Shown piece after piece: positions 1-37,259 of a DNA stretch of 37,259 bases. The DNA is from an uncultured Bdellovibrionales bacterium (GTDB lineage: Bacteria; Patescibacteriota; Minisyncoccia; Moranbacterales; UBA2206): the NCBI GenBank assembly GCA_964516165.1, contig CAZEYB010000002.1, positions 1-37,259 on the forward strand. Reading direction: 5' to 3'. Positions within the stretch are counted from its first letter, which is position 1, and each line of letters begins with the position of its first letter. Both the position numbers and the translations under genes were made by a program. Under the pieces are notes generated by a model that was given only the letters and a program-made list of their open reading frames with translations, was not told where the DNA came from and searched no databases.

Positions 1-456
1 TTTTAATCCCTCAAAAAAACTTTTTTGACTATAAATATCTTTATACTTGACCTTTCTATCAAGGCTGAAGTCGCCAACCCTGGTAGTAAATGGCAAAATA
101 ACAGAAACTGCTCCAATTTCCTTTAAATACATAAACCAGCCTGTAAGAGCGTGCTGTTGCGGAGCAACGCCTGTCATAAAACTGGTAACAGCAGACGCAG
201 TTGTAGCTGGAAGGACTGAAGTTATTTCGCCTTTCAAATTTGCATAGAGAAAACTTCCTTTGCCATAATTTTTCAGATATTCATATCCCAATCCATCAAC
301 AATCAGAAGGACGATATTTTTATCGGAAATTTTTTCAACATTAAATTCCTTCAAAGGAGGATACAAGGATTTGCCACCAAAAGCCTTTTTGATGGAACTC
401 ATTAAATTAACGATACTCCCGTCCTTGTAATTTGGGAGATAAAATTTATTTTGCAT
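1..456 (-). CDS. alkaline-phosphatase superfamily protein (nucleotide pyrophosphatase/phosphodiesterase-like), N-terminal 152 codons; the rest lies beyond the window edge
   Basis: Absent from the ORF track because it runs off the edge. My minus-strand translation from ATG 456-454 gives MQNKFYLPNYKDGSIVNLMSSIKKAFGG..IVLLIVDGLGYEYL..SVLPATTASAVTSFMTGVAPQQHALTGW..FFEGLK. The DGLG metal-ligand motif and the P-x-T-T-x-x-x-x-T-S-x-x-TG nucleophile motif are typical of type I phosphodiesterase/NPP enzymes. The start is uncertain; M19 is also possible. Confidence 0.6.
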   Translation of the reverse strand, partial: MQNKFYLPNYKDGSIVNLMSSIKKAFGGKSLYPPLKEFNVEKISDKNIVLLIVDGLGYEYLKNYGKGSFLYANLKGEITSVLPATTASAVTSFMTGVAPQQHALTGWFMYLKEIGAVSVILPFTTRVGDFSLDRKVKYKDIYSQKSFFEGLK

Positions 457-524
457 AAAATTATACTAGCACAAAAATAAAGCATTGCAAAAATGCAGAA
501 AAACCACGCAAAGAAACAAACGAT

Positions 525-900
525 TTCAGGGAGCGGAGCGGCGGAGGCACAATTTTTCCAACACAAAGACACCCTAGTGGGTGCCTCTGATATATAAGTA
601 TCACAAATTTTTGCGATTAGTCCTGTAGCCCCATCGTACGACGGGATAATTTCCTTGCGGAAATTAAGTCTATCGCAAACTGTACAAAATCTGCTAGCAG
701 TATTCGCACTGCTTAAGCTAGATGTTTCTGCGGAATAAATTCCACAGTACGACCATCAGGCAACAACCATACTTTACAATGCCTGGTTTGACCCAGCGCA
801 TCTTAACGTAAAGTACTCTCGGTTATTGTCAAAATCTCCCTAGAAAGGAGGTAACTGTCAAAATTCTTTGAATACCCTAATCGTGAACCCACCCGGCAAT
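525..900 (-). ncRNA. candidate structured noncoding RNA of unknown class
   Basis: No ORF of 60 codons or more in any frame. Local hairpins lie at 544-550/581-587, 600-617, 629-645, 648-665, 728-747, 757-762/780-785, 783-796 and 836-850. Three of them (600-617, 629-645, 728-747) have a G.U pair on the minus-strand transcript that would be an A.C mismatch on the plus strand. Confidence 0.3.
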
Positions 901-997
901 TTCAAATATATCGCCTTATATTTTCAATTTTCTAGTAATCATTTCGGCAGCTTTGCCGACTTTTTCGGAATGAATAAGTAAAAATTTCCTGCTGTGT

Positions 998-1293
998 CTA
1001 TGTGCGGTGAATTTCCGCTGTCGTTTTTTCTCCAAGCATAGTCAAGATCAATTCGAAGTCATCCATATGGTCGCGCAAATTTTCGCGTTTCAAGCCTTTT
1101 GTTCCCAAAATGGGAACGGTTCGAATAGTGATTTATCCCGATCTTTCATTTTCGCCCAATAGGTTTTGGGTTGCGGACTGTCGGTGATCGCTTGAATTAC
1201 ATCCAAAATCGAAAACCACCATTCTTTTTGATAAATGATTTTTCGGATAGATTTGCCTTTGAATATGGCAATTTGATTGGTTGGATTTTGCAT
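998..1293 (-). pseudogene. decayed Bro-N/antirepressor-family gene: N-terminal Bro-N domain ORF (1090-1293) plus an out-of-frame C-terminal remnant (998-1093)
   Basis: The 67-aa ORF reads IAIFKGKSIRKIIYQKEWWFSILDVIQAITDS, which is the Bro-N pattern. Just after its stop, in another frame, I read LKRENLRDHMDDFELILTMLGEKTTAEIHRT*. That resembles the conserved C-terminal region (..ENLRD.M...EL.L.ML.E.TT.EI) of full-length Bro-N/DinD/RhuM-type proteins of roughly 250-300 aa. The central part is missing. Confidence 0.55.
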
Positions 1294-1387
1294 AAATAGC
1301 TAAATTTTAAGAGCGTCTGATTAACGCTCTTAAAATTATAGCATATTTTATGTGAAACGGGATAAAAATTTGATTATTCAATTCAAA

Positions 1388-1487
1388 CCCGTGCGCGCAC
1401 GGGCGAGTCTGGAACAAGCAAATTTTCCTTTTTAACTTCTATCGTTTTTTTGTTCCGCCGCTCGCCAAATCCGCTCCGGAAAATATG
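1388..1487. repeat. copy 1 of a ~100-nt local repeat family (partner at 9633-9732)
   Basis: The 87-nt core 1401-1487 aligns without gaps to 9646-9732 with 10 mismatches. It folds as an interrupted hairpin: GGCGAG-TCT-GGAACA, a ~34-nt AT-rich loop, then TGTTCC-GCCG-CTCGCC. Confidence 0.8.
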
Positions 1488-1494
1488 TGATTCA

Positions 1495-2025
1495 TTACTT
1501 AACAGCTTTTATAATTAATTCCATTTCTGGAATATAAGATCTGCTTATTGGCATTCTCAAATTTTCTTCCGAAAATCGCTTACCAGTATCTGCAAAGCCC
1601 AGCTTTTTATAAAAATTAATCGCTTTTGTGTTATATGTAGCAACTCGTACGATAATATCTTTCTTGTTTCCAATGACTTCCGCCACTCTATTCCAAAACA
1701 TTTTGCCAATTCCCCTTCTCTGATATTTTGGCAATACATATATGGCCTGCAGCTGATCGTAATATTCCTTTTTCACTATTTTGCATACGCCCACAACAAG
1801 CGCTCCGTCTTTAGCCACTAAAAAAAGTTTGTTTTCTGATTCATCAAAAATATCGTCCATTCTTTTTTGAATGGCTTGTTTAGAAAATCTGTTTTTAAAT
1901 TTCTCTTCAATATCTTCAGTTGTAACGCCAGCATTTTCATTTGGATATGTAGCAAGCCAAGTTTCATAGAAAACTTTTTGAATATTTCTTACATCCTTAA
2001 TGGCAGGTTTTTCTATACTAATCAT
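1495..2025 (-). CDS. GNAT family N-acetyltransferase
   Basis: 176-aa ORF carrying the acetyl-CoA binding motif A, QLQAIYVLPKYQRRGIGKMFW (Q/R-x-x-G-x-G/A). Confidence 0.85.
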   Translation of the reverse strand: MISIEKPAIKDVRNIQKVFYETWLATYPNENAGVTTEDIEEKFKNRFSKQAIQKRMDDIFDESENKLFLVAKDGALVVGVCKIVKKEYYDQLQAIYVLPKYQRRGIGKMFWNRVAEVIGNKKDIIVRVATYNTKAINFYKKLGFADTGKRFSEENLRMPISRSYIPEMELIIKAVK

Positions 2026-2080
2026 AAAGAGATTTTAAATATTCATTGGCCCATTAGTTTTCATAGCTTCATACTATCAT

Positions 2081-2123
2081 AAAAAAACAAAACAGTACTG
2101 ATTTTATATCTGTTTTGCTTTTT
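2081..2123 (-). terminator. intrinsic terminator downstream of the SAHH-like/Nudix gene
   Basis: On the minus strand the stem is CAAAACAG, a 14-nt loop, CTGTTTTG, followed by TTTTTTT. It lies 84 nt after the stop at 2207. Confidence 0.6.
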
Positions 2124-2206
2124 AGGATTTCCGTATTAATCAAACAAACAGGAGCATTCCTTGATAACCGCATCTTCTTCAATTATTCCCGTCTATAACG
2201 CATTCC

Positions 2207-3835
2207 TCACCACAACAATTCTTCTTTAAACTTTTCCAGCTCCTTAATCATTTCCGCTGTTTCCGGCGTAGTCTCATTTGGATCAAATTTTAATATTTCT
2301 TCAAGTTCGCACCACCTTAGATTTTCCTTTTCAGTTTGTCCGGTAAATTTTTCCGTAAGACAATAATCTATCATAGCAACATAAATAAAATCGCGATGAA
2401 AGTGAGCGGGCATTTCGCCCGGAGACAGTATTTTCTCCAATTTTTCATCAAAAATAACAGGAAATGACAGCCATTTTTTAAAATTCTTATCAAACCAATA
2501 AATAGGAACTATGCCAAGCTCTTCTTCCAATTCTCTCAAAACGGCGCTTTCAGGAGATTCAAATCTTTCTACATGTCCGCCTATAGGTATCCATTTTTTA
2601 ATTTTCGGATGATTCAAAAGCAAAATTGATATTTTTCCATCGGGATTTTTGCTTAATATTAAAGCGCTGGCGGCATCGTGCCGTTCGTTTCTTATTTTTT
2701 CTATTTGAAGTATTCTTTTATAATTATCCACCTCATAAAATTCAAAATATTTTCTCACAATTTCCTGTTGCAATCTTAATTCCAAATCATAAACCCTCGA
2801 TAATAAATTCGATTCCAACAGATAATCGGAAGCTATGAGAAGGCTGGACATAATAATATCAAAAATTTCCCCAAAAGAAGAATCATCGATAAAATTTATC
2901 GGAAATCCATTATAAGCGATATAAAAAAGGCCATTTTCTGATTTATAAGAATTTATATAATCATTTTTGCTGATAATATTTCCTTCCAATTCCTTAACTG
3001 GAAATTCTATTTGTTTTGATGAGGCGCTGACTAATAACGCATTATTTTTTAAATAAACAATATCGCTTAATTGCAACGATCTTTGTCCTGAAGCCCCAAT
3101 AATTATATCCGCCTGAGCAATAGCCGAAATTCTGTCGGTAATGCTAAAACCGTCTAATCTTGCCAGCATTATATTCACCGGATCACTGTCATAAACAAAA
3201 ACATTGGCCAGGGTGCTTTTAAGCATCCGGGCTGTTCCGCAACCAATTTCTCCATATCCCATAACTAGAACATTTTTTACTGTAATCAAATCTCTGTGAA
3301 AATAATCCCTTAAAAATTTTTCCAAGGAATAGCTAACCGACGAGCCTACAAACTTGTTTTCAATTTTTTTCAGGTTGGTCTGGGCAATACTAATCACGGG
3401 AAAATTAAGCCTTGATTCATTTTTTTTGAAATTCCAGTGTCCCTGGTTTGTATCTTCAATGGCGCCAACTATATTGTTAGGAATATCTTTTGCTAAACTG
3501 GAATATCCGCCTATTTCAACCATACAAATTTTTTTATCCGGGTTTTTATCGCAAATATCAGTTATGAGATCGGGTATTTCAGATACATCACCCGGACAAT
3601 AAACTTTGGCATATTTACTAATATTTTCTTTAACTTCCGGCATTTCCGAATAAGGAATGGATATTACGCCCACATTTTTGAAATTTTTTAACCAACTCTC
3701 GATATAAACTTCTATTGTTCCGGTAAGATGAATAACAAAAAGAAAATACACATCTCTTTTTTTTATCCGATTTGAATAATATTTGAAAACAAGATCTTTT
3801 GAATCTCCGCTGGTTTTTTTATTTAACTCAAGCAT
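2207..3835 (-). CDS. fusion protein: divergent S-adenosylhomocysteine-hydrolase-like domain (N-terminal ~370 aa) plus NUDIX hydrolase domain (C-terminal ~150 aa)
   Basis: The SAHH-type NAD domain VLVMGYGEIGCGTARMLKSTLANVFVYDSDPVNIMLARLDGF compares with canonical VVVAGYGDVGKGCAQAL..V.ITEIDPINALQAAMEGY. Upstream blocks follow the SAHH substrate-domain order: FLFVIHLTGTIEVYIES, MVEIGGYSS, AIEDTNQG and FPVISIAQTNLKKIENKF. The Nudix box is GGHVERFESPESAVLRELEEELGI (G-x5-E-x7-REUxEExGU). Confidence 0.7.
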   Translation of the reverse strand: MLELNKKTSGDSKDLVFKYYSNRIKKRDVYFLFVIHLTGTIEVYIESWLKNFKNVGVISIPYSEMPEVKENISKYAKVYCPGDVSEIPDLITDICDKNPDKKICMVEIGGYSSLAKDIPNNIVGAIEDTNQGHWNFKKNESRLNFPVISIAQTNLKKIENKFVGSSVSYSLEKFLRDYFHRDLITVKNVLVMGYGEIGCGTARMLKSTLANVFVYDSDPVNIMLARLDGFSITDRISAIAQADIIIGASGQRSLQLSDIVYLKNNALLVSASSKQIEFPVKELEGNIISKNDYINSYKSENGLFYIAYNGFPINFIDDSSFGEIFDIIMSSLLIASDYLLESNLLSRVYDLELRLQQEIVRKYFEFYEVDNYKRILQIEKIRNERHDAASALILSKNPDGKISILLLNHPKIKKWIPIGGHVERFESPESAVLRELEEELGIVPIYWFDKNFKKWLSFPVIFDEKLEKILSPGEMPAHFHRDFIYVAMIDYCLTEKFTGQTEKENLRWCELEEILKFDPNETTPETAEMIKELEKFKEELLW

Positions 3836-3887
3836 AAATAATTAATTTAAAAAATGCTTTGTTTTAATAACCTAATAAAAATTGAAG

Positions 3888-6743
3888 CTAAGGCTTCAAT
3901 TTTTCACTAATTATCGCTATTGAAAAAATTTCTTCCCCGAATTTAAACTCTTTTTTCAAATCCATTTCGGGCAATTCGCCCGCTTCCACGCTTCCGGCCA
4001 AAGTTTCCTTCGCGATCAAACATCCAAACTTGGTGAAAACATCATCCGCGCCGACATAACCAATTTTGATGTGATTATCAACTTCGTAACCCGCTTCTTT
4101 GCGCATTTCCTGGATATAACGGATAATCTCCCGCGCTTGTCCTTCCAATTTCAGTTCGGATGTGATTTCAGTGTTTAACTCGACTTTATTTTCTGATCCG
4201 CTTTTGAAGATAACATTTTTGACATTAACTTCTTCTTTCATAATTTCCATGAAATCTTCTTGCTTTTCATAATTTGTAATTATCAATTCGGAAAGCGGTT
4301 GCCTGACCCTAATCCCATTCTTCGCGCGCAATTGCAAAGCTTCCGTAATAATATTTCTCGTATCGTCCATTTTTTCATTTAGATCCTCGTTAATCAATTT
4401 CTCATCGGCCGCGGGAAAATCAGCCAGATGCACCGAATCGTCATTCGTCAAGTTCTTATAAATTTCTTCCGCGATAAATGGAGTAAACGGCGCCATAATC
4501 TTTGACAATTCAATTAAAACGCAATGTAAAGTCTGGTAAGCCGCCTTTTTGTCATCATCATCCTCCGACTTCCAAAACCTTTTGCGGCTGCGGCGAATGT
4601 ACCAATTGGAAAGGTTGTCCACGAATACGGGAAGAAGCCGGGCCGCTTTGTAAAGCTCATAGTTTTCCATGTGGGCGTTAAACTCTTTTATGAGTCCGTG
4701 AAGTTCCGAGACAATCCATTTGTCCAGAATATTTTTGAGAGTTTTCAGATCAAAATCCTTGGCTGGCGTGAATTTATCGATGTTCGCGTAAAGCGCGAAA
4801 AAAGAATAACTATTCCAAAGCATGCGGAACATGCCTTTGAAAATTGTTTCCAGATCCCTATCTGAAAAATTCAAATTATCACCCTCCATCAAAGTTGATT
4901 GCATCAAATAGAATCTGAACGCGTCAGCCCCATAGCGGTTAACCAAGATATTGGGATCGGTGAAATTCCCCAAAGACTTCGACATTTTCTTGCCGTCATT
5001 TCCAGCGATAGTTCCGGTAGCGATAACATTTAAAAAGCTTGGTTTTTCAAAAAGTCCCACCGATAAAACATGCAACGTATAAAACCAGCCTCTGGTTTGA
5101 GCGGTATACTCGGATATAAATTGAGCCGGAAATCTCTTCTCGAATAATTCTTTATTTTCAAAAGGATAGTGCAACTCGGCAAAGGGCATGGAACCTGATT
5201 CCACCCAGCAGTCAAAAACATCCGGGATTCTTTTAGAATTTCCCCCGCACTTATCGCATTTGAAAACAATTTCGTCTATAAAAGGCCTGTGGTAATCATC
5301 AAGTTTCTTTCCCGCCAGCCCTTCCAGTTCTTCATACGAACCGACGACTTTTATTTCTCCGCACGCTTCGCACACCCAGATAGGAATCGGCGTCCCCCAA
5401 TATCGGGAACGCGAGACATTCCAATCGGGGGCGGTCTCCAAACCATTTTTAAATCGGCCTTCCTTAAGATGCCCGGGATGCCAATTTATCTTTTCATTCT
5501 GTTCAAGCAGTTTCTTTTTTAATTGGGAAACTTTAATAAACCAGGCGGGCTGAACTTTGTAGATTAATTTCGCGTCACAGCGATAACAATGCGGATAAGA
5601 GTGGATTATATTTTCTTTTTTAAACAAGCATCCGCTGTCCCGCAGAAATCCGACAATTTTAAAATTAGCCTCCCAAACGTTCACGCCCTTCCATTCTCCT
5701 TCCGTGAATTTTCCTTCTTCATCAACATTTTCTATCATAGGCAAATTACTTTCTTTTCCCGCCCGGAAATCGTCTTCGCCGAAAGCCGGCGCCATATGGA
5801 CGATCCCGGTTCCATCCTCGGCGGTCACAAAATCGCCATTAATCACTCTGTAACCATTTTTAATTTCACGCGGGAAGATTGGCTCATATTCAAGACCGGC
5901 TAATTCCTCTCCCTTCGCCTCTTCCTCAATTTCATATTCATCTTTAATGACTTCCAGCCGCTCTTTGGCAATAAAATATTTATCCTTTCCGATTTTCACT
6001 TTGGCATAAATCATTTTCTCGCCCACAGCCAAAGCGACATTGGCCAGCAATGTCCACGGCGTAGTGGTCCAAACAAGAAAATAGGTATTTTCCTTACCCT
6101 TTAATTTCATCTTTACATACACCGAAACATCCTTATCATCCTTAAAAGAGTTATCCATCGCGATTTCAAAATTGGAAAGCGGCGTGGAGCAACGCGGACA
6201 ATAAAGAGAAATTCTGGAATCTTTATAGGCCAATCCTTTTTTGTAAAGTTCCTTAAAGCCCCACCAGACAGACTCCATATAAGTAGAATCCATCGTTTTA
6301 TAGGAATTATCAAAATCCACCCAGCGGCCGATTCTTTTCACCGTTTTTCTCCACTCGTCGGCGAATTTAAGAACCATATTTCTGGCTTCCATGTTGAATT
6401 TCCCGATATTTTCCTCAATTTCTTTTTTGCTGTCATATCCCAGCTTTTGTTCCACCTTATTTTCGATTGGCAAACCATGCGTGTCCCAGCCCCAACGGCG
6501 AGGAACATTATATCCCTTCATGGTCCAATATCTTGGGACAACGTCTTTTGATATAGATGCCAGCAAATGGCCATGATGAGGCAATCCGGTCGCGAACGGC
6601 GGACCGTCGTAAAAAACATAAAGGGGCGCCTCTTCCCTGTTCTTCAAAGACTTTTCAAAAATTTTATTTTCTTCCCAAAATTTAAGAATTTCCTCTTCCA
6701 TTTGAGGGAAATTTCTGTTAAAATCGACTTTCTTGAATTTCAT
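3888..6743 (-). CDS. ileS: isoleucine--tRNA ligase, type 2 (eukaryote/archaea-like form)
   Basis: Motifs: FYDGPPFATGLPHHGHLL (HIGH region of type-2 IleRS), KMSKS (GKKMSKSLGN), and CP1 editing and zinc-type Cys motifs. I place the start at MKFKKVDF (ATG 6743). The 29 upstream codons in the ORF track overlap the T-box leader. Confidence 0.95.
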   Translation of the reverse strand: MKFKKVDFNRNFPQMEEEILKFWEENKIFEKSLKNREEAPLYVFYDGPPFATGLPHHGHLLASISKDVVPRYWTMKGYNVPRRWGWDTHGLPIENKVEQKLGYDSKKEIEENIGKFNMEARNMVLKFADEWRKTVKRIGRWVDFDNSYKTMDSTYMESVWWGFKELYKKGLAYKDSRISLYCPRCSTPLSNFEIAMDNSFKDDKDVSVYVKMKLKGKENTYFLVWTTTPWTLLANVALAVGEKMIYAKVKIGKDKYFIAKERLEVIKDEYEIEEEAKGEELAGLEYEPIFPREIKNGYRVINGDFVTAEDGTGIVHMAPAFGEDDFRAGKESNLPMIENVDEEGKFTEGEWKGVNVWEANFKIVGFLRDSGCLFKKENIIHSYPHCYRCDAKLIYKVQPAWFIKVSQLKKKLLEQNEKINWHPGHLKEGRFKNGLETAPDWNVSRSRYWGTPIPIWVCEACGEIKVVGSYEELEGLAGKKLDDYHRPFIDEIVFKCDKCGGNSKRIPDVFDCWVESGSMPFAELHYPFENKELFEKRFPAQFISEYTAQTRGWFYTLHVLSVGLFEKPSFLNVIATGTIAGNDGKKMSKSLGNFTDPNILVNRYGADAFRFYLMQSTLMEGDNLNFSDRDLETIFKGMFRMLWNSYSFFALYANIDKFTPAKDFDLKTLKNILDKWIVSELHGLIKEFNAHMENYELYKAARLLPVFVDNLSNWYIRRSRKRFWKSEDDDDKKAAYQTLHCVLIELSKIMAPFTPFIAEEIYKNLTNDDSVHLADFPAADEKLINEDLNEKMDDTRNIITEALQLRAKNGIRVRQPLSELIITNYEKQEDFMEIMKEEVNVKNVIFKSGSENKVELNTEITSELKLEGQAREIIRYIQEMRKEAGYEVDNHIKIGYVGADDVFTKFGCLIAKETLAGSVEAGELPEMDLKKEFKFGEEIFSIAIISEKLKP

Positions 6744-6745
6744 AA

Positions 6746-6900
6746 TTTGAACTATTAAACATAAAAAAACGCCTCTTCGGCATAAGGACGTCTTAAGACG
6801 TGGTACCACCTTAATTCTCCAGCCAGCCAAAACCGACAGGACTCTAAGGGCTATAACGGGCTCACCCGGCAGGTTCTATTTTGTTTCAGAAATTTCAACA
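6746..6900 (-). promoter_or_regulatory. T-box leader (tRNA-sensing riboswitch) upstream of ileS
   Basis: The minus-strand RNA contains AAUUAAGGUGGUACCACG (plus-strand positions ~6799-6816). This matches the T-box consensus AANNNGGGUGGNACCGCG at 16 of 18 positions. UGGU would pair with an ACCA tRNA 3' end having an A73 discriminator. It is followed by hairpins and GGCGUUUUUUU just before the ATG. Confidence 0.7.
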
Positions 6901-7097
6901 GAATAAAAACAGATGAAATACTGATACATTTCTTCCCGCGGCTTGGGATTGATAATCCCTCCAATGCTTTTAATGTTTTGCTGTTTCAATGTTAACATAA
7001 GTTATTTGATTAATCAAACGTTCCGGTATGATCGTTTGGACTTTAGGAGAGAAAGGGCTTAAGATAAGAATAGCTAGAATTTAATTTTTATATTTTT

Positions 7098-8102
7098 ATG
7101 AAACCGGGATTTAAACTTCCCTTGGTTAACGCGCATACTCACGCGGCCATGATCGCTTTCCGCGGAATGGCGGAAGATCTCCCCCTGCGAAAGTGGTTAA
7201 ATGAGTGCGTTTGGCCGGCTGAAAAAAAATACGTAAACTCCGGCTTTGTATATGAAAAAACCAAAGAAGCTGTTTTGGAAATGAAAAAAAACGGAATCAG
7301 AGTCTTTTCAGACATGTATTTTTTTGAAGACCGAGTGGCCGAAGCGGCCAAAGAGCTCGGAATAAACGCGGTTGTTGGCGAGGGCATATTGGATTTTCCG
7401 ACACCCGGAGCAAAAACTCCCGAAGAAGCGTTTGAAATTACCGAAAAACTGCTGATCAAATATCCCGACGACCCGCTGATAAAAGTAGCGGTCGCTCCGC
7501 ATTCGATTTACGCGGTTTCGGAAAAAAATTTAATCAGAGCCAAGGGATTAGCTCAAAAATACCACGCTTTGTTTCACATTCACTTGGCTGAAACAAAAAC
7601 TGAATTTGACGAATGTCTGAAAAAAAACGGCTTAACCCCGACGGCTTATTTGAACAAGCTGGGAATTCTTGATGAAAAGTCCGTCCTGGCCCATTGCGTT
7701 TGGACAACGGATGCCGACATTGATATTCTAGCCGAAAAAAAAGCGAATGTGATTCATTGTCCTTTGAGCAATCTGAAACTAGGCTCGGGAATCGCGCCTC
7801 TAGGAAAAATGCTTGAAAGAAAAATTAATGTTTGTCTCGGGACAGACGGAGCCGCCAGTTCAAACAGGCTGGATATCTGGGAAGCCGGAAAATTCGCGGC
7901 TCTTATCCAAAAAGGGACAACTCTTGATTCAAGCAAAATTTCAACCAGAGATATCGCGAAGATGATGACAATAAACGGCCTTAAAGCCTTGGGCTTTTCT
8001 GAAATTGACGGCAGGAAAGTATCGGATATGGAAGAAGAAATAGAAAAAGGAAACTACAACTTCCTTTACGAATTAAACTCAAACGAGGTGGTTTTTAAAT
8101 AG
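7098..8102 (+). CDS. amidohydrolase-fold nucleoside deaminase, MtaD/DadD-like (5'-methylthioadenosine / S-adenosylhomocysteine / 5'-deoxyadenosine deaminase family), short form
   Basis: Motifs: LVNAHTHAAMIAFRGMAEDLPLRKWL (HxH), HIHLAETKTE (HxxE), LAHCVW and CLGTDGAASSNRLDIWE (metal Asp). At 334 aa, against ~430 typical, it starts directly at the HxH strand and so lacks the usual N-terminal beta-sandwich segment. Confidence 0.7.
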   Translation: MKPGFKLPLVNAHTHAAMIAFRGMAEDLPLRKWLNECVWPAEKKYVNSGFVYEKTKEAVLEMKKNGIRVFSDMYFFEDRVAEAAKELGINAVVGEGILDFPTPGAKTPEEAFEITEKLLIKYPDDPLIKVAVAPHSIYAVSEKNLIRAKGLAQKYHALFHIHLAETKTEFDECLKKNGLTPTAYLNKLGILDEKSVLAHCVWTTDADIDILAEKKANVIHCPLSNLKLGSGIAPLGKMLERKINVCLGTDGAASSNRLDIWEAGKFAALIQKGTTLDSSKISTRDIAKMMTINGLKALGFSEIDGRKVSDMEEEIEKGNYNFLYELNSNEVVFK

Positions 8103-8105
8103 ACG

Positions 8106-9236
8106 CTAAAAAGCTTCTTTTTTTCTGCCGTATAAAAACGCGTTCTTTTCGCCAAAACTGGGAATCATTTCGTCTTTTCGGGAAATATCCTTAAAACTTT
8201 TTTTAAGAATTTTTTCAAGGATAGAAACGGCGTCTAAACGCTTAGACGTTACTTTGGAAGCTCCCGCTTGCAGACTTATCCAGCCATTGTCATTCAAAGC
8301 GTCTTTGGATAAACCGATTATTTCTTTGTAAAATTTCCTAAAATCTTTCCGATCTTTTTTACGGACCGGATCATCCGTTAAATCGCAAACAATCCCATCG
8401 AATTTTCCATTCTTGTTAATAGTGTTCTTCAAATAATGAAAAGCGTCTTCAATATACAGCTGGACTCTGGGGTCTTTAAATATTCTCTGATCCAGATATT
8501 TTTCACATCCCTTGCATACCTCGACATCCAAATCGATAATCTTGATTTTTAAACTTGGATTTATTTTGAGCGCCATTTCGGCCACATAGCCATCCCCGCC
8601 TCCAAGTATCAATAACTTTTTGTCTGTTTTGCGCAACTTTTTCAATATGGCTTTGTCATAAACTTCATGATCCATTTCGGCAGTTTGCATTATGCCGTCA
8701 ATTACCAGACAGCGCCTGAAATCGGAAGTATCCAAAAATAAAATATCCTGAAAATCAGATTTGATTTTACCGATGATATTCTTCACTTTGATTCTCATTT
8801 CTTCTCCGGTGCTAAAAATCGGAATAGCCAGCTCGCATTTATCATTAATGATTTTCTGAAAATTAAAAAATTTATAACCGCGTTCGAGTTCCTTTATTTC
8901 GACTTTTTTGTGAAAAACCCGGCCTATCAAAAAATCGACCAGTTCTTTGGTTTTTTTGTACGGCGAGCAACTGAAAACATCGCAAGCCGCGTAATTATAT
9001 TCCGGCCAGGTATGCACGGAAACATGGGAAGACGCCAATAACAAAAAACCTGTTATTCCATTGGGATCAAAACGATAGAAACTGTCGCCGAGAACCGGCA
9101 AATTGAATTTTTTTGTTCCCCCTTTCAGTATATCTTTCCAGAAATTCATGTCGTCAATTTGCTTTTCATCGCAACCAAAAAACTCAATCAGAAAATGCAC
9201 TCCGTCAGGATGGCTGTTTTTGAGTATTTTTTTCAT
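8106..9236 (-). CDS. bifunctional S-adenosylmethionine decarboxylase (pyruvoyl, SpeH/SpeD class 1) / spermidine-synthase-like aminopropyltransferase fusion
   Basis: N-terminal region: GFLLLASSHVSVHTWPEYNYAACDVFSC (AdoMetDC processing and active-site region). C-terminal region: LLILGGGDGYVAEMALK..IKIIDLDVEV..DGIVCDLTD (SpeE-type SAM-fold motifs). The track's start at 9281 is a GTG. I prefer ATG 9236 (MKKILKN), which is preceded by GAAGG. Confidence 0.8.
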   Translation of the reverse strand: MKKILKNSHPDGVHFLIEFFGCDEKQIDDMNFWKDILKGGTKKFNLPVLGDSFYRFDPNGITGFLLLASSHVSVHTWPEYNYAACDVFSCSPYKKTKELVDFLIGRVFHKKVEIKELERGYKFFNFQKIINDKCELAIPIFSTGEEMRIKVKNIIGKIKSDFQDILFLDTSDFRRCLVIDGIMQTAEMDHEVYDKAILKKLRKTDKKLLILGGGDGYVAEMALKINPSLKIKIIDLDVEVCKGCEKYLDQRIFKDPRVQLYIEDAFHYLKNTINKNGKFDGIVCDLTDDPVRKKDRKDFRKFYKEIIGLSKDALNDNGWISLQAGASKVTSKRLDAVSILEKILKKSFKDISRKDEMIPSFGEKNAFLYGRKKEAF

Positions 9237-9348
9237 AAAAACCTTCGCGGTTATTTTATGCTTCGTATTTAATGATAGCACAGAATCGCAAATCCTGGTA
9301 GAAATAATGAGCTTCCTGAATTCAAACCCCGAAGCCTCTTTTTTTCTA

Positions 9349-9528
9349 TTATTTTGATCGACAGTCCTTAATCTCTATCCCGCCTTTAATCCTTTTGACT
9401 TTAACTTTTTGCTTTTCTCGCCAACCTAACTCTTTACGCATTTCAATGGGAATGGTAACCGCCAAACTGGTTTTTCCTACTTTGGTAATTTTTCGGATAT
9501 TTTTTTCTTCACTTTTTCTTGTTGTCAT
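9349..9528 (-). CDS. AbrB/MazE/SpoVT-type DNA-binding protein (59 aa), no partner toxin gene
   Basis: Below the ORF-track cutoff. My translation is MTTRKSEEKNIRKITKVGKTSLAVTIPIEMRKELGWREKQKVKVKRIKGGIEIKDCRSK*. The K-x-G-x-S-x-x-V-T-I-P-x-x-x-R-x-x-L-G pattern is the swapped-hairpin AbrB/SpoVT signature. Confidence 0.65.
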   Translation of the reverse strand: MTTRKSEEKNIRKITKVGKTSLAVTIPIEMRKELGWREKQKVKVKRIKGGIEIKDCRSK

Positions 9529-9632
9529 ATTTTTATTATAATACTTATCCCTGAAGTACAGCCAAGCTGACTACAGGGTAAATCTAATACGTATTATAAT
9601 ACTTACTTCCAATAAATGGGAGTTCCTTTTTC

Positions 9633-9732
9633 GCCGTTCGCGCGCGGGCGGGTCTGGAACAAGTAAATTTTTATTTTTAACTTCTGTCGTTTTTTTGTTC
9701 CGCCGCCCGCAAAATCCGCTCCGAAAAATGGG
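9633..9732. repeat. copy 2 of the ~100-nt local repeat family (partner at 1388-1487)
   Basis: Same orientation as copy 1. The stem position A/T in copy 1 (1406/1462) is G/C here (9651/9707), so pairing is preserved. Confidence 0.8.
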
Positions 9733-9827
9733 AAGGTTTGATTATGGCACGGGGTAGTGAAGGACGTTAGAACTATATTTTTGAAAAGGAAGGAATATAT
9801 TTATATTCCTGACTTTGCAAGATAAAC

Positions 9828-10457
9828 TTACTTCCTAGCAACAACTACCCAATTTACTCTGTCATTTAAATCCAACCTTAAACTGCTAAATTCAGAAAAT
9901 ATCTTTTCGATTTCTTCTTTATCAAAAAAGCTATGAGCCAAACCAGTTTCCGGTCCTGACAATGGAGAAAATGTTCCTTCTGCCAATTTTTTATTATTTT
10001 TAAATGTGTCCCAACTTTTAATATTGCTTATATCAGGCAAGGTAATGAAAACAAAACCACCAGGTAAAAGTGAATTATAAATTTTATTAATCAATTCACT
10101 GATATCTTTTTTTAAACCGTGATGGATGGAAGAAATTGAAAATACTAAATCATACGTATTGAATGGATAATCATATTTATAAATATCGGCATAAATTAGA
10201 TTGGCCCTGGATCCCAAAACTTTCCTGCTCATTTCTATGGCAGTTTCACTGGAATCGATACCATTTATTTCAAATCCTAGTTTTTGCAAATAAGCTAAAT
10301 AGCGACCATTACCGCAACCAATATCTAAAACATTCTTAGCAATAAAATTAGTATTTTTTACAAACTCCAAAAACTCTGGAAGCAAATCATACTTCAGACT
10401 TCCCCAAGGTTTTCCATCTTTCTTATAACTCTTGTATATTTTGTCCCAAATGGTCAT
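9828..10457 (-). CDS. class I SAM-dependent methyltransferase
   Basis: Motif I is VLDIGCGNGRYLAYL, followed by the acidic post-I residue (INGIDSS) and YDLVFSISSIHH. Substrate unknown. Confidence 0.85.
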   Translation of the reverse strand: MTIWDKIYKSYKKDGKPWGSLKYDLLPEFLEFVKNTNFIAKNVLDIGCGNGRYLAYLQKLGFEINGIDSSETAIEMSRKVLGSRANLIYADIYKYDYPFNTYDLVFSISSIHHGLKKDISELINKIYNSLLPGGFVFITLPDISNIKSWDTFKNNKKLAEGTFSPLSGPETGLAHSFFDKEEIEKIFSEFSSLRLDLNDRVNWVVVARK

Positions 10458-10638
10458 ACAAAATATTGTAGCAAATTATCAAATAAAAAACACTCTCTCG
10501 TGGAATGTTTCTTAAATTTGCACGGAACGCTAGATAACCTTCGGACAAATATACTGGAAAATTGGGAGTCGGTTGAGAATAATTTAGAGCGTGTAAAAGC
10601 TTTACTAAGACAAATTTAGGTAAAATATTATAAAAAAA

Positions 10639-10959
10639 TTACTTCCAAGTTCTTTTTTTGTTTATTTCCTCTTTTGCCCTAAAGGCCTGTTCCAAGTCGA
10701 TATCAAATCGATTGGCTATCGCGAAAAGATAAATCATAATATCCACTAACTCTTCGTCAACAGACCCGAACTTTGAATTATGATCAACTTTGAGCACTTT
10801 GTTTTTTTTCCTAATGGCCTTGAATAATTCCCCCACTTCCTCCGTCAAAAGCAAACACTTTGGAATAACTCCTTCTTTTTCAAAACCTCGTTCGATTTCC
10901 AGATCCTTAACGTATTCCTGAAAATCTTTTAAAATTGGCTGCTCTTTTAAAGTTGGCAT
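10639..10959 (-). CDS. MazG-like nucleoside triphosphate pyrophosphohydrolase (single-domain, 106 aa)
   Basis: LLLTEEVGELFKAIRK and VDEELVDIMIYLFAIANRFDIDLEQAF give the E-x-x-E ... E-x-x-D four-helix MazG motif arrangement. Confidence 0.8.
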   Translation of the reverse strand: MPTLKEQPILKDFQEYVKDLEIERGFEKEGVIPKCLLLTEEVGELFKAIRKKNKVLKVDHNSKFGSVDEELVDIMIYLFAIANRFDIDLEQAFRAKEEINKKRTWK

Positions 10960-11034
10960 ATTTTTAAATTATTTTATTATTTCCATAGTTAAGTTGATTT
11001 TCTTCAGTATATCACAAACAGCCACCTCGCCAAA

Positions 11035-11076
11035 TTTTAAAAAAGGCAGAGGGATTTTTCTAAAATCACCCCTGCC
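11035..11076 (-). terminator. intrinsic terminator after the radical SAM gene
   Basis: On the minus strand: GGCAGGGG, a 15-nt loop, CCCTCTGCC, then TTTTTTAAAATTT. It starts 10 nt after the stop at 11086. Confidence 0.65.
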
Positions 11077-11085
11077 CATATTCCA

Positions 11086-11997
11086 CTACGCCACAAAGAT
11101 ACTTTTTCCCAGATACTTGTTGTAATGATTTTGTTTGTAGGGATTTCTTGCCCAAACTTCCTTGATTGATTCTTCAATTAGATTGCCCAACAGCAAAACC
11201 TTATCATCTTGATCATAAACAGGCCAAGCGTAAGTGTTGCCATTAGGATAAACCAGCAACGAATATCCTTCCACATCCGGACCCCAAGTTGTCAGCGTGA
11301 TCCTTGGAGTCCAACCGAAAGCCTCTTTCGCTTTTTTTATTTCAGCAAAAAGAACTTCAGCCTCCTTAAAACTCAGATATTCGCTGTCGGGGAGATCAAG
11401 GGCATTTCCTTTCCGAACAGGCAGAATAAGCTTGAGTTTTTTAGCTTCCAGCAAATCTGCAATTTGACAGGTGAAAAGCACTGCATCTTTGGTGCTCGAT
11501 AACACCACACAAGAAAGAGAAATCGGTATTCCGTGTCTCTTGAAGGCTTGCACTCCTTTAATGATTTTGTCGTAGTCACCTCTTATTCTGGAAGTGATAT
11601 TTCTTGGTCCATCCAAGCCAATATTGACGAAATCTACCCGTTCCTTAATAATTTCCATCAATCTTGGGGTATAGATGACTGCGTTAGTCGGCAAGCCCAC
11701 AATGAAGTTTCCGTAAAACAAGTCGAAAATTTCAGGCAGGTCCTTTCTAAGAAGCGGCTCACCTCCAGAAAGATATATCCTTGGCACACCCAACAAATTA
11801 TTTCTCATTCGCTCAAGCTGTTCCAACGTTGAGTCGGGCATTTCCAAAGTTTCGCTACAAAAAACACACGAGAAATTGCAACGCCTAGTAATCTGAAGAA
11901 TCACAGATAAGGGTAATTCAATTGAAACGGATCCTCTGTAATTAACTTCAAATCGACACGAACTTTTGTTAAAACAAATTCTTTTTTGTATTTCCAT
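11086..11997 (-). CDS. radical SAM enzyme without a SPASM/twitch Cys cluster; substrate unknown, viperin-like size and layout
   Basis: ITRRCNFSCVFCSE (CX3CX2C), IYLSGGEPLL (GGE motif), LPTNAV, IGLDG. The protein is 303 aa with no C-terminal cysteine cluster. An AGGAGG sequence lies 5 nt upstream of the ATG. Confidence 0.85.
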   Translation of the reverse strand: MEIQKRICFNKSSCRFEVNYRGSVSIELPLSVILQITRRCNFSCVFCSETLEMPDSTLEQLERMRNNLLGVPRIYLSGGEPLLRKDLPEIFDLFYGNFIVGLPTNAVIYTPRLMEIIKERVDFVNIGLDGPRNITSRIRGDYDKIIKGVQAFKRHGIPISLSCVVLSSTKDAVLFTCQIADLLEAKKLKLILPVRKGNALDLPDSEYLSFKEAEVLFAEIKKAKEAFGWTPRITLTTWGPDVEGYSLLVYPNGNTYAWPVYDQDDKVLLLGNLIEESIKEVWARNPYKQNHYNKYLGKSIFVA

Positions 11998-12151
11998 GAC
12001 ATCCTCCTATTTTGATTGTTTTTTCATAAGAAAAGTTTGCTCGTTAAGTCGTCTTTTTAATTTTTCAAAGAACATTGAAGAATACCATACATATTAAAAA
12101 AGTCAACATAGCAAAATCGTTATCTCCAGTTCGATTCTCCCTGCCACTATC

Positions 12152-12177
12152 AAAAAACAAGGCTAGAATAAGCCTTG
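12152..12177 (-). terminator. intrinsic terminator after tRNA-Glu
   Basis: On the minus strand: AAGGCT-TATTCT-AGCCTT followed by GTTTTTT, about 10 nt past the tRNA 3' end. Confidence 0.7.
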
Positions 12178-12187
12178 AATTTGCCAG

Positions 12188-12260
12188 CACCGAGTACGGG
12201 AATCGAACCCGTGTTGCGAGAATGAGAATCTCGCGTCCTGAACCACTAGACGAACTCGGC
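12188..12260 (-). tRNA. tRNA-Glu (anticodon CUC), no encoded CCA
   Basis: The minus strand reads GCCGAGUUCGUCUAGUGGUUCAGGACGCGAGAUUCUCAUUCUCGCAACACGGGUUCGAUUCCCGUACUCGGUG. The D-arm UCGUCUAGUGGUUCAGGAC is typical of tRNA-Glu. The anticodon stem is CGAGA/UCUCG with loop UUCUCAU. The T-arm is ACGGG-UUCGAUU-CCCGU. Position 1-72 would be a G.U pair. Confidence 0.85.
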
Positions 12261-12390
12261 ATATTATATAATGTAATGTAGCAATAATAAAGTCGCTTAT
12301 CAAGTATCCAAGCTTTTTTTACTTATAACCTTTTTATTGTTATAATTATATCAACCTCCGCGTAAATTTGGCGCGGGGGTAAATCTGATT

Positions 12391-14496
12391 ATGTCAAGAA
12401 GTCGATCGGACAAAAAAATTTCCTATCTTGATTCCAGCTTCAAGGATATTTTGGTATGCAAAAAAAATGAGCGCCGGCCTTACATGGAAATTTTCATCCA
12501 AGAACCGGAAAATATCGGGGAGCAAAGCTTGGGAACTATCGCGGGAATTTTGGAAATTGTCGATGATTCCGAAGATTCCTCTTACATAGTCAATTACCTC
12601 ATTTCAATAATCAAAAAAGAATATTTTTCCAAAGTCAAACGAGGAGCCATTGAAAGCCTGGAAGGAGCTCTGCATAAAGTTAATTTGGCTTTGGCCAAGC
12701 TGGCCCAGCACGGAAATATCAATTGGATCGGAAAATTTAACGCTATCGTGCTGGTTATTGAAAAAAATAATATCCACTTGTCGCAAACCGGAAGCGCTAA
12801 AGCTTTGATGCTTAGAAAAAAGATTCTCACGGATATCAGCGAAAGCGCTCCATCAGGCGAAGAGCCTAATCCGCTCAAAACCTTTATCGACGTGCTCTCC
12901 GGAAGACTAGAGAATAATGACAAACTGATAATAACCACGGACAGCATCTTTGATATATTTTCTTTTGAAGAGATAAAAAGAAGCGCCCTTAAATTTTCTT
13001 CTTCCGATTTTATCCAGTTTCTGAAAACGGCTCTGGGAAACGAACTGGAAAAAGCGATGGTCCTGATAGTGGAAACTCAAGAAAAAAACAGAACAGTACT
13101 TCAGCCGGACGGAAAAACTAAAACTAAACTCAACGCTTTCAGCCAAACAACCTTTTCCAAAGTTTCCCGGAGAGCTTCGGTCCAGGAAGGAAAACGAAAA
13201 ATCGCCGAAGAACTCAAAGACGAACTCAAAAAAAGCCGCGGCGAATTTGTCGACCAAAAAACCGGGCATATCTATATAAAGGAGGACCGTTTCCTGAAAG
13301 AAGAGAAACGGGATTTATCCTTGCAGAGCATAACCGGCTTCTTATCCCAATTGATAAAATGGCCGAAAATATCTTTAAGAAGCCGGAAAAATTTGGAACG
13401 GGCTATCGTAGCTCGAGCGGAAGAAAAATTATTAGGCAGAGAAGAAATGCCAAAAGGCCTTTGGAATTCTATAAAAATCGGCTCCGAAAAAATTTATTTT
13501 ACGTTAATAAGGCTATTATCAAAAGTCCGCGGAATCGCTTTAAAAATCATGCCCCGAATTTCCCGGCTGAAAAACATAATTTCCGGATTGGATTATTCCC
13601 AAAAGCTTTATGCCGCCCTGGCGGTGATACTGCTTTTCATAGTTCCTTATTTCATCGTAAAAATCCAGAACAAGAGCGAAAACAGCGATTCAGTTTCGCC
13701 CGAAGCAACGGCTCCCGTTTTCGCGCCGCTGGAACAAGATAAAAATGTTTCTGTTATCACCGACTTAAGCCATGCCTATTCCGGCAGCGACATCATGGGA
13801 ATCGCGAATCTAAAAGACAGTTTTTTTACCGTAAGCCGGACAAAAATAACCGATCCAAAGAATAACAAAAGCTACCCGATGCCGGAAAACTTCATTCCGG
13901 CAAAAATAGCCGGCATGGATGACTTAAACCTGCTGTTTCTTCTGGGTGAAAATAATTCGCTTTTGAGCTGGAGCCCGCTTTCCGGAAAATTTCAGGAAAA
14001 TCAGCTGGTTATTCCGGAAAACTCCGCGTCGGTTTCCTTAAAAACTTACCTGACTTACCTTTATTTTCTGGATTCCAAAAATAATCAGATTTATCGTTAT
14101 CCGAGAGCGGAAGGCGGTTTTGGCGCCGGCGTCAATTGGATAAAAGAAAACATTGATCTTTCCCAAACTAAAGACCTAGCGGTCAGTGAGAACATTTATA
14201 TAGCCGGTCCCGGCCAAATTATCAAGCTTTACCGCGGCAAGAAACAGGATTTCGCCATAGAAAATACCGCCACGCCGATTAAAGCGGATAAGATTTATAC
14301 CATAAGAGACGGGCAATATATTTATGTTATGGATCAGACCAACGCCCGAATTATCAAACTAGACTTAAACGGCGCCATCGTTTCCCAATATTACAACGCC
14401 GAAATTAAAAACGCCGCGGATTTTACCGTGGACGAAACCGCGAACTTAATCTACTTTTCCACTTCCGACAGCGTAAAGAGTTTTGGGATTAATTAA
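12391..14496 (+). CDS. hypothetical membrane protein: ~400-aa cytoplasmic N-terminal region, one TM helix, ~280-aa C-terminal repeat-like extracytoplasmic domain
   Basis: 701-aa ORF with GGGGGT 10 nt upstream of the ATG. The TM segment is LYAALAVILLFIVPYFIV. The C-terminal part has recurring motifs (NQIYRYPRAEGGFG, QIIKLYRGK, ARIIKLDLNG, LIYFSTSD) suggestive of a beta-propeller. No function motif recognised. Confidence 0.6.
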   Translation: MSRSRSDKKISYLDSSFKDILVCKKNERRPYMEIFIQEPENIGEQSLGTIAGILEIVDDSEDSSYIVNYLISIIKKEYFSKVKRGAIESLEGALHKVNLALAKLAQHGNINWIGKFNAIVLVIEKNNIHLSQTGSAKALMLRKKILTDISESAPSGEEPNPLKTFIDVLSGRLENNDKLIITTDSIFDIFSFEEIKRSALKFSSSDFIQFLKTALGNELEKAMVLIVETQEKNRTVLQPDGKTKTKLNAFSQTTFSKVSRRASVQEGKRKIAEELKDELKKSRGEFVDQKTGHIYIKEDRFLKEEKRDLSLQSITGFLSQLIKWPKISLRSRKNLERAIVARAEEKLLGREEMPKGLWNSIKIGSEKIYFTLIRLLSKVRGIALKIMPRISRLKNIISGLDYSQKLYAALAVILLFIVPYFIVKIQNKSENSDSVSPEATAPVFAPLEQDKNVSVITDLSHAYSGSDIMGIANLKDSFFTVSRTKITDPKNNKSYPMPENFIPAKIAGMDDLNLLFLLGENNSLLSWSPLSGKFQENQLVIPENSASVSLKTYLTYLYFLDSKNNQIYRYPRAEGGFGAGVNWIKENIDLSQTKDLAVSENIYIAGPGQIIKLYRGKKQDFAIENTATPIKADKIYTIRDGQYIYVMDQTNARIIKLDLNGAIVSQYYNAEIKNAADFTVDETANLIYFSTSDSVKSFGIN

Positions 14497-14589
14497 AGAA
14501 ATTATCAAGACTGAACCTTGATAGACAGAGCACCTTGATAGAATTTAGAAAATCTATTGCAACAATGCCAAAATGGATAACTTTCTACA

Positions 14590-15591
14590 TTAATTGGATT
14601 GCCGTAATTTATTTGTAATTATTTTATCAACATTCCTATCAAAACAGTAGTTGCCCTTACTATATGTCCATTCGTTATCATTTTCGTTATACGGATATCC
14701 CGACTCATCCGTTTTATAATCAGTACTCGCTCGCTTGAAATCCGCACATAATTTGTAACTAGTAACCCCAACCTTCTTATATATTATTAGTTTGGTTATT
14801 GTTTTGTTAAAGTAATAATCATTCTTTTTTAAATCATCTAGAGAGGAAGGCAACATTGAATTTTCTTTGTAATAATCTGAGATCTGATTTTCTATCATTC
14901 TAAGGTTGGAAACGGTTTGCTGGTCTATTTTCTTATCTCGGCTGGCAAAAGGACTATCAATAATGGTAAATCCCATAACAATGCTTCCTAACGCAACTAG
15001 TATGACTATTCCAGCTAAAATTTTATTTGTCGAATTTATACTCCCGACCATATTCTTCTTTTTTATATCAATCAGATAATAGAAGAAAATTGATCCGGCT
15101 ATCGCTAAAACTACTACCGTTTTCAAAATAAATCTAGCCACAATGTCCCCGCTAAGCATGTTATAAACAAGCGATATCAAATCGCCTAAAATAGTACCAG
15201 CAGTAAGAAATAATATAATATAAGTCAGCCATTTTCTAATTTTAGAGTCTTCCGATATTTTTCCTTCATATAAATATTTATTAATCAAATAAGCCAGAGC
15301 AAGATAAACTGGAGTAGCGATAATAAGAGACGCAATGCCGTATTTAACAGCACCTTGGTAAAAATAGCCAATATAATCGTATTCCAAAGCGGAAGTGTCT
15401 GAAATATTTTTGTTTATTATTTGGAATAATATTGCTCCTACGCCTGTACTGAAAGAACATAAAGAAAGAAAAGATACTAAATAAAGAAAGAAATGCATGG
15501 CAGGATTTTTAGACTCATTAGCGTTGGAAATAGGTTGAGGTGATGGTTGTTGATTATAATTTATCTGACTTTGATTGTCTTGATTTTCCAT
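14590..15591 (-). CDS. hypothetical multi-pass membrane protein (Q/N-rich N-terminus, 5-6 TM helices, Cys-containing C-terminal domain)
   Basis: 333-aa ORF. The hydrophobic segments are clear, for example FFLYLVSFLSLCSFSTGVGAILF and ILAGIVILVALGSIVMGFTII. It resembles the membrane proteins annotated as DUF5671 in CPR genomes; that comparison is from memory and unverified. Confidence 0.6.
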   Translation of the reverse strand: MENQDNQSQINYNQQPSPQPISNANESKNPAMHFFLYLVSFLSLCSFSTGVGAILFQIINKNISDTSALEYDYIGYFYQGAVKYGIASLIIATPVYLALAYLINKYLYEGKISEDSKIRKWLTYIILFLTAGTILGDLISLVYNMLSGDIVARFILKTVVVLAIAGSIFFYYLIDIKKKNMVGSINSTNKILAGIVILVALGSIVMGFTIIDSPFASRDKKIDQQTVSNLRMIENQISDYYKENSMLPSSLDDLKKNDYYFNKTITKLIIYKKVGVTSYKLCADFKRASTDYKTDESGYPYNENDNEWTYSKGNYCFDRNVDKIITNKLRQSN

Positions 15592-15646
15592 TTTATTTTT
15601 TTAAAAAATTAATTTATTTTATACTAGTTTTCGCAGTTTATCGCTT

Positions 15647-15722
15647 TCAATCATATTTCATCTTCGTCCTTTCCATTATTTCCCGATTCACGATATTCTT
15701 GTCGCGGCCGAATTTCAAGCAA
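15647..15722 (-). pseudogene. relic of the last ~23 codons of a TraD/VirD4-like ATPase gene (direct-repeat copy of 17116-17180)
   Basis: 15656-15720 matches 17116-17180 at 61 of 65 nt. The relic reads LKFGRDKNIVNREIMERTKMKYD*; the intact gene ends LKFGRDKNIVNREIMERTKMKSV*. Confidence 0.8.
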
Positions 15723-15744
15723 CAGAAGTGAAGATTAATATCAC

Positions 15745-16329
15745 TCACATATCATCTATAGTATACAATTTATCCCTAACAATTGGTAGTTCGGTAACGC
15801 CCGCTTCTTCGTTGAAGTGACCCATAGCGTGCAGAACGATAATTTCCGAACCCAATTTATTTTTAAAATCTTCCCAATTGTCGAGCGACACATACGGATC
15901 GTTATCGGAAAAGATGGCGGCACTTTTGGGCAGATGTCTTCTCACTTTATCAGTATCAAGTGGCGTAGTTATCCATTCGCGGTCTACGTCAATTCCCATC
16001 GGCTCCTGCTCCAAATTAGTGATATGCTGGAAAAATCCAGCGACAAAAACCGCCCCGCCAACTTTGACATTTTCTGGCAAAGTAGCCAGATAACGGACAA
16101 TCGTCTGGCAGCCCATCGAATGGCCGACAAAATACGTTTCGGCGTCCGCTGTTCCAACCGCTTTGGCGAGCGCCGGCACCCATTTGGCAATTCTTGGCTC
16201 GCCAGCGTCCGGAAGCTGGGGCACGCTGACTGCAAAGCCTTTAGCTTCCAGTTCTTTTTTAAGCCAGGGGAACCAGTTTATTTCCGGAGAGCCGTCCCAG
16301 CCATGAATAATAAAAACTCTTTTTTTCAT
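15745..16329 (-). CDS. alpha/beta hydrolase, YdeN/RBBP9-like serine hydrolase family
   Basis: MKKRVFIIHGWDGSPEINWFPWLKKELEAKGF, the nucleophile elbow VGHSMG, and a C-terminal HAMGHF. The size (194 aa) fits PF06821-type serine hydrolases. Confidence 0.8.
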   Translation of the reverse strand: MKKRVFIIHGWDGSPEINWFPWLKKELEAKGFAVSVPQLPDAGEPRIAKWVPALAKAVGTADAETYFVGHSMGCQTIVRYLATLPENVKVGGAVFVAGFFQHITNLEQEPMGIDVDREWITTPLDTDKVRRHLPKSAAIFSDNDPYVSLDNWEDFKNKLGSEIIVLHAMGHFNEEAGVTELPIVRDKLYTIDDM

Positions 16330-16350
16330 AAATTTATTTCTGCTCTTTTT

Positions 16351-16379
16351 ATCTTACTAAAAAACCGCTTTATAGTCAA
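16351..16379 (-). promoter_or_regulatory. putative sigma70-type promoter of the hydrolase gene
   Basis: On the minus strand: TTGACT, a 17-nt spacer, TAAGAT. The -10 element ends 21 nt upstream of ATG 16329. Confidence 0.4.
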
Positions 16380-16417
16380 AAAATCCAGGTGGCGGAGATG
16401 GGGTATTTTTAAATTTC

Positions 16418-16478
16418 AAGGTCACAATTTGCGACCTTAGAGACTCGGTCTTTTTGGAAATCACAATTTGTGACTTCC
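16418..16478. promoter_or_regulatory. two related 21-23-bp palindromes (candidate operator pair or paired hairpins)
   Basis: 16418-16438 is AAGGTCACAATTTGCGACCTT and 16456-16478 is GGAAATCACAATTTGTGACTTCC. They share the core TCACAATTTGYGAC, and their flanks differ but stay self-complementary. Confidence 0.5.
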
Positions 16479-16551
16479 AATTCTGCCCGCTTGAAGCGCC
16501 CAAATGAAACTTCGACATCCTCTCCGTATGACTTCCCTAATAATAAAGTTA

Positions 16552-16582
16552 TTTACTCCCGTAAACTGGATTACGGGATTAT
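16552..16582. repeat. 30-nt inverted-repeat copy A (hairpin TCCCGTAA-n6-TTACGGGA), just 3' of the TrpR-like gene
   Basis: The reverse complement TAATCCCGTAATCCAGTTTACGGGAGTAAAT matches 17031-17061 (TAATCCCGTAATCCAGCTTGCGGGATTAAAT) with 3 mismatches. Confidence 0.75.
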
Positions 16583-16596
16583 CAAAATATATGTTT

Positions 16597-17013
16597 TTAT
16601 TTCTTAAGCAGGTTGCTCAAAAAATAATGCATCGGATATTTTTTGCGCACCCATTCCCGCGAAAAAGGTTCGGCCGGAATCATTTCCTTACTGGCGTATT
16701 TTTTCCTATATTTGTCTATAATTTTTTTATACCCCCCAAAACCGTTATTTAGCCATCTTTCCACATGGCTTATGGTAGTTCCTCCTACTTTCAAATCTTT
16801 TTTAATTTTTTCGTAACTTAGCCCTTCCAAAAGCATCTTCGCTATTTGAATCCTTCGAGTAATCATCACGGTTTCACTTAATGTCAGAAGATCTTTAAAA
16901 AAATTTTTGGCCTCATCCCGACTTCCAAAAAGAGCAACCATAGAATAGAATTCTCCCAAAAATTTTTTCTTTTGGTTCTCGGAAAGTTCGTGATATTTAA
17001 CTTTTCCAGGCAT
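16597..17013 (-). CDS. TrpR-like (YerC/YecD family) helix-turn-helix protein
   Basis: FFKDLLTLSETVMITRRIQIAKMLLEGLSYEKIKKDLKVGGTTISHVERWL follows the LLT..E...L..R..I...LL.G.SY..I......S.ATI.RV pattern of Trp-repressor-like YerC proteins. Confidence 0.7.
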   Translation of the reverse strand: MPGKVKYHELSENQKKKFLGEFYSMVALFGSRDEAKNFFKDLLTLSETVMITRRIQIAKMLLEGLSYEKIKKDLKVGGTTISHVERWLNNGFGGYKKIIDKYRKKYASKEMIPAEPFSREWVRKKYPMHYFLSNLLKK

Positions 17014-17030
17014 AAACGAAATTCATATCC

Positions 17031-17061
17031 TAATCCCGTAATCCAGCTTGCGGGATTAAAT
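17031..17061. repeat. 30-nt inverted-repeat copy B, just 5' of the TrpR-like gene and 3' of the ATPase gene
   Basis: See copy A. The stem is TAATCCCG/CGGGATTA. Confidence 0.75.
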
Positions 17062-17106
17062 ACCAAAAATAAATATAGATTATAGATACAGATAATTCAA
17101 GACCCA

Positions 17107-19599
17107 CTACACGCTTTTCATCTTCGTCCTTTCCATTATTTCCCGATTCACGATGTTTTTATCCCGGCCGAATTTCAAGCGGGAGAGTTCCTTAAGAGCG
17201 TTGGCGATTTCCTGGTCGCCAAAAGTCGGCGGATAAATAGTGATATTAAAAGGCTTGGTTAAAATATTATCGATTAGGATCCGGGCAAATCCCTGATAAT
17301 TATCAACATTCACCAAATCCTGTTTGGAAAAAACGGGGATAAAATTCTTTTCCAAAAATTCGGCGTCTTCCGGACCGACGCGGAAAGCTATCATCGAACC
17401 AACGTTGCCGAACACCGCTTTGGAAATTTCTTCTTTGAGCTGTCCGATGAACTGATGGGCTAGTACCAGACACAAATGATATTTTCGGGCCTCGGAAAGA
17501 ATCTGGGCGATAGAATTGGTCGTAACGTTCTGGAATTCGTCCAGATACAGATAAAAATCCTGTCTCTGATCTTCCGAGACGCTGGCGCGAGCCAGCGCGT
17601 TCATAAGAATTTTTCCGACCACAATCATACCGAGCAGCCGCGCGTTGATTTCTCCGATTTTCCCCTTGGAAAGATTAATCAGCAGAATTTTTTTATTATC
17701 CATCGCGTCGCGGAAATCAATGGTGGATTTCTGCTGAGCGATAATCGGCCGCATTAAATCGTTAGAAATAAAAGTCGTGAGTTTGGAAGTGATGTATGGC
17801 ACCATATTGGCGAGCGCCGCTTCGCCACCGGCTTTTTCCGCTTCCTTAGTCCAGAAATCCACCACGGTCGGATTGGCGCATTTTTTAATCTTCATGGCCC
17901 GAAACTCTTCATCCGCCAGAACTTTGGGAATTTCCATAAGCGTGGATCCGGACTCGGGATCCTCCATCACCAAAAGCATGGCGTTTCGCATATATTGCTC
18001 AAACATCGGGCCGCCCGTCTGCTTTAAATCGTACAATTGGTCAAAAATTCCGATCATTTCGTTGATGACGAAAGTTTTCTGCTCGGGATGGGCCGGATCG
18101 TATTCCATCATATTAAGCCCAAATGGCCGTTCGGTATCGGCCGGATCAAAAATAATCACTTCTTCCGCCCGCTCCTTGGGAATGGAAGCCAAAATATCCT
18201 CAATAGCGTCGCCGTGCGGATCGATGAAACAGAATCCCCGACCTTCTTTGGCATCCTGTTTGGCCATTTCCTGCAAGAAATTGGATTTACCCACTCCGGT
18301 CTGGCCGATGGCGTAAAGGTGGCGGCGGCGATCTTTGCCTGAAATCCTGATCGGTGTTTTCACTCCCCGATAATCGTTAAAACCGAGAATGATAGAATCA
18401 GGACCGTCAGGCGGAATGTCCACTGGCGGAGCGGAAGCGTTGGATTTAAGCATTTTTATCTTAGGTGTTTCCGTTGTCGAAATAGGCAAATGGAAAATGC
18501 TGGAAATTTCTTCGTTGTTTAAAATAATCGAATTTTCTTCGCTGAAATTCCGAAAAATAAAATTATAAGCGATATCTTTTTTCTTAACCCGCTTTTTTAC
18601 CTGAAAACAATTAATGTCCCCGTTTTCATATTGAGAAAAAGCGTTTTCCATTTGCCCGAGAATCATTTGCGCCCGTTCGGTTGTCGCCGCCGAAGCCACT
18701 AATCGGATATTAGCTTTATATCCCGTCTTACTGGCTTTGCTTTCAATGCTTTTCACTAATTCCTGCTCTTCCGGCGTTAATTGCACCAGTTTAGGTTCGG
18801 CTGGAAATGAACCATCCTTTTTTGGCGCCAACGCGCCGGACAGGGCTTTACTCAAGTCTATTCCCATTTTGGCGACAGCTGATCGCTCTACATCCTTAAG
18901 CCTCTTGCCCTGTTGCATTTCCTGGGCGATTTTCCGTCCTTTGGATCGCCAAGCAGAACCCGCCGGCTTGAGCACCAACTGAATCGCCGCTCCTTCAGCC
19001 ACTGTTTCAAGTTTTGAAAGAGCGTTGGTTATGGCGTTCAGAGGATCGACTTCCATGTTTTCATAGGTCCTCACGGGAAGCGTATACCTGTTTTTCAATT
19101 TAATAATCGAGGCTTCGGTAAAACTGCCCGGGAAAAAAATGTTATAATCCCGGGATTTTTCCAAAATAGCGTGAGGAAAAAAACTATGGATTTGTTTTTC
19201 AACCGATTCCCTGAATTTTTTCGGCAGGGCGATATAAAAAATTATTTCTTCGCTTTTGGCGCCGTTGGCGATTTCAAAGCTGATGCAGGGCGAACCGTAA
19301 ACGAACCGGTTAAAAACGCTTCTTGTATCTTTAATGGAAGAAAGAGCGGTAAGCAACTGCTCCATCGCTCCAATTTCTTCTTTCCACATTTCTTGCGCTT
19401 TTATTTTCTCGTTCGGCTCCGGTTTTTCCCCTTTGGAAACCCGGATTATCTCCAAATCCAGATTCATCGATTGATTGATTCCGGAGCGGAATCTCATGAC
19501 GCTTTGAACTACCATAAAAATACCGCTTACAAGAGAAGCGGAAGCGGATAAAAAAAGAGCAAGAACAATAAAATCGTTCAAATTAACAGTGAATATCAT
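17107..19599 (-). CDS. membrane-anchored P-loop ATPase of the TraD/VirD4/TraG (type IV coupling protein-like) / HerA-FtsK superfamily
   Basis: N-terminal TM helix FIVLALFLSASASLVSGIFMVV. Walker A is HLYAIGQTGVGKSNFL followed by CFIDPHGD. Walker B is DFYLYLDEFQN. The downstream LCLVLAHQFIGQL motif matches the coupling-protein-like ..TQ...QL block. Confidence 0.7.
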   Translation of the reverse strand: MIFTVNLNDFIVLALFLSASASLVSGIFMVVQSVMRFRSGINQSMNLDLEIIRVSKGEKPEPNEKIKAQEMWKEEIGAMEQLLTALSSIKDTRSVFNRFVYGSPCISFEIANGAKSEEIIFYIALPKKFRESVEKQIHSFFPHAILEKSRDYNIFFPGSFTEASIIKLKNRYTLPVRTYENMEVDPLNAITNALSKLETVAEGAAIQLVLKPAGSAWRSKGRKIAQEMQQGKRLKDVERSAVAKMGIDLSKALSGALAPKKDGSFPAEPKLVQLTPEEQELVKSIESKASKTGYKANIRLVASAATTERAQMILGQMENAFSQYENGDINCFQVKKRVKKKDIAYNFIFRNFSEENSIILNNEEISSIFHLPISTTETPKIKMLKSNASAPPVDIPPDGPDSIILGFNDYRGVKTPIRISGKDRRRHLYAIGQTGVGKSNFLQEMAKQDAKEGRGFCFIDPHGDAIEDILASIPKERAEEVIIFDPADTERPFGLNMMEYDPAHPEQKTFVINEMIGIFDQLYDLKQTGGPMFEQYMRNAMLLVMEDPESGSTLMEIPKVLADEEFRAMKIKKCANPTVVDFWTKEAEKAGGEAALANMVPYITSKLTTFISNDLMRPIIAQQKSTIDFRDAMDNKKILLINLSKGKIGEINARLLGMIVVGKILMNALARASVSEDQRQDFYLYLDEFQNVTTNSIAQILSEARKYHLCLVLAHQFIGQLKEEISKAVFGNVGSMIAFRVGPEDAEFLEKNFIPVFSKQDLVNVDNYQGFARILIDNILTKPFNITIYPPTFGDQEIANALKELSRLKFGRDKNIVNREIMERTKMKSV

Positions 19600-19613
19600 A
19601 AAAATTCATCTGA

Positions 19614-20102
19614 TTATATTTCCTTAATCAAGCCTTTTTTAACCAACGCGGAGTGCAACTCTTCTCCCAGTAACCGGTCATGAAATTCATCCAGCGTGTA
19701 ATTGTCTTCCATATGGCGAGCCACTTTCACCGCGTGCGGTATGCCTTTGATTTCAGCTAACTCAATTAAATTATTAATTTTACTTTCAGCGTCCATTCCC
19801 CGATTGGCCGCTTCCGCGTCAGCGGAAACATCCGCCGCGCCGGGAACGGCTGGTTTTTTAGTCGTTATCCCGGAAAGAATTTTGTAATAAACCGCCTCTC
19901 TTTCCGCCGAGTTTTCTTTCTCTTCCAGCCGCTTTTCAATGGCCTGCGTCAGTTCTTTTTCCGGTAGAGCTTCCGGTTTTTCCAAAGCGGTTTTTTTAAT
20001 CCCCGCTCCGCCGATAAATTTTTCCTTGAGATTAAGGTCATTTTCATCAATTGGCTCAAGATTAGGCTTTGTTTGGTCAGGCATAAAATTTATATTACCC
20101 AT
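19614..20102 (-). CDS. hypothetical soluble protein (acidic, Ala/Glu-rich), second-to-last gene of the ATPase operon
   Basis: ORF of 162 aa from ATG 20102; the track's 20105 start is a TTG. It ends 14 nt before the ATPase start. No motif recognised. Confidence 0.5.
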   Translation of the reverse strand: MGNINFMPDQTKPNLEPIDENDLNLKEKFIGGAGIKKTALEKPEALPEKELTQAIEKRLEEKENSAEREAVYYKILSGITTKKPAVPGAADVSADAEAANRGMDAESKINNLIELAEIKGIPHAVKVARHMEDNYTLDEFHDRLLGEELHSALVKKGLIKEI

Positions 20103-20186
20103 CAAATCTACAAATCTCTTACAAATCTACGAATTAGATTTTTTATTATTTGTATATTTGCAGTTGATTCGTTGATTTGCGGGAAA

Positions 20187-20483
20187 CTATTGTTTTTTCA
20201 TTTCTTCTTTAAAATCTTCCACTATTTTTTTTACCATTTCGTCGTAATTTTGGATTTTTTCAGCAAGAAATTTTTCCATTTCCTCCGGCGTGGCTTTGTT
20301 TTCAATCAATTGATTGTAAGCTTCCTGATCGTCATGGGATAATTTTTCCATCGTCTCGACAAAAATCCGTTTAAGCACCACTTCGGTCATTTTAATGAGC
20401 AGTTGCTCTTGCTTGTCTTGAGACAAGTTAGAAAGCCCCAGTTCGTCAATTAATTTTTTTTGAATCGCGTTTTGATCGGGCAT
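20187..20483 (-). CDS. small helical hypothetical protein (98 aa), CPR-typical family
   Basis: MPDQNAIQKKLIDELGLSNLSQDKQEQLLIKMTEVVLKRIFVETMEKL. It resembles proteins annotated as DUF5663 in Parcubacteria; that comparison is from memory and unverified. Confidence 0.55.
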   Translation of the reverse strand: MPDQNAIQKKLIDELGLSNLSQDKQEQLLIKMTEVVLKRIFVETMEKLSHDDQEAYNQLIENKATPEEMEKFLAEKIQNYDEMVKKIVEDFKEEMKKQ

Positions 20484-20514
20484 AATTTTTTAATAAATTT
20501 TTATACTTTATTAT

Positions 20515-22983
20515 TCAAGCAGCCATTTTTTGTTCAACTTTTTCCGCGGCAATGGAAGCATCCACATTCCTGGCCAGCCATTGCCTGACCGTTTCTCCTT
20601 TTTTGTGCTTAGCTCCGATTCCTAAAAGCGCGATAAAATCTTTTTCCAGATTCTCGATATTTTTGGCCAACTTCGGACTAAGCGGGTTGTCTTTTCTTTT
20701 CAGACTTTCAAATTCAACGTTCTTCATTATAGACCAATTTTCCAAACTGCCTAGAGATATTTTCTTTATAGTTTTTTTGGCCCGGGAGAAGAAACTGTCT
20801 TTCTTATCAAACTCGTATTTTTTGGCTAATTTTTTAAATTCTCCGTACTTCATCAAATCAATCACCTTGGCTTTTTTTATTTCGGCTAGTTTTTTTGTTC
20901 CGATCGTTCCCGCTCCGACTGCCACTGCTCCGCCAATCACTTCTTTGCCCGATAACGATTCCACGGAAAGATCTTCGGTTTTCAACTCTTCGGCTATTTT
21001 AACGGCAGCATCTTCAGTTTTCAACTCTTCGACTATTTTACCGGTAGCGTCTTCGGTTTTATTCGCCTCAAAATCTTCGGCTATTTTACCGGCAGCGTCC
21101 TCGGCTTTCAACTCTTCGGCTGCTTTATCAACAGCATTCTCCGGTTTTAACGTTTCAGCTGTTTTATCAATAGTATCTACTGCTTTCAGTTCCTCGGTTA
21201 TATCGCTAGTTGCTATTTTTTGATCCCCGATCCATTCAGAACCCGGCGCGCTATCTTGAAAACCAATAACGCTTTTTCCGTCCGGACTAAGTTCTATGCA
21301 CGCTCCCGGATGGACTAAATTAAATCCCTTTTTGGTTAGGTCGGGATGATCTTTAATAAAATCAAGATACATCCGGTGGGCTAACCAGCCAGATTGACCC
21401 TTTCCCGTCCCTTTTTCTACTCCATGAGATTCTAAATATTTAATAATCGAGCCCTGAAAACTACCGCCTCTGCCTTTTTCAACCGTTAAATCAATATTTT
21501 TTGAAATTTCGGTAAATTTTTCTATCGGAACTTCCTCGGCAGACGGAGCTTCTTCGGCAAACGGAACTTCTGCGGCAGATGGAGCTTCTTCGGCAGACGG
21601 AACTTCCGCAACAGGCGGAACTTCCGGAGCGGGAATATTTTCCGGAGAAGTTTCGGCTATGTCCGGAATCATGTTCTCCTGATTGGGTTTCGGATTGTCG
21701 TAATCAAAATTTTCAGTCGGTATTTTCTCCTCCACTGATCCTGCTGGAACTTCAGCCGATCCGAAATAATGCCCGAATCCAGTTTTCGTCAGATAGGATA
21801 CAGCGCCTGATCCAACCGCTATTCCAAAACCAGCGCCGATAAACCTTCTGTTCAGAGCTTTCCTCTTTTCTCTTTCCAAACTTTGTTTATAAGTATCCAC
21901 TTCAGATCTAAGTTTTTCCATAATCGCTTCAAAGCGTTCATTGACATCAATATCTTCAAAATCCTTAAGCATTTCTTCTTTTTCTTTTTTTGACTTCCGG
22001 CTGTCCAGTTTTCTGCGAAATCCTTCCTGGATAGCCACAGCGCCTGCTCCCCCAGCCGCTCCGCCCATAATCCTCTGTCCGATTTTTCCCGCCGAAATAA
22101 AAGCCATAAGCCCGGCGGCGCCGGAAATTCCGGCCGTGGCCGCGAATCCCGCTCCCACTCCGCCAGCCAGCAGAACGCCTGAAAAAGCCAATTTATACTT
22201 CAGCGGCAGTTTGCGATACCAATTGACAATTTGGGAACTTTTTTCCCACAATTTATGACTCCACTGATCTTTTCTCGCTTCTGTTCTGGCGTTAGTTCTA
22301 GCTTCGTATAAATTAGTTTTCTCGACATTATTGAAATAGATTATCAATTCTCCCATTTCCCGCTTAAGATCGCTGGGATCCATCTTGGAACTTTTTAAAG
22401 CCTCAATTTTGGCATCGAGATAATTATTAAGCGAGTTTTTATATTCCTTATAAAGATAGCTTTCATCCGCTACGTCTTTGGAAGTAGTTTTCATTCCCAC
22501 CCCCAAAAAACCCTTGAGACGAGTAATCGCGTTAGAGAGTTCGTAATCTTTTCTGGCATAATCGCCTCGAGTTCTTTCTATTTCCTGTCTTATTTTTTTT
22601 AGTTCCGGAGTTTCTCCCATTTCGACTAAATCCGTGAGTTCAATTATTTCATCCTCCTTCTCTATCTTCGGTTCATCTATTTTCAGTTCATCTATTTTCG
22701 GTTTATATGTTTCTACAAATTCATCCAATTTATCCAGTTTAATCGGTTTTTCCCTTCGCCCGTTTTCATATCCGCTGTCGAATATAATCGCCTCCCCGGT
22801 TTTAGGATCATAAGAATTGACATATATCCAATCGGAACTCGAGTTGCCGTCTTTAAATATATTCACCTTAAGAATATCGCCGTATTTTTGTTTGAATTCA
22901 TCATAAGAAAATTTTCCCGAAGGTCCTACTCGGCTGATTTCACTGCCAGTTTCATCCGTAAGCGTGTTCCCTTTCTCTTCCAT
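20515..22983 (-). CDS. large hypothetical membrane protein with Gly/Ala-rich TM segments and two internal tandem-repeat tracts
   Basis: 822 aa from ATG 22983 (MEEKGNT); the track's 23022 start is a TTG. Gly-zipper-like hydrophobic segments are LAFSGVLLAGGVGAGFAATAGISGAAGLMAF, GGAAGGAGAVAI and IGAGFGIAVGSGAV. The repeats are AEVPSAEEAPSA and TEDAAxKIAEELK. Confidence 0.6.
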   Translation of the reverse strand: MEEKGNTLTDETGSEISRVGPSGKFSYDEFKQKYGDILKVNIFKDGNSSSDWIYVNSYDPKTGEAIIFDSGYENGRREKPIKLDKLDEFVETYKPKIDELKIDEPKIEKEDEIIELTDLVEMGETPELKKIRQEIERTRGDYARKDYELSNAITRLKGFLGVGMKTTSKDVADESYLYKEYKNSLNNYLDAKIEALKSSKMDPSDLKREMGELIIYFNNVEKTNLYEARTNARTEARKDQWSHKLWEKSSQIVNWYRKLPLKYKLAFSGVLLAGGVGAGFAATAGISGAAGLMAFISAGKIGQRIMGGAAGGAGAVAIQEGFRRKLDSRKSKKEKEEMLKDFEDIDVNERFEAIMEKLRSEVDTYKQSLEREKRKALNRRFIGAGFGIAVGSGAVSYLTKTGFGHYFGSAEVPAGSVEEKIPTENFDYDNPKPNQENMIPDIAETSPENIPAPEVPPVAEVPSAEEAPSAAEVPFAEEAPSAEEVPIEKFTEISKNIDLTVEKGRGGSFQGSIIKYLESHGVEKGTGKGQSGWLAHRMYLDFIKDHPDLTKKGFNLVHPGACIELSPDGKSVIGFQDSAPGSEWIGDQKIATSDITEELKAVDTIDKTAETLKPENAVDKAAEELKAEDAAGKIAEDFEANKTEDATGKIVEELKTEDAAVKIAEELKTEDLSVESLSGKEVIGGAVAVGAGTIGTKKLAEIKKAKVIDLMKYGEFKKLAKKYEFDKKDSFFSRAKKTIKKISLGSLENWSIMKNVEFESLKRKDNPLSPKLAKNIENLEKDFIALLGIGAKHKKGETVRQWLARNVDASIAAEKVEQKMAA
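20971..21210. repeat. in-frame tandem repeat, ~39-nt unit, about 6 copies (13-aa unit ..EDAAGKIAEELKT..)
   Basis: Units start near 20971, 21010, 21049 (48 nt), 21097, 21136 and 21175. They lie inside CDS 20515-22983. Confidence 0.75.
21528..21632. repeat. in-frame tandem repeat, 36-nt unit, about 3 copies (AEVPSAEEAPSA)
   Basis: GGAACTTCCTCGGCAGACGGAGCTTCTTCGGCAAAC and two degenerate copies, inside CDS 20515-22983. Confidence 0.75.
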
Positions 22984-23086
22984 ATAAAACCAAGTTATAT
23001 TTATGATTTTATTATACAACAAAAACCGCCTTTTAACTATCCGCTGGCATGTGGATAAGCTAATTCTGTGGTATAATCAATTCGCC

Positions 23087-24640
23087 ATGGCAAAAACAAA
23101 AATATTTATTCTTTTGTCTTTGATTATCGCTTTAGGATTTTTCCTGCGCGTTTATAATATTGAAAACGCGCCACCCGGCGTTTATCCCGACGAAGCCGTT
23201 AATGGAATGGACGCCATTGACGCTATGCGCGGCGACTGGCAATGGTTTTATCCTGCCAATAACGGCCGCGAGGGATTATTCATGAATCTAATCGCTCTCT
23301 GTTTCAAATTATTCGGAATAAGCGTTCTAACGCTAAGACTTCCCAGCATTATTTTTGGAACCTTGGCTATTTTAGGCATATACCTTCTGGCTAAAGAGCT
23401 TTTTCGCAACCCGAGAATCGGCCTCATCGCCGCGTTTCTCGCGTCGGCTTCTTTTTGGCCGATCAATTTTTCCCGCATTTCATTTCGAGCCAATATGCTC
23501 CCGGCAATTTTGGCTTTTTCTTTTTATTTTCTTTTCCGGGGCGTCAGAACCAAAAAGAAGCTCGATTTCGCCATTGGCGGCCTGCTTTTCGGCGCCGGAC
23601 TCCATACTTATATTTCCTTCAGAATCGCTCCTTTGATTTTAGCGATCATGCTTCTTACTTTAATAATTTCCCGGAAAAATTTTCTTAAAGAATATTGGAA
23701 AGTTATCTCCGTTTTTTGCGTTTTCGCGGCGCTCGCGGCCGCTCCCATGCTTTACACTTTTTTTGTTTCTCATCCCGAGTACTGGCAATCTCGGACTTCG
23801 GAAATTTCCATTCTTTCTCCGGAAGTCAACCAGGGAAATCTTTCTGGAACCTTCTTTAAAAGTTTTTCGTTAAGCCTCCTTAAATATAATTTTTGGGGAG
23901 ACCAGAATTGGCGGCACAATTTTCCGCCTTATCCCCTCCTTGATCCCCTCACCGGAATCGCTTTCATGTTCGGATTAGCCTACAGCTTTTTAAAACTTCT
24001 CCGCTTGCTGGCGCTTAGGTTCGCCAAGAAAATCAGAGATAATAAAATGGAAACGTACGCGTTTCTTTTGTCTTCTTTCTTTATCATGCTGGTTCCGGAA
24101 TTTATGACCGCCGAAGGAAACCCGCACGCTCTCCGCTCCATCGGGACCCTGCCCGCGGTTTTTATCTTCTCGGCCCTAACGCTGAATTATTTCTTTGAGT
24201 ACGCGGAAGACCAAGGATCGGTTTTTAAAAAAACCATCGCCGCCATATTTATAATAATGGTAATTACTATCGGCCTTTCCAACGCGATAAAATACCATCT
24301 GGTCTGGGCCAATAAGCCTGAAACCGCCCGAGCTTTCGACAAAAACCTAATAGATATATCGGACTATCTTAAAACCCTTCCGCTTTCCGGAGAAAAATTC
24401 GTGGTAGTGGAAACGATGGAACGCATCCCCATCCAGCTTTTCAATTACGGCCAGCCTGGCATTGAATATGTCTACCCGGGACAAATAGATTACCTTTCTC
24501 CCAAAAACATTGACCATTTCATGGTTATATTAACCGATAAGAACGACGAGATCATTTCCCGGCTCCAATCCAAATTCCCCGGTTTAAATTTGGAAGAGAG
24601 AAAGAACAGCCCGGAAACGAGCTTTTATACCTTAGATTAA
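23087..24640 (+). CDS. ArnT/PMT-like (GT39/GT83, PMT_2-type) membrane glycosyltransferase
   Basis: Multi-pass membrane protein with the N-terminal loop motif PPGVYPDEAVNGMDA (the DE catalytic loop of lipid-carrier-dependent GT-C enzymes). I place the start at ATG 23087 (MAKTKIF). An extended -10 element, TGGTATAAT, lies at 23069-23077, only 10 nt upstream, so the leader may be very short. Confidence 0.8.
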   Translation: MAKTKIFILLSLIIALGFFLRVYNIENAPPGVYPDEAVNGMDAIDAMRGDWQWFYPANNGREGLFMNLIALCFKLFGISVLTLRLPSIIFGTLAILGIYLLAKELFRNPRIGLIAAFLASASFWPINFSRISFRANMLPAILAFSFYFLFRGVRTKKKLDFAIGGLLFGAGLHTYISFRIAPLILAIMLLTLIISRKNFLKEYWKVISVFCVFAALAAAPMLYTFFVSHPEYWQSRTSEISILSPEVNQGNLSGTFFKSFSLSLLKYNFWGDQNWRHNFPPYPLLDPLTGIAFMFGLAYSFLKLLRLLALRFAKKIRDNKMETYAFLLSSFFIMLVPEFMTAEGNPHALRSIGTLPAVFIFSALTLNYFFEYAEDQGSVFKKTIAAIFIIMVITIGLSNAIKYHLVWANKPETARAFDKNLIDISDYLKTLPLSGEKFVVVETMERIPIQLFNYGQPGIEYVYPGQIDYLSPKNIDHFMVILTDKNDEIISRLQSKFPGLNLEERKNSPETSFYTLD

Positions 24641-24647
24641 AATTAAA

Positions 24648-26519
24648 ATGACCAAATTTTTAGAAAAACATTATAAAAAAATAGTTTTTTCGATTCTGGC
24701 TTTTATGCTGGCCGTTTCAGTATTGAATGCCGCCGGCGACAGCGCGATTTTTGATGAAACGGCTCACATCCCAGCCGGTTTTTCCTATGTCAGTCTCCAC
24801 GATATGCGCCTCAACCCGGAGCATCCTCCGCTTCTCAAAGATTTAGCCGGGCTGGCGCTTCTTCCGATGCATCTTAAATTTGATACAGGAAAAAATTTTT
24901 GGTCCGCCGATGTCAACGGACAATGGGATGCCGGGCGCGATTTGCTTTGGCAAGAAGGCAATGACGCCGATAGGATTATTTTCTGGTCGAGAATCCCGAT
25001 TATCTTGATTTCAATTCTCCTGGGCTGGTTCATTTTTAAATGGGCCAGGGAGCTTTCCGGAACAGCCGCCGGATTATTCGCTCTCACGCTTTACGCTTTT
25101 GATCCCAATATTTTAGGCCATAACCATTTTGTCACCACCGATATCGGCATTGCCGCTTTTTCCGTTTTTTCTTTCTATTATTTTTTGAAGTTCATAAAAT
25201 ATCCGACCTGGAAAAATGTTTTTTGGGGAGGCGTATTTCTAGGGCTGGTGCAACTTGTAAAATTTTCATCCATCACTCTTCTCCCCGTTTTTGGCCTGGT
25301 CCTTTTAATTTATCCCTTAGTCAAATCGAATCGCGAAAATTTAAAAAGCGCGTTATCATTCAAACTTAAAAATTTCGGAGAATACTTCGGAAAGGGCTTG
25401 ATAGCTTTTATTATTTCAATCTTGCTGGTTTGGGGAGTTTATTTCGTAAACATTTATAAAATGCCTGAATCGAAACTGGCCGAAACTATTGAATTCTATT
25501 TTCCCGCCAATGACAGTTCCGCCAGAGCCGTCGCGACCAATAAGATAGCTGGTATCTTAAATGGAACTAATCTTACTCGCCCGCTCTCTGAATATTTTTT
25601 AGGAATCGCCATGGTGTTTAAGCGCGTTGATGGCGGCAACGGCGTTTATTTCATGGAGCAAGTTTCCGGCCAGGCTTTTCCGGATTACTTCCCCGCTGTT
25701 TTTATTTTAAAAGAACCCTTGCCCAACTTGTTTTTTTTCCTTTTCGCTTTGATTATTTCCTTCGTCTCGCTAGGCAAAACCGTCCGGTATCGCGTCGTTT
25801 CCCTGTCGCTATTTTCTTTTATCGTCCTTTACGCCTACATCAGCGTTACCGGAAATCTTAACATCGGTTTCCGCCATTTATTTCCCATCCTGCCCTTCGC
25901 TTACATCTTGACCGCTAAAGCGATTTTCGATCTCATGAAAAGAATAAACCGCCCCGGTTCTCTTATTTGGGGATTGATTATAACAGCGGCGTCAATTTTC
26001 CTTATCGCCGAAACAGTCGCCGCCTACCCCGCTTATATGTCCTATTTCAACCAATTAGCCGGTGGTTCAAAAAACGGTTATCGCTATGTTACTGATTCTA
26101 ACGCCGATTGGGGACAAGATCTTAAAAGATTAAAAAAATGGATTGACGATTACAATTATTGCGCCGAGATGAAATGCGATTCGAGCGTAAAATTCGGATG
26201 TCCCAAGCTTTGCCGTGAAATTCCCGAAAAAACTTTTAGCTCTCTTCCGCCCATTGACAAAATTCATATTAATTATTTTGGCGGGGCGGATATAAAATAT
26301 TACTTCGGCGATCGAGCCATCGACTGGTGGGATTCCCGGCGCCCCATTGAACCCGGCTGGTACGCTATTTCTACTAATTATCTTATGGGAAGCTTCTACG
26401 ACAAAACCAAACAGGACAACGAATCTTATCGCTGGATTAAAAACATCAAACCGATATATCAAGTGGGAACCTCCATATTCATTTACTTCATAACCGCGGA
26501 GGATATAGCTCAAATTTAA
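24648..26519 (+). CDS. second GT-C fold (GT39/PMT_2-like) membrane glycosyltransferase
   Basis: AIFDETAHIPAGFSYV..NPEHPPLLKDLAGLAL is the typical first periplasmic loop of phospholipid-carrier-dependent glycosyltransferases. The protein has more than 10 TM helices. Confidence 0.8.
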   Translation: MTKFLEKHYKKIVFSILAFMLAVSVLNAAGDSAIFDETAHIPAGFSYVSLHDMRLNPEHPPLLKDLAGLALLPMHLKFDTGKNFWSADVNGQWDAGRDLLWQEGNDADRIIFWSRIPIILISILLGWFIFKWARELSGTAAGLFALTLYAFDPNILGHNHFVTTDIGIAAFSVFSFYYFLKFIKYPTWKNVFWGGVFLGLVQLVKFSSITLLPVFGLVLLIYPLVKSNRENLKSALSFKLKNFGEYFGKGLIAFIISILLVWGVYFVNIYKMPESKLAETIEFYFPANDSSARAVATNKIAGILNGTNLTRPLSEYFLGIAMVFKRVDGGNGVYFMEQVSGQAFPDYFPAVFILKEPLPNLFFFLFALIISFVSLGKTVRYRVVSLSLFSFIVLYAYISVTGNLNIGFRHLFPILPFAYILTAKAIFDLMKRINRPGSLIWGLIITAASIFLIAETVAAYPAYMSYFNQLAGGSKNGYRYVTDSNADWGQDLKRLKKWIDDYNYCAEMKCDSSVKFGCPKLCREIPEKTFSSLPPIDKIHINYFGGADIKYYFGDRAIDWWDSRRPIEPGWYAISTNYLMGSFYDKTKQDNESYRWIKNIKPIYQVGTSIFIYFITAEDIAQI

Positions 26520-26524
26520 TTTTT

Positions 26525-27433
26525 CTACGCTTTCTTCTTTTTCTTATCCCCTTCGTTTTTTACGGTATCGCTTTTGTCATCCGGCTCTTCCTGTTTATCC
26601 ATCTCTTCTTGAAAGCCCTGCTTGAATTTATAATAAATTTTGTTGTCTATCCTAAGATCGACATATTCCAAATCCGGTCTTTGGTTATCCTCGATTTTAT
26701 TGGCCAAAAAAACATTGAGCATTTCCATCTCCTTATCCAAATTTATTTCTCCGTTAAAATAAACGCTCCAGCCTTCCCTCGTTTTGGCTCTTATGTCGCT
26801 TGAAATTATATTGGGAGTCAAAAAATTATTTTCCAGATCCAAATTCATTTCATTGCCAAGCCGATTTTTTATTTCCGAAACGTAAGCCATTAAATCAGGT
26901 TCTAAAACAATACTCCCGAAATTTATGTCTTTTCCGCTTTCATCCTGAAACAGGATGAGATCGCTATTTTTCAATCTGTTGGAATCACAGCCGATAGCAT
27001 CAAAAGCCTCGCCATTTTCATCCAATAAAAAGCAACTTTCGCGGCTTTTCACCGCCATGGCCGTTTGTCTTTCATTAATATTTACTTCGAGAGTGGAAGG
27101 AAATTTTTTTCCAATCTCAACTGTTTTTATTTGTTTGAATCTCGCGAGAAGAAGTTTTTCCAGTTTTCCGCTTCTTATCAGCGCCAGATTATTTTTGTTC
27201 AGCAGATTAAAAAATTTTCCGCTTAGTTCGGAGTTAATCGAATCTAATATTGATTGCCGGTCAATTTGGGCGTTTCCGCTCACGGCTATTTCAGCAATCA
27301 GCGTGAAAGGGGAAAAAAACACGAGATAAACCAATTCGCCCAAAAAAACCAGCGCTATGACATAAAATAAAATCCGGCTGAACCGGCGCCGGCGCCGTCT
27401 CCCCTCAAGGAACCGGTTTTTTCTGTTGATCAT
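26525..27433 (-). CDS. ftsQ: cell division protein FtsQ/DivIB (POTRA domain)
   Basis: Basic N-terminus RRRRRRFSR, one TM helix, then the POTRA pattern IAEIAVSGNAQIDRQSILDSI...FPSTLEVNINERQTAMAV. Confidence 0.75.
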   Translation of the reverse strand: MINRKNRFLEGRRRRRRFSRILFYVIALVFLGELVYLVFFSPFTLIAEIAVSGNAQIDRQSILDSINSELSGKFFNLLNKNNLALIRSGKLEKLLLARFKQIKTVEIGKKFPSTLEVNINERQTAMAVKSRESCFLLDENGEAFDAIGCDSNRLKNSDLILFQDESGKDINFGSIVLEPDLMAYVSEIKNRLGNEMNLDLENNFLTPNIISSDIRAKTREGWSVYFNGEINLDKEMEMLNVFLANKIEDNQRPDLEYVDLRIDNKIYYKFKQGFQEEMDKQEEPDDKSDTVKNEGDKKKKKA

Positions 27434-27435
27434 TA

Positions 27436-28287
27436 TCAGCTAAAATTTAAAAATAAATTTTCCAGCACTAGCCTCGCGTTGGAATTGGTTTCTTTGACGA
27501 TAGAAAGGCTCTCCGCTATTCGGTCAATCAAATCCATGGCTTTTTCGGAAGAAACACCCTTAAAATTATTTCTTCGCAAAACATTTTCCCTAAGAATGAC
27601 CGTCCATAGGTCCAGTTTATTTATCAAATCAACCGAGTTTTTGCTTAAAATTTCAGCCGAGACAAATCTGTCGTTTAAACTACTTCGGAACATCCGCTCT
27701 AATTCTTTTTCGGCTTCCTTCTTTGAAGCCAGCTCTCCTTCTTTTTCTTTAAGAGACACGGCCGCTCCCGGACGCCCTAAAGACCAAAAAATTATTTCTT
27801 CTTTGTTTTTTTCTTGAGACACAATCTGGGATATTTGGGATTTTTCCACCAATCCGAACGGCCTGATCGCGCAACGCGATTTAACAGTGGGGAGAATTTT
27901 CTTTTGATCATGGCAAACTAAAATTAGAACGCATTTTTCCCGCGGCTCTTCCAAGAGCTTAAGCAGGGCGTTTTGAGCCGAAAGGGTAAGTTTTTCGGCA
28001 TCGTCAATAATGGCCACTTTATATTTTCCGAAATAAGAGGAAAGCCCGAGCCAATGCTGAAGATCCCTTATTTGTCCTATTTTAATATCCTTTTCGGGAG
28101 AAACGACCATTATATCGGGATTAATCTTTCGATTTTTTCCATCGGTTAATTTTCGAGCCAACTCCATAGCCACGGTAAATTTTCCCACGTGCTCCGGACC
28201 GGAAAAAAGATAAGCTTGAGCCGGATTGTTTTTTTCAAAGCTTTTGTTTAAAAAATTTATATTTTTTTGATGGCCGATGATTTTCAT
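27436..28287 (-). CDS. holB: DNA polymerase III subunit delta'
   Basis: IGHQKNINFLNKSF..AQAYLFSGPEHVGKFTVAMELARKL, AQNALLKLLEEP and TVKSRC. Placing the start at MKIIGHQ (ATG 28287) avoids overlap with the upstream gene. Confidence 0.85.
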   Translation of the reverse strand: MKIIGHQKNINFLNKSFEKNNPAQAYLFSGPEHVGKFTVAMELARKLTDGKNRKINPDIMVVSPEKDIKIGQIRDLQHWLGLSSYFGKYKVAIIDDAEKLTLSAQNALLKLLEEPREKCVLILVCHDQKKILPTVKSRCAIRPFGLVEKSQISQIVSQEKNKEEIIFWSLGRPGAAVSLKEKEGELASKKEAEKELERMFRSSLNDRFVSAEILSKNSVDLINKLDLWTVILRENVLRRNNFKGVSSEKAMDLIDRIAESLSIVKETNSNARLVLENLFLNFS

Positions 28288-28288
28288 T

Positions 28289-29407
28289 TCAATTTCTGGC
28301 AACTTTACCGATAAATTCATTTATTTCCCTTTTGAATCTGTCTTTGCTGAACTTTCGCGCGCTTTGTTTTATGTATTCTTTATCGTATTTCTTCTCGTTT
28401 TCGACAAATTTCCTTATGGCGTTGGCCAGAACTTCCGGCGTTCCGGCTTCAAAAAATTCGCCTGTCTTCCCTTCCTCCACGATTTCAATCAAGCCGCCTT
28501 TTCTAAGAGCGATGACCGGAACGCCGCACAGCATAGCTTCCGCCGGAGCCAGGCCGAAATCGTCCACTCCCGGAAAAATAAAAGCCCGCGCCCGACTGTA
28601 TATTTTGGCTAATTCAGCTTCCGATTGCCAGCCTAAAAATTTAATATTTCCCCTGGCTATCGACTTGAGATATTTTTTTTCTTTTCCTTCTCCCACGATA
28701 AACAGAGGCAATTCCAATTTATTAAAAACTTCAATCGCTGTTTTTATTTTTTTATAAGCCGAAAGACGGGAAACAATTAAAAAATAACCGACAACTGATA
28801 ACTTACTACTGACAGCTGTTGCAGGTTGTACATAAACGGGCGGGTAAATAACCGCGCTTTCGCGCCGATAGTATTTTTCAATTCTTCTCTGGGTATAGCG
28901 GGAATTAGCGATCAGATAATCCGGGCGATCGGCCGCCAGCTTGTCCCATACGCGGAAATAACTTAGAATCGGACGAATCAGAAAACCCAGCTTTTTTTTT
29001 CTTTCCTCTTCCAAATATTTCTCGTTCCAATCCCAAACAAAACGCATCGGAGAATGAATATAGGCGATATGGATGGTGTTAAGTTTGGTTACGATGCCTT
29101 TGGTCCACGCTCCCGAAGAAGAAATGACTAAATCAAAATCTCTAAGATCGAAAGTTTCCGGGGCCGTTGGGAGAAGAAACATAAAATACTTGAAGTGCTG
29201 GCGCAAAAATTTAGGCAATTTCTGGAAAAAAGAGGCGTGAATTTCGCGATTCTCGAATTTCCCCCGCATTTTTTCTTTTTCATAAAGAATTGTGTAAATT
29301 GGCGCTTGGGGGAACATCTCGCACAAAACCTCGAGTGTCTTTTCCGCTCCGCCGTATTGATTCAAGAAATCATGGACTAAAGCAATTTTTAAATCTTTTT
29401 TTTTCAT
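28289..29407 (-). CDS. GT4 family glycosyltransferase
   Basis: C-terminal GT-B motif FIFPGVDDFGLAPAEAMLCGVPVIA..GGLIEIVEEGKTGEF (E-x7-E region). Confidence 0.85.
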   Translation of the reverse strand: MKKKDLKIALVHDFLNQYGGAEKTLEVLCEMFPQAPIYTILYEKEKMRGKFENREIHASFFQKLPKFLRQHFKYFMFLLPTAPETFDLRDFDLVISSSGAWTKGIVTKLNTIHIAYIHSPMRFVWDWNEKYLEEERKKKLGFLIRPILSYFRVWDKLAADRPDYLIANSRYTQRRIEKYYRRESAVIYPPVYVQPATAVSSKLSVVGYFLIVSRLSAYKKIKTAIEVFNKLELPLFIVGEGKEKKYLKSIARGNIKFLGWQSEAELAKIYSRARAFIFPGVDDFGLAPAEAMLCGVPVIALRKGGLIEIVEEGKTGEFFEAGTPEVLANAIRKFVENEKKYDKEYIKQSARKFSKDRFKREINEFIGKVARN

Positions 29408-29567
29408 AATGCTACTCTAAAGGGCTTTTGATATTTATCAATAAATGATATGATTTTATTATAAGACTGTGATAAAGTTATAATACTAAAACTTCGCATA
29501 ACACGCAAACTTTAGTATAAGTTCGCATAATAAAGAGTTGTGCAAATTTTTAAAAAACAAACTTTAT

Positions 29568-30662
29568 TCATCCAACTAAAATTTCCGCGATTTCTTCCGC
29601 GCATTTGTCCCAGCTGAATCGTTTCGCGTTTTCATACCCTCTTTCTCTCATATCATCTCTCAATTTTTTTTCGCTGATAATTTCATACGTCTTATCGGCT
29701 ATTTCTTCGGCATTATCGGGATTGACCAAAATGACAGAATTATTTTTCGCGATTTCCGGAATGGACGAATTATTCCCCGCCACCACCGGCACGCCGACGC
29801 TTTGCGCTTCCAAAACCGGCAAACCAAAACCTTCGTAAAACGTAGGAAATAAAAACACCTCCGCGTTTTTCAAAAGTTTCCATTTTTCTTCTTCGCTCAC
29901 AAAACCGGTTAAAACAATATCGCCGGGACAATTTATATTTTTTATTTCTTGGCGAATTTTCGCCTCGCCATAACCGAATTTTCCCGCCAAGACCAATTTA
30001 TGCGGAATTTCATAATGTTCTTTTAAAATTTCAAACGCCCTGGCAATTCCAATAATATTTTTCCTTTCTTCAAGGCGGCCAATAAATAGCAGATACTTGT
30101 CATTATTTATTTCACTGGATTCCGGATCAAGTCCGGAATGACAATTATCGCGACCTTCATAAATTACTTTAATTTTACCTTCCGGAACGCGGTAAAGTTT
30201 TATTAAATCCTTCTTTGTATTTTCCGATACCGCGATTATTTTTTTCGCCCAAAGGCACGAGAATTTTATAGACCAGCGCATATACAACTTCTCCCAAAGA
30301 GAATAAGCGAAAGGCAATATTTCATACTCCAGTCCATGAACAGTCACCAGCGTATTTTTGGGATGGATTAACGGAACAACATGGGACGGCACGAATAAAA
30401 CATCGGGCGGATGAAAAAACATTTCAAGCGATAATCCCACCTGCGTCCAAAGTTTTGGCATTCTTATCTTTTTAACTCTCCATTTTTCCGGAATTGTAAA
30501 ATTTTGATCACTGATCGCTGATCGCTGATCGCCGCGAATATATAAAATCACCCGATGCTCGGCCAATTTATCCGTCAGATGTTTTATAACTTGATATGAA
30601 TATTCTTCGATGCCCGTGCGCTCGGAAACAAAAGCGCGCGAGGCGTCAATGCCAATGATCAT
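29568..30662 (-). CDS. GT4 family glycosyltransferase
   Basis: FLFPTFYEGFGLPVLEAQSVGVPVVAGNNSSIPEI is the classic GT4 motif. Confidence 0.85.
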   Translation of the reverse strand: MIIGIDASRAFVSERTGIEEYSYQVIKHLTDKLAEHRVILYIRGDQRSAISDQNFTIPEKWRVKKIRMPKLWTQVGLSLEMFFHPPDVLFVPSHVVPLIHPKNTLVTVHGLEYEILPFAYSLWEKLYMRWSIKFSCLWAKKIIAVSENTKKDLIKLYRVPEGKIKVIYEGRDNCHSGLDPESSEINNDKYLLFIGRLEERKNIIGIARAFEILKEHYEIPHKLVLAGKFGYGEAKIRQEIKNINCPGDIVLTGFVSEEEKWKLLKNAEVFLFPTFYEGFGLPVLEAQSVGVPVVAGNNSSIPEIAKNNSVILVNPDNAEEIADKTYEIISEKKLRDDMRERGYENAKRFSWDKCAEEIAEILVG

Positions 30663-30669
30663 TTATAAT

Positions 30670-31677
30670 TTATTTAGAGAGCATTATCGTCCTTTTATAC
30701 GCCTCCAAATTATCCAGCGCTATCCCTATTCCCTTAATCACGCAGAAAAGAGCGTCGTCCGCCACATAGCTCGGAACGCCTATGGTTTTGGTAATAAGCT
30801 GGTCCAAATTTTTTATAAGCGATCCCCCGCCAGAAAGCACCATTCCCTTATCCATGATATCAGCAGCCAGTTCCGGCGAAGTTTCTTGAAGCACCTTTTT
30901 AATGACATTGATAATTTCCCGAAGTTCATCCTGAATGGCCTCCGTCACTTCATTGGAAGAAATTCTGATTGTTTTAGGCAACCCTCCGGTGAGATCCCGG
31001 CCTCTTATGTCCATATGCTCTTCTTTAACCTGCGGCATAGCCGAACCAATCTTGATTTTCACTTCTTCAGCGGTTCTTTCTCCAATGGCCAGGCTGTATT
31101 TCCTTTTTATGTAATCAGCGACAGCCTGATCGATTTTGTTGCCTCCCACCCGAGCGCTATGCGCCGCGACAATGCCATTGAGCGATATCACGGCAATCTC
31201 GGAAGTGCCGCCGCCAATATCGATTATCATATTGCCCGAAGCGTTGGCAATGGGAATGCCCGCCCCAATCGCCGCCAGCATGGGTTCCTTCACTACGTAA
31301 GTGGCTTTGGCTCCGGCTCTCATCGCCGCGTCTATAACCGCGCGCCGTTCAGTGGAGGTTATTCCCACGGGAATGGAAATCATGACTTCCGGCCGGAAGA
31401 AACGGAATCGTCCGCCGACCTTATTGATAAAATAGCGTATCATGGCTTCGGTAACCCTGTAATCGGCGATCACTCCGTCTTTTAAAGGACGGCTGGCGAC
31501 AATCGATTCGGGTGTCCGGCCTAACATTTCTTTGGCGTCGTTTCCAACCGCGAGAACTTTGTTTTCCAAAAGGGAAATGGCCACCACGCTCGGCTCGTTG
31601 GATACAACGCCTTTGCCCGGCACAAAAACCAAAGTATTAGCCGTGCCCAAATCTATTCCGATTTTTCTTACCAACAT
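30670..31677 (-). CDS. mreB: rod shape-determining actin homologue MreB
   Basis: IGIDLGTANTLVFVPGKGVVSNEPSVVA, DIGGGTSEIAVISL, VLSGGGSLIKNLD. Confidence 0.95.
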   Translation of the reverse strand: MLVRKIGIDLGTANTLVFVPGKGVVSNEPSVVAISLLENKVLAVGNDAKEMLGRTPESIVASRPLKDGVIADYRVTEAMIRYFINKVGGRFRFFRPEVMISIPVGITSTERRAVIDAAMRAGAKATYVVKEPMLAAIGAGIPIANASGNMIIDIGGGTSEIAVISLNGIVAAHSARVGGNKIDQAVADYIKRKYSLAIGERTAEEVKIKIGSAMPQVKEEHMDIRGRDLTGGLPKTIRISSNEVTEAIQDELREIINVIKKVLQETSPELAADIMDKGMVLSGGGSLIKNLDQLITKTIGVPSYVADDALFCVIKGIGIALDNLEAYKRTIMLSK

Positions 31678-31681
31678 ATGA

Positions 31682-32944
31682 TTATATCTTGAATCTTTTT
31701 ATATCCGCGCCTAACTTTCGCAACCTTTCTTCTATCTTTTCATATCCCCGGTCTACTTGATAAATATCTCTGATAACCGTTTTGCCCCGCGCCAGAAGCG
31801 CGGCGATAATCAAAGTCGCTCCCGATCGCAAATCAAAACTGGTGATAGTTTTTCCTGAAAGTTTTGTCGGTCCTGAAATTATCGCTCGGTGCGGATCAAG
31901 AATTTTAGCTTCTGCTCCCATTTTTTGCAGTTCTCCGATATAGTTAAACCGTCCTTCAAAAATTGTATCAAAAATCAGCGTTTCGCCTTTGGCTTGCGTC
32001 GCTAGCACGCCAAAAGGCGCCTGGACATCCGAAGGAACTCCGGGATAGGTTCTGGTATCTACTTTAGAAACGGCTTTAAGTTTTTTAGCCGGAATAACCT
32101 GAATTGAATTTTTTGAAATCTTAAAATCCGCCCCGAACTCCCGGAGCTTTTCCAAAACCAAATCCAAATGTTCTTCCCGCGCGTTTTTTACGATAATCGG
32201 ACTGCCGGTAGCCACGCCCATAATAAGAAACGTGGCCGCTTCATTGGCGTCTGGAATAATCCCATGCGCCGTTCCGCGTAATTTCCGGCTACCGGTTATT
32301 TCCAAGGAGTGCGTTCCCAGTCCTTTAATTTTCGCTCCCATGGAAACCAAAAATTTTCCCAAATCGCAAACATGCGGTTCGCAAGCGCAAATTTTTATCG
32401 TTGTTTTTCCAGCCGTTCCGGCCGCCAGCATCATCGCGTTTTCCGTGGCTGTCACTGAAAGTTCTCGCAGGACTACTTTCGCGGATTTTCTTTTTTTGGC
32501 GTTTATATTATAGAATTTTTCGTTTTGTGAAATTTCAATTCCCATTTCGCGCATTGCTTCAAAATGAGTGCCAAGCGGACGTTTGCCAATCACACAACCC
32601 CCCGGATGATAAAGTTTAAAATTATCAAACCGAGCGGACAGCGATCCTAAAAGTAAAATGGAAGAACGCAATTTTCTCACTTTTTCATAATCCATTTTTA
32701 ACGGATTTATATCTTCATTTCTAACGGAAACCGCCCTTTTTCCCAGCCATTTTATTTTCGCTCCCATACTTTCCAAAATTTCAATCATCCGAAAAACATC
32801 TTCGATCAAAGGAAGATTATCCAAAATACATTCTTTTTTTGTGAGAATTGTCGCGGCTAAAATTGGCGTCGCGGCATTCTTGGATCCCCTCGCCTCAATT
32901 TCGCCCTTTAATTTTTTACCGCCGTTTATTTCAAAATATCCCAT
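31682..32944 (-). CDS. murA: UDP-N-acetylglucosamine 1-carboxyvinyltransferase
   Basis: GEIEARGSKNAATPILAATIL. The active-site Cys context is YHPGGCVIGKRPLGTHF, followed by RSGATLIIAALLARG. I place the start at MGYFEINGG (ATG 32944). Confidence 0.9.
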   Translation of the reverse strand: MGYFEINGGKKLKGEIEARGSKNAATPILAATILTKKECILDNLPLIEDVFRMIEILESMGAKIKWLGKRAVSVRNEDINPLKMDYEKVRKLRSSILLLGSLSARFDNFKLYHPGGCVIGKRPLGTHFEAMREMGIEISQNEKFYNINAKKRKSAKVVLRELSVTATENAMMLAAGTAGKTTIKICACEPHVCDLGKFLVSMGAKIKGLGTHSLEITGSRKLRGTAHGIIPDANEAATFLIMGVATGSPIIVKNAREEHLDLVLEKLREFGADFKISKNSIQVIPAKKLKAVSKVDTRTYPGVPSDVQAPFGVLATQAKGETLIFDTIFEGRFNYIGELQKMGAEAKILDPHRAIISGPTKLSGKTITSFDLRSGATLIIAALLARGKTVIRDIYQVDRGYEKIEERLRKLGADIKRFKI

Positions 32945-32972
32945 CTCAACGCGTAAATTAAAAATTCTTTTA

Positions 32973-34157
32973 TCAAAAATAATCATCATATCCTTTCGCC
33001 CAGCTCACGACGGAATTGGCATAGTTCTTACATACTGCCCTCTCTAATCGGCTTCCACAATAATATATCGCCGCCGCTTTATATTCTCCGCTTTTACTGC
33101 CGGCGCCCGCCGCCTTTAGTTTCAACGCCATTCCGATTATTCCATCTTCCAGATCCCACGGATCCGCCGGGCTATTTCCGGTTATTGACGATATTTTGGA
33201 TTTATAGCCAACCCAGGTCGTCGGCATAAACTGCGCCACGCCCATCGCCCCGCCGATTCCATAACTTAGCGGGCAGGAAACTTTCATTTTTCTATAATCA
33301 TACCCGAGCTCATCGCAAACACTTTTAAAAATTTTTTCGTTCGCGCTGCCCATCTTGCTGTTTTTATAAGTGCATCCGCCAGTAAATCTTCCCAAATCCG
33401 TTTCCTTATCCAAAACGGCAAATAGAAATTCCTTCCTCACGCCGGTTTTTTTTTCGGCGGATTTTACCGCGTCAATGACATCATCCAGGCTGAACGATTC
33501 GCCCAAAAAACTGGAAAGCATGCTTCTTAATTTATTCATCTTGGCCTGCAGTTGGGCGATGGTTAATTTTGTTTCATTTATATCCGCCACTATCCCGCTT
33601 TTTTCCGATTGCTTGATTTCCAAAAGTTTTTGGTGATCTTCTTTTTTTTCCGCCAATTCTTCTTTTGTATCTTCAATCGCTTCCTGGCCCGCTTTTATTT
33701 CCTTGATGACACCCAGTAATTTTTCTTTCGCGCTTAACATTCCGTCAAAATTTTCAAAATAATCATTGAATTTTTTGTCGCTTAAAATCAAAATCCAATC
33801 CGCTTCCTGATCGTTGTAATACATTTCCCGGGCGTAAGCGATCATAATTTTTTTATTCAATTCCATCCGGTTTTTTAAATTTTTCAATTCCGCTTCCTGG
33901 CGCGAAATTTCCGTTTCGGTTTTGTCTAAAAGACCGGTTGTCGTATTGATTTGGCCTTGAGTGACGGAAAGATTGGATTGGCTCTGCTGAAGTTCTTTTT
34001 CCTCTTTCTCTATTTGCGCTTGAGTTTTGTTTAATGATTTCCTGATATCCTCTTCGTCTTCCGCTCTGGCGGAAAAAGAGACAACATAAAAACTGGCCGT
34101 TAAAAAAACAACCAACCATAAAACTATCACTTTTTTTCTTAAATTAAACATCTTCAC
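32973..34157 (-). CDS. secreted coiled-coil protein with C-terminal lytic transglycosylase (SLT_2/MltB-like) domain
   Basis: Signal/TM segment VIVLWLVVFLTASFYVV, about 200 aa of heptad-rich coiled coil, then GIGGAMGVAQFMPTTWVGY and AAAIYYCG, typical of SLT-type muramidases. Confidence 0.7.
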   Translation of the reverse strand: MKMFNLRKKVIVLWLVVFLTASFYVVSFSARAEDEEDIRKSLNKTQAQIEKEEKELQQSQSNLSVTQGQINTTTGLLDKTETEISRQEAELKNLKNRMELNKKIMIAYAREMYYNDQEADWILILSDKKFNDYFENFDGMLSAKEKLLGVIKEIKAGQEAIEDTKEELAEKKEDHQKLLEIKQSEKSGIVADINETKLTIAQLQAKMNKLRSMLSSFLGESFSLDDVIDAVKSAEKKTGVRKEFLFAVLDKETDLGRFTGGCTYKNSKMGSANEKIFKSVCDELGYDYRKMKVSCPLSYGIGGAMGVAQFMPTTWVGYKSKISSITGNSPADPWDLEDGIIGMALKLKAAGAGSKSGEYKAAAIYYCGSRLERAVCKNYANSVVSWAKGYDDYF

Positions 34158-34809
34158 TCGTCACTTCGCTTGCCGGCTCTTCTTTGACTACTCCTTCAAC
34201 TTTAGTAACATCTTCCTCCACTTTTTCGGAAAGACCGGCCAATTCTTCTTCGGAGCGGGGAGGAGCCACCAACGCCACCACTGTTTCCGGAATAAGATCA
34301 ACCTTGATTTTAGACGGTATATTCAAGTCCTTTATGCAAACACGATCGTCAAAAGTTTTAAGGCCGGACACATCCACCTTGATTTCCGAAGGCAAATCGG
34401 CGGGGAGGCATTTCACGGTTATCCTGTCCATGTTTTTTACCAGCACTCCGCCCATTTCCTTAACTGCCGGAGCGTCTCCCGTATAAATCAGCTCGACTTC
34501 CATTTCGATTTTCTCGTCCATCCTGACCTGGAAAAAATCCGCGTGGATAAATTTGCCGCTTACCGGATCTCTTTGAGTCTCGTAAATAATTACGTTCTCA
34601 TCGTCTTTATTGTCAATTTTTAAATCTATCACGGTGCTCTCTCCGGACTTTTTAATCAGATTGATAAAATCCAGCGCCTTAATCCAGAGGCTTTTCGCCT
34701 TAATTCCCCGACCGTAAACCACGGCTGGAATCAAGCCTTCTTTTCTCCCCTTTTTTGTCTTCCGGCCGAAAATTTCTCTTGTTTCGGCGGCCAGTTTTAC
34801 TTTTTCCAT
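34144..34809 (-). CDS. rplY: 50S ribosomal protein L25/Ctc (long form)
   Basis: LAAETREIFGRKTKKGRKEGLIPAVVYGRG..., a two-domain length (221 aa) and an acidic C-terminal tail. Confidence 0.85.
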   Translation of the reverse strand: MEKVKLAAETREIFGRKTKKGRKEGLIPAVVYGRGIKAKSLWIKALDFINLIKKSGESTVIDLKIDNKDDENVIIYETQRDPVSGKFIHADFFQVRMDEKIEMEVELIYTGDAPAVKEMGGVLVKNMDRITVKCLPADLPSEIKVDVSGLKTFDDRVCIKDLNIPSKIKVDLIPETVVALVAPPRSEEELAGLSEKVEEDVTKVEGVVKEEPASEVTSEDV

Positions 34810-34866
34810 AATAGTAAAGGATAATTAATAGAATTTTAGCACAATTTCAGCATTAGTCAATTTCAA

Positions 34867-35952
34867 TCAGGTTTTTATTCTTCTTATATAAATGCTCTGA
34901 ATTAGGCCTATGGCCAAGAGCGTAGTCACTAAAAAACTTCCTCCATAGCTTAAAAACGGCAAAGGCACTCCGGCCACCGGCATGACACCCGTATTCATGC
35001 CCACATTGATAAGCAAATGAAAAAATATCATAGCCATAATGCCTATCGTCAAAAGATAGCCGAAATTATCTCGGGCGAGCCGGGCAGCTTCCTTGATTCT
35101 CCAAAAAATTACCCCGAAAAGAATAAAAATCGCCGCCACGCCGAGAAAACCCAGCTCTTCGGCAATCACCGCGAAGATAAAATCCGTATGTTTTTCCGGC
35201 AAAAAATTAAGCTGCGATTGCGACCCATGGCCCAATCCTTTACCAACCAGCTTTCCCGATCCCACCGCCACTACCGATTGAATCACATTATAACCGCTGC
35301 CTTTCGGATCGCGGCCGGGACTCACAAAATTGACGATTCTTTCCTTTTGATAATTTTCAAGAAAAAGCCAGCTGGAAAAAGCGCTTAAGCTTAAAACGGC
35401 AATCAATATCAGGAAATTTTTTTTATTCAGGCCCGAATAGGAAAGAAGGACCGTCCAAATTCCCACTATAATTGAAGCCGAGCCGAAATCCGGCTGTTTT
35501 AAGATTAAAGAAACAGGCAGAAAAACAAGCACGATAGATGAAATTATCCTGACTAAAATGCTAAGTTGAGTTTTCTTTTTGCTAAGAAAACTGGCTAAAA
35601 ATATAATCAGAATGAGTTTTGAAATTTCAACCGGCTGCATTCTTAAAGATAAAAACCCCAGCCACCCGGTCGTGCCCCGAACGTTAACGCCAAAAATAAT
35701 AACCGCTATTAAAAGAATCAGCGCGATAAAATATAATCTTGTGCTCCAAGAATTAAATACGCGGTAATCGAAAAAAGATAAAAACAGCATGGCCGAAAGC
35801 CCGATAATCAACGAGATGATTTGTTTTGCCAAATAAGAACCGCTGAAAACCGAGCCCTCGTAGGAAATGCTGTAAAGGGCCAAAAGGCCGATAGATAAAA
35901 GCAAAACAACCGAGATCATCAAGATCCAATCCAGTTTAAGCAATTTGCTCAT
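34867..35952 (-). CDS. rodA: SEDS family peptidoglycan polymerase (FtsW/RodA/SpoVE); probably RodA given the mreB neighbourhood
   Basis: LQPVEISKL, QPDFGSA, LPEKHTDFIFAVIAEELGFLG, GVPLPFLSYGGS. Confidence 0.85.
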   Translation of the reverse strand: MSKLLKLDWILMISVVLLLSIGLLALYSISYEGSVFSGSYLAKQIISLIIGLSAMLFLSFFDYRVFNSWSTRLYFIALILLIAVIIFGVNVRGTTGWLGFLSLRMQPVEISKLILIIFLASFLSKKKTQLSILVRIISSIVLVFLPVSLILKQPDFGSASIIVGIWTVLLSYSGLNKKNFLILIAVLSLSAFSSWLFLENYQKERIVNFVSPGRDPKGSGYNVIQSVVAVGSGKLVGKGLGHGSQSQLNFLPEKHTDFIFAVIAEELGFLGVAAIFILFGVIFWRIKEAARLARDNFGYLLTIGIMAMIFFHLLINVGMNTGVMPVAGVPLPFLSYGGSFLVTTLLAIGLIQSIYIRRIKT

Positions 35953-36774
35953 TTAATACTCCTGAAATTTATGCGCTTGGTAAAATCTTTTGAAAAAAGC
36001 GTCCGAATTGAACACATTCACTTCGGCTTGAACTTCCATATTGCTGACAATTCCGGAAAAGCGATTAGGCCAAGAAATTTTAAAATCTCTTTCTTCCCCG
36101 GCCTTAACTGTTTTCATTTGAGTCGAATTGAGCGCCAAAATCCGGCCATTTTCATCTTCCAGTATTATTTGAATCTTTATAAGATCGAAATCGAAAGGAC
36201 TATTATTTTTTAAAAGCCCCTTGGCTTCCGAAAAACCGACGCCGCCGGAAATTTCGCTGTAATTTTTATTCACGATCTTAATATCCGGTTTTTTGTAATA
36301 ATCATTAAACTGAACCCAGTCGGAATCTTTAATTTTAATGTCCGCCGAAGCGGGAGCGCTGGACGCGTCAATATTGTTTTCAATGAGGTACTTTCTTTCG
36401 CCGGGCAAAATAAAACCCGCGTTTTCCTTGGAAGCGAGGATGCCTCCCGACGAATCTTTGAAATCCATCCGGTAATTAAATTTTCCGTTTCCGAAAATGG
36501 CGTTGGGATTAAAAACTCGGGCGTAAAAATCATATTTTCCGGCGATTCCCGAGGGCGCGAAGCCGACTTTTTCCACTATAAGATTTTGGGCTTCTATCTT
36601 ATCGCACCCCTTTTCGCATATTCCTCCGCAATCCGCGTCTTCTTCGTTCTGGTTTTTGATGTTGTCAAAACAAGTTTCCTTTTCCTTGAACAGGGAATAA
36701 GCGCCAAAAACAATAAGAACCAATATGACTATGTATACAAGAATAATGAAAGCTCTTTTAGATCGCGTTTCCAT
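35953..36774 (-). CDS. hypothetical membrane-anchored protein with a Cys-rich segment
   Basis: 273-aa ORF abutting rodA. TM helix AFIILVYIVILVLIVFGAY, then CFDNIKNQNEEDADCGGICEKGCDKI. No function recognised. Confidence 0.55.
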   Translation of the reverse strand: METRSKRAFIILVYIVILVLIVFGAYSLFKEKETCFDNIKNQNEEDADCGGICEKGCDKIEAQNLIVEKVGFAPSGIAGKYDFYARVFNPNAIFGNGKFNYRMDFKDSSGGILASKENAGFILPGERKYLIENNIDASSAPASADIKIKDSDWVQFNDYYKKPDIKIVNKNYSEISGGVGFSEAKGLLKNNSPFDFDLIKIQIILEDENGRILALNSTQMKTVKAGEERDFKISWPNRFSGIVSNMEVQAEVNVFNSDAFFKRFYQAHKFQEY

Positions 36775-36837
36775 AAAGACATTTTAGCATACTCCGCCAA
36801 AATAAAAAAGAACATTATTCGGCTTAAAAACATAATT

Positions 36838-36951
36838 CTTGGCACTGTCCTACTTTCTCCCGGATTAAACCAGAATATCATCGGCGCTGAAGTGCTTAAC
36901 GGCCGAGTTCGGAATGGGATCGGGTGTCGCCACTTCGCCAAAAGCACCAAG
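36838..36951 (-). rRNA. rrf: 5S ribosomal RNA
   Basis: The minus strand reads CUUGGUGCUUUUGGCGAAGUGGCGACACCCGAUCCCAUUCCGAACUCGGCCGUUAAGCACUUCAGCGCCGAUGAUA...GGGAGAAAGUAGGACAGUGCCAAG. The conserved CCGAACUC and GCGCCGAUG(A/G)UA blocks are present, and helix I closes CUUGGUGCU/AGUGCCAAG. Confidence 0.9.
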
Positions 36952-37084
36952 AATTATATATTCAAGGATAAATGTTCTATTTTTTTAGTTGTTGCTGACT
37001 GCTAACTTTACCCTATTGAATAAAATTTTGCCTCCGGCAAAATTTAATTTTTCCGAAGGAAAAACTATTCAACAGGATGAATAA

Positions 37085-37259
37085 GAGAGATAATGTTCGA
37101 TTTATTAGTATCTCTTGGCTTAACGGATCGCTCCGCTTCCACCTAAGACCTATCCAGCTGGTAATCTTCCAGCAAATCGTCTCGCGTCGCTTGCGCGGCG
37201 CAAGAATTGCCTAATCTTGAGGTGGGCTTCCCGCTTATATGCTTTCAGCGGTTATCCCG
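37085..37259 (-). rRNA. rrl: 23S ribosomal RNA, 3'-terminal ~175 nt (partial; continues beyond the window)
   Basis: The minus strand reads GGGAUAACCGCUGAAAGCAUAUAAGCGGGAAGCC...GAUAGGUCUUAGGUGGAAGCGGAGCGAUCCGUUAAGCCAAGAGAUACUAAUAAAUCG. This parallels E. coli domain VI, GAUAAGUGCUGAAAGCAUCUAAGCACGAAAC...GAUAGGCCGGGUGUGUAAGCGCAGCGAUGCGUUGAGCUAACCGGUACUAAUGAACCG. The exact 3' end is estimated. Confidence 0.9.

Follow-up and report, generated by a model that had tools for sequence, protein, structure and literature searches.

A NUDIX-fused protein with the fold and a rebuilt active site of S-adenosylhomocysteine hydrolase, probably a nucleotide-modifying enzyme of a CPR bacterium

We analyzed a window of 37,259 nucleotides (the whole stretch of DNA under study) from a candidate-phyla-radiation (CPR) bacterium, and found that a gene on its reverse strand encodes one bifunctional protein, in which a module related to SAH hydrolase (SAHH) is followed by a NUDIX domain. 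Because the hydrolytic residues of SAHH are replaced in this module while the fold, the NAD site and the redox residues are kept, the protein probably modifies nucleotides rather than recycling SAH. The reading that we favor, with a probability of roughly 45% and on the basis of sequence comparison, is that of an NAD-dependent enzyme whose target is the ribose in a 5΄-phosphorylated nucleoside and which is coupled to trimming of the phosphate chain by the NUDIX domain. The coordinates of the features are summarized in Table 1.

Table 1. Features of the SAHH-like/NUDIX fusion gene and its upstream flank (window positions)
Feature	Residues	Position	Strand	Basis or remark
SAHH-like/NUDIX fusion gene, whole	1-542	2207..3835	-	ATG at 3835, TGA at 2207-2209; 16 homologues of the same length and architecture
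Substrate-binding (catalytic) lobe	14-178	3302..3796	-	Family profile, AF2 secondary-structure order, Foldseek
HLTGT	36-40	3716..3730	-	Counterpart of nucleobase signature HxTxE/Q; alignment to 7r39 and 3x2e
IPYSE	60-64	3644..3658	-	Family-specific loop; S63 = Ser83 of the SAHH 'STQD' loop
VEIGGY	106-111	3503..3520	-	Counterpart of LDDGGD
EDTNQGHW	127-134	3434..3457	-	Counterpart of EETTTG; hhalign to human AHCY
KKIEN	156-160	3356..3370	-	Lys156 = catalytic Lys186
NAD-binding Rossmann domain	183-316	2888..3289	-	PF00670
GYGEIGCG	193-200	3236..3259	-	NAD-binding Gly motif in the Rossmann domain
VYDSDP with Asp216		3179..3196	-	Asp216 = counterpart of Glu243, acidic residue after beta-2
SASSKQIEF	270-278	3002..3028	-	In place of NIGHFDVEI
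GFPINF	310-315	2891..2908	-	Counterpart of GRLVNL; Asn314 = NAD-contacting Asn346
DDSSFGE	317-323	2867..2887	-	Counterpart of the GHP loop
SAHH-fold return helices	324-366	2738..2866	-	Model helices 322-341 and 353-366; hhalign ends at about human residue 400
Inter-domain linker	367-386	2678..2737	-	Helix 372-383, lower confidence; pLDDT 56-76
NUDIX domain (156 residues)	387-542	2210..2677	-	PF00293; clade profile matches PDB 3fcm, 3f6a, 1jrk
Intact Nudix box GHVERFESPESAVLRELEEELGI	420-442	2510..2578	-	Regex match and translation
HFHRD	478-482	2390..2404	-	HxHxD motif; with GGH marks the partner NUDIX clade
Hairpin and U-tract overlapping the ileS stop codon (probable terminator, tentative)		3876..3904	-	RNA fold: 12-bp stem, ΔG -12.5 kcal/mol, z -2.46

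The gene is a single intact open reading frame of 542 codons running from an ATG start to a TGA stop. A chimera created by a frameshift is ruled out, because the frame is continuous and 16 independent homologues with 42-79% identity retain the same single frame; the fusion of a divergent SAHH-like domain with a NUDIX domain, proposed in an earlier note made from the sequence alone, is accordingly genuine. The neighboring gene is ileS, as that note had stated, and the contrast in base composition that it described between the two genes is real, but its size was overstated: the GC content is 33.5% in the fusion gene (GC3 29.5%) and 41.5% in ileS (GC3 46.0%), rather than about 22-30% and about 45-52%. 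The window mean is 40.2%, and the fusion gene falls in the lowest 3% of windows of the same size. The downstream GNAT gene is also low in GC (33.0%), and the low-GC patch thus consists of two genes. Between ileS and the fusion gene, the hairpin listed in Table 1 is a probable terminator, a call that we keep tentative because the consensus terminator scan does not list it.

The relationship to SAHH was supported by both profile and structure comparisons. The Pfam model AdoHcyase_NAD (PF00670) matched residues 183-290 above its gathering score (E 4e-15, 56.7 bits), the NCBIfam adenosylhomocysteinase models aligned over residues 115-362, a phmmer search of the PDB found the SAHH of T. maritima (3x2e, E 1e-20, residues 83-363), and a profile of the family aligned with solved SAHHs over nearly the full length from the N-lobe onward (E 3e-36). 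When the AlphaFold model (pLDDT 88) was compared with the PDB using Foldseek, the best 50 matches were all true SAHHs and covered both lobes, with a TM-score of about 0.7 over 375-398 columns (range 0.57-0.74 when normalized to target length). The two-lobe SAHH fold, comprising a substrate lobe and an NAD Rossmann lobe, is complete from about residue 14 to 366, and the SAHH domain order suggested earlier for the N-terminal part was thus confirmed by Pfam, NCBIfam, phmmer and Foldseek alike. A 2-hydroxyacid or alanine dehydrogenase Rossmann identity is ruled out, since 2-Hacid_dh_C scored 20.3 bits, below its cut-off of 25.1, compared with 56.7 bits for AdoHcyase_NAD, and no non-SAHH protein appeared among the best 50 structures. 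The N-terminal 366 residues are a member of a large family descended from the SAH-hydrolase fold. The fold stops near residue 366, where the linker and the NUDIX domain follow, and the C-terminal tail of SAHH (Lys426/Tyr430) is missing; in SAHHs, this tail reaches the NAD of the neighboring subunit through these two residues and clamps it. The NCBIfam scores were 86.9 bits for NF004005 (cut-off 275) and 77.6 bits for TIGR00936 (cut-off 497.6), and these cut-offs, together with the residues described below, argue strongly against a true SAHH or SIH hydrolase.

We mapped the active-site residues with hhalign onto human AHCY (a reference verified as identical to 1li4), mapped the N-lobe by alignment to 7r39 and 3x2e, and computed conservation over 149 family representatives with ≤50% identity. 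The 'redox half' of the SAHH site is largely kept: Lys156, Glu159/Asn160, Glu127/Asp128 and His36, plus the NAD-binding site. Lys156 and Glu159 are each present in 99% of the family, as is Glu127, which retains Glu155 (with T129 in 97%), and His36, the counterpart of human His55, in 93%. Glu156 is changed conservatively to Asp128, and the Asp190 position, next to Glu159, is Asn160 here and Asp or Asn in 57% and 18% of the family, respectively. In the NAD site, G195 (100%), G198 (99%), D216 (98%), N314 (97%) and F315 (91%) are nearly constant, and the family-specific NAD block GYGEIGCG...VYDSDPVNIMLARLDGF of the earlier note is present at residues 193-231.

The 'hydrolase half' is lost: Asp131, the His301-Phe302 gate, His353 and the C-terminal tail. 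Asp131, which in SAHH takes part in the C4΄/5΄ chemistry, and Asp134 correspond to Ile108 and Tyr111 in both phmmer and hhalign alignments; about 92% of the representatives have a hydrophobic residue at position 108, and only 4% have Asp. The molecular gate described for His301-Phe302 (PMC10978960) is replaced by Ser273-Lys274 in the hhalign alignment; across the family, S273 is found in 98%, Lys or Arg at position 274 in 85% and E277 in 99%. His353 falls on Ser320 (phmmer) or Glu323 (hhalign), and although the registers differ, neither gives His. The replacement of canonical catalytic positions had been recognized from the sequence, and the readings of DDGGD as EIGGY (residues 107-111) and of GHFDxEI as SASSKQIEF, with Ser273 at the place of His301, were correct; the assignment of NGFPINF to the GHP His region was wrong, in that it aligns with EGRLVNL and the true GHP counterpart is DDSSFGE. 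At the nucleobase site, HLTGT fits neither the SAH signature (HxTxE/Q) nor the SIH signature (HxExK) (PMC10978960); positions 38 and 40 are variable, and the family consensus is H-x-L-x-D. The IPYSE loop is also conserved (Y62 in 85%, S63 in 96%). Because key positions are near-invariant across the 149 representatives, the site is taken to be remodelled and under selection, not decayed. The near-invariant Lys, the adjoining acids and the new Ser-Ser-Lys/Arg motif argue for a catalytic rather than a merely binding module.

By its sequence, the C-terminal 156-residue part is a NUDIX pyrophosphohydrolase whose catalytic box is intact. Pfam NUDIX (PF00293) matched residues 387-529 (E 3e-13, 50.2 bits against a cut-off of 21.1), and the box, called intact in the earlier note, fits GX5EX7REUXEEXGU exactly. 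None of the named subfamilies compared (MutT, RppH, NudC, ADP-ribose pyrophosphatase and GDP-mannose hydrolase) reached its NCBIfam equivalog cut-off; the best match was MutT, with 24.7 bits against 97.9, and all matches were confined to the Nudix box.

A search for the SAHH-like family returned 5187 matches, 1666 of them at E ≤ 1e-30, and the active-site changes are conserved in a family of at least 1666 clusters from bacteria and archaea. Most members are standalone. The family is uncharacterized: the literature searched, mainly work on AHCYL1/IRBIT, AgmF and archaeal SAHHs, described no SAHH-NUDIX fusion and no such family. The NUDIX link was observed in four independent ARRANGEMENTS, namely as a C-terminal fusion (16 homologues), an N-terminal fusion (P0147, P0163, P0172, P0175 and P0185), an abutting or overlapping gene (loci L007-L009, L021 and L041) and a gene one position away (L027 and L042). 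The partners in all arrangements belong to one clade with GGH and HxHxD in common, and an alignment of the fused partners with those encoded in operons shows GGH and HxH without variation. Some N-terminal partners have degenerate Nudix boxes, so that the pairing does not always include a catalytic NUDIX domain. Split and reversed SAHH-like/NUDIX arrangements occur elsewhere. A 507-amino-acid protein upstream of a standalone partner NUDIX gene (L013) was considered as a cryptic SAHH-like domain and rejected, given no similarity and no Pfam match.

Other genomic partners of the family also point to nucleotide chemistry. Adenylate kinase is encoded directly upstream in 7 of 30 species-level loci, which are mostly from Chlamydiae and therefore not phylogenetically independent, and this kinase may be the housekeeping adk (TIGR01351 score of 167.9 against a cut-off of 168). 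A guanylate kinase gene is found in L042, HIT genes lie nearby in eight loci and HD genes adjoin in three. P0075 and P0080 carry a fused Walker-A domain; their N-terminal extensions gave only this Walker-A match and are at most candidate 'kinases'. In 13 of the 30 genome loci no nucleotide-enzyme partner was found, and some of these are in mobile or toxin contexts; the present window and several Moranbacteria loci contain no informative operon partner for the fusion gene.

In the mechanism that we propose, the SAHH-like module would bind the ribose of a nucleotide and use NAD to oxidize its 3΄-OH, as SAHH does with adenosine, and this oxidation would either amount to a net dehydrogenation or initiate an elimination or a substitution at C4΄/C5΄. 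The Ser-Ser-Lys/Arg motif lies where SAHH contacts the 5΄ substituent and, judging from this alignment position, may accommodate an anionic 5΄-phosphate. The NUDIX domain would determine how far the substrate or product is phosphorylated (from NTP or NDP-X to NMP), and in other lineages dedicated NMP kinases, HIT proteins and HD phosphohydrolases would perform related phosphate editing. The fusion protein would then stand outside the methyl cycle. The suggestion in the earlier note, in which a module that binds a nucleoside is coupled to the cleavage of a nucleoside-diphosphate conjugate, is possible, although the conservation described above favors a catalytic module. A broader idea, which we consider doubtful, is that the family forms the catalytic core of a widespread unrecognized pathway making a ribose-modified nucleotide by SAHH-type 3΄-oxidation of a nucleotide rather than a nucleoside, with its phosphate state edited by the dedicated NUDIX clade, NMP kinases, HIT and HD proteins. 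The product might be, for example, a 3΄-keto, 3΄-substituted or, via 5΄-phosphate elimination, 4΄,5΄-didehydro or 5΄-substituted compound; in the host-dependent CPR, DPANN and Chlamydiae it might act as an antimetabolite, as a signal or as an intermediate of salvage.

Several other explanations were weighed against this proposal. It is unlikely that the protein belongs to sugar-nucleotide or glycan metabolism, with the SAHH-like module oxidizing a sugar, its phosphate or the sugar moiety of an NDP-sugar on the way to a cell-surface glycan and the NUDIX domain hydrolyzing NDP-sugars like the GDP-mannose hydrolases of polysaccharide clusters. A Levybacteria operon headed by a standalone homologue does continue with an RmlA-type sugar-1-phosphate nucleotidyltransferase, two GT4 glycosyltransferases and a PIG-L deacetylase, Moranbacteria fusions adjoin a Wzx/MurJ-type flippase and glycosyltransferases or a UDP-glucose/GDP-mannose dehydrogenase, and GT4 and PMT_2 genes lie within the window, though 20 kb off. 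However, these sugar-enzyme neighbors are convergent or differ between close relatives, the partners that recur across phyla are nucleotide kinases, HIT, HD and NUDIX proteins rather than sugar enzymes, and the residues kept appear to be those that hold the ribose 2΄,3΄-diol in SAHH. Quite unlikely, and differing from our main reading in biological role rather than in chemistry, is a conflict or antimetabolite system in which a ribose-modified nucleotide acts as a toxin, chain terminator or signal (cf. the viperin-plus-kinase and aminonucleoside pathways), with NUDIX, HIT and HD proteins for maturation or self-protection. Members of about 411 amino acids form a branch that is nearly identical across phyla and has as neighbors a transposase, EEP nucleases, a TcA-like toxin and a pPIWI/Argonaute-associated-nuclease-like gene; one fusion has an AbiEii gene immediately upstream, the fusion gene here is within the low-GC patch, and Pur10/Pur7 offers a precedent. 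Against this, the contexts in Chlamydiae, CPR and DPANN look metabolic, and no defense model of PADLOC-DB v2 matched the SAHH-like module or the standalone homologues (the only match was one of 26 residues in the Nudix box, to PDC-S07), which speaks against a known defense system; the viral contigs searched contained no relatives, which speaks against a phage origin.

The loss of hydrolase-specific residues would also suit a non-catalytic sensor, in which the SAHH-like module would do no more than bind a ligand such as adenosine, NAD(H) or a related compound and control the NUDIX domain, comparable to the regulatory use of the fold in vertebrate AHCYL1/IRBIT; this fits the earlier idea of a binding module, and some partner NUDIX domains are themselves degenerate. 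We regard it as improbable, given that the catalytic Lys and adjoining acids are 99% conserved alongside a new polar motif, that most members stand alone with nothing in cis to regulate, and that an IRBIT-type N-terminal extension is missing. It is highly improbable that the protein is a divergent thioether hydrolase that handles by-products of SAM (SAH, SIH or MTA/MTI). Such an enzyme would be tied to an MtaD/TRZ-ATZ-type amidohydrolase gene (7098-8102) and an AdoMetDC-SpeE (spermidine synthase) fusion gene (8106-9281) that lie 3-5 kb away in the window; in addition, the downstream GNAT weakly resembles spermidine acetyltransferase, a pyruvoyl arginine decarboxylase is encoded near the fusion in L010, and deoxyhypusine synthase is found at the far edge of L001. 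Yet Asp131, His301 and His353, which are essential in SAHH and AgmF (PMC8599513), are absent, both the SAH and the SIH nucleobase signatures are missing, and the NCBIfam scores of 77-87 bits fall far short of the cut-offs of 275-498. Neither the MtaD-like deaminase nor ileS has a conserved link with the fusion gene, as these neighbors are absent from the other fusion loci. The earlier proposal of a salvage enzyme for deaminated SAH is likewise not supported: HLTGT mismatches both signatures, Asp131, the gate and His353 are lacking, and the MtaD-type deaminase is not a conserved neighbor in other Moranbacteria loci.

To our knowledge, SAH hydrolase is among the most conserved enzymes known, and few functional offshoots of its fold, such as AgmF and IRBIT, have been documented; the present family keeps the NAD/Lys redox machinery with a consistently rebuilt substrate site. 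Its members are labelled 'adenosylhomocysteinase' or 'NUDIX domain-containing protein' by automatic annotation, so that a methyl-cycle step may be wrongly credited to them when the metabolism of CPR, DPANN and Chlamydiae is reconstructed. Identifying the substrate would add a new reaction to those of the SAHH scaffold and give the 3FCM/3F6A/1K2E NUDIX clade a function, and it could uncover a new route of nucleotide modification or salvage in host-dependent microbes.

Compared with canonical SAHHs (T. maritima 3X2E and human AHCY 1LI4), the fusion protein has the same two-lobe fold, NAD Gly motif and acidic residue after beta-2, and counterparts of Asn346, Lys186, His55 and, with Asp in place of Glu156, the acidic pair at Glu155/Glu156. 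It differs in sequence (identity of 25% or less), in having Ile for Asp131 and Ser-Lys for the gate, in lacking His353 and the C-terminal tail, and in the fused NUDIX domain. AHCYL1/IRBIT likewise shows an SAHH fold serving something other than SAH hydrolysis; IRBIT proteins are close paralogues of vertebrate AHCY that carry an extra regulatory region at the N-terminus, whereas the fusion family is remote, prokaryotic and without such an extension. For the NUDIX domain, the best matches to the partner profile (E 7e-32 to 3e-24) were PDB 3FCM, 3F6A (C. perfringens) and 1JRK/1K2E (P. aerophilum), which share GGHxE and HxHxD besides the Nudix box; in contrast to the fusion, these are standalone proteins, and as their entries carry just the labels 'NUDIX family hydrolase' or 'Nudix homolog' and name no substrate, we made no functional transfer.

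AgmF, an SAHH-homologous NAD-dependent dehydratase of angustmycin biosynthesis, is similar in that an SAHH scaffold with tightly bound NAD runs a non-hydrolytic reaction on a nucleoside sugar and SAH is not accepted (PMC8599513). However, AgmF keeps the canonical catalytic set, of which H56, D129, K184, D188 and H299 are all essential (PMC8599513), whereas the fusion family has Ile108 and Ser273 for D129 and H299; AgmF is also a close relative of SAHH and has no NUDIX partner, while the fusion family is remote. A functional analogy is offered by Pur10, an NAD-dependent ATP dehydrogenase (nucleotide 3΄-dehydrogenase) paired with the NUDIX protein Pur7 in puromycin biosynthesis, a module also present in the A201A, cystocin and ADG pathways (PMC11641026). 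Pur10 itself has been described as RifL-like rather than SAHH-like, and the module belongs to actinomycete antibiotic clusters with a sugar aminotransferase; the analogy is one of function, with no homology implied, and lies in the pairing of an NAD-dependent oxidation of a nucleotide's ribose hydroxyl with phosphatases and a NUDIX pyrophosphatase that converts NTP to NMP (PMC11641026).

The fusion gene (window positions 2207-3835, minus strand) forms one continuous ORF of 542 codons that opens with ATG and closes with TGA. The Pfam profiles AdoHcyase_NAD (residues 183-290, E 4e-15) and NUDIX (residues 387-529, E 3e-13) both scored over their gathering thresholds, and the Nudix box at residues 420-442 is perfect, as the earlier note had read it. 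Because 16 homologues from independent assemblies (42-79% identity) keep the same architecture and length, the fusion of an S-adenosylhomocysteine hydrolase (SAHH)-like module to a NUDIX domain claimed there is genuine, and a chimera of two genes produced by a frameshift was ruled out. The closest named homologue, from a Candidatus Moraniibacteriota MAG, is annotated only as 'NUDIX domain-containing protein'. A generic Rossmann dehydrogenase was likewise ruled out, since the 2-hydroxyacid-dehydrogenase model stayed under its cut-off in the Pfam scan and all of the 50 best PDB matches of an AlphaFold2 model were bona fide SAH or S-inosylhomocysteine (SIH) hydrolases, matched over both lobes (TM ~0.7 on the target). 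This model, built with 27 homologues as input, had a mean pLDDT of 88 and was weaker in the first 10 residues and the 367-386 linker. The top solved-structure sequence match was the T. maritima SAH hydrolase 3x2e (E 1e-20, residues 83-363), and a profile of the family, that is, of the SAHH-fold proteins sharing this remodelled active site, aligned with solved SAHHs over essentially their full length (E 3e-36).

We mapped active-site residues by aligning the family profile to human SAHH (AHCY; PDB 1li4 chain A, identical to the reference sequence over 432/432 residues) and also to archaeal and Thermotoga SAHHs (Table). The SAHH fold, the NAD site, the Lys/acid/His core and the NUDIX catalytic box are all retained. 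The replacements of DDGGD by EIGGY and of GHFDxEI by SASSKQIEF, recognized earlier by eye, were reproduced in the alignment; the motif NGFPINF had been misplaced, as it pairs with EGRLVNL and not with the GHP loop. The nucleobase signature reads HLTGT, which is neither the HxTxE/Q of SAH-preferring enzymes nor the HxExK of SIH-preferring enzymes (PMC10978960), and the NCBIfam adenosylhomocysteinase equivalogs gave 77-87 bits against cut-offs of 275-498. By structure the protein is a relative of SAHH, but it fails most tests of catalytic membership.

Features of the window, and active-site residues of the fusion protein relative to human AHCY with their conservation among 149 family representatives
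Feature or human residue	Position	Strand	Observation	Conservation
Hairpin with U-tract	3876-3904	(-)	12-bp stem, A/U-flanked, overlaps ileS stop codon; dG -12.5 kcal/mol, z -2.46	
GNAT acetyltransferase	1495-2025	(-)	Directly downstream of fusion gene; weakly like spermidine/spermine N1-acetyltransferase PaiA (54 bits, cut-off 250)	
ileS ORF (mechanical call)	3888-6830	(-)	TTG start; first ~30 residues (MAGWRIKVV...) outside tRNA-synthetase match, which starts at residue 48	
Amidohydrolase, TRZ/ATZ / MtaD / 5'-deoxyadenosine-deaminase group	7098-8102	(+)	334 aa	
S-adenosylmethionine decarboxylase-spermidine-synthase ORF	8106-9281	(-)	391 aa; residues 27-135 over TIGR03330 cut-off, spermidine synthase 159-382	
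His55	His36		Kept	93%
Asp130 / Asp131	Glu107 / Ile108		Asp131 lost	Position 108 hydrophobic ~92%
Asp134	Tyr111		Changed	91%
Glu155 / Glu156	Glu127 / Asp128		Kept / conservative	Glu127 99%
Thr157	Thr129		Kept	
Lys186	Lys156		Kept	99%
Asp190	Asn160		Changed here; beside invariant Glu159	Asp at 160 57%; Glu159 99%
SAHH GxGxxG	193-198		Kept	
Glu243	Asp216		Kept (acidic)	98%
Gly300-His301-Phe302	Ser272-Ser273-Lys274		Gate lost	Ser273 98%; Lys/Arg at 274 85%
Asn346	Asn314		Kept	97%
His353	Ser or Glu, by alignment used		Lost	
C-terminal tail (Lys426/Tyr430)	Absent		Lost	
	Ser63			96%

A profile search run exhaustively against 1.84 billion cluster representatives brought up 5,187 relatives, including 1,666 with E<=1e-30; the best 150 of them all scored >246 bits, and most of these were standalone proteins of ~375 aa. 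Conservation was computed for 149 representatives from this best-scoring set. Its pattern shows that the family keeps the ribose-diol binding and NAD-oxidation part of the SAHH site, and that the residues handling the 5' substituent and water have been swapped for a new polar motif, S-x-S-S-K/R-x-x-E-F. The active-site changes are thus a family signature rather than decay.

A genome survey with one genome per species yielded 30 loci, in which genes were called simply as longest ORFs. These came from CPR bacteria (Moranbacteria, Levybacteria), DPANN archaea (Nanohalobium, Micrarchaeota), Chlamydiae, Verrucomicrobia, Chloroflexi, Actinomycetes (Kibdelosporangium, Conexibacter), Bacteroidota (Tenacibaculum), Clostridia, Nitrospira and several Proteobacteria. 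Coupling between the two modules holds at the level of the family and takes four forms: NUDIX C-terminal to the SAHH-like module (our fusion gene and 16 homologues), NUDIX N-terminal to it (P0147, P0163, P0172, P0175, P0185), abutting or overlapping gene pairs (loci L007-L009, L021, L041), and genes one gene apart (L027 of Rhabdochlamydiaceae, L042 of Clostridia). The NUDIX partners from all four arrangements match one another and share, beyond the Nudix box, an invariant GGH and an HxH(xD) motif, and their nearest solved relatives (3FCM, 3F6A, 1JRK/1K2E) carry no more than the titles 'NUDIX family hydrolase' or 'Nudix homolog' in their depositions, without a named substrate. The partner is thus a single, specific and uncharacterised NUDIX clade. 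In a 308-aa protein from a Logan contig (P0024), a NUDIX domain sharing 65% identity with that of the fusion protein is attached to a nucleotidyltransferase toxin domain of the AbiEii type. In locus L011 an AbiEii gene (475-1083) lies immediately upstream of a complete fusion gene, so P0024 may be a deletion derivative without the SAHH-like part.

The family is coupled to nucleotide kinases and phosphohydrolases as well. Among the 30 loci, in which the Chlamydiae are phylogenetically redundant, adenylate kinase lay directly upstream of the SAHH-like gene in seven, often overlapping it, HIT proteins lay nearby in eight, and HD phosphohydrolases adjoined it in three; a guanylate kinase was a partner in one Clostridia MAG, and a Walker-A domain is fused to the module in P0075 and P0080. 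In Chlamydiae and relatives (L022, L023, L027, L029, L035) the conserved order is EamA transporter, HIT, cysteine-desulfurase-family PLP enzyme, small ORF, adk-like, SAHH-like (HIT, NUDIX). The PLP enzyme, which scored over the TIGR01977 cut-off, hints at a link of the family to sulfur or selenium chemistry in these lineages. Two MAGs, one of Parachlamydiales (L044, 5935-7199) and one of Holophagales (L046, 5653-7138), carry the SAHH-like gene as a run of four ORF fragments, which represent either pseudogenes or assembly frameshifts. Locus L012 carries two distant family paralogues (3171-4364 and 5385-6572) around an Old-Yellow-Enzyme-type FMN oxidoreductase, ahead of a Cupin_5 gene, a different and possibly secondary-metabolic context. 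Another exception is C. tepidiprofundi, where the family gene has a xylose-isomerase-like TIM barrel on one side and a PPDK-like enzyme on the other.

In the window, the fusion gene is preceded on the same strand by ileS and followed by the GNAT gene. The hairpin at its ileS side, which was absent from the output of the consensus terminator scan, is a probable terminator and suggests that the fusion gene is transcribed separately from ileS, whose true start is more likely the internal Met of MKFKKVDF (~6743) than the TTG. The fusion and GNAT genes (33.5% and 33.0% GC) form a low-GC two-gene patch; the contrast with ileS (41.5%; window, 40.2%) is real but far milder than an earlier hand count had indicated. 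Further low-GC stretches (30-36%) at 9828-10959 (minus strand) and 14501-15500 cover a class-I methyltransferase, a small MazG-type pyrophosphohydrolase and part of a DUF5671 protein, and the composition of the window is patchy. Two ORFs, 12391-14496 (plus strand, 701 aa; just downstream of a tRNA-Glu(CTC) at 12187-12260, minus strand) and 20515-23022 (minus strand, 835 aa), had no Pfam match. The amidohydrolase matched only model positions ~69-362 of ~440-residue models, under all equivalog cut-offs, and therefore looks shortened at both ends compared with characterised deaminases. It is adjacent and convergent to the decarboxylase-synthase ORF, a two-step polyamine fusion. Both lie 3-5 kb from the SAHH-NUDIX gene, a proximity that we treated as incidental because the neighbours differ at the other Moranbacteria loci with the fusion, where they are a CARDB protein with a flippase, AbiEii with a UDP-sugar dehydrogenase, or genes for NUDIX and HIT proteins.

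We favour, with a probability of roughly 0.45, a general mechanism of NAD-dependent ribose oxidation on a nucleotide combined with phosphate trimming by the NUDIX domain; any specific product is much less probable. The SAHH-like module would hold the nucleotide ribose and oxidise its 3'-OH using NAD. This could result in net dehydrogenation, which is conceivable because the NAD-locking SAHH tail is missing, or, on the pattern of SAHH and AgmF, in a transient oxidation that is followed by an elimination or substitution at C4'/C5'. The Ser-Ser-Lys/Arg motif, located where His301 of SAHH contacts O5', could plausibly bind a 5'-phosphate. The proposed task of the NUDIX domain is to turn an NTP or NDP-X into an NMP, or to render a triphosphate product harmless, and in other lineages kinases, HIT and HD enzymes may carry out related phosphate editing.

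A role in sugar-nucleotide or glycan metabolism is unlikely; in Levybacteria a standalone SAHH-like gene is the first of an RmlA-like/GT4/GT4/PIG-L operon. We give slightly less weight to a role in conflict or as an antimetabolite system, which would keep the same chemistry and differ in biological role. Partners of the NUDIX, nucleotide-kinase, HIT or HD types were not seen in 13 of the 30 loci, several of which belong to a ~411-aa branch that is nearly identical across phyla (L024, L025, L032-L034, L038-L040; Nitrospira, Beta-, Gamma-, Alpha- and Deltaproteobacteria, Blastocatellia, Chloroflexi). Its neighbours include a transposase, EEP-family nucleases, a TcA-like toxin (L033, 1673 aa) or a pPIWI/Argonaute-associated-nuclease-like gene, and suggest horizontal mobility; no PADLOC model matched the SAHH-like module as a defence system, and our search found no viral relatives of the family. 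A non-catalytic sensor is rated slightly lower still. Two N-terminal NUDIX fusions (P0172, P0175) have a degenerate Nudix box (with RHLTWRL or KRLLKGFG, for instance, replacing REUxEExGU) and retain GGH and HxHxD, and the NUDIX domain may serve for binding instead of hydrolysis in some lineages; the box of the fusion protein is intact. A divergent SAH, SIH or MTA hydrolase, given the lost gate and the low equivalog scores, is highly improbable.

We found no description of the SAHH-NUDIX fusion or of the family in the literature searched, and its members go under the names 'adenosylhomocysteinase' or 'NUDIX domain-containing protein' in public databases. The family appears to be a large, so far unrecognised branch of the SAHH fold that has changed function and has a NUDIX partner of its own. 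The fusion protein itself is neither an AgmF-type enzyme nor an IRBIT-type protein nor a member of a named NUDIX subfamily. Two precedents bear on the favoured mechanism. AgmF, an SAHH homologue with bound NAD, dehydrates a nucleoside sugar and rejects SAH (PMC8599513). In aminonucleoside biosynthesis, Pur10, an NAD-dependent ATP dehydrogenase, acts with Pur7, a NUDIX NTP pyrophosphatase (PMC11641026), a functional analogue of the pairing proposed for the fusion protein.

Follow-up and report, generated by a model that had tools for sequence, protein, structure and literature searches.

The window, the whole 37,259-nt stretch analyzed here, contains an orphaned copy of the 3' end of an ATPase gene, which lies in an accessory-gene hotspot of the chromosome that is flanked by two conserved genes in convergent orientation. 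We assign a probability of about 0.55 to the orphaned copy being the scar of a one-ended homologous recombination event, similar to homology-facilitated illegitimate recombination (HFIR), in which DNA from a related strain would have been spliced into the hotspot.

A repeat search of the window recovered two 65-nt direct repeats at 15656-15720 and 17116-17180, with 61 of 65 positions identical (94%; blastn E ~1e-22), a start-to-start spacing of 1460 nt, and an internal 39-nt block without mismatch. The right copy (R, 17116..17180, minus strand) is functional and comprises codons 808-828 (LKFGRDKNIVNREIMERTKMK) of an 830-aa ORF (19599..17107), the gene for a conserved, chromosomal, T4SS-coupling-protein-like P-loop ATPase (17107..19599, minus strand; Pfam DUF8128, TrwB_AAD_bind, and TraG-D_C) that forms one flank of the hotspot. 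Read on the minus strand, this copy continues ...KELSR-LKFGRDKNIVNREIMERTKMK-SV-stop, while the left copy (R', 15656..15720, minus strand), an orphan relic encoding the same 21 residues, reads in frame as ...HFCC-LKFGRDKNIVNREIMERTKMK-YD-stop; repeat search and translation thus confirm the repeat pair and the KYD-stop ending described in the initial annotation. Similarity is lost at both ends of the repeat. In the divergent tail of the relic (15647..15655, minus strand), which encodes Tyr-Asp-stop in place of the Ser-Val-stop of the live gene, the 9 nt TCAATCATA differ from those at 17107-17115 (CTACACGCT), because the residues past ...TKMK are hypervariable among orthologues; the KYD ending occurs in none of 120 homologues. 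At the other end, the sequence from 15721 onward differs from that from 17181 onward, and homology to the ATPase gene ends abruptly at a 24-nt spacer (15721..15744, minus strand) between the relic and the hydrolase stop codon, so 15720/15721 is a putative illegitimate joint.

Between the two copies lie genes for a TrpR/YerC-like helix-turn-helix protein of the Trp_repressor family (17013..16597, minus strand; 138 aa; PF01371, E 3e-17) and a Ser_hydrolase (16329..15745, minus strand; 194 aa; PF06821, E 3e-29), the latter a lineage-specific cargo of the hotspot. A palindrome composed of an arm, TCCAGT, and a second arm (16550..16581) directly follows the TrpR stop codon, and an inverted copy (17031..17062) occurs 18-50 nt upstream of the TrpR start codon. 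The region upstream of the hydrolase (16330..16549, minus strand) contains two near-palindromes, GGTCACAATTTGCGACC (16419-16437) and ATCACAATTTGTGACT (16459-16476), that may serve as operators. On the other side of the relic, a lineage-specific gene for a 333-aa membrane protein assigned by Pfam to DUF5671 (14590..15591, minus strand) precedes the second hotspot flank, a conserved 701-aa gene (g701; 12391..14496, plus strand) that is convergent with the ATPase gene and is the proposed homologous anchor. The earlier observation that the window contains no integrase, transposase, or relaxase holds for its large ORFs with a Pfam match; four ORFs, of 835, 701, 163, and 273 aa, have none.

The duplication did not arise in assembly. 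Contigs from 10 further assemblies or samples (ENA, JGI, and Logan) show this structure at 99.8-100% identity, and at least three of them (L001, L002, and L163) span the hydrolase-to-relic junction; the assemblies reproducing it include some built with k=141, a k-mer longer than the repeat.

The two copies differ at four positions (CGG/CGC, GAT/GAC, AAA/AAG, and AAC/AAT), which are the third positions of consecutive codons for R, D, K, and N, and all four differences are synonymous (P = 0.001 to 0.008 under random substitution). The right copy falls in a highly conserved C-terminal motif of the ATPase, KELSRLKYGRDxxIVNREIMERTK. The relic matches the resident copy at 59 of 63 coding positions, compared with at most 54 of 63 for the best of ~160 orthologues, although synonymous sites are free to vary among these orthologues. 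Comparison of these sequences therefore supports the earlier suggestion that the two copies diverged in the manner of coding alleles, unlike decaying noncoding repeats: they would differ at synonymous sites alone because they are alleles of one gene, and a closely related ATPase allele is the most likely source of the relic. The restriction of the four differences to consecutive codons (P = 0.003) is not predicted by a simple allelic origin and counts against the scar model, which needs a second assumption here, for example that the allele is a mosaic or that a short patch underwent conversion.

Orthologues of the ATPase, 57-83% identical at the amino acid level, are found across Moraniibacteriota, as are its upstream neighbors (the 835-aa gene, a DUF5663 gene, and the 163-aa gene). 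The ATPase gene is convergent with an orthologue of the 701-aa gene in 93 related loci, with a gap of 14-5041 nt (median 298) that contains no gene in about half of them. Where there is cargo, it is varied and unrelated, including RCC1, HAD, Bro-N, C5-methylase, HepT/MNT, NUDIX, HIT, glyoxalase, and IS200-like genes; no integrase was among the matches shown for the 56 cargo ORFs scanned, and the only mobility-type matches were two IS200-like Y1 transposases. In the nearest relatives (82-83% amino acid identity), the gap is empty in L176 and holds an unrelated gene in L177, and across ~160 related hotspots we found neither a homologue of the DUF5671 gene nor the hydrolase gene. A DprA gene adjoins the hotspot in L174.

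The 1.46 kb enclosed by the repeats is not a unit. Positions 17400-16554 of the window are colinear with positions 5614-6472 of a related locus, L173, at 77% nucleotide identity, through the ATPase end, a hairpin, TrpR, and a second hairpin; the last colinear block is the palindrome that follows TrpR. Homology ends just past this hairpin, at 16554, near the upper edge of the hydrolase upstream region, and the L173/L174 relative lacks the relic. A third lineage (P0244 contig) has the order ATPase, TrpR, a 99-aa gene, and the g701 orthologue. As TrpR orthologues (83% and 75% identical) directly follow the ATPase gene in L173/L174 and in the P0244 contig, TrpR was there long before the duplication, a long-standing neighbor in this sub-clade and not recent cargo. 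Hydrolase homologues (62-78% identity) are widespread in CPR bacteria, and the two closest (78% and 74%) occur in unrelated contexts without a TrpR neighbor. These observations do not support the initial annotation of the segment as a mobile two-gene insertion bracketed by the repeats, no recombinase was found in the window, and the hydrolase and regulator do not travel as a cassette at the two closest hydrolase loci. Nor did the relatives yield the predicted empty site with a single repeat copy.

Only three of the ~45 cargo-bearing hotspots contain a scar of this kind, which counts against the scar model. In L018, a 122-nt relic of the ATPase end (121 of 122 nt identical) is fused to a truncated, frameshifted hexapeptide-transferase fragment and, like the native ATPase end in L013, abuts g701. 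In L048, the relic is 51 nt from the 3' end of g701, the opposite flank gene, at 80% identity with five synonymous and three residue changes, and it abuts the stop codon of a HepT/MNT pair. Boundaries and cargo are different in each of these two scars, and the repeat boundaries in the window and in L018 are 19 codons apart. A RecA crossover inside the L048 repeat (80% over 51 nt) is implausible, which favors a joint that is independent of the repeat.

Under the scar model, DNA from a related strain carrying a different hotspot content (an ATPase gene ending in KYD-stop, the DUF5671 gene, and the 701-aa gene) would have entered the cell, probably by natural transformation, and recombined homologously at one end, presumably in the conserved 701-aa gene. 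The other end would have reached just ~74 nt into the donor's ATPase gene, too short for a second legitimate crossover, and therefore would have been attached by an illegitimate joint 24 nt past the resident hydrolase gene. The outcome would be retention of the resident ATPase, TrpR, and hydrolase block and orphaning of the donor's ATPase end. Accordingly, the relic and the DUF5671 gene downstream of it most likely arrived together, and the polarity is probably the reverse of that assumed previously, in which the relic is the native end and an insertion brings its replacement. Neither putative parental haplotype (ATPase-KYD-stop-DUF5671-g701, or the resident arrangement without the relic) was found, and 5.8 billion protein clusters include no ATPase homologue between 83% and 100% identity; with no empty-site or parental allele on record, we infer the polarity, as we do the donor, anchor, and route of DNA entry. 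Part of the case for this polarity is our own argument, from topology, that canonical HFIR should not leave duplications. HFIR is defined by a homologous anchor and an illegitimate joint (PMC3240628). Patescibacteria carry genes for homologous recombination and competence (PMC12455944).

We consider HFIR the most probable type of event, with a Campbell-type single crossover (insertion-duplication) as a close alternative, though a rather unlikely one. Here a circularized fragment from a related strain, containing the last ~74 nt of its ATPase gene, TrpR, and the hydrolase, would integrate by a single RecA crossover within the 65 nt of homology; in the recipient, DUF5671 would have come directly after the ATPase gene. 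This route yields exactly the observed architecture, single crossovers are documented to leave insert-flanking duplications of 109-950 bp (PMC3240628), and both the 39-nt identical block and the 121/122 identity in L018 speak for it. However, it requires TrpR to be imported, while the adjacency of ATPase and TrpR is old; moreover, a 65-nt repeat whose mismatches cluster centrally is a borderline substrate for RecA, and the L048 repeat could not support such a crossover. Site-specific integration, as proposed initially, is improbable. A small cassette bringing a replacement gene end would have used an att-like site in the ATPase 3' end and a recombinase encoded elsewhere, consistent with the identical core of the direct repeats, a gene end restored with synonymous differences, and the independent duplication of the same gene end in L018. 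Against att-like duplication ends, no integrase was found in the window or in the scanned cargo ORFs, the enclosed genes are not a unit, the scar boundaries vary, the L048 relic duplicates the other flank gene, the repeat is on no viral contig, and the excised, KYD-tailed ATPase allele is not on record.

The absence of that allele likewise speaks against repeats that switch between KSV-stop and KYD-stop tails, one form of a functional reading of the relic that we consider highly improbable. In its other form, the relic would be a 33-codon ORF whose product, the conserved C-terminal peptide, acts as a decoy or as a regulator; the GTG start of this ORF overlaps the stop codon of the hydrolase gene (ATGTGA; GTGA overlap), no part of the ATPase C-terminus is more conserved than this motif, and purely synonymous differences are expected for a peptide under selection. 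An allelic origin explains these differences equally well, though, and no Shine-Dalgarno-like sequence precedes the GTG, while the L048 relic has residue changes and that of L018 is fused to junk. Because the repeats are direct copies of the end of a gene in the same genome and lie just 1.46 kb apart, one might suspect an intragenomic duplication, an artefact of assembly, or the decay of a tandem paralogue, but these readings are largely refuted by the different tails and by the recurrence of the structure in the other assemblies. The tandem paralogue was rejected, as the window holds no further ATPase-like fragment and no relative carries a second ATPase copy.

HFIR is known from the naturally transformable Streptococcus pneumoniae, Acinetobacter baylyi, and Pseudomonas stutzeri (summarized in PMC3240628). 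As in HFIR, one conserved flank can provide the homologous anchor, the joint at the other end is abrupt, lacks homology, and lies beside foreign genes, and DNA on the ~1-kb scale is gained with no need for a dedicated recombinase. Unlike these cases, the event in the window is deduced from the scar that it left in a CPR bacterium in nature, one that has not been cultivated, with parents and joint microhomology not visible. Its hallmark is that the 3' end of the opposite flank gene persists as an orphaned allele, a feature that descriptions of HFIR do not usually include. Insertion-duplication mutagenesis in S. pneumoniae is a Campbell-type case. A single crossover of circular DNA carrying a truncated homologous segment similarly flanks the insert with a partial direct duplication of the locus, but the hotspot repeats are shorter (51-122 nt versus 109-950 bp), in one case just 80% identical, and in the window enclose an already resident TrpR. 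Prophages e14 and phage 21 in Escherichia coli icd, and elements in tRNA-gene 3' ends, replace gene ends through att duplications. Prophages and islands likewise leave a functional gene end and an orphaned copy that differ mainly at synonymous sites, but here no integrase was found, there is no defined element and no constant boundary or unit content, and no attP-like sequence was found in viral contigs. In L173, each successive small gene module is trailed by a palindrome copy, as in integron cassette arrays and CALINs (attC clusters without integron integrase), but with its 10+6+10 palindromic layout the element is no attC, and there is no IntI. At other loci, too, the palindrome accompanies the TrpR gene, and it does not flank the hydrolase or the relic.

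Chromosomal hotspots or flexible genomic islets between core genes are known from comparative genomics of many bacteria, and the locus resembles them in having two conserved flanks around unrelated accessory genes (toxin-antitoxin, methylases, and small hydrolases) with quick turnover between close lineages. The locus described here is a specific hotspot of this kind in Moraniibacteriota, not described before, that keeps relics of the ends of its flank genes.

A repeat search of the window recovers a 65-nt direct repeat at 15656-15720 and 17116-17180, with 61 of 65 positions identical (including uninterrupted blocks of 39 and 16 nt), a spacing of 1460 nt, and a blastn E value of about 1e-22. 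The right copy codes for residues 808-828 (LKFGRDKNIVNREIMERTKMK) of the 830-aa coupling-protein-like ATPase (19599..17107, minus strand), followed by SV and the stop codon; in the left copy, hereafter the relic, these 21 residues are encoded in frame between an upstream ...HFCC and a terminal YD plus stop codon. The genes concerned are all on the minus strand. Similarity breaks off abruptly on both sides of the repeat, and the abrupt joint is seen at 15720/15721. Four neighbouring codons (R, D, K, and N) each differ at the third position, and none of the four changes alters the residue (P = 0.001 for 4 of 4 synonymous under random substitution, 0.008 if only transitions are allowed). This bears out the proposal of the initial annotation that the two copies diverged as coding sequence, and their allele-like character is confirmed; its description of an in-frame orphan with synonymous-only differences likewise holds. 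The placement of the differences in four consecutive codons (P = 0.003), within ten nucleotides and with 16 and 39 identical nt on either side, could have arisen through a short conversion patch or through mosaicism of the donor allele.

An assembly artefact is ruled out. Contigs from ten other assemblies (ENA MEGAHIT k141, JGI, and Logan) match the region at 99.8-100% identity; three contigs (L001, L002, and L163) span the junction between the hydrolase gene and the relic, and nine span that between the ATPase end and the TrpR-like gene. Metagenomes containing this population include ERZ27293347, ERZ27293362, ERZ27293393, ERZ17912254, SRR5435972, SRR6261447, and JGI 3300025021, 3300004239, 3300025868, and 3300025288. 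Two Logan contigs (L165 and L170) both begin at 17145, inside the 39-nt identical block, which is consistent with a genuine repeat assembled at k=31. The last 52 nt of L001 (6303-6354), corresponding to the window just below 15457 inside the DUF5671 gene (15591..14590, minus strand), match neither the window nor any other fetched sequence and represent either a strain variant in that gene or a contig-end artefact. L163 carries three SNPs in its last 90 nt, at the 3' end of the gene encoding a 701-aa protein (g701; window 14352-14429).

The organism is a Candidatus Moraniibacteriota (CPR/Patescibacteria) bacterium. Enclosed by the repeat are genes for a TrpR/YerC-like protein (PF01371; 17013..16597) and a PF06821 serine hydrolase (16329..15745), both on the minus strand. 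Outside this locus the window is ordinary chromosome, with genes for IleRS, MreB, MurA, RodA, L25, the DNA polymerase III delta' subunit, and FtsQ; at the Rfam gathering score its RNA genes are limited to tRNA-Glu, 5S, and the end of 23S. Phage_integrase, Resolvase, rve, and relaxase domains are absent from the window ORFs with a Pfam match, and the 37-kb window encodes no DNA-uptake or RecA recombination machinery. An Rfam scan of 14400-17400 returned only sub-threshold chance matches. A promoter and terminator scan did not exceed shuffled expectation.

The ATPase contains DUF8128, TrwB_AAD_bind, and TraG-D_C domains. Together with genes for an 835-aa protein, a DUF5663 protein, and a 163-aa protein, and with the convergent, plus-strand g701, it is chromosomal and syntenic across Moraniibacteriota (window 17107-23022 and 12391-14496; L003-L162). 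As no relaxase or other T4SS parts are in view around this gene set, the role of the "coupling protein" is probably not conjugation. The 835-aa gene, upstream of the DUF5663/163-aa/ATPase cluster, has no Pfam match, diverges fast among relatives, and contains in-frame tandem repeats of 39 nt (five copies) and 18 nt (five copies) at 20933-21186 and 21527-21642.

A second long direct repeat occurs in the window at 1389-1484 and 9634-9729 (96 nt, 90% identical, 8245 nt apart). Its copies are non-coding and lie just 3' of minus-strand genes for a GNAT acetyltransferase and a SAM methyltransferase. On the minus strand each folds as a long hairpin in which one base pair differs in a compensatory way (A-U to G-C) between the copies. 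No Rfam family matches at the gathering score; candidates for the nature of the repeat are a small structured RNA, a terminator, and a MITE-like element.

We fetched 160 related loci, with ATPase identities of 57-82%. The ATPase and the g701 orthologue are both present in 93 of these, as convergent neighbours, and the distance from the ATPase stop to the g701 3' end ranges from 14 to 5041 nt (median 298). About half of the gaps contain no gene, and the others contain unrelated cargo: RCC1-like, PilX_N, DUF559, HAD, Bro-N, C5 DNA methylase, NUDIX, HIT, and glyoxalase genes, a HepT/MNT toxin-antitoxin pair, and two IS200-like Y1 transposases. Neither an integrase nor a DDE transposase is among the matches listed for the 56 cargo ORFs scanned, and homologues of TrpR, PF06821, and DUF5671 are absent from this position in all 160 loci. 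In the closest relatives found through the protein database, the gap is empty and 267 nt long (L176; 82%) or holds an unrelated gene (L177; 83%). Based on these variable gaps and unrelated cargo, the position between the ATPase and g701 is a fast-turnover hotspot, and the 2.6-kb gap of the window, with TrpR, the hydrolase, the relic, and DUF5671, is one state of it.

The initial annotation had suggested looking in relatives for an empty site with a single repeat copy; no such allele is on record. Neither exact matching of the ATPase, hydrolase, DUF5671, and TrpR proteins nor cluster membership yielded an empty-site or parental haplotype in the collections searched, and no ATPase relative between 83% and 100% identity occurs among 5.8 billion protein clusters or the genome and metagenome contigs scanned with the ATPase. 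With this identity range empty, a direct before/after comparison is impossible, and we therefore infer polarity and mechanism from the loci themselves.

The bracketed 1.46 kb had been taken for one mobile unit, but its two genes have separate histories. The TrpR-like gene has orthologues throughout the phylum. In L173 and L174, contigs of relatives with 79% ATPase and 83% TrpR identity to the window, window 17400-16554 has a colinear counterpart (77% nucleotide identity) that runs from the ATPase end through a palindrome and TrpR to a second palindrome; homology stops directly after the latter, and there is no relic. P0244, a contig of a third lineage (TrpR 75%), has the order ATPase, TrpR, a 99-aa gene, and the g701 orthologue, and more distant lineages carry TrpR at other positions, such as between murC and murB. 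ATPase relationships among the lineages are star-like (75-82% identity) with no locally raised similarity, and a sliding-identity comparison with 10 orthologues detected no mosaicism, no segment being unusually close to L173. Thus, the adjacency of TrpR and the ATPase is about as old as the divergence of these lineages, whereas the two repeat copies are only four synonymous sites apart. The hydrolase is a common CPR gene, and its two closest homologues (78% and 74%) occur in unrelated neighbourhoods without TrpR. A travelling TrpR-hydrolase cassette, a possibility that the initial annotation had raised for checking, is therefore rejected.

The palindromic element, two 10-nt arms around TCCAG(T/C), accompanies the TrpR/YerC-like gene in four lineages, even at different loci. 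Copies are found in the window at 16550-16581 and 17031-17062, in L173 at 5972, 6449, 7256, and 8201, and in two further contigs, L175 (3389, 4326, and 4801) and L178 (5833, 6455, 6559, and 8899). One copy lies upstream of the TrpR start codon, one about 20 nt past the stop, and others beside neighbouring genes; in L173 each gene module of the hotspot is followed by one. Between lineages the arms show covariation (CCCGTAA/TTACGGG versus ACAGTAT/ATACTGT) around a conserved asymmetric centre, with 95% of cells paired and both sides changed in 5 of 10 pairs; these counts are biased upward because copies were picked for complementarity. The element may serve as an operator for the TrpR-like protein or as a terminator, or it may be REP-like. 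It does not define an integron or CALIN array, as it flanks only TrpR in the window, no copy follows the hydrolase, and no integrase was found. Upstream of the hydrolase gene, about 90-150 nt from its start codon, are two operator-like near-palindromes spaced 39 nt apart, at 16419-16437 (GGTCACAATTTGCGACC) and 16459-16476 (ATCACAATTTGTGACT); their pattern, TCACAATTTG(C/T)GA, has no counterpart near hydrolase homologues or at other loci.

Synonymous positions in the 63-nt coding segment of the repeat vary freely among orthologues, and the relic matches the ATPase end at 59/63 positions versus 54/63 for the best orthologue. This comparison indicates that the source of the relic was this lineage or one very close to it, and that the relic diverged as coding sequence. 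The codons that relatives use at the four variable sites do not indicate which copy is ancestral. The downstream boundary of the relic coincides with the point, after ...ERTKMK, where orthologue C-termini turn hypervariable, and its KYD ending occurs in none of 120 ATPase homologues; on the simplest reading, this boundary is the end of alignability of two alleles and need not be a recombination joint. A tblastn search of the window for further ATPase sequence at E up to 10 found only the 21-residue relic, so a decayed tandem paralogue is excluded, and about 160 relatives contain one ATPase per locus.

Two sister loci contain comparable scars. In L018, a UBA11696 locus, the ATPase 3' end is duplicated as a 122-nt direct repeat (8331-8452 and 9754-9875; 121/122 identical), which starts 19 codons earlier (GFPPTKG...) than that of the window, which starts at L808 (LKFGRD...). 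This repeat encloses a methyltransferase gene disrupted by an IS200-like element, together with the frameshifted 5' part of a hexapeptide-repeat transferase gene, which runs straight into the relic, so that the joint truncates a gene; the L018 relic adjoins g701 exactly as the intact ATPase end does in another relative, L013. In L048 the duplicated gene is the other flank, g701: a 51-nt relic of its 3' end (80% identical, with five synonymous and three residue changes) abuts the stop codon of the HepT/MNT pair, which sits between the relic and the live g701 end. The IS200-like gene of L018 (Y1_Tnp, HUH; ORF 8979-9551), inside the N6-methyltransferase gene of this Moraniibacteriota MAG, is flanked by inverted repeats of about 54 nt (8891-8944 and 9486-9539) containing a GGTTCAGGCG(T/A)(C/G)(T/A)CGCCTGAACC hairpin, and shows that a RAYT/IS200-type element is present in this CPR group.

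We propose that an incoming fragment from a related strain would span the hotspot, with ample homology in one flank gene and only tens of nucleotides reaching into the 3' end of the other. The long arm would recombine legitimately and the short end would be joined illegitimately inside recipient cargo, so that the recipient's gene would stay intact and the short gene end of the donor would be orphaned next to it. Such one-ended homologous recombination would account for the shortness (51-122 nt) and allele-like character of the relics, for an inner boundary that is arbitrary and can cut a cargo gene, as in L018, and for duplication of either flank gene. In the window, the relic and DUF5671 would be the incoming part, anchored in g701, and ATPase-TrpR-hydrolase the resident part, reversing the polarity originally suggested. 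The conserved g701, the putative anchor, adjoins the putatively acquired DUF5671 and relic. Homology-facilitated illegitimate recombination, to which this one-ended model corresponds, is known from S. pneumoniae, A. baylyi, and P. stutzeri (PMC3240628); its illegitimate joint usually has 3-10 bp of microhomology. Patescibacteria are reported with comEC, pili, competence, and homologous-recombination genes (PMC12455944), and in L174 the hotspot has a DprA gene next to it.

Campbell-type insertion-duplication would also leave direct repeats of a homologous segment flanking the insert, as in the window, L018, and L048, and single-crossover events produce similar duplications of 109-950 bp (PMC3240628). 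The suitability of the repeats for a RecA crossover ranges from marginal to adequate in the window (65 nt with the 39-nt identical block) and L018 (122 nt at 99%), but the 51 nt at 80% identity in L048 are inadequate, making a crossover within that repeat implausible, and TrpR would need to have been imported. The att-type cassette of the initial annotation would explain the identical core at both ends, the 39-nt and 16-nt blocks. Yet no integrase or recombinase was found in the window ORFs with a Pfam match or among the matches listed for the relatives' hotspot ORFs, and the bracketed segment is not a unit; the three scars share no common crossover site, and their differences in length, boundary, cargo, and target gene argue against a fixed att site, leaving the cassette reading unsupported. 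A phage or attP origin was rejected, as the degenerate back-translated repeat has 0 matches in viral contigs; the palindrome likewise has 0 matches there.

We consider it very improbable that the ATPase C-terminal segment and the g701 3' end are attachment sites of an unrecognised CPR cassette-exchange system, integrase-free or served by a trans-acting integrase and perhaps involving the TrpR-associated palindromes that separate the L173 gene modules, or, alternatively, that translation of the relic, coupled to that of the hydrolase gene, yields a peptide mimicking the ATPase tail. A GTG in the relic frame does overlap the hydrolase stop codon (ATGTGA; 15745-15749, minus strand), and the possible 33-codon ORF (15647-15749, minus strand) would express the conserved C-terminal peptide; no Shine-Dalgarno-like sequence precedes this GTG.

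The feature is best classed as a scar of recombination in a hotspot for accessory genes; it adds a further case to a known kind and reveals no new mobile element or molecular mechanism. It defines a concrete accessory-gene hotspot between the ATPase and g701 in Moraniibacteriota. Patescibacteria are thought to depend on DNA uptake, and natural competence has been put to use in Saccharibacteria. If the proposed reading is correct, this locus and its two sister scars would be natural footprints of one-ended homologous recombination in uncultivated Patescibacteria, and orphaned, allele-like 3' ends of core genes would be searchable, giving a map of how CPR bacteria gain and purge genes without mobile-element machinery and of how distant the sources are.
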